Shown here: positions 1 through 64,000 of the stretch, piece after piece
Numbering within the stretch: position 1 is the stretch's first letter
How the letters are laid out: the number at the start of each line of letters is the position of its first letter
Source of the DNA: Bacteroidaceae bacterium
GTDB taxonomy: Bacteria; Bacteroidota; Bacteroidia; Bacteroidales; Bacteroidaceae
Direction: 5' to 3'
Assembly (NCBI GenBank): GCA_036303125.1
Contig: JAXJBE010000278.1
Span: 299-64,298 of the forward strand
DNA length: 64,000 nucleotides
Notes under the pieces: model-generated
Database searches by the model: none
What the model was told of the DNA's origin: nothing
What the model saw: the letters and a program-made list of their open reading frames with translations, nothing else
Translations under genes and position numbers: made by a program

Positions 1-507
1 ATCAACCGTAAACAGATACTCAACATCGTACCAAGCCTGTATGAGCACACTCAGCACTCCATACGTCTTCGATCCAGGAGCAGCAGCCATTCTCTCTGCC
101 ACCTCCTTCTGTATCATGCCCGTACAACATGGGATAAGATCTCGGTTATCAACCATCTTGAAAAAAATCTGCGAAGAGATATTGTATGGATAATTACCAG
201 TGAGTACAAACTGTCTTCCTTCAAACACTTGCCGGAGATCCATCCGCAAGAAGTCTCCCTCAATAATATTGTTGCCCAAAGCAGGGAAATGTTCCCTCAA
301 ATAGGGTACAGACTCAAAGTCAATTTCCACCACCTTAAACTCACGGTCCTTCTCCAATATATACTGCGTCAGCACACCCATTCCTGGTCCCACTTCCAGC
401 ACAGGCACATCAGGGCAAGCGTCTACTGTATCTGCAATCCGTCGTGCCACATTTAGGTCTGTCAGGAAGTGCTGTCCTAAGAATTTCTTTGGTTTTACGT
501 TGTTCAC
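1..507 (-). CDS. rsmA: 16S rRNA dimethyladenosine transferase RsmA/KsgA; 3' end cut by the window edge
   Basis: Not in the ORF track (GTG start at 507-505). The reverse strand reads VNNVKPKKFLGQHFLTDLNVARRIADTVDACPDVPVLEVGPGMGVLTQYIL, which carries the KKxLGQHFL and EVGPGxG SAM-binding motifs of KsgA. Confidence 0.85.
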   Translation of the reverse strand, partial: MNNVKPKKFLGQHFLTDLNVARRIADTVDACPDVPVLEVGPGMGVLTQYILEKDREFKVVEIDFESVPYLREHFPALGNNIIEGDFLRMDLRQVFEGRQFVLTGNYPYNISSQIFFKMVDNRDLIPCCTGMIQKEVAERMAAAPGSKTYGVLSVLIQAWYDVEYLFTVD

Positions 508-551
508 AAAAAAAAAATGCTTTTATGGATTAATGATATGATAATTATTCG

Positions 552-559
552 TAACTTTG
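552..559 (+). promoter_or_regulatory. Bacteroidetes -7 promoter box TAACTTTG (TAnnTTTG)
   Basis: Exact match to the TAnnTTTG consensus in the divergent rsmA/membrane-protein intergenic region, correctly oriented for the downstream + gene. It implies that the track start at 557 is too early. Confidence 0.5.
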
Positions 560-682
560 TCATGCGAAGAACATATAGCCAACACATCTAAAAATAGAGC
601 CGCCACATCAGCGCGTATCCTCGAACTTGCTTACAATAGTTCTCTCCACCCTACCCCAAGGAGAATTCTTTGTCAAGCATTC

Positions 683-1729
683 ATGATGCAAAGTTACGAC
701 ATTTTTTTAATGGACAGGAACAAAATAATAAAAAAGATATTCAATATTGCTCTGCCGTTCATCCTCAGCGGTGCAATATTGTGGTGGATGTACCGCTACA
801 CAGACTTCAAAGAGATTGAGCACACCGTAATGCACGAGATGAACTGGGGATGGATGCTCTTCTCCCTCGTGTTCGGTGTGACAGCCCAATTGTTTCGTGG
901 CATACGCTGGAAACAGACCCTCGCACCCATGAATGAGCATCCTCGCACTTCAGACTGCATCCATGCAGTCTTCATTTCCTACGCATCCAGCCTTATCATA
1001 CCTCGCAGCGGCGAACTTGTGCGTTGCGGCATACTCAGCCGATACGACCGCACCCCTTTCCTCAAGTCATTCGGCACAGTAGTGACAGAGCGCATCATAG
1101 ACAGCATGCTCATCCTCACCATCACAGTCGTAGTCATACTGTCCCAGTTGCCCGTCTTCCTCTCCTTTTTTGATAAGACAGGCACGAGCATCGACAGATT
1201 CCTCTACGGTTTCACCAGCACTGGATATATCGTCACAGCCATCTGCATCATATTCACAATAATCTTCCTGTGGTATATGGCTCACAGGCTCGCCTTCATG
1301 ACCAAACTCAAAGAAATCATAGACAACGTGCGCGAAGGCGTTACATCTCTACGCCACGTCAACAGCAAATGGCTCTTCGCTTTTTACACCATAGCTATTT
1401 GGCTCAGCTATTTCCTCCACTACTGGATTACCTTCAAGTGCTTCGGATTCACCGAGCACCTAAGTTTCACAGCTGCCATCGTCAGTTTCATCGTGGGCAG
1501 CATTTCTGTCATCGTACCCACGCCCAATGGAGCAGGAGCATGGCATCTCGCCGTCAAGACCATCCTCGTCCTTTATGGAGTGGCAAGCACTGACGCTGTA
1601 GTATTTGCCCTCATAGTTCATACTATACAGACGGCCTTAGTCCCCATCCTCGGCATATACTCCATCTTCGTTCTGTCTATGAGAAAAACCACTGCAACAA
1701 GCAACTGGAAAGATTTTATTAGAAATTGA
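683..1729 (+). CDS. Flippase-like / lysylphosphatidylglycerol-synthase-TM (UPF0104) family integral membrane protein
   Basis: Multi-pass hydrophobic ORF (NIALPFILSGAILWWMY..., RWKQTL, PRSGELVRCG, PTPNGAGAWH). The start was moved downstream of the promoter box; ATG at 683 was chosen, with 713 as an alternative. Confidence 0.6.
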   Translation: MMQSYDIFLMDRNKIIKKIFNIALPFILSGAILWWMYRYTDFKEIEHTVMHEMNWGWMLFSLVFGVTAQLFRGIRWKQTLAPMNEHPRTSDCIHAVFISYASSLIIPRSGELVRCGILSRYDRTPFLKSFGTVVTERIIDSMLILTITVVVILSQLPVFLSFFDKTGTSIDRFLYGFTSTGYIVTAICIIFTIIFLWYMAHRLAFMTKLKEIIDNVREGVTSLRHVNSKWLFAFYTIAIWLSYFLHYWITFKCFGFTEHLSFTAAIVSFIVGSISVIVPTPNGAGAWHLAVKTILVLYGVASTDAVVFALIVHTIQTALVPILGIYSIFVLSMRKTTATSNWKDFIRN

Positions 1730-1810
1730 GAGTCGATATTGAGAGTCAATAAAGAAGATAACGAAACGACAAACCAACATATCTACTAACATATAAAAAC
1801 CAGAAAGAAC

Positions 1811-3280
1811 ATGAATCCAATTGAAGAATTATCACCAAAAGGTGTGTGGAGAAACTTCTATGCTCTCACACAGATACCACGTCCATCAGGCCACACGGAG
1901 CGGGTTGCTAAATACCTTGTCGACTGGGCTATCAGCAAGGGCGCGGAAGCATATATTGACGAGATAGGCAATGTTATCATGCGCAAGGGGGCTACTCCTG
2001 GCTATGAGGACAGAGAAACAACTGTGCTCCAGGCTCACATGGACATGGTGCCACAGAAGACAAAGGGATGTCCGCACAATTTCGAGACAGATCCCCTGGA
2101 TGTCTATATTGACGGAGAATGGGTGACAGCACGAGACACCACACTCGGCGCGGACGATGGCATTGGAGTGGCCGCAGCGATGGCCATCATTGAGGACGAG
2201 ACAGTAGAGCATGGTCCGCTCGAAGTGCTCATCACCCGCGATGAAGAAACAGGGCTCATAGGAGCCTTCGGACTCAAGGCTGGCGAACTCAAAGGCAAAT
2301 ATCTGCTCAACCTCGACTCAGAGACAGAAGGAGAAATCACAATCGGCTGCGCTGGCGGCATGGACATCCTCTGCTCTATGCAATATCAGCAAATCAATGT
2401 TGATCCACAGAACATGCTCTGCTACGACATCGTCATCAAGGGACTCCTCGGTGGCCATTCAGGCATCGAAATCTGCAAGGGAAGAGCCAATGCCAACAAA
2501 CTCATGGCACGTACCCTCTTCGCTACAGTCAACACAGGCACAGCATGGCTCTGCTCATGGCACGGCGGCAACATGCGCAACGCCATCCCAAGAGAGTCAG
2601 AAGCCACAGTGTTAGTACCCGAGAAAGAGAAAGAAGCCTTCCTCGCCATGGTGGACAAGTGTCGTGCCACCTTCATCGAAGAGTACAAGGACATAGAGAC
2701 AGGCAACTTCTACATGGCAGCCGTACCAACAGAAACAATGCCAACCAAGGCTATACCACAAGATATCCAGACAAACATCATCAACGCAGTTATGGCAGCC
2801 CACGACGGAGTGCTTCGCTACACTCCATCCATGCCCGATCTCGTTGAAACATCGTGCAATCTGGCCATCATCGATGTAGCTGACGGCAAAGCAGAAATCA
2901 TCTCACTCGCCCGTTCATCACAGGACAGCATGAAGCAATATCTCTGCAACCGCTATATCTCATGTTTCTCCATGGCAGGCATGGAAGTAAAACTCGAAGC
3001 AGGCTACAGCGGATGGCAGCCCAATCCAAAGAGTCCACTCGTTGAAATGATGTCAAGCATCTACGAGAAGCTCTACAGCAAGAAGCCTATCGTCGGCGCA
3101 TGCCACGCAGGTCTCGAATGCGGCATCATAGGCGTCAACTATCCTGACATGGACATGGCAAGCTATGGCCCCACACTCGTCAGTCCTCACACTCCCAACG
3201 AGGCATGCCTCATCCCTACCGTCAAGAAGTTCTACGACTTCACACTCGAAATCTTAAAGAATATTCCCAAGAAGGCATAA
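1811..3280 (+). CDS. pepD: Aminoacyl-histidine (Xaa-His) dipeptidase, M20 family
   Basis: 489 aa with PepD-like N-terminus (LSPKGVWRNFYALTQIPRPSGHTERV) and metal-site motifs (LQAHMDMV, GADDGIG, TRDEETGLIGA). Confidence 0.85.
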   Translation: MNPIEELSPKGVWRNFYALTQIPRPSGHTERVAKYLVDWAISKGAEAYIDEIGNVIMRKGATPGYEDRETTVLQAHMDMVPQKTKGCPHNFETDPLDVYIDGEWVTARDTTLGADDGIGVAAAMAIIEDETVEHGPLEVLITRDEETGLIGAFGLKAGELKGKYLLNLDSETEGEITIGCAGGMDILCSMQYQQINVDPQNMLCYDIVIKGLLGGHSGIEICKGRANANKLMARTLFATVNTGTAWLCSWHGGNMRNAIPRESEATVLVPEKEKEAFLAMVDKCRATFIEEYKDIETGNFYMAAVPTETMPTKAIPQDIQTNIINAVMAAHDGVLRYTPSMPDLVETSCNLAIIDVADGKAEIISLARSSQDSMKQYLCNRYISCFSMAGMEVKLEAGYSGWQPNPKSPLVEMMSSIYEKLYSKKPIVGACHAGLECGIIGVNYPDMDMASYGPTLVSPHTPNEACLIPTVKKFYDFTLEILKNIPKKA

Positions 3281-3374
3281 GTGGCCGTATAAAGACACTC
3301 CTATACGATTACAAGACTGACAACTTTGATAATAGTTCATTTACACATACACACTTTCATATAAAGGCATATCT

Positions 3375-3725
3375 ATGGCACTCAACAAGAACAAAGACCT
3401 CAAAATGTTCTACAGCATAAGCGAGGTGGCAAGCATGATGGACGTCACAGAGTCTCTGCTGCGTTACTGGGAAAAGGAATTTCCCAACATCAAACCCAAC
3501 AAAGTGGGGCGAGGCATACGTCAATACACCAAGGCTGACATTGAACAAGTCAAGAAGGTCTACCATCTGGTCAAAGAGCGAGGCATGACACTCCAAGGAG
3601 CACGCGACATGCTCAAGCGCAACAAAGGTGGTGAAATAGACCGCAATGTGGATGTCATAGAGCGCCTTAAAGAAATACGCACCGAGCTTCAAGACATCGG
3701 ACGTCACCTCAACGGACTGGTGTAA
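3375..3725 (+). CDS. MerR-family transcriptional regulator (small, 116 aa)
   Basis: N-terminal helix-turn-helix (FYSISEVASMMDVTESLLRYWEKEF ... GIRQYTKADIEQVKKVYHL) is typical of the MerR HTH. Confidence 0.7.
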   Translation: MALNKNKDLKMFYSISEVASMMDVTESLLRYWEKEFPNIKPNKVGRGIRQYTKADIEQVKKVYHLVKERGMTLQGARDMLKRNKGGEIDRNVDVIERLKEIRTELQDIGRHLNGLV

Positions 3726-3772
3726 ATGGTCTATAACCCACATCAACCATCTGGCATAAGAGCCATCAAATG

Positions 3773-3816
3773 AAAAAGGATGCGTGCTTGCCCCATTCGG
3801 CTCGCACGCATCCTTT
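3773..3816. terminator. Bidirectional hairpin terminator between convergent genes
   Basis: Perfect 13-bp stem AAAGGATGCGTGC / GCACGCATCCTTT with a 16-nt loop, flanked by A-run and T-rich tracts. It lies between the merR-like stop and the esterase stop. Confidence 0.7.
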
Positions 3817-3852
3817 CCGTTTCTTTGCTTTGTTCCTATGCGCATCAGCTTT

Positions 3853-4842
<990 letters not shown>

Positions 4843-5019
4843 TTAAGTTTGTTGTTGATAGATTATAAGTTATTGATTGGATAGTTATAGGCCGCACGGC
4901 ATGCCTGCCAGCGCGGGTTTATGACGTAAAGTTAAGACAATTCTATCAAACATGAGATAAAAGCAAGCTGAATAATATGTTTTGCGAGAGAAAAAAATCA
5001 TTTATTAGCATATTTTCAA

Positions 5020-5027
5020 TACCTTTG
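5020..5027 (+). promoter_or_regulatory. -7 promoter box TACCTTTG
   Basis: Exact TAnnTTTG match about 90 nt upstream of the 5115 start, within a divergent intergenic region. Confidence 0.5.
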
Positions 5028-5114
5028 TACCCGATATATTGCAATACAGTTCCAATAAAGCAATCATATATTTTAATCAAACAACATAACCCAAACAACA
5101 CATATTTAATATAA

Positions 5115-5825
5115 ATGAAGACAATATGCTACATAGTGGCGATGGTGGCAGAAGCCCAACCTTTCATCGACCGTTACGGGATAAATAAAGTTGACGACTT
5201 CTTCGCTCCACTCCCCTGCCAGCTCTATATGGGAGAGGTGAACGGAACAAGACTCTGCGTTGTGCTCAACGGACAAATGAACGGAAGCGACCTCGTAGGT
5301 TGCGAAGCTGCGAGCATAGCCACTATGGCCGCCATTCAGAAACTCAACCCTGACATCATCGTCAACTCAGGCACCTGCGGCGCATTCCGCAAGAAAGGAG
5401 CCGACATCGCCGAAGTGTTCATAGGCAACAAAGCCATGTTTCACGACCGCCGCGTGCCAGGCGATGACAATTGGCACACACAGAGCATAGGCAACTACAC
5501 TGTGTGGCCAGGCAGCAACGCTCTCGCCACAGCTTTAGGAATGAAGATGGGCAAGGTCACCACAGGTTCATCCCTTGACATGCAACCCTGCGACCTCGAA
5601 GTCATCGAAACCAACGGAGGCGAATTGAAAGACATGGAAGGGGCTGCCATAGCCTTCGTCTGCTCGCTCTTCTCCAAGCCAGTCCTCTTTGTCAAGTCTG
5701 TCACCGACCTATGCGACAGCGGAGTCGAGACATACGAGGAGTTCTCCCGCAACCTCGGCCGCGCGTGTGAATCATTAAAGGTAGCCAACGAACAAGTCAT
5801 CGACTACCTTTCAAATCATTTATAG
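5115..5825 (+). CDS. PNP_UDP_1-family nucleosidase (MTA/SAH nucleosidase-like)
   Basis: 236 aa. N-terminal MKTICYIVAMVAEAQPF, SGTCGAF, and C-terminal KDMEGAAIAFVC...VKSVTDL resemble MTAN-type nucleosidase motifs. Confidence 0.55.
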   Translation: MKTICYIVAMVAEAQPFIDRYGINKVDDFFAPLPCQLYMGEVNGTRLCVVLNGQMNGSDLVGCEAASIATMAAIQKLNPDIIVNSGTCGAFRKKGADIAEVFIGNKAMFHDRRVPGDDNWHTQSIGNYTVWPGSNALATALGMKMGKVTTGSSLDMQPCDLEVIETNGGELKDMEGAAIAFVCSLFSKPVLFVKSVTDLCDSGVETYEEFSRNLGRACESLKVANEQVIDYLSNHL

Positions 5826-5899
5826 GAGTGTTCTATAAATTAGTCTTTTGTTTTTATCGGGGTGCATCTTTCCGCTTGAGGCGATTTATAGAGCACCCC
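5825..5899. repeat. 75-bp TIR-bounded intergenic element, copy A
   Basis: Ends GGAGTGTTCTATAAA / TTTATAGAGCACCCC match as an inverted repeat at 13 of 15 positions. About 70 percent identical by eye to copy B at 8554-8628, with the best agreement at both ends. Confidence 0.6.
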
Positions 5900-5931
5900 T
5901 ATAAAACACCCCTTATAACCTGCACCTTCAT

Positions 5932-8535
5932 TCATTCCACAGTGCACGGGATGAGCCTCACATCGCTGTTAAGTCCTGACGGCACAACATCCCAGTGGTC
6001 GTAGAGTCCCTTCTTGTAGTTGAGGTCCACAACATTTATCTCCTTAAACCTGCGCCACGCCACGCCCTCGCGATCCATCTGAGATATGCGGTTGGCTGGC
6101 AGATTCGCCACCTCAATCTCCAGCAAGTTATCACCCTGCTTGACAAAATCTGTAATATCCACACGATATGGCACAGCGAAGAGATAGGCAGCCTCCTTGC
6201 CATTGACAACGACACGAGCTGTCTCACGCACATCACCAAGATCAAGGATAAAGGCAGCATTGGTAGGTATAGCTGGCATTGTGAAAGAAGTGCGATAAAC
6301 GCCAGTCGCCATAGTCGTGTTGAGCAAGCTGTCACCAAGACTCGTCCATGGCTTAGCACCGCTATTCATCGTGTAAGTCTTTTCTATAGCCACAGGCTCA
6401 GCCTCCTTAAAGGAAAGAGTCCACTGGGAAAGCACATTGGCCCTGTATTCCAAGGCATTGTAGTAACGATAAGGTTTGACATTGGCAAGAGTCGCCTCGC
6501 CACTATCATACGTGCGCACAATAATGCTCTCTCCACTCTTCAACTGAAGACGCACGCGCCCTTGGTTGTCCACCTTTGCCATGCCAACATTGCCGGTCAT
6601 AGGATTGTAAAGCACCGCTTGGGAAAGGGGCACGCCCATAGGAATGAAAGCATCAACATCCTTGCCCTGCAGGTTGGATATAAAGTAATGATGTCCCACA
6701 TCATTGCGGCGGCGTATACAGCTCAAGCCATGTTGAAGACGCATGGGCTCTGGACGCGCATCTGTATATTGCAGACCATCATTATACTGGGGTGTGGTTA
6801 TGATGCCACCCTGCCCCCATGTCACCATCATGGCCTGCTCTGGATGGAAGGATACTGTCTTCTGTAGCTTCTTGACGAGAGCAGAGAATCCCTTCTGTTC
6901 CTTGTCCTTGCCATAGCCAGGAACCGATTGAGGCAGCGAACCGACAAAAACCACCTTGCCGCCATTCTCCGCATACTGCACAAGACGTCGCAGAGTAGTG
7001 AGCGGCATGAATCGTACATCTGGAATGAGAACAGCAGCATAGCGGTTAACCACGCTGTCTTGCATGAGGAAACTGTCAGAGACATAGTCCACATCATATC
7101 CGCTTGCGATGATAGCCTGCACAGCCTTGATAAACTTAGGCGCACGCTTCTCCATGGAATGGATATCGAAGAGAGCTACCGTGCCAGGCTGCTCGTAAAT
7201 CATGTCATAATATGGCAGATAGACCAACACATCATTGTCAGCCTCACCCCACTGCAAGAACGACTGGCAACGCTGGATATAACGAGAGAAGGCAGGCATA
7301 GCCGACCACCAGTTATTATTGGGCGAGAAGTCCACACTTGCATAGAAACGCCGTCCAGGCCACGCCTCATCCTCCGGAGAATAACATGAGCCGTGGAAGA
7401 CCACGTGGTTGACACCTGAGACAAACATCAAATCGAGTTCAGGCTTGCACTGTGAGAGTGAAGTGCGGAAATGTTCGGTCAACCATGTGAAGGTCTCGCT
7501 GGAGGTGAAACGTTTGCCTGAGATATGCGCAGCCGATGAAGCATATTTGAGCATGGAAAGGTCCGAGTCGTTCTTCTTTGTGAACACCTTGTCCTTTCTC
7601 AGTCCTCTTATGCCGAAGTCGCTGAGACCAAATCCCTCACACTCTGGTATGTCGACAGCTGCATAGACATCAAGCAGGTTGGCAGGACTGCCATGGGCTT
7701 GATTGCGAGTGATGCTTCCATGAGAATGCGCCCATGATGTCCACTGCGAGGTGAAGTTCTCCAGAAGCAGTTCACCAAGCGTCTCACGATAGTCGCTGAT
7801 GATGCGCCGCTCTCCGTCGGTGCGCAGCGAGTCCTTCTTGTTGAGCAGGTATGTGAACGGTTCAAGGTCATACCCCCTCCTTTTCTTAAACTCCTCATAG
7901 AGCGTTGGAGTCCAGTCGGCACCATACACTTCATACGAGTCATTGAACATGGCATTAGGGAAAGACATGCCCTGATTGGCAAATGCAGTGTCGAAGCGTT
8001 CAAAATATCGGGCTACAGCACCACGGTCGAAATGGTCTATAACGAAACCTTCGCCCCCAGGAGCAGCTCTCTTGACTTTCTGTCCCGTGCGCCCCACAGC
8101 ATGATTGTCCTCCTCGTCAAATATCAGCTTGCACGCAGCATCATCCTTACTCACCAGCGGTCCGCCAAAAGGCCAGCCAGTGCCAGTGGCCATGTCCACC
8201 TCCATGCCGAGCTGCTTCCCCCTGGTCTCCACCCAGCTAAGCATGCGCATCCATCGTGGCGAAAGATACTCTATCTCGTCAGCCTCATTGTCCACCACTC
8301 CATAGATTGGAGTTATCTCCACCCCGCCAATGCCAGCCTTGGCATACTGCGTCATGCAATAGTCGATGCCAGCCGAATCCACAGCACTGCCGTGCCACCA
8401 CCACCGAGTATAGGGTTTTGCCTCACGTCCTGCCTCTGGCCACTGCTGAGCTTCAGCTGGACTTATAAAAGAAAACGAGAAAGAAAGAAAAGCGAATGTT
8501 CGTACCAACGAACCTGTAAATCTGAGGTTTTTCAT
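5932..8535 (-). CDS. Secreted glycoside hydrolase, GH106-like (putative alpha-L-rhamnosidase family)
   Basis: 867 aa with a signal peptide. The N-terminal PYTRWWWHGSAVD...GIGGVEITPIYG motif is typical of this Bacteroidetes hydrolase family. The family assignment comes from memory of that motif, not from a search. Confidence 0.5.
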   Translation of the reverse strand: MKNLRFTGSLVRTFAFLSFSFSFISPAEAQQWPEAGREAKPYTRWWWHGSAVDSAGIDYCMTQYAKAGIGGVEITPIYGVVDNEADEIEYLSPRWMRMLSWVETRGKQLGMEVDMATGTGWPFGGPLVSKDDAACKLIFDEEDNHAVGRTGQKVKRAAPGGEGFVIDHFDRGAVARYFERFDTAFANQGMSFPNAMFNDSYEVYGADWTPTLYEEFKKRRGYDLEPFTYLLNKKDSLRTDGERRIISDYRETLGELLLENFTSQWTSWAHSHGSITRNQAHGSPANLLDVYAAVDIPECEGFGLSDFGIRGLRKDKVFTKKNDSDLSMLKYASSAAHISGKRFTSSETFTWLTEHFRTSLSQCKPELDLMFVSGVNHVVFHGSCYSPEDEAWPGRRFYASVDFSPNNNWWSAMPAFSRYIQRCQSFLQWGEADNDVLVYLPYYDMIYEQPGTVALFDIHSMEKRAPKFIKAVQAIIASGYDVDYVSDSFLMQDSVVNRYAAVLIPDVRFMPLTTLRRLVQYAENGGKVVFVGSLPQSVPGYGKDKEQKGFSALVKKLQKTVSFHPEQAMMVTWGQGGIITTPQYNDGLQYTDARPEPMRLQHGLSCIRRRNDVGHHYFISNLQGKDVDAFIPMGVPLSQAVLYNPMTGNVGMAKVDNQGRVRLQLKSGESIIVRTYDSGEATLANVKPYRYYNALEYRANVLSQWTLSFKEAEPVAIEKTYTMNSGAKPWTSLGDSLLNTTMATGVYRTSFTMPAIPTNAAFILDLGDVRETARVVVNGKEAAYLFAVPYRVDITDFVKQGDNLLEIEVANLPANRISQMDREGVAWRRFKEINVVDLNYKKGLYDHWDVVPSGLNSDVRLIPCTVE

Positions 8536-8553
8536 CTATTGGTTAAGTATTAT

Positions 8554-8628
8554 GGGATGTTCTTCAAATTAGTATTTATGTATTTATCGGAGTATGCCAT
8601 TTTGCTCGGCTAATTCATAGAACACCCC
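8554..8628. repeat. 75-bp TIR-bounded intergenic element, copy B
   Basis: GGGATGTTCTTCAAATT ... AATTCATAGAACACCCC. Same length and orientation as copy A, lying 18 bp upstream of the GH106-like start codon. Confidence 0.6.
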
Positions 8629-8779
8629 TTATACGATGCTTAGGATATTCAACAAATCAGCCATCTCTTTTCAACAGCCTGATGCTTATTTGCAATACAA
8701 AATTACAAACAAATCACGTCATAGCTACAGTTTATCTACTATTTTCAATCTTGGTTCATCAAAAATCGTTTTTTTTAAC

Positions 8780-8787
8780 TACCTTTG
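8780..8787 (+). promoter_or_regulatory. -7 promoter box TACCTTTG for the upxY-like gene
   Basis: Exact TAnnTTTG preceded by a T-run. It leaves a ~135-nt leader before the ATG at 8930, and long leaders are typical of UpxY operons. Confidence 0.5.
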
Positions 8788-8929
8788 CAACATCATTCGT
8801 CTAATCCGTGAGAACAGCCGGCCTTGGCCGTATCTAACGCGCATCCCACACATTCCTCATCATCAAAGCGGCACTCACGCACCTTTTACTGCATCAACCG
8901 TCCTCATTATTATCTTTACTCTCCACACA

Positions 8930-9499
8930 ATGCCCACACACAAGTCAAACGAAGTAATCACAACACACAAGCACCCCAACGACACACCACAGTGGTTTGT
9001 GATGAAGGTGAGCCGCAAAGAGCAGCAAGCAGCAGACATCATGACCAAGGCTGGCCTTCGTGTCTTCTATCCCACCATCCAGAGCGACATGACCATGTGC
9101 GGCAAGAAAGTCATAGTGGAGCGTCCGCTCATCTCCAACACCATCTTTGTCTACTCTTCCTTCACCACCATCAATACCATCAAGAACATCTACTGTTTCA
9201 TCACATACAGCTACGCAAAGGACGGCAACTCATACAAGATTCTCCATGTTCCCGACAATGAGATGGAGCGTTTCATTGACGCAGCCACCAAGATGAAGGA
9301 TGACATACAGTATTTCCGTCCCAACGAGGTCAACCTCAACAAGGGAGACAGGGTGCGTGTCATCGGCGGCATCTTCGACGGACAAGAAGGCATTCTTCTC
9401 AAGGCCAAAGGCAGAGCCAAGCGCATGTTTCTCATCAACTTCGAAATGCTCGGTTCTCTCGGCACACATATATCTCCTGAGTTCATCAGAATACTATGA
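8930..9499 (+). CDS. UpxY-family (NusG-like) transcription antiterminator
   Basis: NGN-like N-terminus (QWFVMKVSRKEQQAADIMTKAGLRVFYPT) and KOW motif (KGDRVRVIGGIFDGQEGILL). The start is set at 8930 because the 8636 track start runs through the promoter. Confidence 0.75.
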   Translation: MPTHKSNEVITTHKHPNDTPQWFVMKVSRKEQQAADIMTKAGLRVFYPTIQSDMTMCGKKVIVERPLISNTIFVYSSFTTINTIKNIYCFITYSYAKDGNSYKILHVPDNEMERFIDAATKMKDDIQYFRPNEVNLNKGDRVRVIGGIFDGQEGILLKAKGRAKRMFLINFEMLGSLGTHISPEFIRIL

Positions 9500-9560
9500 C
9501 ACTGTGAAGATTCTACATTTCATGTCTGAGTCTCACATTGGGGAATAAAGCAAAAGCCCC

Positions 9561-10328
9561 TCATGAGCCATCATTTTCCAGCATCGGTATTCCATACAGA
9601 GAAAACTCTATGTCGTCATTTCCTTCCGCGGGATGCATCCTATTTGTCGCATGCGCCAGCGTGAGCACAGACATCCTCACCCCCTTCACCTTAGCCAACT
9701 GAGCACCAAATGCCATGATAGTAGCACCAGTCGTTATCACGTCATCCACTATCAGCACATGCTTGCCCACCAATTTTTCAGGTTTCGTCACCATGTAAGC
9801 ATCCTTCACATTCTCCTCTCTTTCTCTGCGAGTCAACTTCGTCTGCGGCCTCGTGTGCCTAACCTTTCTTGCCACATCGGCCGCCACAGGTATGCCAGCC
9901 ACCTCACTGATGCCCTTAGCTATAGAATAGCTCTGGTTATACCCTCTCGCCATCCGTCGCCTCCCGGATATCGGTACAGGCACAATCAGGTCTATTCCCT
10001 TAAAGAATGAGGATGATGCCATCAGCTGGCGTGCATACATCAGCGCCAAGCAATAGCCAACCTCCGGTCTATTATGGAACTTATTGTCCAGCACCGCCTT
10101 CTTCGCTTCCTTGTTGGCATAGTAACAGAATGCCACCGCCTTCTCCACAGGCAAGCGTCCCCACATCATTTTCTCCATCGGGCTATGCTCCATCTCGTGG
10201 TAGCGTGTCTGATGAATTGCACTCATGCATGAAGAGCACACCATCTGCTCCGAACCTAAAAGGCGACAGGAACAGATGGTGCAATGGCGGGGCAGAATAA
10301 AATCTATTATATCCCTGATGATTCTCAT
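9561..10328 (-). CDS. comF: ComF-family phosphoribosyltransferase-domain protein
   Basis: N-terminal Cys4 motif (PRHCTICSCRL...CSSCMSAI) and C-terminal PRTase loop (VLIVDDVITTGATI). Confidence 0.8.
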   Translation of the reverse strand: MRIIRDIIDFILPRHCTICSCRLLGSEQMVCSSCMSAIHQTRYHEMEHSPMEKMMWGRLPVEKAVAFCYYANKEAKKAVLDNKFHNRPEVGYCLALMYARQLMASSSFFKGIDLIVPVPISGRRRMARGYNQSYSIAKGISEVAGIPVAADVARKVRHTRPQTKLTRREREENVKDAYMVTKPEKLVGKHVLIVDDVITTGATIMAFGAQLAKVKGVRMSVLTLAHATNRMHPAEGNDDIEFSLYGIPMLENDGS

Positions 10329-10356
10329 GATGCAATCAATAAGTCAAGATAGTATG

Positions 10357-10384
10357 GAAGCATGCCCACGAACGCGCATGCTTC
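10357..10384. terminator. Hairpin after the beta-barrel gene
   Basis: GAAGCATGC - 10 nt - GCATGCTTC, a 9-bp perfect stem with no clear U-tract. Confidence 0.35.
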
Positions 10385-10437
10385 TTGGGCTATCTCTATA
10401 TGGGTGCTCTATAATAACTTCAGAGACTCTGACAACC

Positions 10438-12087
10438 TTAGAAACTCAGAGCGAAGCCAGCCATGACATTGGCTGAAGGAGCCTGGTAGCCATAGTATCG
10501 GTCGTACTTCTGGCAGAAGAGGTTGCTTCCTCTAACAAAGACGGTGGCAGGCAGTTCAAGAGGCAGAGTGTAACGGATGCCTGCATCGAGGAGCACAGTG
10601 TTCTTGCGCTCAAGAGCATAAGGATGGCTGCCTTCCAGCTCAGGATTGCTGTAGCAGTCGAGCGTCCAGCCTATGCCGAGATAGAGATCCTTGAGGAGAC
10701 GGAGGTCAAGCTGCCAGTCCATTGTGAAGGCAGGGGTGATGTATGAACCTTCCGTCCATCCCCACTCCTGACGAGTGGACTCTATATTAAGGCGGTTGCG
10801 GCCTGTAAGCTTGAGGAAGTCACGGTAGCTGTATGTGATGTCAGCCCCGAAATAGATGTTCTTGTTCTTCTTGAAATCAATAAGAGGCATTATACGGCCA
10901 TCGCGCAGTGGCGTGACAGAGATGATGTCTACGTGATTCTCCGACATGTCGTAGCCTCCATAGATGTCAGCATTGATGCCGCTCTTGGTCTTGAAGCGGT
11001 AGCCGAGACGTGCGTCTAACTGATGAAACTCGTCATTAGCTTCCAAGGGTTCATCGCCAACAGCGGGCAGCATGAAGTAAGGGTTGACGGAGGCGAGATG
11101 ACGCATCTCGTTCTCCCGTTCGTAGCCGCGAGCCTCAGCGTATACCTCGCCAGCGCCATTGACGGTATAAGCAAACTGGATGTCTGGAGCTATGTCGCCC
11201 TCTATATTGGCGAAGATGCCGAGACGAAGACGGACAGCCTCATCGGTGTATGTATAATGGGGCGCAAAAGAGAGACAAGTGTGGTCTTTCAGCTCGTCAT
11301 TGCGATAGTTGAAACGGGAGGCTGACACATCTATGTCTGCGCCGTGCTGCTGAGAGAAAGCATAGGAGGCTTTGCCTTCTGCTATGAACTGCGTCTCGTC
11401 AAGCTTCTTCTGATATGTGGTGAGATAGTTCTGGTTGAAGACTTTCACTCCAGCTTCTCCCTCCACGGTGAAGGCACCGCTGGTATAAGGAGTGAGTCCG
11501 ACAGCCGCATCAAACATGACATTATGCTGCTTGTCGGTGACGGTCGCGGCGCCACGATAATTGAAGAGCTGGTTCTCAAATGTCCCCTTGGCATATACAT
11601 CGGCACCGTCAGCAAGTCGATGTGCATAGCGTATGGATGAGCGGTTAGCATAGAAGCGACTGGTCCAGTCCTTGTCGCCAAAACGTTCGTCCTTTCCTGT
11701 CTTGCCGTTGAAGCCAGAGAGAGAGAGGTCAAATGTCAGAGCGTCCTGTGGGGTGATGTCAAACTGATATATGGCCTGGCCGTCAAGGTTGCCATGGCTA
11801 CCGCCGCCCAGGCGGAGGTGTCCCTTCTTATTGCCCTTATCCACCTCATCGGTAGAGTAATGGCCAAGAGGCGTGTCAGGAAAATCATTGTAGTTCTTGC
11901 CCTGCACGGCATAAGGCATAGTGTAGTGCTTCACCTCAGTCTTGATGGCCTGTGTCTTGACTTCTACTTTCTGCGCCTCTGTGACGATGGGTTTTACTTC
12001 GTTGGTGACCTCAACTGTATTGTCAAGCTGGGCATAAACAGGAGCTGAGGCAAGGAACGAGAATATTGCTAAATGGAAAGACTTCAT
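10438..12087 (-). CDS. Outer-membrane beta-barrel protein of unknown function
   Basis: Signal peptide (MKSFHLAIFSFLASAPVYAQ), alternating-hydrophobicity strands throughout, and a C-terminal aromatic residue (...MAGFALSF). Confidence 0.55.
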   Translation of the reverse strand: MKSFHLAIFSFLASAPVYAQLDNTVEVTNEVKPIVTEAQKVEVKTQAIKTEVKHYTMPYAVQGKNYNDFPDTPLGHYSTDEVDKGNKKGHLRLGGGSHGNLDGQAIYQFDITPQDALTFDLSLSGFNGKTGKDERFGDKDWTSRFYANRSSIRYAHRLADGADVYAKGTFENQLFNYRGAATVTDKQHNVMFDAAVGLTPYTSGAFTVEGEAGVKVFNQNYLTTYQKKLDETQFIAEGKASYAFSQQHGADIDVSASRFNYRNDELKDHTCLSFAPHYTYTDEAVRLRLGIFANIEGDIAPDIQFAYTVNGAGEVYAEARGYERENEMRHLASVNPYFMLPAVGDEPLEANDEFHQLDARLGYRFKTKSGINADIYGGYDMSENHVDIISVTPLRDGRIMPLIDFKKNKNIYFGADITYSYRDFLKLTGRNRLNIESTRQEWGWTEGSYITPAFTMDWQLDLRLLKDLYLGIGWTLDCYSNPELEGSHPYALERKNTVLLDAGIRYTLPLELPATVFVRGSNLFCQKYDRYYGYQAPSANVMAGFALSF

Positions 12088-12130
12088 TCAATTAACGATT
12101 AACAATTAATAATTATTCTGTCTGGGAAGA

Positions 12131-14119
12131 CTACTGCATCCTTTGCTTTATCATGTCTTGGATGTCATCGTCCTCCTTGTAATTGGCCTTGAGCGATTCG
12201 AGAGTCTGCTTAGCCTCTATGGCGCGCTCCTCTGCCTTGTAGATGTCGCTGAGGAGGATGAAGGCACGAGCAAGCCAGTATGGGCGGCCTATACCCTTGT
12301 CAATGGCAGCAAGTATCTGCTGTTCTGCTATCTGATACTGTCCGCTATCATAAAGAGCCTGGGCTGCGAGGACTGGCGCCATGGCCTCAGCTGTCTCTAT
12401 GGAGTCCTGCGCAGCAGCAATGGAGTCTTGTATGGCTATATTAGCCGCCATATTGGCTATTTCATCACTGGCCTTCTGCGCATACTCATTGCCTGGATAT
12501 TTGATGACGATAGACTGGAAGATGGCATTGGCTTCATCAGTGCGGCCTGAAAGGACATTGGCTCTGCCCTGTTCGAAGAGTGCCTTGGCTGAAAGGGAGG
12601 AGTTTGCATACTCCTCTTTCATTCTGTTGATAATGTCTATTTTGCTATCATAGTTGCCGCGGAGTCCTTCTATATAGGCCTGCTGGAGCATTGAATAGTC
12701 GCCAAGGGCATGGTCTGTGGCTTTGGCAAGGGTATATGACTCATTGGCCTTGTCATAGTCGCGCATGTTGAGGTAGCTGTCACCAAGTCGGTTACATGCA
12801 TCGGCTTTCATGGCGGAGTTGGCGTCAGAGGCCTGTGTTATCTTTTCGAATTGGCTGATGGCAGCATTGTAGCGTTGCTGCTTGAAAAGCGCATAGCCAA
12901 GACTGTAGATGGCGTATGTACTGTTCCGGAGTCGACCCAAGGATGTCTGTGTGCCAAGATTGATGGCCGTGTTGAGGTCGTTAGCGGCCAAGGCATAGTT
13001 GCCCAGGCGATAGTTGCAGTCACCCTTGATGTAGTACGACTCGGCATAAGCCTCCGCGTTCCTATTGCCGAGAGCCACCGCATCGCCTGCATAAGAGAGA
13101 GCTTTATTGACTTGATTGGCGTTGAGGGCTTCGAAGGCAAGATTGTATAGCACATTCTGCTTGTCTGTCTGAGCGTCTGCATTAGGTGTCTGCACCTTGT
13201 TGATGGCGCTGAGAGCCTTGGTGTAGTCCTTCTTCGACATGTATGCCTCGGTCAAGCACTGGGAGACAGGTGCAGCATAAGGAGATGAGGGAAACTCAGA
13301 CAGAAACTGTTCCATGACAGTGACGGTCTGCGGCGCAGACTTCTCATGGAGAGTCAGCGCGTAGTTGTAAAGCGCCATCTCACGGACTGCTGGATCAGCA
13401 GCCATCTGGGCGGCACGGGCGAAGGCATCCTGCGCATTGGCTTTGCGAATAAGGCGAAGGTAGGCTATGCCAGCATGAAGCCATGCGTTCTGAGCCATAG
13501 CATCACTGTGCTCGGCGGCAGACTGACTGAGGTTGTCTACAGCCTTCTCGAAGGCACCCTGACGATAGTAGCACATGCCCAGCTTATATAGGGCGACACG
13601 TGTTTTCTCTCCAGCTTCAAGATAATTGACGGCGCGCGCCTCTTCTCCACGGTCGTAGAGACGTTCACCTGCCAATCGGTAAAGGACATCATTGTAGCTG
13701 CTCATCTCGCCAGTAAGGCGCGTGAGGGGATAAGGCAGAGGAGTGGGAACCAAATCGTCTTTCTCCTGTTGGAAGAAAAGGTCAACAGCTTCATCATAAC
13801 GATGAGACTTTATGAGGAGATTGCGCCTGAGGATGTTGACGACACCAGCATACTGAGATTTCTTATTCTCCCCTATCCATGCGCTCATGAGATTGGCTGT
13901 GAATGGACGGTCCAGAACATAGTCGCAGATGAGCATGAGTCCCTCAGCATCGGCTATGCGGCTATCCTCTCCACGGACATTATCTACAAAATGTTCAAAC
14001 TGCTGTCTTGCTCCGATATAATGGCCGTCTGCCAATGCCTTGATGGCATCTTGCTGTGCGTGGGCAGAAAAAGACATTGTGGCCAACAGGCATGTCAGTA
14101 TACTACGGTAATGTTTCAT
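12131..14119 (-). CDS. Secreted tetratricopeptide-repeat (TPR) protein
   Basis: Signal peptide (LLATMSFSAHAQ) and repeated A-x-x-x-Y/F ... G-x-Y-x-x-A helix pairs along its 662 aa. Confidence 0.7.
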   Translation of the reverse strand: MKHYRSILTCLLATMSFSAHAQQDAIKALADGHYIGARQQFEHFVDNVRGEDSRIADAEGLMLICDYVLDRPFTANLMSAWIGENKKSQYAGVVNILRRNLLIKSHRYDEAVDLFFQQEKDDLVPTPLPYPLTRLTGEMSSYNDVLYRLAGERLYDRGEEARAVNYLEAGEKTRVALYKLGMCYYRQGAFEKAVDNLSQSAAEHSDAMAQNAWLHAGIAYLRLIRKANAQDAFARAAQMAADPAVREMALYNYALTLHEKSAPQTVTVMEQFLSEFPSSPYAAPVSQCLTEAYMSKKDYTKALSAINKVQTPNADAQTDKQNVLYNLAFEALNANQVNKALSYAGDAVALGNRNAEAYAESYYIKGDCNYRLGNYALAANDLNTAINLGTQTSLGRLRNSTYAIYSLGYALFKQQRYNAAISQFEKITQASDANSAMKADACNRLGDSYLNMRDYDKANESYTLAKATDHALGDYSMLQQAYIEGLRGNYDSKIDIINRMKEEYANSSLSAKALFEQGRANVLSGRTDEANAIFQSIVIKYPGNEYAQKASDEIANMAANIAIQDSIAAAQDSIETAEAMAPVLAAQALYDSGQYQIAEQQILAAIDKGIGRPYWLARAFILLSDIYKAEERAIEAKQTLESLKANYKEDDDIQDMIKQRMQ

Positions 14120-14192
14120 TTTATATTATTGTATAATCAAATTTCAGCATGAGAGGCGATGAACACCCATCACACATGACAATATCCGAATG

Positions 14193-14200
14193 CAAAGATA
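14193..14200 (-). promoter_or_regulatory. -7 promoter box TATCTTTG for the TPR gene
   Basis: Reverse complement of CAAAGATA, about 75 nt upstream of the 14119 start. Confidence 0.45.
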
Positions 14201-14380
14201 CGGTTATTTAGGTAACGGGACAAAGAATTTAAGTATTTTTCAGTGAATAAGTGCACGTGAAAACGGCAATGCCCAGATAACAAGCATGCGGGATGCTTGC
14301 TTTATGCACAAACATCCCGCATGCAGATAAGAGGTCTTGGCAAAATCAAGACCACGTCAACAGGTCCACCTTTTCATGCC

Positions 14381-14520
14381 AGCGAACTCACATCCCTTGG
14401 CCAGCAAACCCACATCTCTCAGCCAGCAAGCTCAACACCCCTCGGGAGCAAGCTCACAACCCCTCGGGAGCAGGCTCACAAGTAGCTGGGAGCAAGCTCA
14501 CGAGGGGTTGTGAGCAGGCG
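14381..14520. repeat. Degenerate 22-bp tandem repeat, about 6.4 units
   Basis: Units start exactly every 22 bp at 14381, 14403, 14425, 14447, 14469, 14491 and 14513, with consensus AGCAAGCTCACAACCCCTCGGG. Units 4 and 6 form a perfect 14-bp inverted repeat (14453-14466 / 14501-14514), followed by T5. Confidence 0.85.
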
Positions 14521-14599
14521 TCTTTTTCAGAATAGCCAACCCACTGATTTTTATTAGATTCTGCCTTAAGCAGGATAAACCTTATTTTGACGACAACAT

Positions 14600-15433
14600 C
14601 TATGGCAGGTCAACAGTCCAGTAGCTGTGGGTCGGGGTTATCCTCCCGAACTTACCCCACTTCGGGTGATTCTTGAATTTCTGCAACCCTGCGGCAGGAA
14701 CGTTGAGACGTGTGACATGTATCTCGCTGAAGACATCTTCGCCAAGTTCAAAGGGTTCAGTCACCCGAAGGTTGACTTCAACGAGACTGGTGTTGACAAA
14801 GGCCCTGTCATCAATATATTCCATGGTGGTCGGGAGATTCATCTTCTGGACGATGGTGCCGTCAAATGCTCGTTTGCCTATACGCTTGAGCCCGTGCGGC
14901 ATGTTGACTTTCTCCAATCCCCAGCAACCAGCAAAGGCTCCGTCCGGTATCTCCGTGATGCCCTTGGGCAGGACAATGGAGGTGAGCTTTTTGCATGTGC
15001 GGAAAGCATAGGGAGCAATAACGGTGGTGTGGTCAGGCAAACGGAACTCTCCTTTCTTGCCTGGAGGACAAATGAGCAACATCTTCTGGTCCTTTGTGTA
15101 AAGAGCACCATCCTTGGAGGAGAAATGCGTATTGTCTGGATGAACTTCTATAGAGGTCAGTTTGAAGCAATGGTCAAAGACATTAGTCCCTATTGAGTCT
15201 ACGCTGGCAGGGATAATGATTGCTGTGAGCTCTGTACTCTTATAGTAGGCAGAGTCGCTGATGACGGTCTGCCCGTCGGGAATGGTTTCTACCGCAGCGG
15301 TTTGTGAAACTGCAGCACGACTGGACATCTCAGTCTGCAACTGCGTTTTGCCATTGGAACTGACCTCTTGCGCCTGTATGAACAGCGGGGCGACAGACGC
15401 GGCTGCTACAAATAGGGTTATCAATTTTCTCAT
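14600..15433 (-). CDS. BspA-type leucine-rich-repeat (LRR_5) surface protein
   Basis: Signal peptide plus repeated I-P-x-S/G-V/I-x-x-I-G-x-x-A-F-x-x-C-x-x-L units (IPASVDSIGTNVFDHCFKLTSI, LPKGITEIPDGAFAGCWGLEKV). Confidence 0.75.
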   Translation of the reverse strand: MRKLITLFVAAASVAPLFIQAQEVSSNGKTQLQTEMSSRAAVSQTAAVETIPDGQTVISDSAYYKSTELTAIIIPASVDSIGTNVFDHCFKLTSIEVHPDNTHFSSKDGALYTKDQKMLLICPPGKKGEFRLPDHTTVIAPYAFRTCKKLTSIVLPKGITEIPDGAFAGCWGLEKVNMPHGLKRIGKRAFDGTIVQKMNLPTTMEYIDDRAFVNTSLVEVNLRVTEPFELGEDVFSEIHVTRLNVPAAGLQKFKNHPKWGKFGRITPTHSYWTVDLP

Positions 15434-15550
15434 GTCGTGAGTCTAATAACGTTAGGGGTATTTCTTTGTATATTTATCTTGTTCCGACAGTGATAAGCAT
15501 GTTCTGCCGTGAAAGCTTTGCTTGCCTTATATGACTCAAGAGTGAGGGCT

Positions 15551-16963
15551 TCATTCTCCATCGCCCTCCGACTCAAGGATCTGGCTGTCACCTCCGTTGC
15601 GGTCGAGGAAGAATATGACCGCGCGGTTCCACTCGTTGACTTGGTCGTATGGCTGGACTGTGTCGCCCTTGAAATCTATGCGCAGACGTTCCTTGGGCAC
15701 ATTGAACTCGCCGACAAGCATGTCATACACAGCCTGCGCACGCCTCTGTGAGAGACGCAGGTTGTAGGCTGGATAGGCTGTCTCAACGTCGGCATAGCCT
15801 GTGACAATGAGGTTGATATCAGGATGAGTGGCAAGGAAGTTGGCCACGCTCTTGAGGTTCTTCTTCTGTGCTTCCGTGATGTAGTAGCGGTCAACGTAAA
15901 AGGAGATGGTGGTCTGCAGAGCCTCGCTGAGACGCACTTTTTCATAGATTTCCGGCATCATCATGTTGGCATCGTTGAGTTTTTCGTTTGCGTCGCTTGC
16001 CATCTGTGCAAGACGGGCGAGGACATCTGACTCAAGGTGCTTGACGTAGTGGAAACGGCGGCGGTCATGGGAGTCTTTGAAATGGAACTGCGCTCCGATG
16101 AGTATATCCACGTAAGTATCATAGACACGGTCGTATTCGTGACCATTATAGCGGTCGTCTGTGCCGTTCATTGTGACCTCTGCCGTGAAGTCCCAGGCAT
16201 CGTTGAACTTGTATCGTCCCTGAAATCCGACATGAGCGGCGAAGTAGTTAGCAGGCTCGGTGCTGACATCGTATCTGAATGTCTGCGAGCTATTGCCGTC
16301 AGTACTGATGTATTTCACTCCTTCTTTCCATACAGCCAGTTTCTCTTTCTCAAAACCGTAGGAACGATTATAACCAAGGCCTATGATGCCAACAAGGTTG
16401 AAGCGGCGGCTCTCCTTGTATTTGTAAACTATATTGGTGAAGTTGACTAATGCATCAAAGTAACCAGCGAAGACGGTGAACTTATAGTTTCCGAAGGGAT
16501 AGCGGCTCTCTGGCGCAGGATGCCACCCCACTTTAGGCAAATCACAAAGTTCCCAGTCTGCACGTCCCACCTGCGGGCGCACTCCGGCCGTAAGACGAAG
16601 TCCGAAGGTCGGGGAGAGCCATTTACCTATGCCAAGGGTGAAGCTGGGCCTCATGTTGGCGAAGAAATTACCGAATCGGGTGTTCTCCGACATGGAGTGA
16701 CTGATGCCGACCTGTGCCAGGACGAAGACGTTGTCAGCTATCTTATAGTCGTATAGATACGCATAATCATCGTAATAGAGACTGTCGTCAACAAGTTCTA
16801 TTCGTTTATGGTCCTTGCCAGTGGTCGTGAAGTCATTGTCGTCATCATTTGCTTCTTGTGACCATGCGGCTGCGCTTACGATGAATAATAATAAATATAT
16901 ATATAGCCTTTTTGATGTCATCACCTGCAATATGTTGTTCATTTTTGATAATTTTGAATACAT
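15551..16963 (-). CDS. OmpA-family outer membrane protein (beta-barrel plus OmpA_C)
   Basis: C-terminal peptidoglycan-binding domain (LIVTGYADVETAYPAYNLRLSQRRAQAVYDML). The real start is probably MTSKRLYIYLLLF at 16921. Confidence 0.8.
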   Translation of the reverse strand: MYSKLSKMNNILQVMTSKRLYIYLLLFIVSAAAWSQEANDDDNDFTTTGKDHKRIELVDDSLYYDDYAYLYDYKIADNVFVLAQVGISHSMSENTRFGNFFANMRPSFTLGIGKWLSPTFGLRLTAGVRPQVGRADWELCDLPKVGWHPAPESRYPFGNYKFTVFAGYFDALVNFTNIVYKYKESRRFNLVGIIGLGYNRSYGFEKEKLAVWKEGVKYISTDGNSSQTFRYDVSTEPANYFAAHVGFQGRYKFNDAWDFTAEVTMNGTDDRYNGHEYDRVYDTYVDILIGAQFHFKDSHDRRRFHYVKHLESDVLARLAQMASDANEKLNDANMMMPEIYEKVRLSEALQTTISFYVDRYYITEAQKKNLKSVANFLATHPDINLIVTGYADVETAYPAYNLRLSQRRAQAVYDMLVGEFNVPKERLRIDFKGDTVQPYDQVNEWNRAVIFFLDRNGGDSQILESEGDGE

Positions 16964-17011
16964 ACTTAGCTTATTGGGAAGAGAGTTGTGAACGCTTAGG
17001 ATGCGGAGACC

Positions 17012-18232
17012 TTAATCGTTGACAATACACTCTATATAGTTGTAACTGGTCTTTATGTCTTTCTCATCAGCGAAGACTCGTATCTTATGGACTGGAATCT
17101 CATAACGCTCAGTAAGGATGTTGACTATTTCCTTGACGCGGCGACGGAAAAGACGGTCGTCAACGCCAGAACTGTTGGTGATGAAGATAAGGCTCTTGGT
17201 GTCTCTGGTCCATGCGAGTGCGGTGGTGTAGAGATTTGTCTGCTGAAGTCGGTCCACGTCTGTCTGTCCCTCATCAAAGGCGATGAGAGTGTAGATGACC
17301 TTAGCCTCTACATCAAGTGTATCAGCCTGATCGGCCAAATCGTCAAGCCGCTTCTTTGTCTTGTCTTTGGTATCGCCTATTTCCTTAAGTCGCTGGCGGT
17401 AGATAGTCATGTCATGGCGAGGATAGTAGAATCCTGGCGCTTGTCCCCCTTTATTGTTGAATCGATATTTAAGGCCCACGAGGAAATCAACGTGTCCATC
17501 CCAGATATTATCGGAGGTGGGATTGCTGTCGTATGAATTGTCGAGCAAGCTGCCTACAGCTTCGACACAGACGCTCCAGTTGCGAGCGACATAAAAAGCG
17601 GATGCGAGACCGGCACGAATATTTACGAGCGAATGCTGGCGGTTGTCGTACTTATCCTTATTGTGCACTTGCTGTCCATGGCTGTTGTCCATGTCACCGT
17701 TGAAAGCCCCTGTCGTGTAATTGCGGGAGACAGAACCGCCAACTCCAACGACTCCATAGAAGTGGAACTTGCGGTTCTCTTTAAATCCGAGAACGAGATT
17801 TGTGAAGTTTAGCATGTAGTCCACGTTGAGCCCATAGGAATTCCATTTATAACGGCTGTGATTGTAGACAGACATATCTCCCTCAAACTGGTCATCGGTA
17901 ACACCCGTGTTGCGCACGTAGTTAAGTTGAAGGCGTACGGTACTGAGAGGCGTGATGTCCTTGCCCACAGTGATGGCAGATGCGATGCCTTTATTGCGAA
18001 AGAAGGAGATATGGGACATGTCGCTTCCCCAGTTGGTGGAGAATCCACCGTAGAGAGACACTGACCAGTTATCAACAAAGCTGCTGTTAGCAATGTAGCT
18101 TTTCTCAACAAGGGGTACACCCATCTCATCGAGAATCTGTATGATAGAGTCATTATCACGATTGCGCTGTGCAGAGGCTGAGAGGGTGAAACACACACAC
18201 AGCAATGTTGTAAGAATCGTCTTAATATTCAT
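17012..18232 (-). CDS. OmpA-like outer membrane beta-barrel paralog with a divergent C-terminal domain
   Basis: Signal peptide (MNIKTILTTLLCVCFTLSASAQ), with the start moved to 18232. The barrel region is similar to its neighbours, but the C-terminus lacks the canonical TGxxD...SxxRA motif. Confidence 0.6.
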   Translation of the reverse strand: MNIKTILTTLLCVCFTLSASAQRNRDNDSIIQILDEMGVPLVEKSYIANSSFVDNWSVSLYGGFSTNWGSDMSHISFFRNKGIASAITVGKDITPLSTVRLQLNYVRNTGVTDDQFEGDMSVYNHSRYKWNSYGLNVDYMLNFTNLVLGFKENRKFHFYGVVGVGGSVSRNYTTGAFNGDMDNSHGQQVHNKDKYDNRQHSLVNIRAGLASAFYVARNWSVCVEAVGSLLDNSYDSNPTSDNIWDGHVDFLVGLKYRFNNKGGQAPGFYYPRHDMTIYRQRLKEIGDTKDKTKKRLDDLADQADTLDVEAKVIYTLIAFDEGQTDVDRLQQTNLYTTALAWTRDTKSLIFITNSSGVDDRLFRRRVKEIVNILTERYEIPVHKIRVFADEKDIKTSYNYIECIVND

Positions 18233-18346
18233 ATCGAAAAAAACTTCAATTGTTCTGTTATATTGCACGTACACTCCATGTGGTAAGTGTATTTGGAAAT
18301 GCTGTCTTCGATATGAAGACAGCCTATTATTTGATTTATGCGCCAA

Positions 18347-19930
18347 TCATCTATTCAATTCCTTGTCTATAAGCTCGTACTTTGAGTTATTGCTCTTGAA
18401 CTCCGGCACCATGAGTTTCATCATCCTCACAACCTTCATTTCATTATAGGTGCGGCAGACATCGGCCAACTTGTCTATCTGTTGACAGACAACTTCATAA
18501 TCGCCAGAAAGCACCTTGGCCACTCTGATTCTCGGATTGTCAGTAGGTTGTTCTGCTTCGCCTTTGATGAGCACCTCCTCATAAAGCTTCTCTCCTTGTC
18601 TGAGTCCTGTGAACTTAATCTTCACGTCTCTGCGTCCGCTATGTATGATAAGCTTGCGAGCCAAATCTACAATCTTGACAGGACGCCCCATATCAAAGAC
18701 AAAGACTTCCCCCCCCCTTCCCATTGTTCCTGCTTCCAGAACGAGAGCGCACGCTTCAGGAATAAGCATAAAGTAGCGTATGATGTCCGGATGCGCCACT
18801 GTAACAGGTCCTCCAAGTTCTATCTGTTTCTTAAAGAGTGGTATGACAGAGCCATTGGAACCGAGGACATTGCCGAAGCGAGTGGTGACGAACTGCGTGC
18901 CAGACATAGACGGATGCGCTCTTTTCTGATATTCATTGAGACTTTGGACGTACATCTCGCATATTCTCTTGGAGCATCCCATAACGTTGGTGGGATTGAC
19001 AGCTTTGTCTGTAGATATCATCACGAACTTCTTAACCTTATACTGCACAGCGAAGTCGGCCATGATGCGTGTGCCAAGAACATTGTTCAGAATAGCTGAA
19101 CTGGGGTCATCTTCCATCATGGGCACATGCTTGTAGGCGGCGGCATGGAAGACATAATCAGGACGATATTTCTCGAATACACGCTGCATTCGTTCTTTGT
19201 TAGTTATGGTCGTCACGAGATATTCAGTCTCTATATAGCTCCACTTGCTATTCATCTCCAGCTGGAGGTCGTGCATGGGTGTCTCTGCCTGGTCTATAAG
19301 GACAAGGGCTCGCGGCGTGTATGAAGCTATCTGCCTCGCCATCTCACTGCCTATGCTTCCTGCGGCTCCTGTGATGAGCACGCACTTGCCAGATATGAGC
19401 TGACCTATCTTAGCCATGTTGACTTCTATCTCACTGCGAGGCAGAAGTTCAACGTCCTCTCTCACATTCTGTCTGACAATGTCAAAGATACTTCGCGCGA
19501 CTACCCTCCATGAAGTAAGAAGCACTATGGCACATACGGCCGTGAGGACAAAGACTCTGTAGGGCACATCCTCCGTAAACGGCAACAGATTGACAGCCCA
19601 TCTCAGAACTAAGCACAGTCCCGAACCAAGCAAGACTGCAAAAGCCGTCCGGGATAAATCTTTAAACTCAAGCACCCTCGAAACATCTGCGTATGTGTGA
19701 AACACTCTCATGCCCACACAGTAGAATATCATATCAATGAGAAAAGTATATAGCATGTAAGAACCATTGCGGACGAGCTCAGCAGGACCGTACACCAAAC
19801 AATACATAATCACCATGGAGGTGAAGATGACGGAGAAGTCTATTATGCTGACAGCCCAAAAAGGAAGTGCTTCTCGTGAGAAGTACCATTTTTCCAGCTT
19901 ATGTATTATTTCTTTTACAGACTTACACAT
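18347..19930 (-). CDS. capD: Membrane-anchored CapD/PglF/WbpM-type NDP-sugar 4,6-dehydratase
   Basis: N-terminal TM helices followed by a Rossmann motif (VLITGAAGSIGSEMARQI), with YKHVPMME and STDKAVNPTNVMG. Confidence 0.85.
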   Translation of the reverse strand: MCKSVKEIIHKLEKWYFSREALPFWAVSIIDFSVIFTSMVIMYCLVYGPAELVRNGSYMLYTFLIDMIFYCVGMRVFHTYADVSRVLEFKDLSRTAFAVLLGSGLCLVLRWAVNLLPFTEDVPYRVFVLTAVCAIVLLTSWRVVARSIFDIVRQNVREDVELLPRSEIEVNMAKIGQLISGKCVLITGAAGSIGSEMARQIASYTPRALVLIDQAETPMHDLQLEMNSKWSYIETEYLVTTITNKERMQRVFEKYRPDYVFHAAAYKHVPMMEDDPSSAILNNVLGTRIMADFAVQYKVKKFVMISTDKAVNPTNVMGCSKRICEMYVQSLNEYQKRAHPSMSGTQFVTTRFGNVLGSNGSVIPLFKKQIELGGPVTVAHPDIIRYFMLIPEACALVLEAGTMGRGGEVFVFDMGRPVKIVDLARKLIIHSGRRDVKIKFTGLRQGEKLYEEVLIKGEAEQPTDNPRIRVAKVLSGDYEVVCQQIDKLADVCRTYNEMKVVRMMKLMVPEFKSNNSKYELIDKELNR

Positions 19931-20018
19931 GATTTTGATAGTGAAAGGTGTCTTGAAAGTTCATTGTATATTAGGAGATATATGTTTGATGGTCTCCCGA
20001 ATGTAAAGAAAGGTTGTG

Positions 20019-20026
20019 CAAAGTTA
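20019..20026 (-). promoter_or_regulatory. -7 promoter box TAACTTTG for capD
   Basis: Reverse complement of CAAAGTTA, about 90 nt upstream of the 19930 start. Confidence 0.45.
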
Positions 20027-20162
20027 AGTATTTTAGCGATACGAAATCAAATTACATTCACAAACATAAGAAAAAATATGTCAAAAAGATTGCAAAACGA
20101 CAAAAGTCCTTACAAATAGCAACTCGGATTGCAATTTGTCATCCATATAGCTATATCACACA

Positions 20163-21455
20163 TCACTCTGTCCTCTCCTTCATTTCGAAGACAACAGCGT
20201 CTATCCAGTCGGCAGTGAGCCGATAAGGAGATTCTGCCTTCTCATCAAAAGAGGTTTCAAGACGTGAGGGGTCGACATTGTAGTATTTGACGAGAGCCTT
20301 CTTGACTGAAGCCACCCGTTTCTCTGCCAAATGCATAGTAGGCGACTCTTCTTTGTTGGAAGCACCGCTGTAACCGCGGACAATGAGGTTGACTTCTGGA
20401 TGCTTAGCAAGGAAGTCTGCAACGATGCGGATATTCTCCATCTGCATGTCGTTGACGAAGGTGCGGTCTACATAGAACGATATGCGTGTCTTCATGTTCT
20501 GCCCAAAGGCCACAACCTCACGGCTTTCCCTGTCAGCTAACTCTTGCTTTCGTTCGTTATCAATATATTCGGCAATGCGCGGAGCGGATCCTCTCAGATA
20601 ATTCATCTCTGACCTGCGCACCTTCAGATAGCGGTAGTCGCCATAGTGGTCAGGCAGATGCACTCTGACGCCTAAGGATAAATGGACAAAAGGGTCAAGG
20701 GCAAAGGATGCTGAATGCTTCACTCCATTGTATGAATCGCCTGTCCATGTACCTATGCCTTGAATGAAAATGTCGGTAGCTTCTCTCACCTTCAGCAACA
20801 TCTGCAATCCGCCTCTAAAGGCCAGATTAAGATGATCGTTGCGTTCTATTGGGTATCCAAGTCGCTTCCACTTTATGGTTTTCTCGTCGAATCCCCATGA
20901 ATAGGAACCTCCGACTCCTGCCACCAGCTGTACATCCAACTTGCGATGCTCATTATATGGACATAAAAGTTTGGTCAGGCTTAGCATTTCATCTATATAA
21001 AGCTCTACAACACTGAAGTCATAGCGCCCATTACCGAAAATGGGGTTCTCTGCTAAGTATTTTTTGCTGACGCAGCCAACCTGCTTTCCGTAGGCCATGA
21101 CGAAACGCGTGCTCCATACTCTCGAGAACTGCTTGCCGAAGCCCAGTTCGAAGCGAGGCAACAAAACATCCTTCAGTTGTTGTCCTGACATGTTCTCAGC
21201 CAATGACTGGCAACCGCCAACGCTGAAGTCTACAATCCAATTGTCTGAAACGAAATACGGTCTCCACTCATCTATGAGTTCCACATCTTTCTGCACTGGA
21301 GGTTCCCACTTAACAAGCTTAGGACGCTTTGGCGGCACCCATTCTTTCTTCTTTTCCTGAGCAAAGTTTCCTAACGGAAAAGTGGACAGAAGAATTAACA
21401 ATAATATCTTATTCATTATATTGTTTGTATCCATGTTCAACTCTCTTCTTCGCAA
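20163..21455 (-). CDS. OmpA-family outer membrane protein (third paralog)
   Basis: C-terminal domain ISFYVDRTFVNDMQMENIRIVADFLAKHPEVNLIVRGYSG...LAEKRVASVKKAL parallels the 15551-16963 protein. The likely start is MNKILLLILL at 21416. Confidence 0.75.
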   Translation of the reverse strand: MRRRELNMDTNNIMNKILLLILLSTFPLGNFAQEKKKEWVPPKRPKLVKWEPPVQKDVELIDEWRPYFVSDNWIVDFSVGGCQSLAENMSGQQLKDVLLPRFELGFGKQFSRVWSTRFVMAYGKQVGCVSKKYLAENPIFGNGRYDFSVVELYIDEMLSLTKLLCPYNEHRKLDVQLVAGVGGSYSWGFDEKTIKWKRLGYPIERNDHLNLAFRGGLQMLLKVREATDIFIQGIGTWTGDSYNGVKHSASFALDPFVHLSLGVRVHLPDHYGDYRYLKVRRSEMNYLRGSAPRIAEYIDNERKQELADRESREVVAFGQNMKTRISFYVDRTFVNDMQMENIRIVADFLAKHPEVNLIVRGYSGASNKEESPTMHLAEKRVASVKKALVKYYNVDPSRLETSFDEKAESPYRLTADWIDAVVFEMKERTE

Positions 21456-21494
21456 CTGTAAAAAATATGCTGATTACGATTGTTTAAGGGGTGT

Positions 21495-22688
21495 TCAGCA
21501 TACATGCCCCTTTATAGCCTTAACTATCATCATTGCCTGTTCCTCACTCACACAAGGTCCGCTTGGCAGACAAAGTCCGCATCGGAATAGCCGTTCGCTC
21601 ACTCCGTTGGTATAAGACGGAGCGTCCTTAAAAACAGGATGCAAGTGGAGAGGTTTCCAAAGCGGACGCGTCTCTATGCCCTGAGAGTCAAGCTCTTTCT
21701 GAAGGTTGAGGACCTTAGCGTCAGGAGCTACATCGCACGAACCCATGGCTGCGCTGTCAACATTGACTGCATTGAGACGTATGGTTGTCAGCCAATAGTT
21801 TGACTGCATATAACGTTCTGGCACAGAATGGACTGCTACAGCAGCATTGTCAGCAAACAAGTCGACATATAGTTGATGGAGCGTGCGGTGATGGGCTATA
21901 TGTTCATCAGCCACAGTCATCTGTCCCCGACCTATTCCTGCACAAATATTGGACATGCGGTAATTGTAGCCTATCTTCTCGTGATGATAGTAAGGATAAG
22001 GCTCGCGCGCCTGAGTAGCATAGAACATCACCTTTTTCTTACTCTCCTCATCGGGGCAGACAAGCGCTCCGCCTCCACTTGTGGTAATCATCTTGTTTCC
22101 ATTAAAAGAGAGAGCACCGTATGCACCAAACGTGCCACACACTTGTCCTTTGTATGTAGAACCGAAGGCTTCTGCTGCATCTTCAAGGACTGGGATGTCA
22201 TACTTTTTAGCCACCGACATTATCTCATCAATATAAGCTGGCATGCCATAGAGATAAACAACAATGATAGCCTTTGGCTTGCGTCCAGTCTTGGCTATAC
22301 GGTCCTTGATGGCTTCTTCAAGAAGGACTGGATCCATATTATATGTGCCATCCTCACTGTCCACAAAAACAGGAGTTGCCCCTTGATAAACTATAGGATT
22401 GGCACTGGCAGCAAACGTAAAAGACTGGCATATAACCTCATCACCTCTTTCCACGCCGAGCATGATGAGCCCAAGATGTATGGCAGCAGTACCGGCACTA
22501 AGCGCTACTACTTCCTTATGCGGCAAAAGATTTTCCCCATCCGTTCTGTTGACAAAGGCGGAGAGGTCTTCCTCAAAGGCATTGACATTAGGTCCCAATG
22601 GCACTACCCAGTTGGTATCAAAGGCATCCTTTATATATTTCTGTTCCTCGCCGCTCATGTGAGCCAAACATAGGTATATTTTGTTCAT
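21495..22688 (-). CDS. DegT/DnrJ/EryC1-family PLP-dependent sugar aminotransferase
   Basis: 397 aa with the family N-terminus (LAHMSGEEQKYIKDAFDTNWVVPLGPNV). A conserved Lys region (SFNGNKMITTSGGGAL) is also present. Confidence 0.85.
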   Translation of the reverse strand: MNKIYLCLAHMSGEEQKYIKDAFDTNWVVPLGPNVNAFEEDLSAFVNRTDGENLLPHKEVVALSAGTAAIHLGLIMLGVERGDEVICQSFTFAASANPIVYQGATPVFVDSEDGTYNMDPVLLEEAIKDRIAKTGRKPKAIIVVYLYGMPAYIDEIMSVAKKYDIPVLEDAAEAFGSTYKGQVCGTFGAYGALSFNGNKMITTSGGGALVCPDEESKKKVMFYATQAREPYPYYHHEKIGYNYRMSNICAGIGRGQMTVADEHIAHHRTLHQLYVDLFADNAAVAVHSVPERYMQSNYWLTTIRLNAVNVDSAAMGSCDVAPDAKVLNLQKELDSQGIETRPLWKPLHLHPVFKDAPSYTNGVSERLFRCGLCLPSGPCVSEEQAMMIVKAIKGHVC

Positions 22689-22728
22689 AGATTTAAGTTC
22701 AGTTTGATTATTTTTGGCAAAAATACGA

Positions 22729-23892
22729 TTATTCCTTCACACCACAAACATTTTTTAGGAATAATTCACTATAAAAATGCTTTAAGTTCATTCTTACGAA
22801 GCTCTGTTCATACCTCGCGGCAATCATTGGCCGTGACTTTGCGCTCATCTTGCTTACTTTTTCAGGATGTGTGACCATGTCCTCCATTGCCTCGTATAGC
22901 GCGCTCTCATCCCTCGGCGGCACTATCACACCATTGACTCCCTCTTCTATGATTTCTCGCGACCCATTGATGTCGGTAACTATGCTGGGAAGTTCCATTG
23001 CCCCAGCCTCAAGAACCACATTTGGGAAACCTTCTCTGTAGCTTGGAAAAACCAGCGCATCGCTCGCTTCATAGTAAGGACGCACGTCTTTCTGACTGCC
23101 CACACTTATGATTGATTCTTCTTTCTCAATCGCCATCCGAGTTTCTGGAAGGACGGGGTCAAGGTCATCTTCCACAGGACCTACGAGCAAGAGGCGTGTG
23201 TCAGGATAGTTCTTGTTCAGACGGGAGAAGGCATTGACAAGTTCGTTGATACCTTTGTCTCTTACGATACGTCCTACAAAGACGAAAGTGAAGGGTTCTT
23301 TCTTTTCCCTCCTTTCGGACAACCATCCTTCTGTTCGCGATCCACCGCTCCTCTTCCAATAATCGAGGTCAACGCCTCTGACATTGCCATACCCCAGCAC
23401 TCGCATGGGCTTGTCAGTGATACAGCTGCTCAAATCATGCTTCACCCCCTCGCCTTCAGGGATAATATGTGTGGCACAAAAACAGGTGATGCGGTCAGTC
23501 AGCATGAGTATCTTGCGCGAGAGGCCTGTCTGCGTAGGCCAAACAAGTCCTGTGAACGTATGCACCCTAATAGGCACATGCGCTATCCAAGCCGCCATCA
23601 TGCAGAGCAGGCCTGCTTTAGGTGTCATCGAATGCACCATAACAGGCCTTTCCTTTCTCATCACTCGTATGAGGCGGATTAGGGATATCAGGTCTTTGAG
23701 AGGCGAGACATGTCTCTCCATTGACACACCGATAGTACGCACCTTCTCACGCCTACCAAGTTCGGCAAGGTCACCATCAGGAGATGAAAGAGCTATGACC
23801 TCGTAGCCCTCATCCTTAAGTTCGCTAAGCAACCCCCGACAGAATATGTTGAGCGACATGCCGATAGTGGCAGCGCGTATTATCTTAACCAC
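22729..23892 (-). CDS. Glycosyltransferase family 4
   Basis: GT-B fold with the C-terminal EGFPNVVLEAGAMELPSIVTD (E-x7-E) motif. Confidence 0.8.
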   Translation of the reverse strand: MVKIIRAATIGMSLNIFCRGLLSELKDEGYEVIALSSPDGDLAELGRREKVRTIGVSMERHVSPLKDLISLIRLIRVMRKERPVMVHSMTPKAGLLCMMAAWIAHVPIRVHTFTGLVWPTQTGLSRKILMLTDRITCFCATHIIPEGEGVKHDLSSCITDKPMRVLGYGNVRGVDLDYWKRSGGSRTEGWLSERREKKEPFTFVFVGRIVRDKGINELVNAFSRLNKNYPDTRLLLVGPVEDDLDPVLPETRMAIEKEESIISVGSQKDVRPYYEASDALVFPSYREGFPNVVLEAGAMELPSIVTDINGSREIIEEGVNGVIVPPRDESALYEAMEDMVTHPEKVSKMSAKSRPMIAARYEQSFVRMNLKHFYSELFLKNVCGVKE

Positions 23893-24463
23893 AAATAGTC
23901 TGTATTATCAGTTTGATGTCACCAAGCAAGGAATGGTGATAATAATAGTCGAGGTTGATGCGCACTTTGTCTGGATATATGACCTCATCATTATACCTCT
24001 GAGGGTCATCCACCTGCGCAAGCACCTCCTCCTCATTTCTATATTTCAATGAAGCAGGGCCTGTGATGCCAGGACGCAGATTCAGTATCAGCCTGTCATT
24101 GCCTTCGAGCATGTCGGCATAGCCAGGCACATCAGGACGAGGCCCGACAAAACTCATGTCTCCAATGAGAACATTCCAGAGTTCGGGCAACTCATCCAAT
24201 TTGTATTTCCGCAACTTTGCGCCAAGAGGTGTTATCCGGCTCTCGCCTGCAACAGAAACAGAACTGCCGCCATGGCTGACTGTCATGCTCCTGAACTTAT
24301 ACATCGTGAACAGTCGCCCGTTCTTCCCAACCCTCTTCTGCTTGAAAATGGCTGGTCCTCCAGGCATCTTGATATGGATGAGAACCCACACCACAAGCAG
24401 CACTGGCCACAAAAGGCACAAGCCCACCAATGCCATTACCCTATCAAATATATACTTCAACAT
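23885..24463 (-). CDS. Small PglC/WcfS-type undecaprenyl-phosphate sugar-phosphate transferase (initiating enzyme)
   Basis: 192 aa with a single re-entrant helix followed by IFKQKRVGKNGRLFTMYKFRSM and DELPELWNVLIGDMSFVGPRP. Confidence 0.85.
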   Translation of the reverse strand: MLKYIFDRVMALVGLCLLWPVLLVVWVLIHIKMPGGPAIFKQKRVGKNGRLFTMYKFRSMTVSHGGSSVSVAGESRITPLGAKLRKYKLDELPELWNVLIGDMSFVGPRPDVPGYADMLEGNDRLILNLRPGITGPASLKYRNEEEVLAQVDDPQRYNDEVIYPDKVRINLDYYYHHSLLGDIKLIIQTICG

Positions 24464-24517
24464 AGATAAATGAATCTCTATTTATGCCGCTTCCCCTTGC
24501 GGTATGTTTATGATCTA

Positions 24518-24525
24518 CAAATATA
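24518..24525 (-). promoter_or_regulatory. -7 promoter box TATATTTG (internal promoter candidate)
   Basis: Reverse complement of CAAATATA, about 55 nt upstream of the 24463 start, in a 147-bp gap. Confidence 0.4.
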
Positions 24526-24610
24526 AAATCAACTAACATATCGATTTTGCCAAAATGTTTTTATAGGGAATGTACGAATTTACCAAAATGTTTCGGGGAC
24601 GACTCGACAT

Positions 24611-25183
24611 TTATTGTGGCATATCCTCTATCAGCATGTCTCCATCTTCAAGTTCTTCAACTACAACAACCCTACAAGCCTTCTGGCTCGCCTTCATGGA
24701 ACCAACATTTTTCTTGTTGATGCTCTCAAACATGCGTATGCCCAACATTGTAGACATACGCATGCCTACGACGCACAGCCGTGTACACACCCCTTTGCCT
24801 TGGTGGCGATGGTCCACCATCTTGCCAAGAAAGCTCTTGCCATTGCAGAAACATCTCAAGAAGGCATAACCAATTATTTCTCCTGCCTCTTCCTGCACAT
24901 ATATTATATAAGAAGACATTCGCAGCAACCGTCTTATAGAAGCCTCATCAAAGGCATGAGGCTTGAACCAACGGAATGCATCCTTTGGCTGACGAGCGAA
25001 AAACTGAGCTAAGGCTGCCGCATCGTTTTCTTGCGCCACTCTTACACCTGAATCGCAACACTCATCAAGCCGTTTCAGACCTCTCCTCTTCATCATTACA
25101 AACACAGCAGCATTAACGTCTTCTGCCATGTCCCACAACCATGGCATCTTCTTTTGTATAGTATGAGCTAACTTATAGAGCAT
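24611..25183 (-). CDS. GNAT-family N-acetyltransferase
   Basis: Acetyl-CoA loop VDHRHQGKGVCTRL (Q/R-x-x-G-x-G/A) in a 190-aa protein. Confidence 0.65.
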   Translation of the reverse strand: MLYKLAHTIQKKMPWLWDMAEDVNAAVFVMMKRRGLKRLDECCDSGVRVAQENDAAALAQFFARQPKDAFRWFKPHAFDEASIRRLLRMSSYIIYVQEEAGEIIGYAFLRCFCNGKSFLGKMVDHRHQGKGVCTRLCVVGMRMSTMLGIRMFESINKKNVGSMKASQKACRVVVVEELEDGDMLIEDMPQ

Positions 25184-26315
25184 AATACAGATTCATGTAT
25201 TTATCAGCCATCATATTTATATCAAACATATTGGCACGAGCCACACATCTGCTGACGACTTCGGCCCTGTAAGCCTCGTCTTCACACAGACATTTGATGG
25301 ATGAAGCCAACGACTCGTGATTACCATGAGGAAAGAGTACACCGTAACCACCAACGACATCACTGAGTCCCTCCACATCGCTGGCCACAAATGGCCTGCC
25401 GCACGCCATGCCCTCTACAGACGAGAGAGAAAGGCCTTCGTAGTGAGATGACAGCACAACTACATCTGCAGCCTGTAGTATATTAGGGATATCAGTACGT
25501 ACGCCCGTAAATGTGATTCTTCCATTCAAGTCCAGCTTATTTGTCAGTTCCTTGCATTCGCCAATCAACCGCTCATCACCTCCACCGACAAGCCACAACT
25601 TGTATTCCTCTGGCAACACCTTCATCGCCCTTATCAAGGTCTTCTGATCTTTCTGGGTTCGGAATGCAGAGACCATGACAACAGTTTTATCATTGCCGTG
25701 ATGTTTTCTATACATGGCCTCAACTGTACCCGAATCTTCACCAGCAATATTCTGCAATCCAGATTTACGTGAATCACTCACCTGATCATATTTCTTATCT
25801 TGAACAAACACGCTCAGGTCTATGCCATTATACACCAATATGCACTTCTGTGCGAAAGCATTGCCTATATGTGCCAGCAAGTTACGTTTAGTCAGTTCGC
25901 TGATGCACACTATCTTATCATATCTACCATACATCCACCTGTCCGCAAGTCTCCACACTTTACTTCGCCGCCTGTTGGTGGTGTTATGTTCCGTTGTCAC
26001 TATTTTAGACTTTACAAATACGCTACCCCATGCCACACCATACTGGCAAGCCGTATTGTGGCTATGCACCACATCATACTGTCTCATCAGTCGCACCAAC
26101 TTCACGACATTGGATAATGAATACACAGAATGCCCCAAAGCGATGACCTTCACTCCTCTCCTCTCTATTTCCTCGTAGAAAGGGGTGCGTTCGCCATCGA
26201 ACACACACAAATCCACAGCCATACCCGCTGTCTTCATTCTGGACAAGAGCTCGACCATCAGCTTTTCAGCTCCTCCAGTGCGGAGAGATGTTATGACATG
26301 CAATACTTTCATCAA
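25173..26315 (-). CDS. Glycosyltransferase family 4
   Basis: MKVLHVITSLRTGGAEKLMVEL N-terminus and a C-terminal SHYEGLSLSSVEGMACGRPFVASD motif. Confidence 0.8.
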   Translation of the reverse strand: MMKVLHVITSLRTGGAEKLMVELLSRMKTAGMAVDLCVFDGERTPFYEEIERRGVKVIALGHSVYSLSNVVKLVRLMRQYDVVHSHNTACQYGVAWGSVFVKSKIVTTEHNTTNRRRSKVWRLADRWMYGRYDKIVCISELTKRNLLAHIGNAFAQKCILVYNGIDLSVFVQDKKYDQVSDSRKSGLQNIAGEDSGTVEAMYRKHHGNDKTVVMVSAFRTQKDQKTLIRAMKVLPEEYKLWLVGGGDERLIGECKELTNKLDLNGRITFTGVRTDIPNILQAADVVVLSSHYEGLSLSSVEGMACGRPFVASDVEGLSDVVGGYGVLFPHGNHESLASSIKCLCEDEAYRAEVVSRCVARANMFDINMMADKYMNLYYAL

Positions 26316-26383
26316 CGATTCTTATGAAACACAGCTGAGTTACCCGGTTATTAAGGGAACACACCCTGATAAAAACAAAAACA

Positions 26384-27994
26384 CTAATTTATAACTACCT
26401 TATACTCAAAGTCGTTAATAGTGCCTATCTCTGATAAGAAATTGATGCCGACCATATACACTTTGCGAAAGTCAGAAGCGTAAGGAAGAGCATAGCCCTT
26501 GTCTTCAATCTGCTTAAGTGCGGCCTTGGCTGTTGAGTTGAGCTTAAATTCAAAAATATACACATAGTTAGGGCATTCAAGTACACAGTCTATGCGACCT
26601 TGACTCGTCTCCTTCTCTACGTAAATATTGTACTTGCCCAGCATCTGCATGATGAGATAGAAAGTATAATGGAAATGACGTTCACACTCTCGCTCATCCT
26701 GCTTGCGTTGGAAACGGTAAGATATGCCTGAGAGGAGAGATATGAGTTGAAGTTTGAATTGGTCAAGATTGCCCTCTTCAAGGGAATCTGTAACGTTGCC
26801 TAACCATGTGGTCGGCTCACCCGAACTTCCATTACCGTTGAAATAATCTGAAGCGAGGAGTGATAATGTGCCTATACGAACTTCCTCATTGGGAAAATCA
26901 AGCATATATGTATTGCGTCGCATGTTGCAGTCCTTGATAGTCAAGTAACCACTTTGATACAACATTGGCAACGGTTTCTGCTTTGTAGCCTTATAATCTA
27001 CGAACTCAGAGGTGGAATAATACTTGCCTGCAAGCTCGTTTATAGTCTCATCGCTGTTTGCCATAAGGCGCATGAGACATGTCGGCGTTCCAGTCTTGAA
27101 CCAATAGTCTGTTATCTTTTGCGAGTCAAGAGTGTTTAGGAGACTGAATGGATTAAACACACCTATCATCTTATCACTGAAATGATAACCATCAAACTGA
27201 TGCTTCAACATATCAATCATCTTATACTCGTCCACACCATAAATTGCAGCCAAATTCGACACAGGACGCTTAAAGACATCAAGCAACTCTGCTTCTGTAA
27301 TGCCACATAGGGTATCATATCTGCCGTCAAGACTAATATCCTTAGGCTGATTGAATCCGCTGAACACACTAATTTGAGAGAACTTGGTCACACCTGTCAA
27401 GAATACAAACTGCAGATGCGCATCAGCAAGTTTGAAGACACTATAGAATCCCTTTAGAACCTCCCTGTTATAGTCTTCCAGCGTCTTGATATTTCCTGCC
27501 ACAAATGGTGATGGAATCTCTGTGTCCATCACGTCAAGGAGCGGTTTATCATATTCGTCCACAAGCACTACTGCACGCCGTCCCGTCTTCTCGTGAGCGG
27601 CCTTCAGCACCTTCTTGAAACGCAGACCCAGTTCTGTAGTAGTTGGCACAAGGCCATATTGTCTTTCCCCCTCTTCAACAAAATCCAGAAGAACAGCATC
27701 AAGCGCTCCCTGTCTGGTGAAGTTCGACCCATTGAAATCAAGATGAAATACAGGATATTCCAGCCAGTCCTTCTCCATTTCATCAATAGCGAGTCCACGA
27801 AAAAGTTCCTTATGACCCAAGAAATAATGTTCAAGCGTGGACAGAAGCAAGCTCTTACCAAAACGGCGAGGACGACCGAGGAAGTATATCTTTCCCTCCT
27901 TCACTAAATTATATATCATTGCAGTCTTATCCACATAGACAAAACCTTCTTCAACGATTTGATTAAAACTTTGTATTCCTATCGGATATTTCAT
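26384..27994 (-). CDS. AAA-ATPase-like N-terminal domain plus PD-(D/E)XK nuclease C-terminal domain protein (PF09820/PF08011-type)
   Basis: MKYPIGIQSFNQIVEEGFVYVDKTAMIYNLV...LGRPRRFGKSLLLSTLEHYF, then a C-terminal GRIDCVLE...YIFEFKL nuclease-like core. The reading frame is intact. Confidence 0.75.
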   Translation of the reverse strand: MKYPIGIQSFNQIVEEGFVYVDKTAMIYNLVKEGKIYFLGRPRRFGKSLLLSTLEHYFLGHKELFRGLAIDEMEKDWLEYPVFHLDFNGSNFTRQGALDAVLLDFVEEGERQYGLVPTTTELGLRFKKVLKAAHEKTGRRAVVLVDEYDKPLLDVMDTEIPSPFVAGNIKTLEDYNREVLKGFYSVFKLADAHLQFVFLTGVTKFSQISVFSGFNQPKDISLDGRYDTLCGITEAELLDVFKRPVSNLAAIYGVDEYKMIDMLKHQFDGYHFSDKMIGVFNPFSLLNTLDSQKITDYWFKTGTPTCLMRLMANSDETINELAGKYYSTSEFVDYKATKQKPLPMLYQSGYLTIKDCNMRRNTYMLDFPNEEVRIGTLSLLASDYFNGNGSSGEPTTWLGNVTDSLEEGNLDQFKLQLISLLSGISYRFQRKQDERECERHFHYTFYLIMQMLGKYNIYVEKETSQGRIDCVLECPNYVYIFEFKLNSTAKAALKQIEDKGYALPYASDFRKVYMVGINFLSEIGTINDFEYKVVIN

Positions 27995-28015
27995 AAGACT
28001 GATTTAATTTTGACA

Positions 28016-28023
28016 CAAAGGTA
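28016..28023 (-). promoter_or_regulatory. -7 promoter box TACCTTTG dedicated to the AAA/PD-(D/E)XK gene
   Basis: Reverse complement of CAAAGGTA, 22 nt upstream of the 27994 start. Confidence 0.5.
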
Positions 28024-28099
28024 AGCGAAATAAATGAATGAACAAAATAAAATTCTAAACATTTATGGAATGATGCGTACTTACATTAAGTAAATATAT

Positions 28100-28999
28100 T
28101 CACTTCTTGTTTCTCCACAGCACTATCACATACAGCGCAAAGCCTAATGGAGACAGCAACAAAGTCATCATCTTCAATGGGCTATTTTTCAACCATCCGC
28201 TATCCTTGCATAACAGACATGACGAAATATAATGCACACATACACGCATTTGATTTCTAATCGTATTATGCTTCAACCCCATTTCAAGCAAACGGAGTTT
28301 AGCAAAGCTACGCGCACTATTCATATATTGCCTCCATATTGCCTGACTCATACTGTCGGCTCCTATCTGATACTCCACATTACATAGATTCTCATTCATC
28401 AGAAGCACAGGATAATCATCACACACCTGCAACATCATATATACAGGATTGAAGTTCTTTTCACCGGGGAAACCTATCTGAGGAGCGACCTGGCGCATCA
28501 ATGCTGTCCTCATCACAGGTTTTGTATCACCTGCATGCAACCTCTTAAGTGTCAGATCATAGAAATAGACCTCCTTTAGGCCTTCAGGGAACAATCCTCC
28601 AATAAGTTCCTTTGTCGCAACATTATAATCAAGCCCCAAGATGCCAGCATGACGTTCACTCCCATGTTCCTTCCAAAACGTGACAATCTTCTCCACCGCG
28701 TCATCCGGCATATAATCGTCACTATCAATACAGACACACAACTCTGTCTTAATTGTCGTATATGCAACATTATATCCCGTATACAGTCCTCCATTATCCT
28801 TGTATACATAATGAATTATCATATCCAGACCTGATTCTGCAATAAAACCATCAAGCAAAGTCTTAGTATTATCTGTAGAACCGTCATCAACAACAAGCCA
28901 CTCGAAGTCATCACAAGTTTGCCTTTTCAGTGACTCATACACTCGGTTTAATGTATGCGCCCTATTATATGTTGGAGTAAAAACTGTTAGAGTCTTCAT
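28100..28999 (-). CDS. Glycosyltransferase family 2
   Basis: MKTLTVFTPTYNRAHTLNRVYESLKRQTCDDFEWLVVDDGSTDNT, with the start moved to 28999. Paralog of 43231-44169. Confidence 0.8.
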   Translation of the reverse strand: MKTLTVFTPTYNRAHTLNRVYESLKRQTCDDFEWLVVDDGSTDNTKTLLDGFIAESGLDMIIHYVYKDNGGLYTGYNVAYTTIKTELCVCIDSDDYMPDDAVEKIVTFWKEHGSERHAGILGLDYNVATKELIGGLFPEGLKEVYFYDLTLKRLHAGDTKPVMRTALMRQVAPQIGFPGEKNFNPVYMMLQVCDDYPVLLMNENLCNVEYQIGADSMSQAIWRQYMNSARSFAKLRLLEMGLKHNTIRNQMRVCVHYISSCLLCKDSGWLKNSPLKMMTLLLSPLGFALYVIVLWRNKK

Positions 29000-29006
29000 G
29001 AAATCT

Positions 29007-29969
29007 TTATTTACTAATATAGGAAGGTATATCCTTATACTCATCCGAACGGACAAAAGCAACCGCATCTTTCATTCCCTTGATATAATTTACAGGAATG
29101 CGGAAATCGCATTTCGCCACACCCAAAACCAAGTGTAATAACATCTGCCACAATGCTTTCGCAGAAAATGCAGCTACAGACAACCATTGCTTGTCCCTGC
29201 TCTCATATATCATGCGCCACCAAGTGGTAAGTTGCCCATACGACCTCGTATAAAATTTTCTCACATCTGCATGATAACCTCCGCTGCTTGTCTTTGCGTC
29301 AAGATTCAGTACACCCGAATCATAAAGCACACCGCACTTGTACCCATTCAAAAAGAACTTATAAGATTCGACCGCATCATCGCCGTATGCAAACCCCATC
29401 CTTTCCATCCATAATTCATCCTGAATACATATCTTCTCAAGCGATGTTTTCCTGACCATCCAACATGGGCCAGAGAATGTCTCTGTCAAACAAAAATTGC
29501 TTTTCGGACAATCGTTATAAGAGAACGACCCGTCTCTTCTCATCTTAAAAGCCCATCCATCATCTCGCCTTGGAAACACTCCATTAGTTACGGCAGCCAA
29601 AATTTTTCCTTTGACAGACATACCCTGATTACAGAAAGAGTCTGCAGCCACACAATCTGCCTCATTGTCTTCCAATGCATTAAGCATCCGTTCCGCACTG
29701 TCATCAGCCAATTCGACATCATCATCGAGCATCAGCACAACATCCGAATCAATCTCGTCATACCTCAATGCCCTTTGGGCCACCATACCTTTCTTCACCC
29801 ACACATACTCTTCGTTTCCCACTGTAAAGGCTGGGCGTTCATAACCTTGAGCTATATACACTACTACCTTTTCTGGCTGAATAGTCTGATGGGCTATACT
29901 ATATAATTCTTTACGCAATATACCGGGATTGACACCCAATGTTCTAATTGCTATTGAATATGTAGTCAT
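29007..29969 (-). CDS. GT2-like glycosyltransferase
   Basis: IAIRTLG...HQT...VVVYI, with a DXD motif (VLMLDDDVEL). Confidence 0.6.
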   Translation of the reverse strand: MTTYSIAIRTLGVNPGILRKELYSIAHQTIQPEKVVVYIAQGYERPAFTVGNEEYVWVKKGMVAQRALRYDEIDSDVVLMLDDDVELADDSAERMLNALEDNEADCVAADSFCNQGMSVKGKILAAVTNGVFPRRDDGWAFKMRRDGSFSYNDCPKSNFCLTETFSGPCWMVRKTSLEKICIQDELWMERMGFAYGDDAVESYKFFLNGYKCGVLYDSGVLNLDAKTSSGGYHADVRKFYTRSYGQLTTWWRMIYESRDKQWLSVAAFSAKALWQMLLHLVLGVAKCDFRIPVNYIKGMKDAVAFVRSDEYKDIPSYISK

Positions 29970-30025
29970 AATATGGCGTTTCCTCTTTTAATCTTAGGCT
30001 GAAAGCCGCCAAGAATCTTCTAAAA

Positions 30026-30730
30026 TCATCTTTTCACCCATTTCAACAGTCGCCTCACAGGCCTCAACAGCTTCATTCGCCATACAGCCACCTTGCCATG
30101 AGGTGACTTACTAAACCAATGTATTGAGACTGTACGGTCTGTAAGACCCAGTTCACCTGTAGCATCTGTATAAGGACAGAGATAATCTACAGGCAAAATC
30201 TCAGCACCACACACCTCCTGTCGACTGCCATCACGCGCCAATCCCCACTCTTCCAGCGCAAGCGTATTCAGCTGAGGGCAACCCCACATCTTGCCATTGT
30301 CGTAACAGTACTTGCCATCCACAAAGAGCCCGTCATACTTTTCTCTCATCGCTCTGACTGCCTCGTGATGCGGTACAGCAGCAAAGCCAAGGCCAGTATT
30401 CACAAATTCAGGAGTCTCCCAACCGAAATACGCAACACAATCTGCCAGCAACTCATCGGGTTTCCTCACCACCTCAACGTCTGTATCGAAATACAGCCCA
30501 CCGTACTCCTCCACAACAACCAACCTAACATAATCACTCAGATAAGCCCACAGTTTATGCTCATAACAAAACTTGGAGTATTCATGCTTCCAAACATCAA
30601 AGTTGGACTCGTTCCACTCCCGTATCTCATAATCAGGAAAAAAACTCATCCAACTATCCTTACACTTTTGCGCCATACGCGGCAGAGGCCTGCCACCAAA
30701 CCAGCAATAATGTATAATCTTTGGTATCAT
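30026..30730 (-). CDS. GT32-type (Gly_transf_sug / capsule synthesis) glycosyltransferase
   Basis: IPKIIHYCWFGGRPLP ... YLSDYVRLVVVEEYGGLYFDTDVEV (DXD). Confidence 0.7.
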   Translation of the reverse strand: MIPKIIHYCWFGGRPLPRMAQKCKDSWMSFFPDYEIREWNESNFDVWKHEYSKFCYEHKLWAYLSDYVRLVVVEEYGGLYFDTDVEVVRKPDELLADCVAYFGWETPEFVNTGLGFAAVPHHEAVRAMREKYDGLFVDGKYCYDNGKMWGCPQLNTLALEEWGLARDGSRQEVCGAEILPVDYLCPYTDATGELGLTDRTVSIHWFSKSPHGKVAVWRMKLLRPVRRLLKWVKR

Positions 30731-31260
30731 AACATCTCTTGTCTCTGCTTATTCACCAATACAGTTCCGTCAGGAATCGTCCCTCTAACCACGCACCCAG
30801 CTCCTATAACACAATTGTCTCCAATCTTGGCACCTTTAAGAATGACAGCATTTGAACCAACCCAAACCTTATTACCTATCTCGACAGCACATGTAGTCAA
30901 CTCACAGCTTACCCCTGTCTCTGAGGAATGTTTATGGTTATTATCAAAAATCTTCACACCTGGTCCAAACATACATCCTGCGCCAACCCCTACCCTCTCA
31001 TGCGCACTTATCATACAAAATCTATTGAAATAAGTTCCGTCGCCAATATTAATTACGCCACACCCATGAACCTCAAAGTCACAATAAGCAGCAAATTCAC
31101 AGTTTCTTCCCACCACAATGGATCCCCTTTCAAAAATTTTCAATGCGCACAAAGGGCTAATCCTCTGAATCCAATTTACGCAGTAAGAATCAAGATGAAT
31201 CATCTTGTTCATGGCTGTGCGACATATATTATACATTATTATTAATATTGTACCTATCAT
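30727..31260 (-). CDS. Left-handed beta-helix (hexapeptide) O-acetyltransferase
   Basis: Hexapeptide repeats (IGNKVWVGSNAVILKGAKIGDNCVIGAGCVV). 4-nt ATGA overlap with the upstream gene. Confidence 0.75.
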   Translation of the reverse strand: MIGTILIIMYNICRTAMNKMIHLDSYCVNWIQRISPLCALKIFERGSIVVGRNCEFAAYCDFEVHGCGVINIGDGTYFNRFCMISAHERVGVGAGCMFGPGVKIFDNNHKHSSETGVSCELTTCAVEIGNKVWVGSNAVILKGAKIGDNCVIGAGCVVRGTIPDGTVLVNKQRQEML

Positions 31261-32462
31261 ACTGAAGCCATCTTATAAATTTTTTCTATTTCATTCTCAT
31301 TGCCATAGTCATGTTCTCTCAGATATAATGCAATCCTATCGCGTCTCTCTGTATCCACAATGAACTCCGCCAAACGATCTGCACATTCCTTCACATCCAT
31401 AGGAACAATTATACCGTCCACTCCTGTCTGAACCTGAGATGCTGCAGTTGGATAATCTGTCACAACAACAGGTCTTGCAAGTATCTGAGCTTCCCTTACG
31501 GTTATAGACTTACCCTCATACCTACTTGGTTGTACATATATGTCACAGGACTTGATAAACGGATAAGGATTGTCTTGCTTGCCTAACAAAATCACATCAT
31601 CCGCCACACCTTCCTTCCGAGCATTTGCACGTACCGTTTCTTCAATCTGATTATTACCATAACCGATAATATACCATTTGACCTTCACTCCCCTTTCTCT
31701 CACCAACCTGCATATTTGCGGGATGTCCTCCATTTTTTTGGGGTATGAAAATCGACCTATGGTCAAAAGTTTCACCACATCTTTATCACTGCACAAAAAG
31801 GATGATCCTTCGCCGGCCCTATCTCGTATGAACGAAGAGTTCAGAATATTCTCAATAGGGACAATTTTATCAGCAAGAGTAGGGAATACCCCCACAAACT
31901 TTTTTCCAACCTCTTCACTAATACTTGCAATCCAATCTAACTGCCCCCACACACCCAGTTCTCTTTCGACATCGACATAAACAGTAGAATAATCAGTATG
32001 AATCCACCCCATCTTCCTTTTCGCCCTCACCTTTTTCAACACATAGTTATGAGGTATCAAGAAAGATATCGCCAAATCATACTCTACATCAGGACTGATA
32101 TTGGGCAAAAACGGTTCCACACAATCAGCGATTCTTGCAAATATACGTATATCTTCCTTTCCTTCTGGCACAGGCGATTTCCCCACAGTCCACTTTGCTG
32201 CAATCCTCCCCAAAGCAATTCCCCATTTCCCAGATAAAAGACATTCTGCTATAGGGCGTTCTATCAATCTATAATCTGTCACTTCTGGCAACAAACGTAC
32301 ACAATCTTTTGGAATATACCTCATCAGTTCACCACGATGACTGTATATAAAAACATCCACATCCGCCCTCTCAGGGTCAACGCTCTGCAATAGCCCAAGC
32401 AATGCGCTTTCAGCACCGCCCAACTCCATGTAATGCATCAAAATCAATATTCGCGACTTCAT
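31257..32462 (-). CDS. Glycosyltransferase family 4/1 (GT-B)
   Basis: ILILMHYMELGGAESALLGLL N-terminus and a C-terminal PSRYEGKSITVREAQILARPVVVTD motif. Confidence 0.75.
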   Translation of the reverse strand: MKSRILILMHYMELGGAESALLGLLQSVDPERADVDVFIYSHRGELMRYIPKDCVRLLPEVTDYRLIERPIAECLLSGKWGIALGRIAAKWTVGKSPVPEGKEDIRIFARIADCVEPFLPNISPDVEYDLAISFLIPHNYVLKKVRAKRKMGWIHTDYSTVYVDVERELGVWGQLDWIASISEEVGKKFVGVFPTLADKIVPIENILNSSFIRDRAGEGSSFLCSDKDVVKLLTIGRFSYPKKMEDIPQICRLVRERGVKVKWYIIGYGNNQIEETVRANARKEGVADDVILLGKQDNPYPFIKSCDIYVQPSRYEGKSITVREAQILARPVVVTDYPTAASQVQTGVDGIIVPMDVKECADRLAEFIVDTERRDRIALYLREHDYGNENEIEKIYKMASV

Positions 32463-32478
32463 CTGTAAAGGTCACTTT

Positions 32479-33594
32479 TTAAAATTCTCTTGACGTGTTT
32501 CTATGATTCACTTTTTTCCTTACTCCAAACACATATTTCTCCACTATAGAACTCATCCTCAGCACACGAGAGATAATCAAACTTATAGCTACAACTACAG
32601 ATGCAACCACAAAAGAAAGCAACAGTTCGCCAAACGGATTATCTTCTTTTATGATATTCTTAAAAGGCATACGAAAACCACTATACAAAACAATATAATG
32701 TATAAGGTATATATCCAAAGTTCTTCGCCCAACGTACTGTATAATTTTCCCTACTACAGTATTAGAAGCAAACACATGCTCGTTTCTACGGAAGAATTCA
32801 AAGCACAACGCTATGCCTGTAAATGCAGTTATCAAATGTACAAGCAGACTCGATTTTTCCGAAAGGATGTCGTAAAACATGTTAAAAAACAAGAACACAC
32901 ACATACAAATCACAATCAGAATGTCGTGCTTGTTCATATATTTCCTATAGCATTCATAATACTTTCGCAATCTACTTCCTATTACAAAATAAATAAAATA
33001 AAACCATTGTTGCATGCCTATTGCGATGATTATTTCGTTACTCTTCTCTGATAGCGCCATCAAATGATTTATATAAAAAGAGAAAGCCATTATTGCAAAA
33101 CCAAACATGACAATAAACAAATCCCTTAATGCAGGTCGTATAGCAATGTTTTGCAATATACAATGAATCAGTATATATAGACAATAAAACTCAAACAGCA
33201 TGTAAGTAAACCAATATCCAAAACGAGAATACGAAACAAACGAGGGAATAAAGTTCACACCTTGACAATAGCAATAAAACAAAAGGAAAAGGGTTGGCCC
33301 AAACAATTGAGGCCAAAATTTTTTGCATATAAAAGCCTTTGTATTGTTCCAGGTCCATTTGAAATCAGGCTTATACAGCACAAAGCCACTTACAAAAAAG
33401 AATAAAGGCATCCGGAATTCGGCAAATAGCTCATTTAAAGAGTAACCCTCATAGCCTAAATCGACACTGAAATGACACATTACCACCAATAACATAGTGA
33501 AACCTCGCAAGGCATCAACATACTCAATACGATGACTTGACGATCTGGAGAGGGCATTCAACATTCTTTCCATTTGACTATCCATTATTCTCAT
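32479..33594 (-). CDS. Acyltransferase family 3 (membrane O-acyltransferase)
   Basis: RIEYVDALRGFTMLLVVMCHF, followed by about 10 TM helices. Confidence 0.8.
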   Translation of the reverse strand: MRIMDSQMERMLNALSRSSSHRIEYVDALRGFTMLLVVMCHFSVDLGYEGYSLNELFAEFRMPLFFFVSGFVLYKPDFKWTWNNTKAFICKKFWPQLFGPTLFLLFYCYCQGVNFIPSFVSYSRFGYWFTYMLFEFYCLYILIHCILQNIAIRPALRDLFIVMFGFAIMAFSFYINHLMALSEKSNEIIIAIGMQQWFYFIYFVIGSRLRKYYECYRKYMNKHDILIVICMCVFLFFNMFYDILSEKSSLLVHLITAFTGIALCFEFFRRNEHVFASNTVVGKIIQYVGRRTLDIYLIHYIVLYSGFRMPFKNIIKEDNPFGELLLSFVVASVVVAISLIISRVLRMSSIVEKYVFGVRKKVNHRNTSREF

Positions 33595-33603
33595 TTTTGT
33601 TCG

Positions 33604-33683
33604 CGAAATATTTACGTTATGTCAAAGCAAGCAGAGCCACACTTACCTAAGCTCTGTCATTGCGAGAATGCGCATCTTTAAGA
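33604..33683. repeat. Diverged solo copy of the ~75-nt hairpin repeat seen in tandem at 61781-61927
   Basis: By-eye alignment to unit 1 at 61781-61855: 28 of 35 identical at the right end (GCGAGAATGCGCATCTTTAAGAAC vs GCGAGAAATCGCACTTTTAAGAAC). It shares AGCAGAGCCA in the centre, and the left end is about 65 percent identical. Confidence 0.55.
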
Positions 33684-33811
33684 ACAGTATCACACATCAA
33701 AATAAAGCGAAGATATTATTAAGTGCTATTATGAACACCTGCTTATTACATCTGCTACAACTTGTCCAACACATATACGATGGCTACTCAAACAGTACGG
33801 TCGTCCAGCCT

Positions 33812-35179
33812 TCACTCCTCGCATATCATTTTTGCCATTTCATTGAGAGCCACACACTCCTGCCTGCTTATTATACCTCTACGCTCAGCCCTCGGCATCT
33901 CGCTCGGCACAAGCACCAGCACCTGTCCGTTGACACAGTAGTCATACAATCCACCTGGACACTGCGTATAGTCGCTAAAACCATTGTCAGCCAGCACAAT
34001 CACCGAATGTCCCTCCCTCAGACACACATCCCTCACAGCCGCCTCATGCGGACTAATGAACGGAGACACAAGAGCGCATCCCTTTCTCGCCATCACCACA
34101 CAGCTGTTCTTATACATCCTCTTCTCATCGTCCGTCCATCGGCTCCTCACATGCACTTGATGTCGAGGCAAAGCCAGCAAGGTAAGATTGCCTATCGCAT
34201 CATAACTCCTCCCTGCTATCATTATACCGCGCATCGGTATCAGCCACTGCGGGTGATGCTGTTTCTGCCAGCGATGCATCGGATTTTTATGCACATAGGC
34301 TATCATCGCCTTCAGCTGCCCTTTCCGTCTCAAACGCGTCTCATCAAAATCATCCTCAAAGAGAGCATGTCCGACCTTGATACGCTGAGAAGACAAGGAT
34401 GCAAGCTGCTTTAAGAAAGCATCAATGCCCAACGGAGTACCAGCCACACCAAGCCCATCAGTCCACAAGCACCCAGTCAGACTCATCCTCACCGGCTCAA
34501 CAGCCACCCCACTCATCGCTCTCGCCCTGCCGCCCATGCCTGCATCCGCATGCGTCCCCACACCAACACCCACACCAGCATCTACACGAGCTCTCACTTC
34601 AGGCCTTTCGCAATTCCCTTCACGATTCCCTTCACGATCCCCCTCACGATCCCCCTCACGCGCTCCTCCATGCGCCCTCGCTCCAGCCCCCACTTCAGTC
34701 CCCTCACAAGAGCAGCCCCATGCTGCTCCATTCGGTGTTTCGGGCTTCCCAAGCCCGCCTAACACCGCTCCATTTCCACTACCATACCTCTCCTCACTCA
34801 TCTCCAGCCATCGCCTCAACCTCTTATTACACCCCTGTTTGAATCCCCGTATTATCATCCCCAGCCTATCCTTCATCCTCTGCCTCACAAACAACACAAA
34901 ATGGACATGGTCAGGCATGCACACCGCCGCCAATATCTGCACATCGTTCCCTTTAGCACTCTCATGCGCCGGTATCTCCTGTATAGCCCTCGCCACATCC
35001 AGCCCCAGCGGTGATAGCTCGCACCTTGCCTCAGCACTTGTCTCCCCCACTATTCGTCCCAGCACCTGTTCTCTGTCACTACACACCAATGTGATATGAT
35101 ACACACACCGCTCCCTATAGTCGTGATATGGAAGATGCTTCCTATGAGTTGGCTTAACCAAAACTTCTTTATTTTCCAT
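33812..35179 (-). CDS. HUH / Y1 (IS200-RAYT-like) domain protein, split by a low-complexity insert and carrying an unassigned C-terminal region
   Basis: HUH motif (AAVCMPDHVHFVLFV) and the downstream GHALFEDDFDE...MIAYVHKNP tyrosine-helix motif. The ~170-aa insert is rich in G/A/R/E/V (GAREGDREGDREGNREGN, GVGVGVG). The last ~130 aa match nothing I recognise. Confidence 0.6.
   Translation of the reverse strand: MENKEVLVKPTHRKHLPYHDYRERCVYHITLVCSDREQVLGRIVGETSAEARCELSPLGLDVARAIQEIPAHESAKGNDVQILAAVCMPDHVHFVLFVRQRMKDRLGMIIRGFKQGCNKRLRRWLEMSEERYGSGNGAVLGGLGKPETPNGAAWGCSCEGTEVGAGARAHGGAREGDREGDREGNREGNCERPEVRARVDAGVGVGVGTHADAGMGGRARAMSGVAVEPVRMSLTGCLWTDGLGVAGTPLGIDAFLKQLASLSSQRIKVGHALFEDDFDETRLRRKGQLKAMIAYVHKNPMHRWQKQHHPQWLIPMRGIMIAGRSYDAIGNLTLLALPRHQVHVRSRWTDDEKRMYKNSCVVMARKGCALVSPFISPHEAAVRDVCLREGHSVIVLADNGFSDYTQCPGGLYDYCVNGQVLVLVPSEMPRAERRGIISRQECVALNEMAKMICEE
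34613..34660. repeat. In-frame 12-bp tandem repeat x4 inside the HUH-like gene
   Basis: ATTCCCTTCACG x2 followed by ATCCCCCTCACG x2; on the minus strand this encodes REGD-REGD-REGN-REGN. Confidence 0.9.
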
Positions 35180-35182
35180 ACA

Positions 35183-36364
35183 TCACAGCTTTCCCAACAA
35201 AAACATAACAATGGTGAAAGCGGCATGCCCCAATAAAATCAGTCCTGCTTTCCTGTCTTGATCTTTCCATAAATGCAGTCTAATGACAGCATAAGCCATG
35301 ACAATAGGATAAAGAAACCAACTAAGATATGCGAATCGATTAGAAAAATTAGCACGTATCATCATCACCCAAAAGGAGTTGCAAAGCAAATATGTCGTAG
35401 CAAGAACATTGAACACTCTCAAGCTATTAGCATCAGCTATAACATCTGTTCCTGCAGGATTACCATTCATCGCCGGGACTCCACTTGCATCTACTTTCTT
35501 CTGAACATACCAAATCAACCACACAGGCATAGCGCTATACAGCAAGAAATCCCAACGAAAGCCTGCAGTCGTATATGTTCCTTCTGAATTATCTCCTGAA
35601 GTATATGAATCCATTCGGTCATCAAACCCTAATCCTGCAAAAATTGTAGATATAGAAGTTCCTGCCACAAAAGATACAGGTATACTAATTAGCCAAAAAT
35701 AGATCGCCCATTTAGGACTCTTTATCAAATAGATGGAGGCCAAGCACCCCGCAATAGGCAACAATGTTGACTTATGAGCACCCATTGCCAACAATCCAAG
35801 CAAGGCTGCCAGCCAAAGCTTCTTCCTGTTCTCAGCAACAATAGCCATTGCCAATGTCAGCAGACTACAAGCAAATCCGTTGCGCATGCCATTGACAGCA
35901 TACGTCCATGTAGAAAATGCACTCAGAAAGAACATCATCGCCAAGAACGGACTCTCCCACAGCATCTTGCGGATAGCCCAAAAAACGAAGCCAAGATAGC
36001 CAATCTCTATCACTAAAAACCACAAGTTGACAGAAAAGCCCAATCTTTTACAGTTCTCCTCTATGAGACGCCAGAACCATTCCTTATTGATGTCAAAATG
36101 CACTTCCTTTGGTATACTTGAAAGATTATAGCCATAGGCATAGTTCACAGTATCTCCAAAACGATAGTTCACAGGTCGAAGACCGACAAAAATCATCAGG
36201 GAAACCACCAATATCACTACTGGCACTACTGATTGCTTTTCCAGCAACTTATCACAATTGTCAGAGCTACTATAATTGAAGAATATCAACACACACAATC
36301 CAAAAACCAACCACATGTAAATTGGCTGATACAAAGCAGGCACTATCATTTCATTCATTAACAA
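35183..36364 (-). CDS. EpsG-family membrane protein (Wzy-type polysaccharide polymerase candidate)
   Basis: 393 aa with about 11 TM helices and the general EpsG-like layout. Its stop lies 3 nt before the next start. Confidence 0.6.
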   Translation of the reverse strand: MLMNEMIVPALYQPIYMWLVFGLCVLIFFNYSSSDNCDKLLEKQSVVPVVILVVSLMIFVGLRPVNYRFGDTVNYAYGYNLSSIPKEVHFDINKEWFWRLIEENCKRLGFSVNLWFLVIEIGYLGFVFWAIRKMLWESPFLAMMFFLSAFSTWTYAVNGMRNGFACSLLTLAMAIVAENRKKLWLAALLGLLAMGAHKSTLLPIAGCLASIYLIKSPKWAIYFWLISIPVSFVAGTSISTIFAGLGFDDRMDSYTSGDNSEGTYTTAGFRWDFLLYSAMPVWLIWYVQKKVDASGVPAMNGNPAGTDVIADANSLRVFNVLATTYLLCNSFWVMMIRANFSNRFAYLSWFLYPIVMAYAVIRLHLWKDQDRKAGLILLGHAAFTIVMFLLGKL

Positions 36365-36368
36365 CAGA

Positions 36369-37352
36369 TCACACGTATTTTTCCACTATTCTATACATTC
36401 TCCATTTCATCATCAAGAAAAAACAATACTCTTTTAATGACGGATAGATATTTCTATAACCAACAAAATCAAAAGCATCCTTCACCATGGGCATATTCAA
36501 GACTCTTCTTACCCCAGCCCTTTTGTCTTCCGGACGCAGATTATGAAACATCATCATTATATACCGTTTCACAATATCCTCATTCATATCTTTTGTAAAT
36601 GGAGTATATTTATCTACATCAAATTCTTCCACCACCTTTTTCTTATCTGCAATTTGAAACTGCAAACTACTCTCCATCCACGGATTATACTTTTTCTTCA
36701 TCGCACTATTCATGTTATTCACTCGATAATAGTACAAGCATTCTGGGACATATATGATATTGCGGGCATTCATCATCATTCTGAAATTAAAAGCAGCATC
36801 CTCACCTATCCTCACATTCTCATTATATCGAACACGGCTTTCTTCAATTATTCTTGTCTTAAACACAAATCTCCAAGAAAAGCACAGATTCGAAGAAGAA
36901 TTCAAATTCGAAACATAACCAATGTATTCACATGGATGCATCAATTGATTAGACGGGAATCCAGCATAAACTTGATTTCCATCTGGATATGTTTGATATG
37001 CACATTGCACTATATCTGCATCATACTTCTCTGCCTCATCAATCATTTTCTTATACATATCATTGGAGACAATATCGTCTGGGTCAAAAAAAGTAATATA
37101 CTTCCCTGTCGCAATCTCAATTCCCATATTACGTGCAGAACTTGGACCTGAGTTTTTATCCATACGCACAACTTTAACGCGCACATCTTTAGCTGCATAC
37201 TCAGAAAGCACTAATAAAGAGTCATCAGTAGATTTATCATCTACACAGATTATCTCCACATCCTCTACCGACTGATTCAACAGAGAATCAAGTCCCTCCT
37301 TTAAATATCTGCTTACGTTATATACAGGAACTACTATACTTAACAATGCCAT
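36369..37352 (-). CDS. Glycosyltransferase family 2
   Basis: LSIVVPVYNVSRYLKEGLDSLLNQSVEDVEIICVDDKSTDDS ... FFDPDD. Confidence 0.85.
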   Translation of the reverse strand: MALLSIVVPVYNVSRYLKEGLDSLLNQSVEDVEIICVDDKSTDDSLLVLSEYAAKDVRVKVVRMDKNSGPSSARNMGIEIATGKYITFFDPDDIVSNDMYKKMIDEAEKYDADIVQCAYQTYPDGNQVYAGFPSNQLMHPCEYIGYVSNLNSSSNLCFSWRFVFKTRIIEESRVRYNENVRIGEDAAFNFRMMMNARNIIYVPECLYYYRVNNMNSAMKKKYNPWMESSLQFQIADKKKVVEEFDVDKYTPFTKDMNEDIVKRYIMMMFHNLRPEDKRAGVRRVLNMPMVKDAFDFVGYRNIYPSLKEYCFFLMMKWRMYRIVEKYV

Positions 37353-37364
37353 ATTACTCCCCTC

Positions 37365-38327
37365 CTATTCATCAGAGCCCTCAGACTGATAATTATTCAA
37401 TTTCTTACACAACAACAATATCATGCCCTGCACAAAAGGCATAAAAGAGAACACATTTGAATAATTGCCTATTCCGCCAGTATCTCCTTGACAATAGTCC
37501 ACAGTTCCATCTCTTCGAGTAGCCATCATCAATGCCTTTTCACACTTCCGTGCCGCCCTTAAGAAATCAACATTATTGGTCAGTTCATACGCTCGAACCA
37601 TCAATATACCTATCATAACCGTTCCTGAAGACTCCATTCTGGAACCATCCACAAACAAAAAAGAACCAAAACCGCCATGCTCCCTCTGCAATGGCAATAA
37701 CGACTTTGCCAATTTTATTATTCGTTCTGCATTTCCCTCTACCGCTACTGCCTCAACAAGAGCTAAAATATACCAACCGCAGCCACGACTCCAATCAAAC
37801 ACCCCCAGCGGAAGATTTTTCTTCAAATCAAAAGCATGAGCAGGATATAGACCATTCCACAAAGCCGCATCATATTCATCAATTTGTTTTTTAGCCCTTT
37901 CATTTCTATTTGTCAAATGAAGATAAGGCACAACCATCCCCAGTGTATCCACAAAACGGATATTGGGAACAGTTGAACGGTAAGGAATTGTCGCATTTGC
38001 AAATCTATCAACAAAATTCTCAACATTAGCAGGAGTCATAGACAAAGAGTATGCAAGCAACAAATGTTCTGGGTTCACATCCTCAGAAGGAACACTTTTA
38101 AGTTCAGAGCACATACGCATATAAGCCGGCACAGATATTTCACCTTGCAGTCCAAGCAATAAACCCGCTTGCTGCCATGCCATGACATTACAAGTGGAAC
38201 CCTTTATCTTTGGCGTATGCTCCAACCACACTATAGCTTTCTTTCTCACAGCCTGTTGCCAGAGGTCTCTATCGTTCCACCTGCCAATATGAATACGTCC
38301 CCACCAATCAAATAAATCTTGTACCAT
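37365..38327 (-). CDS. GH88/GH105-like (alpha/alpha)6-barrel protein with no signal peptide
   Basis: WSRGCGWYILALVEA, LQREHGGFGSFL, ESSGTVMIGILMVRAYE and DGTVDYCQGDTG parallel the Glyco_hydro_88 motifs also seen in the GH105 fragment at 63324-64000 (WSRGNGWVYAALVRA). Confidence 0.5.
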   Translation of the reverse strand: MVQDLFDWWGRIHIGRWNDRDLWQQAVRKKAIVWLEHTPKIKGSTCNVMAWQQAGLLLGLQGEISVPAYMRMCSELKSVPSEDVNPEHLLLAYSLSMTPANVENFVDRFANATIPYRSTVPNIRFVDTLGMVVPYLHLTNRNERAKKQIDEYDAALWNGLYPAHAFDLKKNLPLGVFDWSRGCGWYILALVEAVAVEGNAERIIKLAKSLLPLQREHGGFGSFLFVDGSRMESSGTVMIGILMVRAYELTNNVDFLRAARKCEKALMMATRRDGTVDYCQGDTGGIGNYSNVFSFMPFVQGMILLLCKKLNNYQSEGSDE

Positions 38328-38333
38328 CTTCTA

Positions 38334-39479
38334 TTACAAAATCAAATCATGAACACTATTTAATCTTGCCGTATATTCTGGAATGAAAGCGTTAAGATGA
38401 TTCCGAACAGAAGCCTCATTGTTCTGAAGCCATTTGAAAGCCTCCCAAAGGTCTTTCTCTTCTTTCAAAGATTGTACAGGAATCACATAATTTTTATCCG
38501 TCCCAAAGAGATCCTTTGCTATACCCCGTGCCTTTACGGAATATCCAACAACTAATGTAGGCACACATGTGCTATATGCTGCAATAGAGGCATGGGTTCT
38601 TGCGGTAACCATAAAACGGCAACGGGATATATACCCCTTCAACTCCTCACAATTATAGTCTTCAATCATACAAACTCGTCCTGAATCCTTAAACATATTA
38701 TACAAATGCCCCAAAGGCTTCCTGTCATCATTATGCGACCATACAACATGAGGAATAAGAGCCACATTCATGTCCGTATCAGATATAATGTACTCTATGA
38801 GTCGAATATAATTATTCAACGTAACTCCCTCACTTGTCTCACAGCCAATAATAAGAGGACTTACATTTATTCCTACTGTATTTCCTTCAACAAAGCCTTC
38901 AGGAAGTGGCAAACATTTCTTTTCAAGCACAAAGGCAGGGTCTGGCAACAATATCGTTTGCTTCAGTCCTTTTGCCACCAATGCCTCATACGTCAAAGAC
39001 TCACGAGCCCAAATCTTATAAAAGCCCTTAATGTCATCAAGCAACTGTCCACATAAAGAATCTGGTTCGACAGATGCCCCCCACAAGATTCTCTTCACTC
39101 CAGCCCCATCTATCATACGATTAACGAGATAAATGAAGTTGTTTGCTCCATAGCAATAATTATCACCACCAATGCTGAGGAAGTAGTCCGACTGTTTAGC
39201 TTCTTTGACTATATGCTGAAAGGTCAACTCATCTAAAGCATCAGACTGTCCTAACAAACGATATTTTACTACAGCCTTCAAATAACTCATACTCCAGCGA
39301 GTAATGGCTCGACCCGAATTATGCAAAGCACACACACTATCAAGTCCATACGACTTGTCTTGTTCAATATCATTAGAATACAAAGACAATTCTGCTTCAA
39401 CAAGTCGTTTAGAACTCCTTATTATTGCCTCACAACCATGGTTACCACTACCACCATGAGGGTATAATACCAGTTTCAT
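38334..39479 (-). CDS. Polysaccharide pyruvyl transferase family protein
   Basis: MKLVLYPHGGSGNHGCEAI N-terminus and the ...ARTHASIAAYSTCVPTLVVGYS motif of PF04230-type enzymes. Confidence 0.75.
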   Translation of the reverse strand: MKLVLYPHGGSGNHGCEAIIRSSKRLVEAELSLYSNDIEQDKSYGLDSVCALHNSGRAITRWSMSYLKAVVKYRLLGQSDALDELTFQHIVKEAKQSDYFLSIGGDNYCYGANNFIYLVNRMIDGAGVKRILWGASVEPDSLCGQLLDDIKGFYKIWARESLTYEALVAKGLKQTILLPDPAFVLEKKCLPLPEGFVEGNTVGINVSPLIIGCETSEGVTLNNYIRLIEYIISDTDMNVALIPHVVWSHNDDRKPLGHLYNMFKDSGRVCMIEDYNCEELKGYISRCRFMVTARTHASIAAYSTCVPTLVVGYSVKARGIAKDLFGTDKNYVIPVQSLKEEKDLWEAFKWLQNNEASVRNHLNAFIPEYTARLNSVHDLIL

Positions 39480-40402
39480 TTCCGAAAAACAAAATATAAC
39501 CTATGCACTATACAAAACTTTATCCACCACGAACAGTCAAAAACATGCTTATACGATTTCAAATCTCTAATTTCTGGTATAGAAAGAATCATCTTATTAG
39601 ATGCAGGAGTGGAAAGAATTCCATTATAAACAAATCCCCATAGACGATTATAGAGAAAACACTTGGACGTTTCACAGAGCAGATTCGTGTCCTGAAAGAA
39701 GGCTCTAAGGAACTGCCATTCCTCATAATCCTGCAAGAACTGATCAGGACGCGGTTTTGTTGAAAGAGTACTTCCATTGCCATATCTATAACAATATCCA
39801 GAATACTTCTTCTGAGCGATTTCTCCAATACAACGCATATAATTGTAGTTAAACCGGAGGTCTTCTCCATACGAACATCCGATAGGAAACTCTAAAGCAT
39901 TTTCGCGAATCACAGAAAGCCTATACCTCTTAGAGAATGGCGCAAACAACAGAAACTTATTATTCAGATCAATGAAATTTTCCATGCTGTCCACATCCCA
40001 ACCATATTTCAAATCTGTTCGTGGTTCGTAAACGGCACATGTATTATCTCGATGTATGTGCTTGACCCCTGTCACAAGTAGGTCGACTGAAGGTTCTGTG
40101 CTCAAATTCGACAAATAGTCAGCATCCACATAATCATCACTGTCAACAAATACCACATATTCACCCTTTGCCAATTCCAAGCCTCTATTTCTTGCGCAAG
40201 AAACACCAGAATTCTCTTGATGGACAACGTGCATTCTCGACTCTTTCTCAGCCCATTTATCGCAGAGTTCACCTGACCCATCACGGCTGCCATCATCGAC
40301 CAATATGCATTCCCAATCAGAATAGGATTGGGCAGCAATAGAAGACAGACAAATATCCAAATAATCTCGGACATTATAAACAGGGATTATTATCGAAATC
40401 AT
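39476..40402 (-). CDS. Glycosyltransferase family 2
   Basis: MISIIIPVYNVRDYLDICLSSIAAQSYSDWECILVDDGSRDGS ... FVDSDD. Confidence 0.85.
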   Translation of the reverse strand: MISIIIPVYNVRDYLDICLSSIAAQSYSDWECILVDDGSRDGSGELCDKWAEKESRMHVVHQENSGVSCARNRGLELAKGEYVVFVDSDDYVDADYLSNLSTEPSVDLLVTGVKHIHRDNTCAVYEPRTDLKYGWDVDSMENFIDLNNKFLLFAPFSKRYRLSVIRENALEFPIGCSYGEDLRFNYNYMRCIGEIAQKKYSGYCYRYGNGSTLSTKPRPDQFLQDYEEWQFLRAFFQDTNLLCETSKCFLYNRLWGFVYNGILSTPASNKMILSIPEIRDLKSYKHVFDCSWWIKFCIVHRLYFVFRK

Positions 40403-40969
40403 ATCACATATCCTCCTCCATATTCTTTAATCAATCTCTGCATTTCATCCCGTTTCTCCTCTGTTATGTTTCCTATTGTATAAGTCCAATCAAAACATGG
40501 GTAATGGTCCTTTTCCTGCATCTTTCTTTCTATAAAAGCATCATAAGTACCTACGACTCTTGCCGGGTTGCCTACGGCTACTGAATTTATCCGGTATGCT
40601 ACGAGACACTACACTGCCAGCACCAATCACAACTTTATTGCCAATGCGTATTCCTGGCAAGATTATGGAACCTGCTCCTATAAAAACATCGTCACCAATG
40701 CTTACGCACCCCAATCTTGTTTGGCCAAGCTCGCGCTTTGTGCTTGCATCATGCGCAAGGATATGAACACGTGGTGCAAGAGTAACTCTATCTCCGATTG
40801 ATATCAGCCAGCAATGGCCTGGATCTATTATACATTCCCCCATCACATGACAATCCTTACCCATCTTCAAACCATTTGAAATCGCAATATCCAACTGATT
40901 TCGATCATCAATATGAAGAATTTTATGTCTGATGAACGCTCTGATAAATATATAGATATTTGCAATCAT
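40399..40969 (-). pseudogene. Hexapeptide O-acetyltransferase interrupted by a +1 frameshift
   Basis: The frame reads ...GAGSVVSRSIPDK then nonsense to a stop at 40541. Deleting one A of the AAA at 40586-40588 restores IPDNSVAVGNPARVVGTYDAF...EYGGGYVI. That frame ends in TGA at 40401-40399, overlapping the next ATG as ATGA. Confidence 0.8.
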
Positions 40970-42084
40970 AATATTTGTTCTATCTCTTGCAACAACTGTT
41001 CTTTATTGAATCTACGCCCGCCCTCTGCTGCTTTTTTCTTATATTTGACATAAAGCGAAGCATCCATCAGCACACTTCTCATCGCTTCATATAATCCGTT
41101 CTCTGAATTCTCACACCGGATTCCATATTCACTATTCCCCAACAATTCATCCGTGCCAGAACAATCTGTACTAATCACGGGAGTTCCAATAATCAAAGAT
41201 TCTGTAATAACAGTACTAAACCCTTCCGCATACGAAGAACACACAAGCCAATCTGCATGTTTTATATATGGGTAAGGATTATCCTTATGCCCCCAGAACC
41301 GAACGTATTTCTGCATCGAGTTTGCCACTACAAAAGCCATCAACTCATCGCTACCTCCACCGCCTATTATGTTCATACTCATATTTAGACCTTCATTATG
41401 CAGCTTTAAGCATACACGCAACAATCTATCATATCCTTTGATTCCACAGATCCTGCCGACTGACAGAAACGACATCCCGTTTCTCAACAGGTCGACATCA
41501 TATTCATTTGATTTACGAACAATCCTTTCATCTTCTATTATGTTGTATTTCACCTCCAGATTAGTCACCCGTCCTACCCTTGCGAGAAAATTGTCACACA
41601 CACCTTTAGAGACTCCAACAACTGCATCAAACATGGAATAGACATTTCTATAACGTTCACGTTTTTCCCCCACGCTGTCTGCAAATCCTGCACCATAATG
41701 AAGCCAAGCCAATTTCCTCGACTTGTTGTTTGGCGAACATGACAAAAAAACAGTAGGAAGCCCCTCATAGAACGCAACCTCTGTGTCATAGCCTTTACCT
41801 ACGAACAATTGATGGAACCATTTATGAGGCAATCTGTTAAAAAGAAAATTAAACAAGATATATTTCCATTTCACAGAGTTGTCGACCATATACCTGTGAT
41901 GCACATCAGCAGAAAACATGTCGTCAAACTTTTCGTTGTAACCTTTATATACGCTTTCCTTAAAAACGGACAAAACAGTGACATCAAAATGTTCTTTATC
42001 CAATGCGTTAACCAAGTCTACAAGAACTCGTTCGGCACCACCTACAACAAAAGATTCTATAACAAACAGGACTTTCTTTCTCAT
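40966..42084 (-). CDS. Glycosyltransferase family 4
   Basis: KKVLFVIESFVVGGAERVLVDLVNALDKEHFDVTVLS. Paralog of 45424-46557 and 52433-53557. Confidence 0.8.
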   Translation of the reverse strand: MRKKVLFVIESFVVGGAERVLVDLVNALDKEHFDVTVLSVFKESVYKGYNEKFDDMFSADVHHRYMVDNSVKWKYILFNFLFNRLPHKWFHQLFVGKGYDTEVAFYEGLPTVFLSCSPNNKSRKLAWLHYGAGFADSVGEKRERYRNVYSMFDAVVGVSKGVCDNFLARVGRVTNLEVKYNIIEDERIVRKSNEYDVDLLRNGMSFLSVGRICGIKGYDRLLRVCLKLHNEGLNMSMNIIGGGGSDELMAFVVANSMQKYVRFWGHKDNPYPYIKHADWLVCSSYAEGFSTVITESLIIGTPVISTDCSGTDELLGNSEYGIRCENSENGLYEAMRSVLMDASLYVKYKKKAAEGGRRFNKEQLLQEIEQIL

Positions 42085-42188
42085 ACGCTATTTAAATAAT
42101 GAGAGATAAATATGTTCGCATCAAAATATTAATCCGCTACCCTTCCTATTTTCAAGAGACATCATCAGTTCTTGCAAGAACTATGGCC

Positions 42189-43220
42189 TCATCTTTGTTC
42201 CGTTAATCCGTGTTCACAAGGGGTAAACCTTCTGCACATCACCCTGTATGCCAACTTGTCATTCAGCAACAAAGAGCACAGACTTATCATCTTTATTCCG
42301 AAAGCATAGGAAGATGCCATGAAACCAATATCATTTACTCTTCTTAGGTCACTCATTATCATCCTAAATAAAAAGTAACGATGCTCCCCCCTCCCACGAA
42401 TTACTCCAGCTATCAAAAAACTAATAATCAAATCCGTGATATACCATTCAGCTGCCTTGTATACAGTGTTGCTTCTAACAAAGTCTATCATCTTTCCAAA
42501 CACAGTATGCATATATTTGACATTGTCCACATTATCAAGGCTCTGCATTATAGAGCATTCTCTTATTCTATAGAAATAGCTTACATAAGGAATCAGCACA
42601 AGACTATTTATGCTCATCGTTAACAGAAAAGACCATAAAGTATCCTCGTGTTTCAGCCCCTTACAAAAGTATAATCTGTTTTTCTCTATGATATCACGTT
42701 TTACAGCTTTGTTTACCGCCATTTCATACCATTTTCTGTCAAAATAAGACTTTCTCACATTTCGGCTACCCGTAAAAAGCACTTCTAAGTCAGAAAAAGG
42801 GAAAGACACATTGCTCTTTCCAAATGTCCTCATGTTCATACATACAACATCTGGACTATTATACTTTTCGATTGCATTATTGAACAAGAAGAGAGAATCG
42901 TCAGATATCACATCATCCGCATCCACAAACAAAACATAGCGGCCGCATGCCTCCTTTATACCAGAATTTCTGGCATCTGACAAACCTCCATTGGTCTTAT
43001 GGATACACTTAAAACGGTTATCTGACTGACAAAGCTCATCGCATATAGCACCTGAGGAATCCGTTGAACCGTCGTCAATCAACAGACACTCGTAATCTAT
43101 AAAACTTTGCTTCATAATAGAATGTAAACATTCCCTCAGAAATAGGTCAACATTATAAACTGGCACTATTATTGAAAACTGAGGATTTGTCTGTATGAGT
43201 TTTTGTTCTTTCTCTGACAT
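42189..43220 (-). CDS. Glycosyltransferase family 2
   Basis: FSIIVPVYNVDLFLRECLHSIMKQSFIDYECLLIDDGSTDSS ... FVDADD. Confidence 0.85.
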   Translation of the reverse strand: MSEKEQKLIQTNPQFSIIVPVYNVDLFLRECLHSIMKQSFIDYECLLIDDGSTDSSGAICDELCQSDNRFKCIHKTNGGLSDARNSGIKEACGRYVLFVDADDVISDDSLFLFNNAIEKYNSPDVVCMNMRTFGKSNVSFPFSDLEVLFTGSRNVRKSYFDRKWYEMAVNKAVKRDIIEKNRLYFCKGLKHEDTLWSFLLTMSINSLVLIPYVSYFYRIRECSIMQSLDNVDNVKYMHTVFGKMIDFVRSNTVYKAAEWYITDLIISFLIAGVIRGRGEHRYFLFRMIMSDLRRVNDIGFMASSYAFGIKMISLCSLLLNDKLAYRVMCRRFTPCEHGLTEQR

Positions 43221-43230
43221 ATCATTTATT

Positions 43231-44169
43231 TTATAAATTCCGACCCGAATAAAGAATAAATTGCCAACGGCGTCTCAGACTAACAATAAAACCAGGTGCT
43301 AACAACAACCACACATAAGGACTCTCACATCTCCTAATGTATCCATACTCTCCAGCCAAGCAACAACATGAGATAAACTGTATAACAGTATTGACTATCC
43401 AAGACGTTCCCTGAGTCAAAGAATCTCTTTTCGCCTTCCTGTATTTGTTTACCCTTAACTGGTTATTAAACAACATGGCATACCCCATTGGATTGCGTTT
43501 CAGGAGTGGCCATGAAGATTTGGTCAGCCCATCTTCTTGGTATTCGCAAATATAAGCAACTTTATCATACCAACGCAATATATATCCATCCATTGCCATT
43601 TTATCCCACACAACAGCCTCCGGAGTAAAAGTTTCCCCTCCCCAAACAGGAAAATGATATTTCTTCATTTTTTCCGTAAAGAAAACCTCTGCCATATCGG
43701 CTTGCAAATCATATTTGAATCTATCAATATTATTGCAATCCACATAGCCCATAGAAGGATCAATCTTGGGAGACTGACCAAGAGGTTTCCCGTCCTCACA
43801 ACCTCTCACACATGATATCCCAATAAAACTATCATTATTAGGCAATGTCTCAAATGCCTTTCTTATAAAAGATATGGAATCCGTTGTCAAATAGTCATCA
43901 GAATCAACAATAAAGAAATATTCCCCATGAGCTAACCCAAGAGCCTTATTGATAGCCCTTTGTTTTCCGCCATTCTCCACTTTATAGTAGAAAACAGGAA
44001 AGAGAAAATCCTCCTGTTTCCAATGATTAAAAAGTTCTGCTGTACCATCATTGCCACCATCATCTATAACTAACCACTCAAAGTCCTTGCAGTCTTGCTG
44101 TTTGAGCGAGTTGTATAGTCGAGGAAGCAGATGTGCCCTATTATACGTTGGAGTGAATATGGTTACCAT
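43231..44169 (-). CDS. Glycosyltransferase family 2
   Basis: MVTIFTPTYNRAHLLPRLYNSLKQQDCKDFEWLVIDDGGNDGT ... IVDSDD. Confidence 0.85.
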   Translation of the reverse strand: MVTIFTPTYNRAHLLPRLYNSLKQQDCKDFEWLVIDDGGNDGTAELFNHWKQEDFLFPVFYYKVENGGKQRAINKALGLAHGEYFFIVDSDDYLTTDSISFIRKAFETLPNNDSFIGISCVRGCEDGKPLGQSPKIDPSMGYVDCNNIDRFKYDLQADMAEVFFTEKMKKYHFPVWGGETFTPEAVVWDKMAMDGYILRWYDKVAYICEYQEDGLTKSSWPLLKRNPMGYAMLFNNQLRVNKYRKAKRDSLTQGTSWIVNTVIQFISCCCLAGEYGYIRRCESPYVWLLLAPGFIVSLRRRWQFILYSGRNL

Positions 44170-44421
44170 ACATACTACTTCTTTTTATTACATTTTACGA
44201 CAATACGTCCCTAAGTGTCAACAAACATTACCATGTGGTTTACGAGTTGCCCCCCTTGTTTACGGTTCCTAAATAACATGTTTATGACTCGTAAACAACC
44301 TGTATACAATTTCTCATATATTGTATGGCCAAGTATTCGTTGCCATATATTTTTCAGCCGAAGAGATGCAAGCAGGAAACTCAGAATATACAAAAGATGA
44401 AGGACGCATCATCACAATTAT

Positions 44422-45300
44422 TCAGACACCAATACTCAGCATATCTTTTATGTAATTCACTATATCGGGGTATCTATCCATATCGAACTTCCTGGCAAAC
44501 AAGCAATCGGAGGAACGAAGGAGTTCCTTATCCTTATCCTCCCCCCCCCATACATAAGGGCCTCCCCTATTCCAGTCTATAGCCCTCATACAACCATTGT
44601 ATTCATCATCCAAATCATAAATATTATCTTTGAATGGCGAGTCCCATAGCAATGTCTGTATAAAAAACTCATCACAACAGAAAGTGTGCTTGAAACGTTT
44701 AAACAGGAAATCTTTCTTGGACAAGAGATATCTACAGAACTCATCTGTGATACTTACCCAATTCGCTCCTTTTTTCAATTCCATATCCTCCCTGCGAATT
44801 ACCAATGCATTCACTATAGTTTCAAGCGCAATCCTGAGATTCTGGACAAGTACTCCTCGCGCACCTGTCTGCTTGTAATGTCTGGTGAGAAAGTGATACT
44901 GAAAAACACGATTCCTCATCTGTTCATGATTCATGTTTGTATAACCTACAAATTCTTTTCCATCGTTACGTTCAAAGAAATCATGAATATAGTCGTTTGT
45001 CTTTATTGGCAAGTCGTCGCCTGACAGGAGATGGTAGTATCGGTACCTCTCCGTATTTATTTTATATGCTGTTTCAAACAACAGCAGTTCTGTCTTCAGT
45101 TGGCTCACGTCACCCCAACGCGTATCAATCCTTTTATCCAAAATTATCAGACATGAACTTCTTGCTGAAAGGAACGGCAGCCGACCGACCTTCTTGTCCA
45201 CATGAACAAAGATGTCATTTCTCTTGTCATCAAGCAAACTTATGAGAGTCTGCAATTGATTAAACTTATGGTGGGCAATTATCAAGTATGCGTGTTTCAT
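44422..45300 (-). CDS. GT14 (core-2/I-branching type) glycosyltransferase
   Basis: MKHAYLIIAHHKFNQLQTLISLLDDKRNDIFVHVDKK, with the start moved to 45300. Confidence 0.7.
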   Translation of the reverse strand: MKHAYLIIAHHKFNQLQTLISLLDDKRNDIFVHVDKKVGRLPFLSARSSCLIILDKRIDTRWGDVSQLKTELLLFETAYKINTERYRYYHLLSGDDLPIKTNDYIHDFFERNDGKEFVGYTNMNHEQMRNRVFQYHFLTRHYKQTGARGVLVQNLRIALETIVNALVIRREDMELKKGANWVSITDEFCRYLLSKKDFLFKRFKHTFCCDEFFIQTLLWDSPFKDNIYDLDDEYNGCMRAIDWNRGGPYVWGGEDKDKELLRSSDCLFARKFDMDRYPDIVNYIKDMLSIGV

Positions 45301-45423
45301 AATGCTACTGAATCTTAAGAATCTATCTTTAATGAGTCCACTATTGATGGAAGCTTTTGGGTAATGCAGACAACGTCTGAACCTCACATCGCTGTAAAGC
45401 AGCTAACAACATTCCGTAGATTT

Positions 45424-46557
45424 CTATGGAATTCCAACCTGCAATACAGACTCTATCCTCTTCATCGCCATATCCAATCGGAACTCTTTGCCCCGTTCCA
45501 TGGCTCTTCTGCTCATTTTATCCAGCTCATCCCTGTGAGTGACAAGGTATTTCACACCATCAAACAAGGAATCCTCATTATTTTCAGTTACAATTCCACA
45601 ACCATTGTTCAACTGTTCTCGCACCCCCGACACTTCTGTGCTGACCACAGGCAAACCAAGTATCAAAGCCTCTGTGATAGCTGTACTAAAACCTTCTGAT
45701 ATAGAAGAACACACAAACAGATCACCCTGAACTAAATATTGATACGGATTAGATAAGAATCCGAAGAAAGTAACAACATCCTTCAGATTATTATTTGAAA
45801 CAAATTCTTGCATAGCCTCTTTCTCTGTACCATCCCCTAACAACCACAATTCAATGTCATAATCATCATTCCGGAGACGCTTGACAATAGATAGAAGCCT
45901 CATATAAGCCTTCTGTTTACTAAATCTTCCTACAGAGACTAACCTGCATGCATGACTACGAGGAATAATATATTTTTTCTGCTCTGAAAGTCCCAATATG
46001 CTTGCGCAATCAACAGGATTATATATGGTCTGTACAGGAACTGTTAAATTAAACTCTTGTTGTATGGCATCTTCAGCTGTTTTACTTACCACTACGATTG
46101 CATCATAACAATTATAAGCGTCCTCTTCTTCTTTATGACTATGAAACACTTCTTTTGTCCAATGAAACCGATGCAGGTCTATGTGAACCCATGCAACCTT
46201 ACGCGCCTTTTCATTTGTTGATGCCGCCATTAACTTTGTTGCAAACCCTTCCACAAAAGCAACTTCCACATCATTCCCTTTGGGGACAAACAACATGTAC
46301 ACCAACCACATTGGTAACCATTTATAGATCAAATGATGTTTGATTTTATATATAGCTCTTTCAATAGGTGATGAAGGAATATTCAAAAGAGCCTTATAAT
46401 TACAGCACTGCTTCACTTCGTCTTCATACCTACCGCCTCCGCTAACCACACATACGGTAACATCAAATTTACTCTTATCAAGATGCTGAACCAATGTGGC
46501 CAACACTTTCTCAGCCCCTCCACCAGCAAGAGATTCGACAAAAAATAACACTTTCAT
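45424..46557 (-). CDS. Glycosyltransferase family 4
   Basis: MKVLFFVESLAGGGAEKVLATLVQHLDKSKFDVTVCVV ... SSISEGFSTAITEALILGLPVVST. Confidence 0.8.
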   Translation of the reverse strand: MKVLFFVESLAGGGAEKVLATLVQHLDKSKFDVTVCVVSGGGRYEDEVKQCCNYKALLNIPSSPIERAIYKIKHHLIYKWLPMWLVYMLFVPKGNDVEVAFVEGFATKLMAASTNEKARKVAWVHIDLHRFHWTKEVFHSHKEEEDAYNCYDAIVVVSKTAEDAIQQEFNLTVPVQTIYNPVDCASILGLSEQKKYIIPRSHACRLVSVGRFSKQKAYMRLLSIVKRLRNDDYDIELWLLGDGTEKEAMQEFVSNNNLKDVVTFFGFLSNPYQYLVQGDLFVCSSISEGFSTAITEALILGLPVVSTEVSGVREQLNNGCGIVTENNEDSLFDGVKYLVTHRDELDKMSRRAMERGKEFRLDMAMKRIESVLQVGIP

Positions 46558-46598
46558 TCAAACAGAGTTCGTTCCGTTTTGCTATTCACAATACAATT

Positions 46599-47546
46599 TC
46601 ATTCCATCTCCTTTAATTTTTCGAACAGACCGTATTTTGTATAAACATCATTAATCTGTTTGTCATTCAACACTTCACCATTACAGTTCACATTACGTAA
46701 AGCAACGACCTGCACATTCGGATTTCCCTGTAACGGGATTTTCCCATAATGCTTCCATGCATATTTCACTTTCGTATCATTCATCAAAGACATGGCATTA
46801 AACCAGACATCATCAGCAAACTTACATATATTAAGAAAAACATCCTCGTTCAAAACTTCTGGATTAAATGAACATGGAGGATATAATACCCCACCAAAAC
46901 CTTCATAAAAAAGTCTTCCGCTTATCCTATCTACATTGCACCATACAGGCCAATCCAACAATGGCACATAATTATCCATTAAATCCATGGGCATTTCACG
47001 TACAAAATTAGCACAGATACAATCAGGATTTTCAAGATGGGAATTAACAAGACTTTCTAACATATCATAAGGATATATTATATCATCATCTATCGTTACA
47101 ATAGAGGCATTGGGGTATTTTTGCAATGCTGGCACCAATTTTGTATAAGAACGGACATCATGACAATACTCCACCTCCAATCCTCTTAGGGTTTGCCTTT
47201 GCAAAGTTATGGGAAGAGATTGTTTCTTATACTCTTCCGATATCCATAGAATTATCTTGTTTGGCTTGAGACTACCCTGCATTATTGACTCTATGGCAAC
47301 ATGAACGTCACTTATCCTTTTCCCATGAGTAGTCAATGACACTATCAGAGGTGAACTTCCATACAGTTCATCTACCACAGCTACATCAGTACAGTTGAGT
47401 GCCTTTTCCGTCAACTCGTCATATTTTAGTTTGTAATGTAAATCAGTAATCACATTTATCGTCTGACACTCCGTGATTGTCTTAACTGATTCAACTATTC
47501 CTTTTTGAAAATGCAGATACGACTTCAAATTTGCTATAAAACCCAT
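46599..47546 (-). CDS. Putative glycosyltransferase (DXD type, family not recognised)
   Basis: IVSLTTHGKRISDVHVAIESI ... IVTIDDDIIYP; no TM segments. Confidence 0.5.
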   Translation of the reverse strand: MGFIANLKSYLHFQKGIVESVKTITECQTINVITDLHYKLKYDELTEKALNCTDVAVVDELYGSSPLIVSLTTHGKRISDVHVAIESIMQGSLKPNKIILWISEEYKKQSLPITLQRQTLRGLEVEYCHDVRSYTKLVPALQKYPNASIVTIDDDIIYPYDMLESLVNSHLENPDCICANFVREMPMDLMDNYVPLLDWPVWCNVDRISGRLFYEGFGGVLYPPCSFNPEVLNEDVFLNICKFADDVWFNAMSLMNDTKVKYAWKHYGKIPLQGNPNVQVVALRNVNCNGEVLNDKQINDVYTKYGLFEKLKEME

Positions 47547-47571
47547 AACATCCGTCTATTTAATTATTTAA

Positions 47572-48852
47572 CTAATTTAATGATTCTAAACCCAAAAATC
47601 CTTCCCACCTCGCCACTAACGGATGGCCATACTGTTCAAAACCTCCTTCCACATGAACAGTAGCGCATCGCTTTGCCCACAAACAACGATGAACAGAACT
47701 CTGTGAATGTTGATTCACCTCAAACTCCAGCACATAGTCGCCCTTGCTCATGTAACGAGGTAGCTTTATTCGGCGGTGCAGCGAGAAATCGCCAATCGGA
47801 ACATCTTCTGCCACTCCCTTATACGCTCCTTCAGAAAAAGTGGCCATGGGAACCTCACTCATATTGAAGAACTTCAACTGAACATTTGCCTTGAATGGTT
47901 CTGTGGTTGTCCCTTCAAAAAGAATATCAAGGTATTCTTGATTACTCTCGATTGTACTCTCCGTATAAGGAGTTCCATTTATTTCAAGCTTCTTTATCGT
48001 AACATAAGAGGCGAGCTGGTCTATATGATCTGTTATCAGTCCATGCTCAAGATGAGAATTATTCTGCAGATAATAGTTTACAGCATCCTCTGTGCCACCA
48101 TCATAGACCAATGTGCCATTTTGCAATACAACTCCCCTCGTACACAGATTCTTCACAGCTGCCATGTTATGACTAACAAACAAGACGGTTCGGCCTTCCG
48201 AATGCGCCACGTCATTCATCTTTCCTATAGCCTTCTTCTGGAACTCCGCATCACCTACTGTCAGCACCTCATCAACGACAAGTATCTCGGGTTCAAGAAA
48301 GGCTGCGACAGCAAATCCAAGACGGACTGTCATGCCAGAGGAATAACGCTTGACAGGAGTGTCGAGATAACGTTCCACTCCTGCAAAGTCAACAATCTCG
48401 TCCAACTTACGTGTTATCTCCGACTTTGTCATTCCCATTATGGATCCATTCATGTAAATGTTCTCACGACCCGTCATCTCTGGATGGAAACCAGTGCCGA
48501 CCTCAAGGAGTGATGCAATACGGCCGTTGTAGCGGATGGTGCCAGTAGAGGGTGAGGTGATGCGCGACAGGAGCTTCAGGAGGGTAGACTTGCCAGCTCC
48601 ATTCTTGCCGATGATACCAACGACATCGCCCTGCTCCACCTTAAACGATATGTCCTTAAGAGCCCACACATAGTCTGAGTGTCCCTTATGCGCGCGGTCG
48701 TTTGCCTCACCTATCTTAAGATAAGGATCCTCTTTGCGAAGAACATTAACAGCCCACCATCTGTTGAGGTCATGGGACAGCGTGCCTGTGCCAACGCGAC
48801 CAAGTCGGTACTGCTTGCCAACTGAATCAAATTCGATTGCTATTTGTTTCAT
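47572..48852 (-). CDS. wzt: Polysaccharide ABC-transporter ATP-binding protein with a C-terminal extension (Wzt type)
   Basis: Walker A (GKNGAGKST), signature (YSSGMTVRLGF) and Walker B (ILVVDE), then a ~170-aa beta-rich C-terminal domain. Confidence 0.85.
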   Translation of the reverse strand: MKQIAIEFDSVGKQYRLGRVGTGTLSHDLNRWWAVNVLRKEDPYLKIGEANDRAHKGHSDYVWALKDISFKVEQGDVVGIIGKNGAGKSTLLKLLSRITSPSTGTIRYNGRIASLLEVGTGFHPEMTGRENIYMNGSIMGMTKSEITRKLDEIVDFAGVERYLDTPVKRYSSGMTVRLGFAVAAFLEPEILVVDEVLTVGDAEFQKKAIGKMNDVAHSEGRTVLFVSHNMAAVKNLCTRGVVLQNGTLVYDGGTEDAVNYYLQNNSHLEHGLITDHIDQLASYVTIKKLEINGTPYTESTIESNQEYLDILFEGTTTEPFKANVQLKFFNMSEVPMATFSEGAYKGVAEDVPIGDFSLHRRIKLPRYMSKGDYVLEFEVNQHSQSSVHRCLWAKRCATVHVEGGFEQYGHPLVARWEGFLGLESLN

Positions 48853-50604
48853 AAACGATAACGTTTATTGCTGTGAAATTTTGCCTTTTTTGTGAAGATA
48901 CCTTCGCAGGCTCTTGAAGGTATCTTCGCAGGCCAATGAAAGTATCTTCATGAGCCGATGAAGGTACCTTCACATTTTTCATACGTTTTATACCATTATT
49001 TTTTTCTATCTTACAAGTATGGCTCTTAGTTTTCTTGTCATAATTGATTCCAACAAGAATGATGTTGCCTGAGTACTCTGCCAACTTGGAATAATAAGAT
49101 TGGTTCTTAATCTGCGCGATAGCTTTTTCCGCAGAATGTCCACACTTTAATTCCATCAATATAGCAGGTACATCCACATTCTTACGGGGTATAAAGACGA
49201 GATCTGCATAACCTTTGCCTGTTGCATATTCTCGATGGATGATATAATCATCCTGCGCACTGATATATGCCATGGAAAGTACACATGCCAAGGAATTCTC
49301 GTCATTATAAGAGAGAATGCTGACATTCTCATCATGTACTTGCTCTATGCCTTGCGCCACGGCCATCTCGTTGCAGTTAAGTGTGGCATCCAACAAGTCA
49401 TAAGAGTCTGATATCGCCTTAGCCAATCTTGTCCAATTTGTTGATTCAACAGCATTGGTTAGTTCGTCAGCCACTTCTTTATTGGGTATAAAACACCTAC
49501 TCGTATCTTCGTCAAATGCGAGATAGCCAAGGTGAATAAGAACAGTCAATACATCATCCCTGCTTGATATAGCATGTATGTCATTCAGAAATTTTGTCGT
49601 ATTTACACGGACTGACTCTCCCGACAGCATCTTGATGACACTGTCTTTTAATCCATCGAAGTTCATCTGAATATAGGTCTTGACTGAATCATAAGCACCC
49701 GTATTGGACCAGTAACTCTTGCATTTATGACGCTGTATAGCCCTGCTAACTGAGTATGGGTTATAAATGGACTTCACTTTCCCTATTTTATATCCATCGT
49801 ACCATTGTTTCAAACCATCCTTATCAGCGTCATGCTTTGCCGCCAAAAACTCAACCTCTTCTCTTGTAAAGCCGAAGAATGGAGCCAAATCACCAGGATC
49901 CACCATTGAATACTCCTCGAAATTGTTGAGAGCGGACTGAGTATTGTATTTCTTGATAGGAAGGATGCCTGTCATATATACTCCAGCAAATACATCTTTC
50001 GAGTTTTGTGTCTTGAATAGACGACGAAGCAACATCACGTATTCATCCATAACCGTCATATCAGGATAATCTTCAGATATGACATCGCCACACTCACGAC
50101 ATATAGCGTCCCACTCATCTATAATAAGGATGAACTTTTCCCCCGTAGCACAATGAACAGCAAAAAGGACATCCATAAGATCAGCAGAGTCAGCCACGCG
50201 CACGTCCGGATATGCCAAAAGGATCTCTTCACCAATTGCTGTTTGCATGGCACTCACCAACTACCCTTTCACACTCGGATTGGAAGTGAATGTTGTCACG
50301 TCAAGCTTAATAACAGGATACTTGTTCAAATGTTCCTCAAAAGAAGGATCTCTTGCAATCTTAAAAGGAACGAAAAGAGAACGACTGTCACATGACTTAT
50401 CATAATAAGCATACAACATGTCAGCAGCCATAGTCTTCCCGAAACGACGGCAGCGAGTGACACAACTGAGACTACGCTCTGTGCACAAAGTTTTATTGAT
50501 GTATGCTATCAACTCCGTCTTATCAACATAATCGCCGTTGACAGCCTGTCGAAAGCCCGCATTACCTTTATTGATAAATTACCTTTATTGATAAATGTAC
50601 CCAT
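48827..50604 (-). pseudogene. Decayed AAA-ATPase-like / PD-(D/E)XK gene
   Basis: The ATG at 50604 is followed by an exact 17-bp tandem duplication (50562-50578 = 50579-50595), which shifts the frame. Removing one copy restores MGTFINKGNAGFRQAVNGDYVDKTELIAYINK...RRFGKTMAADML. An in-frame TAG at 50263-50261 then interrupts ...NPSVKG*LVSAMQTAIG.... Confidence 0.8.
48893..48980. repeat. 4 x 22-bp tandem repeat, each unit carrying a 12-14-bp palindrome
   Basis: Units start at 48893, 48915, 48937 and 48959, with cores TGAAGATACCTTC, TGAAGGTATCTTC, TGAAAGTATCTTCA and TGAAGGTACCTTCA; the last is a perfect 14-bp palindrome. The nearest unit lies 41 bp upstream of the wzt ATG. Confidence 0.9.
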
Positions 50605-50643
50605 GATATAATTTTAAGGCAGAAACAACAATTACAATAGGAA

Positions 50644-51483
50644 CTATACCGTATCCATGAAATTGCGCTCGGTGCGAGAAAAGACTATGACAGAGAAGCA
50701 GAGGGTGATAAGCATGAATACAACACTGTAAAGAAGGCCTCCCCAGTCAAGACTTCCACAGCCAAGGGTCGAATACTTGAAGGCCTCGAAGATGGGAGTG
50801 AGGGGATTAAGCGCTATGATGTCACGGTATTTCTCCGGAGCTGCAGAGAGCGGATAGATAACAGGTGTCGCGTACATGAAAAGCTGGATGCCAAACTGTA
50901 TGAGGAACTTCATATCACGATATTTGGTAGTCATTGACGAGATAATCAATCCCCAAGACATGCCATGCATGGCCAACATGAATATCAAAACAGGAAAGAG
51001 TAGCACGGAAGAACTGACATGGAGTGTTCCTGCTGGTAATGTGAATACATAATAGATGTAGATGGCTATAAAGATACAAAGCTGAATAAGCATCTTGAGC
51101 AAGGCACTTGTCACTCCAGACAAAGGCACTATGAGTCGAGGGAAATATACCTTGCCGAAGACATTAGCGTTAAGACCAAAAACGTCATTTGACACTGTGA
51201 AGCACTCGTTGAAATAGCCCCACAAAACAATACCAGCCATATAAAAAAGCGGTTGAGGCGCCCCATCGGTAGATATGCCAGCCAATCCACCAAAGACAAA
51301 CATATACATGATGGTGGTAAATAGAGGCTGAATGACATACCAAAGAGGACCAAGAATAGTCTGCTTGTACTGAGTGACAATATCGCGGCGGATGTACATT
51401 GTGTAAAGATCGCGATAGCGCCATATTCCTTTAAGGTCAATATCAGTCCACCTACGATTAGGTCTTATTTCTGTTGTAAACAT
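50644..51483 (-). CDS. wzm: ABC-2-type polysaccharide export permease
   Basis: 279 aa with 6 TM helices and the N-terminal YRDLYTMYIRRDIVTQYKQTILGPLWYVIQPL motif of Wzm/TagG/KpsM. Confidence 0.85.
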   Translation of the reverse strand: MFTTEIRPNRRWTDIDLKGIWRYRDLYTMYIRRDIVTQYKQTILGPLWYVIQPLFTTIMYMFVFGGLAGISTDGAPQPLFYMAGIVLWGYFNECFTVSNDVFGLNANVFGKVYFPRLIVPLSGVTSALLKMLIQLCIFIAIYIYYVFTLPAGTLHVSSSVLLFPVLIFMLAMHGMSWGLIISSMTTKYRDMKFLIQFGIQLFMYATPVIYPLSAAPEKYRDIIALNPLTPIFEAFKYSTLGCGSLDWGGLLYSVVFMLITLCFSVIVFSRTERNFMDTV

Positions 51484-51498
51484 AAGATAGGAATATTG

Positions 51499-51695
51499 AA
51501 ACTGGTAATAGCTGGAATAGTTTGGATAGCAGGGATAGCCATTATAGCCGGGATAGTATTGATAGCTGAAATAACTATTATAGCTGGAATAGCAGAGATA
51601 GAAAAAATAGAGGCAATAGAAAGAATAGCAGAAATAGGCTATGCAGGATGTGCGCTATTGATGCTATTGTGCTATTATTGCTATTAAGCTATTTC
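51499..51695. repeat. 9-bp-periodic ATAG/CTAT palindromic array R1
   Basis: ATAG (one ATAA) recurs every exactly 9 bp at 15 consecutive registers, 51508-51634. The core CTATGCAGGATGT follows, then 5 CTAT units of opposite polarity (51655-51689). Confidence 0.9.
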
Positions 51696-52252
51696 TTTGG
51701 ATTATTATTTTGTCTAGCCGCAAGGCGCACTTGAGTCATTTTCTCTCTTAGACCTCCATTGGCGATGAAATCCTGCTCAAGCTTGGCTATGTATTTGTTC
51801 ATGGCAGTGTCAACCTGATGGATGAGGGTAATGGCGGTATTGGCCATCTCCTCATCTGACCACTTGGCATAATAGCGGTTATAATCTGTAGTATCGTTGT
51901 GAATGAAACAATAGTTGACGAGGGAGTTATAGCGTGGATGGGATGTGTCCCATAAAGAAAGATTGTGCACTCTAAGATAATCGTGATAGTCAGCAAGAAG
52001 TTCCGCCAGACTTGCACGGGCTACATTGTTGAGTTTGATCTCTGTCTCTGTACTGGTCATTGCTGCCTCTGTTCCCTCAATGATATTCTGCTTGCCCGAA
52101 CGTGCCGCCTGAATCATCTGGTCGACTGTGCGGTCACCCTTGGAGAGATAGGTGGTGGCAAAGTAGTAGGTGAGATCATAAAGGCAGACGGTCTTCTTGT
52201 AGAAGATGAGGTTTTGATATCCTTTGCGGCGGAGGAATGTAGCAGGAGGCAT
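51689..52252 (-). CDS. Four-helix-bundle protein (23S rRNA intervening-sequence protein / Avd family) with a suffix domain
   Basis: FYKKTVCLYDLTYYF...DRTVDQMIQAARSGKQNIIEG...ARASLAELLADYHDYL. The start is set at MPPATF (52252), because the upstream part of the ORF is repeat R2. Confidence 0.7.
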   Translation of the reverse strand: MPPATFLRRKGYQNLIFYKKTVCLYDLTYYFATTYLSKGDRTVDQMIQAARSGKQNIIEGTEAAMTSTETEIKLNNVARASLAELLADYHDYLRVHNLSLWDTSHPRYNSLVNYCFIHNDTTDYNRYYAKWSDEEMANTAITLIHQVDTAMNKYIAKLEQDFIANGGLREKMTQVRLAARQNNNPKK

Positions 52253-52261
52253 GGGGATTGT

Positions 52262-52430
52262 TTTTTTAATAGTTTGAATAGCTAAAATAGATGGTATAGC
52301 TACAATTAACAAGATGCTGAGATAGATAAGATAGCTTTGATAGCTGGAATAGACTATGCAGGGTGTTGGCTATTAAAGCTATAATGGCTATCACCGCTAT
52401 TCAAACCATCACCGCTATTCAAGCTATGAC
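52262..52430. repeat. 9-bp-periodic ATAG/CTAT palindromic array R2
   Basis: ATAG registers run 52269-52349 (one slip of 1 nt). The core CTATGCAGGGTGT starts at 52354, followed by CTAT every 9 bp at 52370-52424. Same orientation and architecture as R1. Confidence 0.9.
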
Positions 52431-52432
52431 TA

Positions 52433-53557
52433 CTACTCATTCAGCATGCTTTCTATAGGAGCCATGAGGGCTTCGATGTCAAACTCATATCCTCGCATTT
52501 CACTCTTCATGCGATAGTCATCCATAAGGCTTGGCTTGTCAAGGAACTGTTTGATGCCATCATACAAACCATTCTCTGAATTAGGCACCATGAGAGCGCA
52601 CTCTCCATTCTTGAAGATTTCATTATTTTCAGGAGTTTTTGTAGCCACAATCGGCATTCCAAGTATGAGGGCTTTCACCGCTGCTGAACTGTATGAGCAA
52701 CATACATACAGTTGTCCATGCACAATATAACGGTAAGGATTGGGGTGAGAACCAAATAGTTTAATCTTATTCTCCAACCCCCTGTCTTTAATGAAATGTT
52801 CAAGAATACCCATCTCCAGACCGTCGCCAAAGATCCAGAGGCCAACATCATAACCCTCATTGTTCAATCGGTGAACCACTTTCAATAAGCGACCGTATGC
52901 GTTGTCTGCCTCCAAGCGGCCTTGAGTAACCAGACGAACCGCCACCTTGTTGGGATCTTCCTTAGTGGCATTGAGAGACTTCAGTCTCACAGACAAAGAA
53001 TCTATAGGGGAATATATCATACGGACAGGAGTTGTCACTTCGGGAAACTGCTTTTTGAATGCCTCCTTGATGAGATTGGTGACGCATATCACACCATCAA
53101 AGGTATTATATGCCTTTATCTCCTCCTTGGGGTTGTTATACAGTTCTGCTGTCCAATGGTTCTTATTCAAATCAGTATGAACCCAAGCATATTTCTTCGC
53201 CTTCTTATTGGTAGAGTAGCTAAGCAACTTAGTCACAAATCCTTCGCCACACGCTATCTCCACATCTGCCCCTTTCGGCACATAAAGCTTATACACCCAT
53301 GACATAGGCAACTTGCGATAAATCCACTTAGATTTAGTGCTGTCTGCGTTGCCCTTGATGAGATACTTGTATTTCACATTATCTCTGATAGTTGACTCGA
53401 ACGAACCGCCCTTGTTTATTGAACAAACTGTGATGTCATACTTCGTCTTATCAATATATTCCACGATTGTTGACAGGGTTTTCGCAGCTTTCTCGTTACG
53501 CAATGATTCTATAAGAAAAAGAACCTTACGTTTAGGAACATTTCCTTCCATATTCAT
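52433..53557 (-). CDS. Glycosyltransferase family 4 (paralog with a degenerate N-terminal GGAEK motif)
   Basis: KVLFLIESLRNEKAAKTLSTIVEYIDKTKYDITVCSI ... KLPMSWVYKLYVPKGADVEIA aligns with the 45424-46557 product. Confidence 0.7.
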   Translation of the reverse strand: MNMEGNVPKRKVLFLIESLRNEKAAKTLSTIVEYIDKTKYDITVCSINKGGSFESTIRDNVKYKYLIKGNADSTKSKWIYRKLPMSWVYKLYVPKGADVEIACGEGFVTKLLSYSTNKKAKKYAWVHTDLNKNHWTAELYNNPKEEIKAYNTFDGVICVTNLIKEAFKKQFPEVTTPVRMIYSPIDSLSVRLKSLNATKEDPNKVAVRLVTQGRLEADNAYGRLLKVVHRLNNEGYDVGLWIFGDGLEMGILEHFIKDRGLENKIKLFGSHPNPYRYIVHGQLYVCCSYSSAAVKALILGMPIVATKTPENNEIFKNGECALMVPNSENGLYDGIKQFLDKPSLMDDYRMKSEMRGYEFDIEALMAPIESMLNE

Positions 53558-53596
53558 ATTGTGAGTTTTCTATTGGACTTATTATTAAGTGGCATT

Positions 53597-53604
53597 CAAA
53601 ATTA
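53597..53604 (-). promoter_or_regulatory. -7 box TAATTTTG (internal promoter candidate)
   Basis: Reverse complement of CAAAATTA, 40 nt upstream of the 53557 start. Confidence 0.3.
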
Positions 53605-53645
53605 TCTTATATTTACATAGCAGGTGTTTTCTAATATCTTAGTCT

Positions 53646-56102
53646 TCATTCATCATCTCTTGCGTATCCACCATACGTGCCGTAACGATGGTATCCATAA
53701 TATGACAATGCATCGGCTGTGCCATTGAGGATGAGCGACATCTTTGGCAACTTATCCTCTTCATAGTACGCCTGTATATCTGGGAGAAGACTCTTATCCA
53801 TGTGTTCCGCACGAATTACGAACAGGGTGGCATCTGAATATTTACCAATGATTGACGCGTCAGCTATAATCTCCGCAGGAGGGCAGTCGAGAATGATGTA
53901 AGCATACTCATCACGCAGTTCGTCCAACAGTTCCTTCAGACGATCGTCAAACAACAATTCCGTCGGATTAGGAGGAATTGTGCCCACAGGCACAACATCC
54001 AGATACTGGTGAGTGGCATTGCGAATGACCACATCGTCAAAACTGTCTGTCACACCAGACAAATAATCAGCTATACCAATCTTTGGTTTACCAACCATAG
54101 CAGAAAGAGAAGCCTTGCGGAGATCCAGGTCGATGGCAAGAACCTTCTGCTTTTTTATGGCAAAAGAAGTGATAAGATTAGTCACCACAAACGTCTTGCC
54201 TGAATTGGGCATAAATGACGTACTCATTATCACACGTCCACGTCCCCCCTTAGCTGTCATAAACTCAATGTTGGTACGTATTACTCGGAAGGCCTCATTG
54301 ACAACATTGCGTGAGTGGTCTTTCACCAAGATGTGCAAGGTCTTATCCTCCACAAAATCTTCAAGAGGAGAAAGCATATTGTGTATGTTGGTCCACATCT
54401 TTTTCCATGGTCCGAAAAGCTTCTCCGAGAACGTGCGGTGGTGACGGTAGAGCGGCACTTCTCCGATGAATGGTATAGTCAATTCTGCCAAATCCTTACG
54501 AGTGCGCACCTTATTGTTCATAGCTTCAAGCAGGAATATCAGAGCTGCGGGAACGGCAAGACCTGCAACAAAACCGATAATCCATACCATCTGAGGTATG
54601 GGGAATGTAGGGATATTAGAGCCTGTAGGAGAAGAAATCATGCGAGTGTTGTAAGCCGTGAAAGCTTGAGAGAGTTCATTTTCCTCTCTCTTCTGCAAAA
54701 GGTAGAGATACAGATTCTCTTTCACCTTCTGCTGACGTTCCACAGAAAGCAAATACTGAGACTGAGCAGGCGCAGATGCAATCTTCTGATTTGCAGCACC
54801 CCTCACAGACTGAGCTGCCCTCAACGACACATTCAGAGTAGCTATATAATTGTCAATGGAAGCAATCAGAGCACTGCGAAGCCCATCAAGCTGTTGGTCC
54901 TTGCGCTGCACTAATGGGTTCTGCTCTGATGTGACATTAAGCATGTTGTTGCGTGCAAGAAGCAGATTGTTATACTCTGAAATCTGCGAACCCAAGTTTG
55001 CGTTGTCAAATGTCTGGTTAGCAGGTATCAACGTATACTTGTTAGCTGAATTGGTCAGATAATTGCGCACATAACGAGCCATATACAACTGACTGTTAAG
55101 CTCTGTAGCTTGCTGTGTAGCACTACTTACCTGCTCTATATACATGCTTGAGACATCATTAGCACCAGAAGGTATCAGATTGGCAGACTTGTAAGATGAG
55201 ATATCCTCCTCCACACTGCCAAGCTCCTTTTCGATGACACTAAGACGCTCCTTTATAAACTCAGAAGCAGCAACAGTCTTGCGATTGCAGTCCACCATCC
55301 AACTGTCGTCATAGACAGCCAAGAGAGCGGAAATGACATCTTCTGCCCTTTGAGGACTTTCATCCATATATGTGATATTGATGATTGAAGACTGGTCGCC
55401 CATGGCACTGACGCTGAGATTGGACATGACCTTGGCTATGGCTATCTGCAATGGCTGGCGATCCACCCTCACCGAAAGCTCCATTTGCGCGTTATTGTCC
55501 ACCTTCTGCACGTCAACATTTCCGATAGGGGTCTTCGCCACCTTGCCCACCTTACCTTTCACAGTTCCAGAAACAGGCTCACCATTACGAGTGAAATCAG
55601 ACATCACGTATGTACCATCACCCTTCAGTTCAAACATGAAGTCCGCCGCCTCTTGGTCATTCAACTGCAATGGAAGAATCTTCACAGGAAGATTGCTTCC
55701 ATACACTATCTCTTCATGGAAGCGTCCCACTCCATAGCATGCAACATCCAACCTAAGATTCTTTACAGCCGTGGCAGCGAAATCCCGAGACTTGAGCGTG
55801 TACATCTCATCCGTCAAATCCACACCACTGCTGATGAAAGACATCTGACTCTGCACTTCCTTAGCATCATTCTTTATCTTTATTGACGCTGTACGAGTGT
55901 ATATAGGCGCAGTAGTCTTCAGATACAAATAGCTGCCAGCCAGTCCCAACGCTACGCATAATACAAACCAGTACCACCTTGAAGCAAATAGAGTGATAAA
56001 TTCCATCGCTTTAGCCATCGGGCTCACCTTTCGCTGCATCTGAGCAGTACCCGACAGTTGCGGAGCCACCGTTGCCGGTGATTGATTATTAAGAGGTAAC
56101 AT
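53646..56102 (-). CDS. wzc: Wzc/GumC-type polysaccharide co-polymerase fused to a BY tyrosine autokinase
   Basis: 818 aa: an N-terminal TM helix, a long coiled periplasmic region and a second TM helix. These are followed by Walker A (MPNSGKTFVVTNL) and a C-terminal Tyr cluster (SYYGYHRYGTYGGY). Confidence 0.85.
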   Translation of the reverse strand: MLPLNNQSPATVAPQLSGTAQMQRKVSPMAKAMEFITLFASRWYWFVLCVALGLAGSYLYLKTTAPIYTRTASIKIKNDAKEVQSQMSFISSGVDLTDEMYTLKSRDFAATAVKNLRLDVACYGVGRFHEEIVYGSNLPVKILPLQLNDQEAADFMFELKGDGTYVMSDFTRNGEPVSGTVKGKVGKVAKTPIGNVDVQKVDNNAQMELSVRVDRQPLQIAIAKVMSNLSVSAMGDQSSIINITYMDESPQRAEDVISALLAVYDDSWMVDCNRKTVAASEFIKERLSVIEKELGSVEEDISSYKSANLIPSGANDVSSMYIEQVSSATQQATELNSQLYMARYVRNYLTNSANKYTLIPANQTFDNANLGSQISEYNNLLLARNNMLNVTSEQNPLVQRKDQQLDGLRSALIASIDNYIATLNVSLRAAQSVRGAANQKIASAPAQSQYLLSVERQQKVKENLYLYLLQKREENELSQAFTAYNTRMISSPTGSNIPTFPIPQMVWIIGFVAGLAVPAALIFLLEAMNNKVRTRKDLAELTIPFIGEVPLYRHHRTFSEKLFGPWKKMWTNIHNMLSPLEDFVEDKTLHILVKDHSRNVVNEAFRVIRTNIEFMTAKGGRGRVIMSTSFMPNSGKTFVVTNLITSFAIKKQKVLAIDLDLRKASLSAMVGKPKIGIADYLSGVTDSFDDVVIRNATHQYLDVVPVGTIPPNPTELLFDDRLKELLDELRDEYAYIILDCPPAEIIADASIIGKYSDATLFVIRAEHMDKSLLPDIQAYYEEDKLPKMSLILNGTADALSYYGYHRYGTYGGYARDDE

Positions 56103-56137
56103 AAGAATTGCAATAAATTACTGTCAATCTTTCAACA

Positions 56138-56887
56138 TCAGAACCAACTGAGGACACCCACTAAGAATGAAGCAAGCGACATCCAGAAAGCAGGCTGAAC
56201 CGTAGAGTTGCCCATAACCGTAGAGTTACGCTTTTCTTTCTTGTTCATCTCCACATACACCACATCATTCTGCTGAAGATAATATACAGGCGAAGCATAC
56301 AGGTCTTCAGCAGAACAGAGGTTAACCTCGTACGCTGTCTTCTTACCATAGTTCTCTCTGATCACCTTCACGTTGGTGCGCTGACCTGTGATATTAAGAT
56401 CTCCCAACATGCCGAGAGCGTCAAGAATGGTAAACTTGTCACGGTCTATCTGCACACGTCCCTTACCCACATCGCCAAGCACTATGACATAGAGGTTAGA
56501 ATAATCCACTGTAACAATAGGGTCTGTCACAAACTCCTTCTCTATGAGCGCCTCACGAATGGTCTCCTGCAATTCCTGACGATTGAGACCAGCAACATGA
56601 ATCTTGCCAAGTTTAGGAAAACGGATACATCCTTCTGAATCTATAGTATATTTTGACACGCCCTGACCCAAACTGTATCGCATGTCCAGCTCTGCATCTT
56701 GCGTGCTCACACTGATGGTAATCTCATCATCTGCCTTGAACTTTATCTCTACTGGATTTTGCACGACTATGGACTTTCCAGTATTGAAATCTTGAAAATA
56801 CGCTATGTCCTTAGGTGTAGAACAAGAGGAGAAAAAAGCTAATATGCCCACAAGAGCTAAGAATAGATAAAAATACAACTGCTTCAT
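56138..56887 (-). CDS. wza: Wza-type polysaccharide export outer-membrane lipoprotein
   Basis: Lipoprotein signal (LVGILAFFSSCS) and Poly_export/SLBB-like sequence (ITISVSTQD..., IHVAGLNRQELQETI, VIVLGDVGKGRV). The start was moved to 56887. Confidence 0.8.
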   Translation of the reverse strand: MKQLYFYLFLALVGILAFFSSCSTPKDIAYFQDFNTGKSIVVQNPVEIKFKADDEITISVSTQDAELDMRYSLGQGVSKYTIDSEGCIRFPKLGKIHVAGLNRQELQETIREALIEKEFVTDPIVTVDYSNLYVIVLGDVGKGRVQIDRDKFTILDALGMLGDLNITGQRTNVKVIRENYGKKTAYEVNLCSAEDLYASPVYYLQQNDVVYVEMNKKEKRNSTVMGNSTVQPAFWMSLASFLVGVLSWF

Positions 56888-57242
56888 GTTATTTTCTTGT
56901 TTGCTTGTTTTTTTATTCTTGATGTTGAAAAGATTGAGGATAAAACACAAATGTCAAAATTGAATTAAGAGCATACTTTCACTTCACCCCGATGTTAACA
57001 ACATACTATACATCAGTGAGTTATAAATATTTCCCTGTCTAATAAGCTCTATTATACAAGCTTCCATTTGGTATATAAAAGTATTCAACCGTCAAAATTA
57101 CAAAAAATAATTAATACAAGAGATAAAAAATTGGGATTTTTTTCAAAAAAGACTAAGATAGAAAGCAATCAAGGAATTACAGAAGACATAAAAATCATGG
57201 AGACCACAGGTTATGTGGGCCTGCAGTCTCCACGGATAAGTA

Positions 57243-58544
57243 TCAGTTACCATCGGGTTTAATGATATCTATAAAGGGGCCATCATTCCAGTGAAATATG
57301 CGCCAGTCATCAGGACAAGCAGGATTGAATGGAGTATAATCATCTCGCAGATGCTTGGATGGAGGCAGATTTAACTGTTTCATACCTTGGACAACCATCT
57401 TCGAGATTTCATACGCGCCGTATGGATTGAAGTGGGTATTGTCCTCGAAGGCTTTCTGCTGACCAGGATAGGTGTGGGCAGGATAATGGACAAGGGCACG
57501 TTTACTATCCTCCACACCGAGAGTCTCAAAGAAAGTGCGAGTCATGTCGTGAAGTTCAATGACAGGAACATCGAGATCCTTGGCCACCCAGCGCATTGCC
57601 TCAGGATAGTTGGAATGCGTCTCTCTAATCTTACCATCGCCATCAAAGTTGCGGCGCTGTGTAGGAGTAACGAAAATTGGAGTGGCACCCTTAGCACGAG
57701 CTTCGTCAACAAACTGCTTAAGGGCGTATGCATAATTGTAGAAAGCACCGCTTCCCGGACGTTTCTCTTTCTGGTCATTATGTCCGAACTCTATAAAGAT
57801 ATAGTCACCGTTCTTCATCATAGAGACAATCTTCTTGAGACGTCCAGCAGCAATGAAGGATGTGGCAGTCTCTCCGCTCTCCGCATAGTTGGCAACGGCA
57901 ATATGATCATCAAACCAGCGTGTTATCATCTGTCCCCATGATGCCCATGGCTCATAGTCTTGGTCAACTACGGTAGAGTTTCCACAGAGCCAGAGAGTTG
58001 GAACATCATCAACTGGAACGATAGATATGGTGGAGACAGCAGGAGCGTCACCATTCACCTCGATGGTAAGTTTGTCATCCCAATTCATCTTGGCTTCTTC
58101 GCGCTTCTTGATACGAACCCTGTCGGTCTTACCGTCAGGAAGGGTAATGATAGTGTTGCGCTTATTAACGATAAAACTGAAAGTACGGAACTCACCTTTC
58201 TTCGTGGCTGCATTCTGTACGAAAAGACGCCGTGATTCTGCTCGCAAAGTGGTGTTGGCTTTCTTTTTCTTCGAACCGACGGCGACAGTTACTCTGTAGT
58301 TACCATCGGGAACATTAACAGAGAAATAGAAGATGCCGTCAGAGAGACGGTAAGTGTCATTCTGCTGCTTACGAGCCTCTTCTATCACTTCTTGGAAGTC
58401 AAGGCCGTAGCCACGTGATGGAGTGTATATATCAGCGGAAGTGACGGGGATGGCCGATTTATCTGAACCATCAAAGCAGTAGGTCTGAGCCTGGAGCGAT
58501 GAGGAGACCATGACTGCGAGGAGAATGGAAAGGATTGATTTCAT
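57243..58544 (-). CDS. CE12 SGNH rhamnogalacturonan acetylesterase-like enzyme with an N-terminal beta-sandwich domain
   Basis: Signal peptide (MKSILSILLAVMVSSSLQAQ), with LCGNSTVVDQ and IFIEFGHNDQK as SGNH blocks I/III. Confidence 0.7.
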   Translation of the reverse strand: MKSILSILLAVMVSSSLQAQTYCFDGSDKSAIPVTSADIYTPSRGYGLDFQEVIEEARKQQNDTYRLSDGIFYFSVNVPDGNYRVTVAVGSKKKKANTTLRAESRRLFVQNAATKKGEFRTFSFIVNKRNTIITLPDGKTDRVRIKKREEAKMNWDDKLTIEVNGDAPAVSTISIVPVDDVPTLWLCGNSTVVDQDYEPWASWGQMITRWFDDHIAVANYAESGETATSFIAAGRLKKIVSMMKNGDYIFIEFGHNDQKEKRPGSGAFYNYAYALKQFVDEARAKGATPIFVTPTQRRNFDGDGKIRETHSNYPEAMRWVAKDLDVPVIELHDMTRTFFETLGVEDSKRALVHYPAHTYPGQQKAFEDNTHFNPYGAYEISKMVVQGMKQLNLPPSKHLRDDYTPFNPACPDDWRIFHWNDGPFIDIIKPDGN

Positions 58545-58617
58545 TATTTTTGGGAGTGACACGTTATGGTAGTTAAATAGGTATTCAAACGACAGCAAAG
58601 ACGGAAGCTACATGCTG

Positions 58618-61600
58618 CTACTTCTTGATGGAGTTATTGAGGGCTGGTTTAAGCTCATCTGGAGAGTCTTTTGTGAACATGTTCACAGCACCAGCAACTT
58701 TAGTGAAGAGGTCAGACACATTATTTATATTTATAGTCCATGTTGGGGCGAACTTGTCTGACTGCATGTAAGTGAGTATGGACTCTCGCATCTGACGCGC
58801 CACAATGCGCTTATCAAGGTTGTTTGTGATGTCCATGGTTGTCATGACAAGTTTGCCCTTGCCCACGTTGGCTTCGAAAAGCATGCCAATCTTTCGAGAG
58901 ACAAACCAAGTGTCAATACTTTGCACAAGAGGCTGGAAGTCCGACGGAAAATCCGTGAACTGCATCACTTGGGCACGATTGACAAGTTCCCACCACTGAA
59001 GGTCTGAGTGATAGTCAGTAGGGAAAAGGTCGAAGATGGGATGCGCATTGTCAACAAGGATGCCTGTGGTATGGGGTGGGCGCATCTTAAACCAAGAGGT
59101 GTTCCAAAAGACAGGAGTGAACTGCTGCACCACTTCTTTGCCGTATGTCACCTTTCCTGCAGCACAGACGAGGACTTTTCCACCCTTGTTAAGAGTCTTG
59201 ATAGCCTTAGCATCAAGCGAGTCAGTCACATAAATGCCTTTAGGCATCCATGACTTCTTTTCATACTTGACATCGGAGTCCAGTTCGGCAGGATAAACCC
59301 AGATGTTCCAATGGTTGCGCACTCGAGTGCCCGGGATGGATACAGAGAGTGTATATCTGGAAGCCTTCTTCACGCCAGAGAGAGGAATGGATATTTTACC
59401 AACAGATATGTTGCCGCCAACAGGAAGATCACGAGCATCAAAGCTTCCTTCGGCTAAAGGGGCAGGCTGATTGAGGAGCATGAGTCCACCTTGAGTCTCA
59501 GGAGCTGGAGTGAAGTCCCAATGCACCTTGACATCCTTCATGTCAGCCTCGGAAAACTGATTCATCTCCACGTCGGCAATAAAGGTCTCGTCACTCGTAT
59601 AAGTGAACTTTGGCATCTTTGCAAGAGGAACCACAGGAGCGCAGAACTCCCGAAATTCCTCACCGGTCATATACCCCTTATCGTCAAAGAACACATCGGT
59701 AAGTCCGACTATAGCTGTGCCCTGCCCAGAGTAATCGTTGAGAGCCAGAAGCTGGAAACCCGCATAATCAGGTGTGCGCAGCGTGCGCTCTATCTCCGCC
59801 TTGTAGCATATAGCCTGCAATTTGCCCGAAGCCATCATAAAATCATGAGCACGAGACTCCATGCCGTTGTCCCGCAGAAGGTCTCGGAATATCTCAAAGT
59901 TCTTAGCTTTATTCACACCAGTATACTTGGGTATCTCGTCAAAGTTTGGGAAAGCACACCACTGGCCAGTCTCATGACTGACAAAAGGCATGGTGATGGG
60001 AGTGTTTGGCATGTCCTTCCCATTGTAAGTTGTTATGTTCTTCTCGAAATTGATGACAGACTCAGGCGCGCGCTTTGCCCATTCGTTCAAGCCACGAGCT
60101 CCAGCCTTGACTGCATACTCGCTGCCCGGTTGCCAAGCCCATCCGCCTCCCACGCTAAAGCCACAGTAGAGATGGCGAGGGTCATGCTGCTTCATCAGCT
60201 CCACATGGTCTGTAGACCATTTAACCCAGTTGCCAGCAGGCTCATTGCCAAAAGCAAAGAAAGTGAAGGAAGGATGGTTGCCATACTCATCCGCTATGGC
60301 TCGACTTTCGTCCATGAGATAAGTGTCAATAGGTTCGCCACGGCCAAGCTTGACGCCATGGTTAGGCCATGAGGGACCTTCCGGCTGGATATACATGCCT
60401 ACCATATCTGCTGCAAGGAAGGCCGCCTCTGGAGGGCAGTAGCTATGGAAGCGCACATGATTGAGTCCGTAAGCCTTGCAACGGTTGAAGACCCGAAGCC
60501 ATGAATCCACGTCCATGGGGGGATAGCCCGTGTTGGGGAAATCGCAGTTTTCGACAGTTCCACGCAACTGTATCTGACGGCCATTGACATAGAACATCTT
60601 ATCGCGAATCTCTATCTTGCGCATGCCAAAAACCGTCTCTTTGCGATAAGAACGACCATCAGCGACGGTCAGTTCCGCTTCAAGCTTATACAGTTGCGGA
60701 TGAAACTCATCCCATAAAAGCATGCCTTCGCCCATCTGGAGAGCTACATCGGCAGTAGCAACCATGCTGTCACTGAGGGTGAGGCGAACAGGTTCAGACG
60801 ATACCGTATGATGCTTGTCAGTATTAAAGGCAGTCGCCTTGAGAGTGAGGGTAGCCTTCTTGCCGGGGAAACAATCGAGCATCTCCACATGAACTGTAGC
60901 CTTACGATTGTCAACATCAGGATAGACAGCCACATAGTCTACCGCATTGAAAGGGCGCAGTTCTATCTTACCCACGATTCCGTTCCAGTCTCCTTGAGTC
61001 TGGTCTGTGATAGAGTGAGAGTCCTGACCTACATTGACCGTCTCCGGATCATTGTCGACACAGATGGCAATGGTATTCTTGCCAGGATTAAGCAGACCGT
61101 AGAGATAGAAGACATGAGGGACAGAGAGGGACTTCTGTATGCGGTCGACTTTCTCACCGTTGACCCACACTTGAGTGGTGATATGAGGACGCTCAAGGTA
61201 AAGAGCGTACATGGGCAGGTCAGGAGACTCGGGAAGATTTACGGTCTTCTTATACCAAGCCTTGCCTACATAATGCTTGTCTGGTGTAAGAAAGAACTGA
61301 AGCTTCATATCCTTGCCAGGAGCACGGTAACGCTTCATATATGGATTGAAGAAATAGCTGGAATCGTATAAGGAACCGACCCAACGGGTATCGACACTGA
61401 TATCATCTCCCTTGAGACGCTGAGGCATAGAGGCAGGAAGGAGTATGGTATCGTCAAAAGGAGTTGAAGCAGAATACCAAGCCTCTGCTTCACCTCTGCC
61501 ATCACGGTCTATCTGAAACTGCCACTGGCCTGAGAGGTCAATAGACTGAGCCGAGAGACGAAGGGAAGGGAATATAAAGAAAAAGAGGAAAAGAAGAGAA

Positions 61601-61629
61601 TAACAGTTAGATTTCATTGGATTAGTCAA
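58618..61629 (-). CDS. GH2-family glycoside hydrolase (large, 1003 aa)
   Basis: Signal peptide, DLSGQWQFQ sugar-binding-domain opening, and TIM-barrel region YGLNHVRFHSYCPPEAAFLAADMVGMYIQPE. Confidence 0.6.
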   Translation of the reverse strand: MTNPMKSNCYSLLFLFFFIFPSLRLSAQSIDLSGQWQFQIDRDGRGEAEAWYSASTPFDDTILLPASMPQRLKGDDISVDTRWVGSLYDSSYFFNPYMKRYRAPGKDMKLQFFLTPDKHYVGKAWYKKTVNLPESPDLPMYALYLERPHITTQVWVNGEKVDRIQKSLSVPHVFYLYGLLNPGKNTIAICVDNDPETVNVGQDSHSITDQTQGDWNGIVGKIELRPFNAVDYVAVYPDVDNRKATVHVEMLDCFPGKKATLTLKATAFNTDKHHTVSSEPVRLTLSDSMVATADVALQMGEGMLLWDEFHPQLYKLEAELTVADGRSYRKETVFGMRKIEIRDKMFYVNGRQIQLRGTVENCDFPNTGYPPMDVDSWLRVFNRCKAYGLNHVRFHSYCPPEAAFLAADMVGMYIQPEGPSWPNHGVKLGRGEPIDTYLMDESRAIADEYGNHPSFTFFAFGNEPAGNWVKWSTDHVELMKQHDPRHLYCGFSVGGGWAWQPGSEYAVKAGARGLNEWAKRAPESVINFEKNITTYNGKDMPNTPITMPFVSHETGQWCAFPNFDEIPKYTGVNKAKNFEIFRDLLRDNGMESRAHDFMMASGKLQAICYKAEIERTLRTPDYAGFQLLALNDYSGQGTAIVGLTDVFFDDKGYMTGEEFREFCAPVVPLAKMPKFTYTSDETFIADVEMNQFSEADMKDVKVHWDFTPAPETQGGLMLLNQPAPLAEGSFDARDLPVGGNISVGKISIPLSGVKKASRYTLSVSIPGTRVRNHWNIWVYPAELDSDVKYEKKSWMPKGIYVTDSLDAKAIKTLNKGGKVLVCAAGKVTYGKEVVQQFTPVFWNTSWFKMRPPHTTGILVDNAHPIFDLFPTDYHSDLQWWELVNRAQVMQFTDFPSDFQPLVQSIDTWFVSRKIGMLFEANVGKGKLVMTTMDITNNLDKRIVARQMRESILTYMQSDKFAPTWTININNVSDLFTKVAGAVNMFTKDSPDELKPALNNSIKK

Positions 61630-61649
61630 TAGTTAGTAAGATTATTGAA

Positions 61650-61720
61650 GCGATAATAGTGGTAATAGCTATGATAGCTATTCTGGCTATGATAGCTATT
61701 CAAGCCATCAAAAGCTCTAT
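61650..61720. repeat. Solo 9-bp-periodic ATAG/CTAT array R3
   Basis: ATAG at 61656, 61665 and 61674. GCTATGATAGCTATTC occurs twice at an 18-bp spacing (61668-61683, 61686-61701). The array lies 20-90 bp upstream of the GH2 start. Confidence 0.8.
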
Positions 61721-61780
61721 TTCCGAAAAAAGCGACAGACTCTATAAGAGAATGCCGCTTAGATTTGATTCGTGTAATGG

Positions 61781-61927
61781 AACGATTTCGTTAAGCCAAA
61801 TGAGCAGAGCCAAGCTCGCTTGAGCTATGCCATGGCGAGAAATCGCACTTTTAAGAACGATTTCGTTAAGCCAAAAGACCAGAGAAAGCTTGTTTACTCT
61901 GGCTTGGCGAGAAATCGCACTTTTAAG
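61781..61927. repeat. Two tandem copies (75 and 72 nt) of a hairpin repeat
   Basis: Both units start AACGATTTCGTTAAGCCAAA and end GGCGAGAAATCGCACTTTTAAG. The arms pair (CGATTTCG...GCCAA with TTGGC...GAAATCG), while the apical sequences differ but each folds on itself. Confidence 0.85.
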
Positions 61928-61958
61928 AATCGGCAGGAGCGATGACTCGCTGAGGCAA

Positions 61959-62132
61959 TTATTCGCCTGGAGCGATTGCGCCTGCTGGACATGCGTCAGC
62001 GCAAGTGCCGCAGTCTACACATGCGTCAGCATTAATTACATACTTGCCATCACCTTCGCTGATAGCTCCTGATGGACACTCGCCAGCGCAAGTTCCGCAC
62101 ATTACACAGTCGTCACTAATTACGTAAGCCAT
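61959..62132 (-). CDS. Clostridial-type 2x[4Fe-4S] ferredoxin (57 aa)
   Basis: Below the ORF-track size cutoff. The reverse strand encodes MAYVISDDCVMCGTCAGECPSGAISEGDGKYVINADACVDCGTCADACPAGAIAPGE, which contains two CxxCxxCxxxCP motifs. Confidence 0.9.
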   Translation of the reverse strand: MAYVISDDCVMCGTCAGECPSGAISEGDGKYVINADACVDCGTCADACPAGAIAPGE

Positions 62133-62205
62133 AATTTTTTGTTCTTTTTATTTTTATTATTGTATTGTTGTTTCTTTTATGCCACTCCTTTGGGATAAGC
62201 ATGTG

Positions 62206-62213
62206 CAAATGTA
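62206..62213 (-). promoter_or_regulatory. -7 promoter box TACATTTG for the ferredoxin gene
   Basis: Reverse complement of CAAATGTA, about 75 nt upstream of the 62132 start. Confidence 0.45.
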
Positions 62214-62307
62214 GAAAAACTTTTTGTTTCATACCAAATTTTAGGTAGACAAAATGCATGTTCATATACATTTTATACCTAAAACATGGTAATTGAGCCC
62301 GTGAAAA

Positions 62308-63327
62308 CTACTTTGAGCCCTTAATCTTCACAGTCTGTAAAGATGCCTCAAGTTGACGCATGATGGGCTTCTTCTTTTCATCAGGCGCACAGACAAAACC
62401 TTCTGCAACAATGATACGGTTACCAGCAGAATCGGGATAATAGTACGAGACGAAGGGACCTCCCATAGCATCATGACGCATACCCCAGAGGCCTCGCATG
62501 ACAGCTATTGACTGGGAGCCGAAAGCGGCAACATCTGGAATTACGGTGCGGGAGTCTGTCTCCATCCACCGGTCCTCACGGTCGCCTGGTATATTGACCT
62601 TCATGACTGAGTCACGCGCTGCAACCATCATCTCCAAGGTCATCTGCTGAAGTGGGAGAGTGTAGATGCATATATTCTGGCGGAAAGCACGCTTGCTGTC
62701 AGCAGACCAGAAGAAACGCTTGCCCTCTTTGATGTCATTGACATCTGCGGGTGCCTTAATCTCCACACCAAACTGCTTATTGGCCTGGCGCATCACATTG
62801 CCACTGTACTTCTTATTGAGACCAGCCACCTCACGAACAAATTCATTCCGGTTAAACTCGTCCAGAACAGACTTGCCTCGTTCCTGCACAAGAGACATAA
62901 AACTAACATTGTCAGGAGCACAGAGGTATATAACTGTCTGAGGACGTGCATACACGTTTACAGCCTTACGCACCTCTGGCTTGCTGTATTTCTTGTCCAC
63001 CTCAGCAATAACGATGTTAGAGTACATGCGGAAGATGCCATCGAAAGAACGAGGCTCGATGGTGGTGACACGGAAACAGGGTTCTGACTGAGGCAACACT
63101 TCCACAGGAGCCTCAACCAACTGCATGACAGCCTTTCCCGGTTCTGTTTTAAGCCAATCCTTGTTGGCCACAACCAAAAGTTCATAGGGAGCACTTTGAG
63201 CCTTTGCCGTCACAACTTTTTGCCCTGCCTCCTCCTTCTTTTCAGAAGAGCAAGCGAAAAAGAAGAGCGGCAAGAAAGCATAGAAAAGGAAATGATATTT
63301 CATACTGGATTTTATTTGGGATTTCAT
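62308..63327 (-). CDS. DUF4837-family lipoprotein
   Basis: Lipobox (FFFACSS), then SAPYELLVVANKDW...LPQSEPCFRVTTIEPRSFDGIF, a pattern I recall from Bacteroidetes DUF4837 proteins. Confidence 0.5.
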   Translation of the reverse strand: MKSQIKSSMKYHFLFYAFLPLFFFACSSEKKEEAGQKVVTAKAQSAPYELLVVANKDWLKTEPGKAVMQLVEAPVEVLPQSEPCFRVTTIEPRSFDGIFRMYSNIVIAEVDKKYSKPEVRKAVNVYARPQTVIYLCAPDNVSFMSLVQERGKSVLDEFNRNEFVREVAGLNKKYSGNVMRQANKQFGVEIKAPADVNDIKEGKRFFWSADSKRAFRQNICIYTLPLQQMTLEMMVAARDSVMKVNIPGDREDRWMETDSRTVIPDVAAFGSQSIAVMRGLWGMRHDAMGGPFVSYYYPDSAGNRIIVAEGFVCAPDEKKKPIMRQLEASLQTVKIKGSK

Positions 63328-64000
63328 TTTGCTATTAACCTTACCACCTCAGAACCGCAGAGGAGGAAGCAACCAAGGCCATAATCGTCAAAATCGGGTT
63401 CTTTGTCGTATGTCACAGGCTGGGAGTCTGAGGGTTGTTTGCCTGTGCCCTGCACATAACCGAGGAAACCGTCGGGATGGAGGCAAGTCTTGACCATAGC
63501 CTCCCAGGTACGATAGATGACAGGTTCATACTTCTTAGCAGACAAGTAGCCATGACGCACACCCCATGCCATGCCGTAAATGAAAAGAGCAGTGCCCGAG
63601 AGTTCAACACCTCCATAGTTGGTCTCGTCATGAAGGGAGACATTCCAAAATCCATCCTCACGTTGACAAGCGAGGAGAGCCTTTGTCATGAGGAGGAAAT
63701 CCTTGCGGTAGTCATTGAAGTGTTCATCAACCTTGATGTTGCGCCATTTAGTCTCGCCAAGAGGTTCCATAAAGGCTGGAGGTGCAGCCCCCTTAGCCAC
63801 GAGCATGGCATCCATAGCGCGCACGAGAGCAGCATAGACCCATCCGTTGCCGCGACTCCAGTAGCAGTCCTCGCCATTAGGTTCTTTGTAAGGAGGCACA
63901 AAATCAGCGTCCCTCCACCATAGTCCATCCTTGACATTGAGAAGTCCTCCACCAATCTCTTCTCTCGAAGCCTCATACATATCCCATCCCTTGTCGGTAT
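63324..64000 (-). CDS. GH105/GH88-family unsaturated rhamnogalacturonyl/glucuronyl hydrolase; N-terminus outside the window
   Basis: YWSRGNGWVYAALVRAMD, QREDGFWNVSLHD and LSGTALFIYGMAWGVRHGYL. The frame stays open to position 64000. Confidence 0.7.
   Translation of the reverse strand, partial: TDKGWDMYEASREEIGGGLLNVKDGLWWRDADFVPPYKEPNGEDCYWSRGNGWVYAALVRAMDAMLVAKGAAPPAFMEPLGETKWRNIKVDEHFNDYRKDFLLMTKALLACQREDGFWNVSLHDETNYGGVELSGTALFIYGMAWGVRHGYLSAKKYEPVIYRTWEAMVKTCLHPDGFLGYVQGTGKQPSDSQPVTYDKEPDFDDYGLGCFLLCGSEVVRLIAK

Follow-up and report, generated by a model that had tools for sequence, protein, structure and literature searches.

Y1 HUH enzymes are known as the transposases of IS200/IS605 elements and as the REP-associated RAYTs. 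Other domesticated Y1 forms have been catalogued, to our knowledge with no function assigned to them. The tails attached to the published TnpA-Y1 subclasses are either of the HTH/DnaA_C type or short, subclass-specific domains (Quentin et al., 2018; PMC6006769). In a separate line of work, ShosA and DprA were shown experimentally to bind ssDNA (PMC11961720), and DprA loads RecA on ssDNA, as cited in that same paper. Here we describe a gene in which these two kinds of protein appear to be joined. It lies in a 64-kb stretch of a Bacteroidaceae contig (64,000 nucleotides; hereafter the window), as a complete ORF of 455 aa on the minus strand (33812–35179) that encodes a Y1-HUH core, a disordered insert and a predicted DprA-like domain. 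With a probability of about 0.62, we read this gene as a domesticated, non-mobile, RAYT-like (Y---NP) Y1 HUH ssDNA nuclease/ligase, whose Tyr helix runs straight into a shortened DprA-type Rossmann domain.

The catalytic core and its insert

When compared with Y1 and RAYT profiles, as an earlier note made from the sequence alone had proposed, the protein matched Pfam Y1_Tnp (PF01797) at 25.3 bits (cutoff 23), with residues 24–126 aligned to profile positions 4–85 of 121. The rest of that profile is displaced by an insert, and compact relatives match positions 40–120 contiguously. NCBIfam REP_Tyr_transpos (NF047646), the best NCBIfam match, aligned in two stretches at 42.6 bits, which is under its equivalog cutoff of 80. 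Since one profile is matched in part and the other in two pieces, the predicted catalytic domain is truly split by the insert. Its N-terminal part (residues 9–139, beta1-alphaA-beta2-beta3(HUH)-alphaC; 34763–35155, minus strand), delimited by Y1_Tnp, Foldseek and pLDDT, carries the HUH motif within MPDHVHFVLFV, in which H91 (34909–34907) and H93 (34903–34901) were read directly from the DNA. The second part (residues 249–305; 34265–34435, minus strand), recognized by its invariant residues and pLDDT, comprises beta4 (ALFEDDFDETRL) and the Tyr helix AYVHKNP, and it contains the candidate catalytic Tyr, Y295 (34297–34295), read in the same way. The arrangement that the earlier note had proposed, with an N-terminal HUH motif, a Tyr helix far downstream and a split Y1 core, was thus borne out, with Y1_Tnp above its cutoff and H91, H93 and Y295 intact.

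Structure prediction and conservation gave a similar picture. An AF2 model built on a 42-sequence diverse alignment, which replaced a run on 20 close homologues (pLDDT 44.6), reached pLDDT above 90 in both folded parts. Foldseek matched the N-terminal part to the ISDra2 and IS608 TnpA of IS200/IS605 (E about 3e-4), and a profile search against the PDB returned ISDra2 TnpA (3.6e-6) and TnpA_REP 4er8 (2e-3). Across 42 diverse members, with identity down to about 28%, M88, H91, H93, Y295, N299 and P300 are invariant; the HUH motif is kept in 86 of 96 full-length representatives and the Tyr motif in 92 of the same 96. By profile and motif criteria, we assign the protein to the Y1 HUH endonuclease superfamily. 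The gene is under strong purifying selection, with an omega of 0.08–0.2 in the folded domains.

The insert (residues 140–248; 34436–34762, minus strand) occupies the alphaC-beta4 loop and consists of about 110 aa of G/A/R/E/V low-complexity sequence, just as the earlier note had described what separates the two halves. It is encoded in part by two 12-nt tandem arrays (34557–34591 and 34616–34660), is predicted to be disordered (AF2 pLDDT below 50) and is missing from compact relatives. Its length differs among strains, in 13-aa steps in S. copri-type relatives, and its omega is 0.55–0.8 as against 0.08–0.2 in the folded parts. The GC content of the insert (0.62) stems from codon positions 1 and 2. 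As a 39-bp coding VNTR, this loop could double as a strain-typing marker.

The C-terminal module

The final ~130 aa had been described as matching nothing recognizable. This view was overturned by a Foldseek search with the C-terminal module (residues 306–455; 33815–34264, minus strand), which returned ShosA (8zva; E 3e-5), HpDprA (4ljk; 8e-4), SpDprA (3uqz; 3e-3) and RpDprA (3maj; 4e-3), each with a probability of 1.00. A profile made from the C-terminus only, searched against the PDB, gave DprA as its top four matches (E 0.013–0.058), aligned through an invariant GN..LL motif. The DprA alignment spans about 130–190 columns, indicating a shortened domain. From the structural model and these searches, we conclude that the module is a shortened DprA-type Rossmann domain of the SLOG superfamily. 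The link to DprA by sequence comparison is marginal (E 0.013), and Pfam DNA_processg_A (PF02481) matched neither the isolated C-terminus nor six stand-alone relatives, even at E = 10.

Like DprA/Smf and the DprA-like antitoxin ShosA (8zva), the module has a Rossmann core, with its elements in the order GN..LL, beta1, helix, beta2 (VS), helix and beta3 (G..I.L..G). Unlike them, it has no SAM domain, no winged helix and no last third of the Rossmann domain, it carries SPFISxxE in place of the DprA GxAxGID motif, and it is fused to a nuclease, with neither a ShosT partner nor a Pfam DNA_processg_A match. Because the sequence link is marginal, the Pfam family is unmatched and the DprA Rossmann domain is present without its last third, the ligand of the module could be a nucleotide, as with other SLOG domains, instead of ssDNA. 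PADLOC gave no match to the ShosTA defence system (ShosA with the ShosT PRTase toxin), and the neighbours are glycan genes. The earlier note had also raised a sugar-modifying enzyme as a different identity for the C-terminus; no such match appeared in Pfam, NCBIfam, the PDB sequence search or Foldseek, and this candidate was rejected.

Comparison with described Y1 systems

The IS200/IS605 TnpA proteins (ISDra2, 2xm3; IS608, 2vjv) are the best-scoring relatives of the catalytic core and are alike in fold order and catalytic residues. They have Y---Q (class 1 of Quentin et al.) where the protein studied here has Y---NP (YVHKNP), and the HUH gene, in contrast to theirs, has no subterminal hairpin ends and no tnpB, is single-copy and is two to three times longer. 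Neither a second copy of the gene nor a tnpB was found in the 64-kb window. An IS200/IS605 insertion sequence was therefore rejected as the identity of the gene, given no ends, one copy, no tnpB and Y---NP instead of Y---Q. The earlier note had likewise seen no IS ends and no tnpB, and this agrees with the single copy and with a block of strain-to-strain identity that ends near the ORF.

With RAYT/TnpA_REP proteins (E. coli TnpA_REP, PDB 4er8; class 2 of Quentin et al., 2018, PMC6006769) the protein shares the HUH and Y---NP motifs, an N-terminal HDY...Y.IT and low-level sequence and structure matches, and its gene, like theirs, is a single-copy chromosomal gene and not an IS. The insert site is also familiar from class 2, since subclasses 2.2 and 2.6 bear short inserts in the same alphaC-beta4 loop (PMC6006769). 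The HUH gene differs from RAYT genes in that it has no flanking REP/REPIN and scores below the NCBIfam cutoff. Subclasses 2.1 and 2.3 (TIRYT-like) resemble it in combining a Y1 core with a large conserved C-terminal domain, in having no REPs and in having core insertions, but their C-terminal domains are Bac_DnaA_C/HTH (2.1) or subclass-specific (2.3), their motifs are NHVH/NHYH and YIELNP/YVDLNP, and their taxa are Proteobacteria (PMC6006769). None of the 12 published TnpA-Y1 subclasses has the 150-aa DprA-like tail, and the motif set of the family (DH[VIFL]H / [WF]E / YVxDNP) fits no subclass in Table 1 of that study (PMC6006769).

A wider family

The DprA-like module is carried by 718 representative clusters at 50% identity, and the usual member is a compact protein of some 320 aa, in which an uninterrupted Y1 core is followed by the DprA-like tail. 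The protein in the window thus belongs to a large, unnamed, chromosomal, single-copy family. There is one HUH locus per species genome (15 genomes). Searches for family members in plasmid and phage databases gave no matches, PHROGs gave nothing informative, a viral Foldseek search gave nothing significant, PADLOC gave no match for five family members, and Pfam scans of the longer members gave no alternative domains. The sole other fusion encountered (P0142; OB_YrrC + HhH) was set aside as possibly chimeric, its contig coverage being 1.6x. The sources searched contained no name for any family member, and the literature searched held nothing relevant on a combination of HUH and DprA or on transposases of P. 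copri capsule loci, in line with the remark in the earlier note that a RAYT-like protein in a capsule locus is not a described arrangement.

The sampled loci that contain the family come mostly or entirely from Bacteroidales-type genomes; the search for related loci covers Prevotella-type genomes only. In more distant Prevotella-type species the gene sits at different genomic sites, and beyond the copri-type clade its neighbourhoods bear no relation to one another, so that context gives no functional clue.

Residency in the polysaccharide locus

The EpsG/Wzy-like gene upstream (35183–36364, minus strand) ends with a stop codon 3 nt before the ATG of the HUH gene; in its place, strains L029 and L032 have acyltransferase genes. 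In L032 and L033-35, the HUH gene overlaps both neighbours by 1–4 nt at the start and stop codons. The shared strand, the 3-nt gap in the window and these overlaps indicate that the gene is probably co-transcribed with the polysaccharide genes, as had been proposed from its start 3 nt past the EpsG stop. On the other side, a GT1 glycosyltransferase gene (31257–32462, minus strand) is the next gene in cassette-free strains and overlaps the HUH gene there. In the window, an AT-rich cassette (32451–33815, minus strand; 1,365 bp; GC 0.346), made up of a spacer and a gene matching Pfam Acyl_transf_3 (32479–33594), is inserted so that it separates the stop of the HUH gene from the start of GT1, and is not part of the HUH unit. 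The window is collinear with L033 up to 33816 and resumes at 32450, and the cassette is missing in L033-35, L029 and L032, where the HUH gene adjoins or overlaps GT1. Two PDDEXK_9 genes are also present within the polysaccharide locus.

Inside the acyltransferase cassette, nhmmer and alignment revealed a degenerate copy of a 75-nt repeat (33609–33684, plus strand), 128 nt downstream of the HUH stop codon; intact copies lie at 61780–61929. In folding compared with shuffled sequence, the copies at 61.8 kb attain a z of -2.7, as against +0.7 and 0.0 for the flank copy. Hence, a copy of the repeat family does lie in the 3' flank, as previously reported, but not as a hairpin. Among the related loci, nhmmer found the repeat in the cassette-bearing L030 and L031 and in none of the others. 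A degenerate-pattern search of loci L001-L006 found no copy, the 250-nt flanks of 17 homologues shared no hairpin or repeat, and no copy lies on the 5' side of the HUH gene, with EpsG 3 nt away. Rfam at gathering thresholds returned nothing in the window.

The GC content of the HUH gene (0.534) is indeed higher than that of the adjacent glycan genes (0.35–0.42), but the separate origin that the earlier note took from this contrast did not hold. Minus its linker, the gene has a GC of 0.51 and a GC3 of 0.57, matching ordinary genes located at 0.7–17 kb of the window (LPG synthase, M20 peptidase, GH106 and OmpA; GC 0.46–0.53, GC3 0.51–0.65). The AT-rich glycosyltransferase block is the compositional outlier, and the HUH gene is not foreign in its composition. 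In all Prevotella-type relatives the gene likewise exceeds its flanks by 5–7 points of GC; the excess is therefore a property of the gene and not a sign of recent transfer. The order EpsG-HUH-GT1 is kept across species at 55–60% amino-acid identity, with saturated dS; the question whether the gene always sits in capsule loci thus has a divided answer, with the same slot occupied in these species and unrelated contexts outside the copri-type clade.

Set against the conspecific strains L029 and L032, the ORF shows 94.5% identity, homology is lost in the DNA directly upstream, and GT1 downstream drops to 65% identity; one breakpoint falls about 18 nt past the start of the ORF and the other some 150 nt within GT1. 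Identity to conspecific strains is high from near the ORF start (35161) to a point about 150 nt into GT1, the acyltransferase cassette excepted, so that transposon ends would have little space. HUH genes sharing at least 90% identity occur in three or more different cassette arrangements. Within the Prevotella/Segatella copri-type clade, the HUH gene is a conserved island in a glycan locus, with cassettes exchanged on both sides. We conclude that the gene has long been resident in a polysaccharide locus of mosaic structure and did not arrive as a recent mobile insertion.

Discussion

The enzymatic activity, the C-terminal ssDNA binding and the biological role that we infer for the domesticated nuclease/ligase would fit together as follows. 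The DprA-like module would bind ssDNA, and possibly RecA or a partner, and would present the ssDNA to the HUH/Tyr site, which would cut it via a 5'-phosphotyrosine intermediate and could rejoin it. In the Prevotella/Segatella copri-type lineage, on this reading, the alphaC-beta4 loop has lengthened into a coding tandem repeat, disordered and variable in length, and the gene has become fixed in a large polysaccharide locus with which it is probably co-transcribed.

The earlier note favoured a REP/RAYT-type pair, whose protein partner would be responsible for mobilising or maintaining the family of 75-nt hairpin repeats. The Y---NP and HDY...Y.IT motifs are RAYT-like, REP_Tyr_transpos is the best NCBIfam match, a repeat copy lies 128 nt past the stop codon and the intact copies at 61780–61929 fold as hairpins (z = -2.7); however, the copy in the flank is degenerate with no significant fold, there is none on the 5' side, and the REP_Tyr_transpos score (42.6) is below the cutoff (80). 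The repeat, moreover, is part of the 1,365-bp acyltransferase cassette, which is missing in L033-35, L029 and L032, and its nhmmer matches among related loci are limited to L030 and L031. Such a pair is in our judgment very unlikely; the protein might conceivably act on the 75-nt repeats at a distance. A recent arrival of the gene in the capsule locus, as foreign or mobile DNA left behind as an IS200-like remnant, is scarcely credible. A GC of 0.53 next to genes of 0.35–0.42, a transposase-family fold and the other genomic sites in more distant Prevotella-type species would suit this origin, but the linker-free GC and GC3 are within the range of ordinary window genes, with the glycan genes as outliers, and the GC excess of 5–7 points is found in all Prevotella-type relatives. 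The same slot is kept at 55–60% amino-acid identity with saturated dS, and the gene has no ends and no tnpB, is single-copy and is under strong purifying selection.

Two further readings concern what the protein does. The protein might initiate recombination that diversifies the locus, by nicking ssDNA in or near it while its DprA-like domain stimulates the RecA-dependent swapping of glycosyltransferase cassettes, which would explain the conserved island between variable blocks. We consider this unlikely. It would agree with the 94.5% identity of the ORF to L029/L032 next to non-homologous upstream DNA and a 65% identical GT1, with the three or more cassette arrangements around HUH genes at least 90% identical, with the probable co-transcription of the gene with the locus and with the RecA loading cited for DprA. 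Yet a conserved gene in a variable locus is a passive crossover anchor, for which an enzymatic role is not needed, the breakpoints carry no hairpins or motifs, the family occurs in unrelated contexts in most other lineages, and the two PDDEXK_9 genes suggest that such loci tolerate passenger genes. Alternatively, the SLOG-type module might be a nucleotide/ligand sensor, as in ThsA and LOG proteins, that controls when the HUH nuclease acts, for instance during conflict or stress. The SLOG superfamily has ligand-binding members (ThsA SLOG), the top structural match, ShosA, belongs to a defence system, and E379 in SPFISxxE, at what we take to be the position of the DprA GID and LOG GGxGTxxE motif, is invariant. 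This sensor role is nevertheless improbable, in that PADLOC was blank for five family members, there is no defence-island context and no partner toxin, and the nearest neighbours in structure and sequence are the DNA-binding DprA and ShosA and not LOG or ThsA.

Under the preferred reading of a domesticated Y1 nuclease/ligase, a large unnamed Y1 subclass is defined here (718 clusters at 50% identity with the tail). The fusion of the Tyr helix to a DprA-type domain links a predicted cutter and joiner of ssDNA to an ssDNA-binding, RecA-loading fold, and the family offers a concrete, testable entry to the function of domesticated Y1 enzymes. In the Prevotella/Segatella copri-type bacteria, a dominant human gut group, the HUH gene alone stays constant at the centre of a mosaic polysaccharide locus, and this bears on how surface-glycan diversity is generated or exchanged. 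It is a long shot that the HUH-DprA-like protein is a dedicated generator of such diversity, which would nick the displaced or lagging strand, recruit RecA and stimulate the exchange of the cassettes flanking its own gene. If true, a domesticated transposase would have become, in a dominant lineage of the human gut, a programmed initiator of recombination that serves capsule variation.

A split HUH core with an expanded linker

The HUH gene of the window, a 455-aa ORF on the minus strand (33812..35179 in the ORF listing), starts at an ATG 3 nt beyond the TGA that ends the EpsG-family gene upstream of it. Both motifs that the earlier note had quoted from its product are present: MPDHVHFVLFV, with H91 and H93 at 34909-34901, and ALFEDDFDETRL...AYVHKNP, with Y295 at 34297-34295. 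The catalytic domain is truly split, as had been claimed, since Pfam Y1_Tnp (25.3 bits; cutoff 23) covered only profile positions 4-85 of 121 and NCBIfam REP_Tyr_transpos matched in two stretches (42.6 bits, under the cutoff of 80). Residues 140-248 are rich in G/A/R/E/V, are encoded with two 12-nt tandem arrays, and are predicted to be disordered in the AlphaFold model; helix alphaC (residues 106-132) precedes the insert and strand beta4 (279-282) comes after it.

Using the whole protein as a query we retrieved more than 600 relatives, and the C-terminal 153 residues retrieved 718 representative clusters at 50% identity. A typical member is approximately 310-350 aa long, and its C-terminal module spans about residues 170-320. 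The N-terminal halves of compact members match Y1_Tnp contiguously (profile positions 40-120), which shows that in the usual, compact architecture the C-terminal module comes immediately after the Y1 core; the protein in the window is a linker-expanded version of it. Across the family, the HUH-to-Tyr spacing has a median of 82 residues and exceeds 100 in one third of representatives, showing that the alphaC-beta4 loop has grown repeatedly. In Segatella copri-type relatives the spacing climbs by exactly 13 residues (155, 168, 181 ... 246), steps that mark a 39-bp VNTR within the coding sequence, which could serve as a strain marker. The repeat in these homologues (P0019-P0120; L001 8001-9491) reads GEMRGVRAEDGRx (13 aa / 39 bp), and its copy number ranges from ~0 to >9 between strains. 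In the window's own lineage the linker repeat has a period of 12 nt and varies in copy number among strains at 90-96% identity. For subclasses 2.2 and 2.6, short inserts are described at this alphaC:beta4 site too, beside the hairpin-recognition region (Quentin et al., PMC6006769).

In an alignment of 42 members, diverging to ~28% identity, M88, H91, H93, Y295, N299 and P300 are invariant in the Y1 core, as are G330, E379, G418, L421 and N446 in the C-terminal module. P[DNE]HxH is kept in 86 of the 96 full-length representatives and Yxxx[NQ]P in 92. Against nine homologues at interspecies distances, the folded parts gave dN/dS values of 0.08-0.2 and the linker 0.55-0.8 (approximate, as dS is near saturation). 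These values mark a working gene and not a transposase in decay.

The C-terminal module is DprA-like

The earlier note had recognized nothing in the C-terminal part. An AlphaFold model built on a diverse alignment (close homologues alone gave a pLDDT of 44.6) reached pLDDT >90 in residues 20-135 and 250-455. Foldseek against the PDB matched the Y1 core to IS200/IS605 TnpA of ISDra2, IS608 and a Sulfolobus protein (E ~3e-4 to 4e-3), and to TnpA_REP 4er8 (E 6e-2). The C-terminus matched ShosA (8zva; E 3e-5) and DprA of H. pylori (8e-4), S. pneumoniae (3e-3) and R. palustris (4e-3), each with probability 1.00. Four DprA sequences were the sole matches outside transposases (E ~0.2) when a full-family profile was compared with PDB sequences, and DprA took ranks 1-4 (E 0.013-0.058) with a C-terminus-only profile of 54 sequences; these alignments span the family-invariant GN..LL motif, beta1, the next helix and the VS strand. 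The Rossmann domain of DprA is longer than the module, which no Pfam model recognizes. Together, the modelled fold and the profiles point to a DprA-like (SLOG superfamily) module that is not a DprA orthologue.

By its Y---NP motif, the core falls into class 2 (RAYT-like) of the TnpA-Y1 scheme. A DprA-like tail of 150 aa together with DH[VIFL]H, [WF]E and YVxDNP occurs in none of the 12 published subclasses, whose large tails are either of the HTH/DnaA_C type or confined to subclass 2.3 (PMC6006769). A literature search for DprA-like and HUH domains together returned no paper, a name for any member was not found in the sources searched, and PADLOC, plasmid and phage searches gave no matches. 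A class 2 core that fits no subclass, has no name and lacks such matches suggests a new subclass of a known family. Separately, in the relative P0142 (L028 321-1931) the Tyr helix and DprA-like module are attached to RecD2/YrrC-type OB and HhH domains, with no HUH motif; as its contig has only 1.6x coverage, this fusion may be an assembly artefact.

Composition of the HUH gene and its neighbours

The HUH gene is indeed GC-richer than the adjoining glycan genes (0.534 vs 0.35-0.42), but the separate origin proposed on this basis did not hold. Excluding the linker, GC is 0.508 and GC3 0.566 for this gene. Ordinary genes at 0.7-17 kb (LPG synthase, M20 peptidase, GH106, TPR and OmpA proteins) lie at 0.46-0.53 for GC and 0.51-0.65 for GC3, whereas the glycosyltransferase block at ~26-47 kb has GC 0.35-0.42 and GC3 0.34-0.45. 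The compositional outliers are the glycan genes. The linker GC of 0.62 arises at codon positions 1 and 2, owing to amino-acid content. Every Prevotella-type homologue, regardless of context, exceeds its flanks by a modest 5-7 GC points, a stable property of the gene.

A conserved island in a mosaic glycan locus

In relatives at 55-60% amino-acid identity, the HUH gene is flanked, on the same strand, by EpsG and the glycosyltransferase gene GT1 within a large glycan locus. The synteny check proposed in the earlier note showed that this is not always so: in other Prevotella-type species it lies beside pectinesterase, BspA-LRR, primase, SMC/PHP, enoyl-CoA hydratase, radical-SAM or dockerin genes, and distant members have alaS/MerR, TonB/efflux or giant fn3 genes as neighbours. 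Such unrelated surroundings indicate that the family is not bound to capsule loci and lacks a conserved partner gene; capsule-locus residency is a trait of one clade. The closest species-representative match (L009, CAAFXG010000038.1; 74-88% identity, glycosyltransferase context) bears the label 'Lachnospiraceae bacterium', whereas all remaining matches are Bacteroidales; this contig is probably mis-binned.

Strains whose HUH protein is at least 90% identical showed at least three arrangements: GT2-EpsG-HUH-[repeat]-AcylT3-GT1 (window, L030, L031), GT2-EpsG-HUH-GT1 (L033-35) and AcylT3(-AcylT3)-HUH-GT1-CapsSynth-EpsG (L029, L032). Compared with L029/L032, identity is 97.7% for the flank downstream (from window 29973 to where the locus ends at 23142/24142), 94.5% for the ORF (35161-33816) and 65% for GT1, bar its first 147 nt, and the DNA immediately upstream of the HUH gene is non-homologous. 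The gene is thus a conserved island, bounded nearly at its own ends, within a mosaic locus. Overlaps of 1-4 nt link its start and stop codons to those of its neighbours in L032 and L033-35. They support translational coupling and, along with the 3-nt gap to EpsG, the proposed co-transcription with glycan genes. Two genes of the PDDEXK_9 nuclease family (48827-50248 and 26384-27994) are further non-glycan, nucleic-acid-type passengers of the same locus; one separates the ABC-2 permease and ABC ATPase genes and the other also carries AAA-ATPase_like. A GT2 gene replaces the second in L033.

The 75-nt repeat belongs to an acyltransferase cassette

The earlier note had paired the HUH gene with a 75-nt hairpin repeat as REP/RAYT, a pairing our comparisons do not support. 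Two hairpin-forming units stand in tandem at 61780-61929 (intergenic; DNA fold z ~ -2.7; no Rfam match), and the copy flanking the HUH gene (33609-33684) is degenerate, has no fold and lies at the 5' end of an Acyl_transf_3 cassette. Relative to L033, this AT-rich cassette (33815-32451; 1,365 bp; GC 0.35), a spacer with the repeat copy plus the acyltransferase gene, fills precisely the interval from the HUH stop to the GT1 start. It occurs in the window, L030 and L031 and is absent from L033-35; among the fetched loci, the repeat was found only in L030 and L031, indicating that it is part of the cassette and not of the HUH gene. The 75-nt element may mark or accompany cassette insertions. In L029 and L032 the HUH gene has an acyltransferase of 70% identity on its upstream side.

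Other repeats were also observed. Inverted arrays of 9-nt periodic GATAGCnnn (51507-51592 and 52268-52419; 42-nt arms, 83% complementary) flank an 829-bp segment with a 187-aa ORF (no Pfam match) in the upstream part of the polysaccharide cluster, and a five-copy 22-nt tandem array in an intergenic stretch (14378-14519) also makes up a 29-nt imperfect palindrome (14452-14515).

A possible role for the HUH protein

Binding of ssDNA by ShosA and DprA has been shown experimentally (PMC11961720). The HUH protein would most likely act as a domesticated ssDNA cleavage and joining enzyme, to which the DprA-like module would supply ssDNA binding and possibly RecA binding. That it actively stimulates cassette exchange in the glycan locus seems to us improbable; the role of the gene there may be incidental, that of a conserved passenger serving as a passive crossover anchor.

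Follow-up and report, generated by a model that had tools for sequence, protein, structure and literature searches.

Periodic palindromic arrays around four-helix-bundle genes of Bacteroidales: candidate boundaries of an insertion cassette

A four-helix-bundle gene in a capsule operon

The window analyzed here is a 64,000-nucleotide (nt) stretch of contig JAXJBE010000278.1 (assembly GCA_036303125.1) from a Bacteroidaceae bacterium. On its minus strand, a capsule operon of gut Bacteroidales runs from a GT4-type glycosyltransferase gene (52433..53557; PF00534, PF13692) through a small four-helix-bundle (4HB) gene (51689..52252) to a wzm-like ABC-2 permease gene (50644..51483; PF01061). The 4HB gene encodes 187 aa and belongs to a "suffix" subfamily, in which a TIGR04258 C-terminal domain sits on a TIGR02436/PF05635 bundle. 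Its product scores 70.4 bits against TIGR04258 (cutoff 40) and 28.1 against TIGR02436 (cutoff 24), and only 24.8 against PF05635, under the gathering score of 33.8. Foldseek matches of its AF2 model (pLDDT 88.6) include 2gsc (Xcc0516; target TM 0.78–0.88), 2rld (BT_0352), and 8ub7, the Avd protein of diversity-generating retroelements (DGRs), the last with a target-normalized TM of about 0.7–0.8. The two TIGR scores and these three fold matches bear out the assignment to the four-helix-bundle family made in a first-pass annotation of the sequence. The motif GDRTVDQMxQAARSGKQNIxEG is invariant family-wide, polar residues included.

The location in a capsule operon, between GT4 and wzm, rules out a 23S rRNA placement of the window gene; Rfam gave no match to the window at E ≤ 1, rRNA included, and none at gathering scores in 17 further loci. 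A phage origin is likewise rejected, as neither 2.9 million IMG/VR contigs nor PADLOC yielded a match. Between GT4 and wzm, the sense strand contains no Bacteroidetes −7 promoter motif (TAnnTTTG).

Architecture of the arrays

Both spacers around the gene are made up of short-period repeats. R2 (52253..52432, minus strand) takes up the entire 180-bp GT4–4HB spacer, and R1 (51484..51695, minus strand) spans the 205-bp 4HB–wzm spacer and extends over the 4HB stop codon. In R1, 15 consecutive 9-bp registers at 51508–51634 hold 14 ATAG and one ATAA (51571); the core CTATGCAGGATGT (51639–51651) follows, and then CTAT units at 51655, 51664, 51672, 51681, and 51689. R2 has ATAG at 52269, 52278, 52287, and 52296, passes through a degenerate stretch with a 1-bp register slip, picks up again at 52322, 52331, 52340, and 52349, and continues beyond its core (CTATGCAGGGTGT on the plus strand, 52354–52366) with seven exact 9-bp registers (52370–52424), six of CTAT and one of CCAT. 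Read in the mRNA sense, R1 has five AATAGC units as its 5′ arm (51655–51695), then the core, then 15 CTAT registers as its 3′ arm (51508–51637); the first AATAGC unit, which is the last CTAT on the plus strand, overlaps the 4HB stop codon (TAG). In R2, AATAGC-type units (52367–52430) correspondingly precede the core and GCTAT-type units (52262–52353) follow it, as the 5′ and 3′ arms, with an A/C-rich leader between the 3′ arm and the 4HB ATG. In each array, only a 4–7-nt core per unit is conserved, and the two halves are inverted.

These register positions confirm the first-pass description of 9-bp-periodic ATAG/CTAT palindromic arrays bracketing a 4HB gene between GT4 and wzm, and amend several of its details. 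Strict 9-bp periodicity holds for the ATAG arm of R1 and the CTAT arm of R2; it fails for the CTAT arm of R1, where the spacing is 9, 8, 9, and 8 bp, and for the slipped ATAG side of R2. The 15 registers claimed for R1 and the seven evenly spaced ones claimed for R2 are all present, except that one in each departs from the ATAG or CTAT reported. The end of R1, placed about 15 nt from the wzm ATG, was an approximation: the distance to the ATG is 24 nt from the last full ATAG register (51508) and 4 nt from one more ATAG.

A third, solo (gene-less) array, R3 (61650..61715, strand unassigned), carries the same ATAGC/GCTAT core as R1 and R2 and was absent from the earlier description. It lies between a ferredoxin gene (61959–62132, minus strand) and a GH2-like gene (58618–61629, minus strand), and no 4HB gene occupies this site in any of 10 related strains. 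Across the window, ATAG-N5-ATAG-N5-ATAG occurs 19 times versus 0.01 expected from shuffles, and all 19 occurrences fall inside R1, R2, or R3. The 9-bp period and 4–5-nt core rule out a CRISPR array, which has 24–48-bp repeats and unique spacers alike in length. Translation of the arrays as parts of neighboring genes, proposed at the outset as a check, is also rejected in the window, where the arrays fall between the stop codon of one conserved ORF and the start codon of the next and the plus-strand frame with TAG is closed; array translation does occur at ORF ends elsewhere and is not the rule.

Length variation among strains

A protein identical to that of the window occurs in 138 index blocks of assemblies, with GT4 as the neighbor of its gene in every strain looked at. 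Look-ups through wzm or GT4 recovered no strain of the window species lacking gene and arrays; all recovered strains carry them. Among 27 strains with an identical 4HB protein, R2 is represented by 8 alleles and R1 by 10, and all but one of the length differences are multiples of 9. The length alleles of R2 are 162, 180, 252, and 270 bp, every difference being a multiple of 9; those of R1 are 196, 205, 214, 223, and 232 bp, plus one of 203 bp. Array growth and shrinkage proceed by whole units. R1 and R2 thus display the tandem units and whole-unit copy-number polymorphism between strains that define bacterial VNTRs or minisatellites, from which they differ in the 4–7-nt limit of unit conservation, in their inverted halves, and in their tie to one gene superfamily.

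Gene–array pairing across genomes

The pairing of gene and array extends to a sample of 80 metagenomic loci of the 4HB-suffix family, mostly from rumen and gut Bacteroidales and picked by query similarity, such that they are not independent samples. A period-9/10 array is present in 71 of the 124 intergenic gaps adjoining 4HB-suffix genes (57%) versus 19 of 154 other gaps on the same contigs (12%; odds ratio 9.5, p = 1e-15). This 4.7-fold per-gap enrichment is limited to the two gaps touching the gene. Beyond the adjacent gap, array frequency does not decay with distance, which disposes of a cis-seeding gradient and indicates that the arrays belong to the cassette boundary. Identity peaks at lags of 9, 18, and 27 on both sides of the gene. 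Flanking arrays are found in 60 of 69 testable loci (on both sides in 21, on one side in 39, and on neither in 9) and, after dereplication, at least one accompanies the gene in 34 of 38 lineages. The 21/39/9 distribution fits independent sides and leads to the rejection of a split-target model, in which arrays would always stand on both sides; array frequency is about equal upstream and downstream. In 20 of 25 two-sided loci, the upstream and downstream arrays are direct, not inverted, repeats of each other (p = 0.002), and the window is no exception; relative arm orientation varies between lineages. Neighboring genes are mostly co-directional, as seen for the upstream neighbor in 52 of 69 loci.

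Genes in different contexts keep their unit type, as exemplified by CCTAGGA at loci L188 and L205 and by AATCAGAAT at loci L158, L191, and L194. Its core is lineage- or genome-specific while the period is conserved: cores include CTATAG, GATAGA, TCTAGA, ACTAGT, CCTAGGA, GGCTTAG, ATTAGACCA, TCAGAATAA, CGAAGGC, and others, and since only about half contain TAG or CTA, a definition of the arrays by ATAG sequence is rejected. Solo arrays share core 6-mers with the cassette arrays of their own contig in 14 of 30 cases, versus 2.2% under the null, and R3 behaves likewise. Locus L131 holds two array-flanked 4HB copies within 5 kb. Elsewhere, arrays run in frame inside ORFs, as a 44-residue insert in L050 and as N- and C-terminal tails in L194, L158, and L134. 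Such in-frame tolerance of palindromic repeats is reminiscent of the Rickettsia palindromic elements, which are inserted in frame in genes; these are unit-length elements of about 100–150 bp, not periodic arrays, and are not known to be tied to one gene family.

Pairing of gene and array across many genomes points to an undescribed insertion cassette. The word "cassette", used from the outset, is a fair one given the pairing in 60 of 69 loci, the recurrence of a unit type in different contexts, and the empty site described below. The first-pass view that the repeat lacks a prior description also stands, none having been found in Rfam or the searchable literature.

Canonical PF05635 cassettes and an empty site

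Canonical PF05635 genes of the Bacteroidaceae are situated between inverted 12-bp-periodic arms that abut their start and stop codons. The layout is [GGGAGTAAAAAT]n-ORF-[TCTTTAACTCC]n in all contexts, of which at least five are unrelated, for genes of 74–90% identity. The ATG forms part of the arms, which resume after the stop codon, and the duplex predicted to enclose the gene has an energy of about −48 kcal/mol. ORF-less palindromes beside canonical cassettes (L253, L259, L263) keep both arms and the junction sequences. In Bacteroidales, 4HB genes of the PF05635 superfamily lie within periodic palindromic arrays that are hypervariable and have a period of 9–10 bp around the suffix subfamily and of 12 bp around canonical members, and the arrays also occur without a gene.

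One orthologous empty site, the deoC–polyprenyl synthase spacer, is 99 bp long and contains a single terminator-like hairpin, one arm of which corresponds to the unit found in the arrays of the filled sites. Gene-less copies that retain both ends, as MITEs do, are represented by L253, L259, and L263, and the core of R3 is the same as that of R1 and R2. The other MITE hallmarks, a target-site duplication and a cognate transposase, were not recognizable at the filled or empty deoC sites or in the cassette; no recombinase was identified, and no within-species excision or insertion polymorphism was seen.

Predicted pairing of the arrays in RNA

The function first proposed for the arrays was modeled on the intervening sequences (IVSs) of 23S rRNA: in a polycistronic transcript, R1 and R2 would pair locally or across the gene, and RNase III would cut the stem, freeing the 4HB mRNA and parting the GT4 and wzm messages. 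PF05635 genes are known in rRNA intervening sequences and in cas operons. IVSs with a PF05635 ORF (Leptospira, Coxiella type) share with the present elements the protein superfamily, a small ORF between pairable flanks, insertion into, but not destruction of, a transcribed host unit, and, in canonical Bacteroidaceae cassettes, the inverted arms abutting the ORF. Because canonical genes lie exactly between inverted arms, ATG included and directly after the stop codon, the IVS analogy appears apt for the wider PF05635 family. The window element departs from it in lying outside rRNA and in having flanks that are arrays of 9–12-bp units rather than a unique stem, variable in length among strains, and mostly direct repeats around the suffix subfamily.

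Folding predictions further weaken an RNase III stem in this subfamily. The minimum free energy structure of a 1031-nt transcript contains 68 R2–R1 pairs, and the outer arms of the two arrays can form about 49 bp, broken by single mismatches only (−59.3 kcal/mol). Pairing across the gene, as first suggested, is hence possible in silico, but a null that keeps the periodic core reaches −58.1 ± 4.3 kcal/mol (z = −0.28), so that R2–R1 pairing is generic to the core and shows no register-specific complementarity. Moreover, in 67 of 97 arrays (p = 1e-5), and likewise in R1, R2, and R3, the antisense strand forms the more stable fold, the opposite of what selection on a G–U-tolerant RNA would produce. 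Single-array folds attain a z of only about −2.7, some arrays run in frame within ORFs, and there is no match to an Rfam family. In favor of the RNA account, a periodic "zipper" able to pair in any register would tolerate unit gain and loss, and neighboring genes are mostly co-directional. On balance, with direct-repeat flanks in 20 of 25 two-sided loci, RNA processing is an unlikely account of R1 and R2.

A proposed insertional cassette

The preferred reading, to which we assign a probability of roughly 0.45, is that R1 and R2 serve as boundary repeats for an insertional cassette from a mobile or recombining 4HB family. The arrays would act mainly at the DNA level, as cassette ends or homology tracts. 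Slippage and recombination within or between arrays would change unit number, and the same processes could delete the ORF, leaving a solo palindrome, or shift it from one array site to another. Operons would tolerate a cassette beside or inside them because it would be read through with the host genes, and the 4HB protein may bind to its own element, at the arrays or at their transcripts. Direct-repeat flanks are the geometry expected for recombinational excision or integration. Weighing against the cassette reading, a conserved period with a changing unit could reflect a structural or protein-binding constraint, or else common descent and concerted evolution. Also on that side are the 39 of 69 loci with a one-sided array and the 9 with none, the missing transposase, and the nonuniform orientation of the arms.

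Protein binding is central to a second alternative, a partnership of the REP/RAYT or iteron-operator type. Here, the 4HB protein would bind the periodic units as DNA or RNA, autoregulation or cis action would make them densest near its own gene, and solo arrays would be extra putative sites. This would accommodate a lineage-specific core over a conserved period, the core sharing between solo and cassette arrays of a contig, the family-wide invariance of polar residues, and a fold in common with Avd, a nucleic-acid binder in the DGR ribonucleoprotein. It sits poorly with the near-equal occurrence of arrays upstream and downstream, unusual for an operator, and with the multicopy 4HB genes, unlike single-copy RAYTs; covariation of unit core and protein is confounded with simple common descent, and binding is putative. 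Such a partnership is rated quite improbable. REP/BIME–RAYT systems are defined by 20–40-bp palindromes with a GTAG or CGTC tag and a Y1/HUH transposase (PMC3733652). Like them, and like MITE/autonomous pairs, the present elements feature dispersed, genome-specific intergenic palindromes that flank one gene and recur gene-less in other gaps. Unlike them, they consist of 9–12-bp tandem units around a 4HB gene and have neither an HUH/Y1 or otherwise recognizable transposase nor a target-site duplication, and REP/BIME–RAYT membership is rejected. So is DGR membership despite the Avd-like fold: no template/variable repeat (TR/VR) pair lies near the window gene, gene calls for ±6 kb around it in 10 strains include no reverse transcriptase, and the repeats are 9-bp arrays, not TR/VR.

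Comparably improbable is that neutral or generic intergenic repeats, whether slippage-prone minisatellites or expanded terminator hairpins, are common in these genomes and pile up at the junctions of any recent insert. Arrays do occur in 12% of ordinary gaps, their copy number is highly polymorphic, and the empty deoC site has a terminator-like hairpin akin to the array unit. Furthermore, a reverse search for 5 × CTAT-N5 in 185,579 genomes returned at least 120 loci from many phyla, only 3 of them with an adjacent 4HB gene, and confinement of the arrays to 4HB neighborhoods is rejected; many of these matches are ordinary perfect tandem repeats. Generic repeats would nevertheless leave unexplained an enrichment seen only in gaps touching the gene and an association that recurs in two 4HB subfamilies with different periods, as well as in one Doudnabacteria and one Saprospiraceae genome. 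Nor does either R1 or R2 bear an intrinsic terminator (GC-rich stem and U tract) in a scan of 50400–53700.

Implications

An extension of the cassette reading, which we regard as doubtful, is that PF05635 4HB genes and periodic palindromic arrays together make up an unrecognized class of prokaryotic mobile element, or a repeat–protein partnership, without a recognizable transposase. The 23S rRNA IVS would then be a special case, the 4HB protein the nucleic-acid-binding factor of the element, and gene-less arrays, found in about a tenth of intergenic gaps in these genomes, its non-autonomous derivatives. Strains differ in their arrays, which probably also interrupt assemblies of gut and rumen Bacteroidales; for many members of the family, contigs under 2 kb are the only source. 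In Bacteroidota and in several further phyla, genes for proteins annotated as "four helix bundle" or "23S rRNA IVS" rank among the most common small uncharacterized ones. Their pairing with arrays provides a testable handle on their function outside DGRs, and lineage-specific arrays, around 4HB genes and also without them, offer a hypothesis that would join the placements of these genes in rRNA, in cas operons, and in a capsule operon.

The four-helix-bundle gene and its arrays

The capsule operon runs on the minus strand, from a Wzc-like gene (53646-56102) and a GT4 glycosyltransferase gene (52433-53557) through a 187-aa ORF (51689-52252) to a wzm-like ABC-2 permease gene (50644-51483). The array R2 is the 180-bp spacer between the GT4 gene and the ORF, and R1 the 205-bp spacer between the ORF and wzm. 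The first-pass annotation took the ORF for a four-helix-bundle (4HB) gene, an identity borne out by scores of 70.4 bits against TIGR04258, the 4HB suffix domain (cutoff 40), and 28.1 bits against TIGR02436 (cutoff 24); against Pfam PF05635 it reached just 24.8, under the gathering score of 33.8. The fold predicted by AlphaFold2 from 30 homologues (pLDDT 88.6) resembles Xcc0516 (2gsc), BT_0352 (2rld) and the Avd chains of a DGR ribonucleoprotein (8ub7). The family is very large (at least 8000 homologue matches), and the motif GDRTVDQMxQAARSGKQNIxEG is invariant in homologues; PADLOC has no match for it and the IMG/VR viral contigs no relative. Going by the names that related proteins carry, the source is probably a Prevotella-group member of the Bacteroidales (GTDB Bacteroidaceae).

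The 9-bp-periodic arrays bracketing the gene are real, if less regular than first described. In R1, ATAG occupies 14 of 15 consecutive registers (51508-51634), that at 51571 reading ATAA, and the core CTATGCAGGATGT (51639-51651) is followed by five CTAT units spaced 9, 8, 9 and 8, the last sharing bases with the TAG stop codon of the 4HB ORF. In R2, two sets of four ATAG registers are separated by degenerate sequence in which the register slips by 1 bp, and the second set is followed by the core CTATGCAGGGTGT (52354-52366); the seven registers after the core do keep the exact 9-bp spacing claimed for them, six as CTAT and one as CCAT. The triple motif ATAG-N5-ATAG-N5-ATAG has 19 copies in 64 kb versus 0.01 expected, and it also revealed a third, short array, R3 (61650-61715), between a ferredoxin gene and a GH2-like gene, with no small ORF adjoining.

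A protein identical to the window's is found at the same locus in many gut-metagenome assemblies. Among 27 loci with the identical protein, no other part varies nearly as much as the arrays, which gain or lose 9-bp units: R2 has 8 distinct alleles (with lengths of 162, 180, 252 and 270 bp) and R1 has 10 (196, 205, 214, 223 and 232 bp, plus one of 203), and within one array each arm varies independently of the other. For most protein clusters of either 4HB subfamily, the only known contigs are shorter than 2-5 kb (cluster P0364, for instance, has 113 of its 137 index blocks below 2 kb), which is consistent with flanking arrays breaking short-read assemblies.

Other repeats share this genome. 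A 72-bp unit in two copies (61780-61929), between the ferredoxin gene and R3, is probably polymorphic too, because strains have ferredoxin-GH2 spacers of 342 or 417 bp, about 75 bp apart in length. Within the intergenic region 14119-14600, a 22-bp, GCCAGCAAGCTCACAACCCCTC-like tandem repeat of about six copies (14378-14516) closes with an inverted copy (GCTCACAACCCCTCG ... CGAGGGGTTGTGAGC), a palindromic type unlike R1 and R2. Another 22-bp unit, TGAAGGTATCTTCGCAGGCCAA, is repeated 3.6 times at 48893-48971, between an AAA-ATPase/PD-(D/E)XK gene and wzt. That AAA-ATPase_like/PDDEXK_9 gene (48827-50512, between wzm and wzt) is two ORFs here, of 477 and 83 aa; it is intact (532 aa) in other strains, and a sulfatase gene takes its place in some (loci L001 and L009).

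Association of the gene family with periodic arrays

Scanning from arrays to genes, with five CTAT units in 9-bp register and one genome per species, yielded at least 120 loci. Among the matches listed, many are from Bacteroidales, others come from Thermoanaerobaculia, Planctomycetota, Verrucomicrobiota, Ignavibacteria, Saprospiraceae, Patescibacteria and cyanobacteria, and a number of them are no more than perfect tandem repeats. Only 3 of the 145 ORFs adjoining these arrays, among the matches listed, encode 4HB proteins, so most CTAT-type arrays stand alone. The three, each with arrays on either side, are suffix-type genes in Bacteroidales (L065) and Doudnabacteria (L050) and a canonical PF05635 gene in Saprospiraceae (L102), the last with 9-bp CTTGACTNC arrays. 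In Thermoanaerobaculia and Phycisphaerae (L029, L030, L036-L038, L105), intergenic [ATAGGACNN]n-centre-[NNGTCCTAT]m arrays have arms complementary at variable positions too, making long, near-perfect hairpins, and have no 4HB gene within 350 bp.

Scanning from genes to arrays covered 80 metagenomic loci with relatives 47-60% identical to the window protein. A sequence-independent detector found 1.43 period-9 arrays per kb up to 300 bp from the gene versus 0.043 per kb elsewhere; period 10 was likewise enriched near the gene, with no comparable enrichment of periods 7, 8, 11 or 12, and lag-identity spectra had maxima at 9, 18 and 27 on either side. An array lies in 71 of 124 gaps adjoining a 4HB gene versus 19 of 154 other intergenic gaps (odds ratio 9.5, p = 1e-15), with no gradient in array frequency past the adjoining gap. 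Where both flanks were readable (69 loci), arrays flank the gene on both sides in 21 loci, on one side in 39 and on neither in 9, a split that fits the sides being independent, and at least one flanking array is present in 34 of 38 lineages dereplicated at 75% nucleotide identity. The association of the 4HB superfamily with periodic palindromic arrays is real, strong and recurrent. In these contigs, about 12% of the ordinary gaps between genes contain an array.

Canonical PF05635 cassettes (gene plus flanking arrays) are array-flanked as well, so the pairing reaches the wider superfamily, at another period. An assembly look-up of homologues of the canonical gene at locus L134 (74-90% mutual identity) placed the cassette in five or more unrelated settings: flanked by two FKBP genes, following a DUF6261 gene, in divergent orientation to an HU-HIG gene, as part of a DUF3575 operon, and at L134 itself. 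In every context the upstream arm is [GGGAGTAAAAAT]n, its last bases forming the ATG, and the downstream arm, [TCTTTAACTCC]n, starts just past the stop codon; the arms are mutually inverted with a 12-bp period (lag-12 identity 0.395). These cassettes have ORF-less palindromes next to them that share their arms and junction sequences, and one canonical locus has both an arm-ORF-arm' and a [palindrome]-ORF-[palindrome] layout, the latter being that of the window cassette. Upstream of canonical genes at L253, L254, L263 and related loci, the 12-bp unit is GGAG-N6-ATG, a Shine-Dalgarno-like motif and start codon repeated in frame, within which gene callers predict micro-ORFs of 38-50 aa.

Array anatomy across lineages

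Across lineages the period is conserved and the sequence is not. Unit cores include CTATAG, GATAGA, TCTAGA, ACTAGT, CCTAGGA, GGCTTAG, ATTAGACCA, TCAGAATAA and CGAAGGC, and arrays may have inverted halves, as in R1 and R2, a single direction or palindromic cores. Upstream and downstream arrays of one locus have a common unit type and are direct repeats in 20 of 25 loci (p = 0.002), as are R1 and R2 (-122 kcal/mol direct versus -86.8 inverted). Solo arrays, which lack a 4HB gene, have core 6-mers in common with cassette arrays on the same contig in 14 of 30 cases, versus 2.2% for different-locus pairs. Genes about 80-83% identical in unrelated contexts (L188/L205 and L158/L191/L194) keep their unit type unchanged, and one 5-kb contig carries two array-flanked gene copies. 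Neighbour genes are mostly co-directional, and in sequences read by eye a Bacteroidetes-type TAnnTTTG motif is often upstream where the upstream array is absent. Some arrays continue in frame into ORF ends or loops. In Candidatus Doudnabacteria, L050 (3320-4380) has three palindromic arrays of the ATAGGGATN type in and around a single 4HB-suffix gene; the one within the gene is in frame and, between profile positions 125 and 130, adds a translated insert of 44 residues.

In eight loci the cassette sits between deoC and a convergent polyprenyl synthase gene. A sister lineage, its deoC 91% identical, has a 99-bp spacer there, containing one hairpin between A and T runs (AAAAAGCCTCACTAAACC...GGTTTAGTGAGGCTTT), one arm of which matches the array unit AAGCCTCACTAAGCC seen where the site is filled. 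This empty site either is the scar of a lost cassette or retains the ancestral hairpin. Solo arrays of a contig's own unit type occur beside ordinary housekeeping genes, adjoining pgk or an HU-HIG gene or lying upstream of deoC (L198, L160/L162/L169).

Possible RNA stem or mobile cassette

The first-pass annotation proposed that R1 and R2 pair across the gene as an intervening-sequence-like stem, at which RNase III would cut the capsule mRNA between GT4 and wzm. Pairing is indeed available: the minimum-free-energy fold of the 1031-nt transcript contains 68 R2-R1 pairs, and the outer arms could pair over about 49 bp, broken by no more than single mismatches (-59.3 kcal/mol). It is no better than in column-wise shuffles that keep the core (-58.1 +/- 4.3 kcal/mol), so register-specific complementarity is not selected. 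Single arrays fold modestly better than shuffles (z about -2.7). In 67 of 97 arrays the antisense strand gives the more stable fold (p = 1e-5), and so it does in R1 (sense -37.5 versus antisense -53.0), R2 (-43.3 versus -53.9) and R3; in canonical cassettes either the strands do not differ or the antisense again folds more stably. Scans of R1 and R2 found no intrinsic terminator and no sense-strand TAnnTTTG motif. The fold results weigh against a sense-RNA stem as a selected feature. Such a stem is still compatible with them, since a zipper of periodic units can do without register-specific matches, and RNase III-type processing is best regarded as unlikely. Less likely again is a partnership between protein and repeat. 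Equally improbable are generic junction repeats, a reading that the stand-alone arrays would suit and the excess in gene-adjoining gaps would not.

Rfam 15 has no match to the arrays, and a full-text search on 4HB family names and repeat terms returned no description of them; literature mentions of PF05635 genes concern only rRNA insertions and positions inside cas operons. Within the literature searched, the architecture of a 4HB gene with periodic arrays is undescribed. Neither a transposase nor a target duplication was found at the cassettes examined, and no species was seen to be polymorphic for the presence of a cassette. The cassettes do display whole-unit polymorphism, gene-less copies, multiple genomic contexts and one empty site. 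The architecture is akin to intervening sequences, to REP/MITE-like repeats and to VNTRs, and is a member of none; with a probability of roughly 0.45, we infer that the arrays form the termini, or the homology tracts, of a cassette that moves or recombines.
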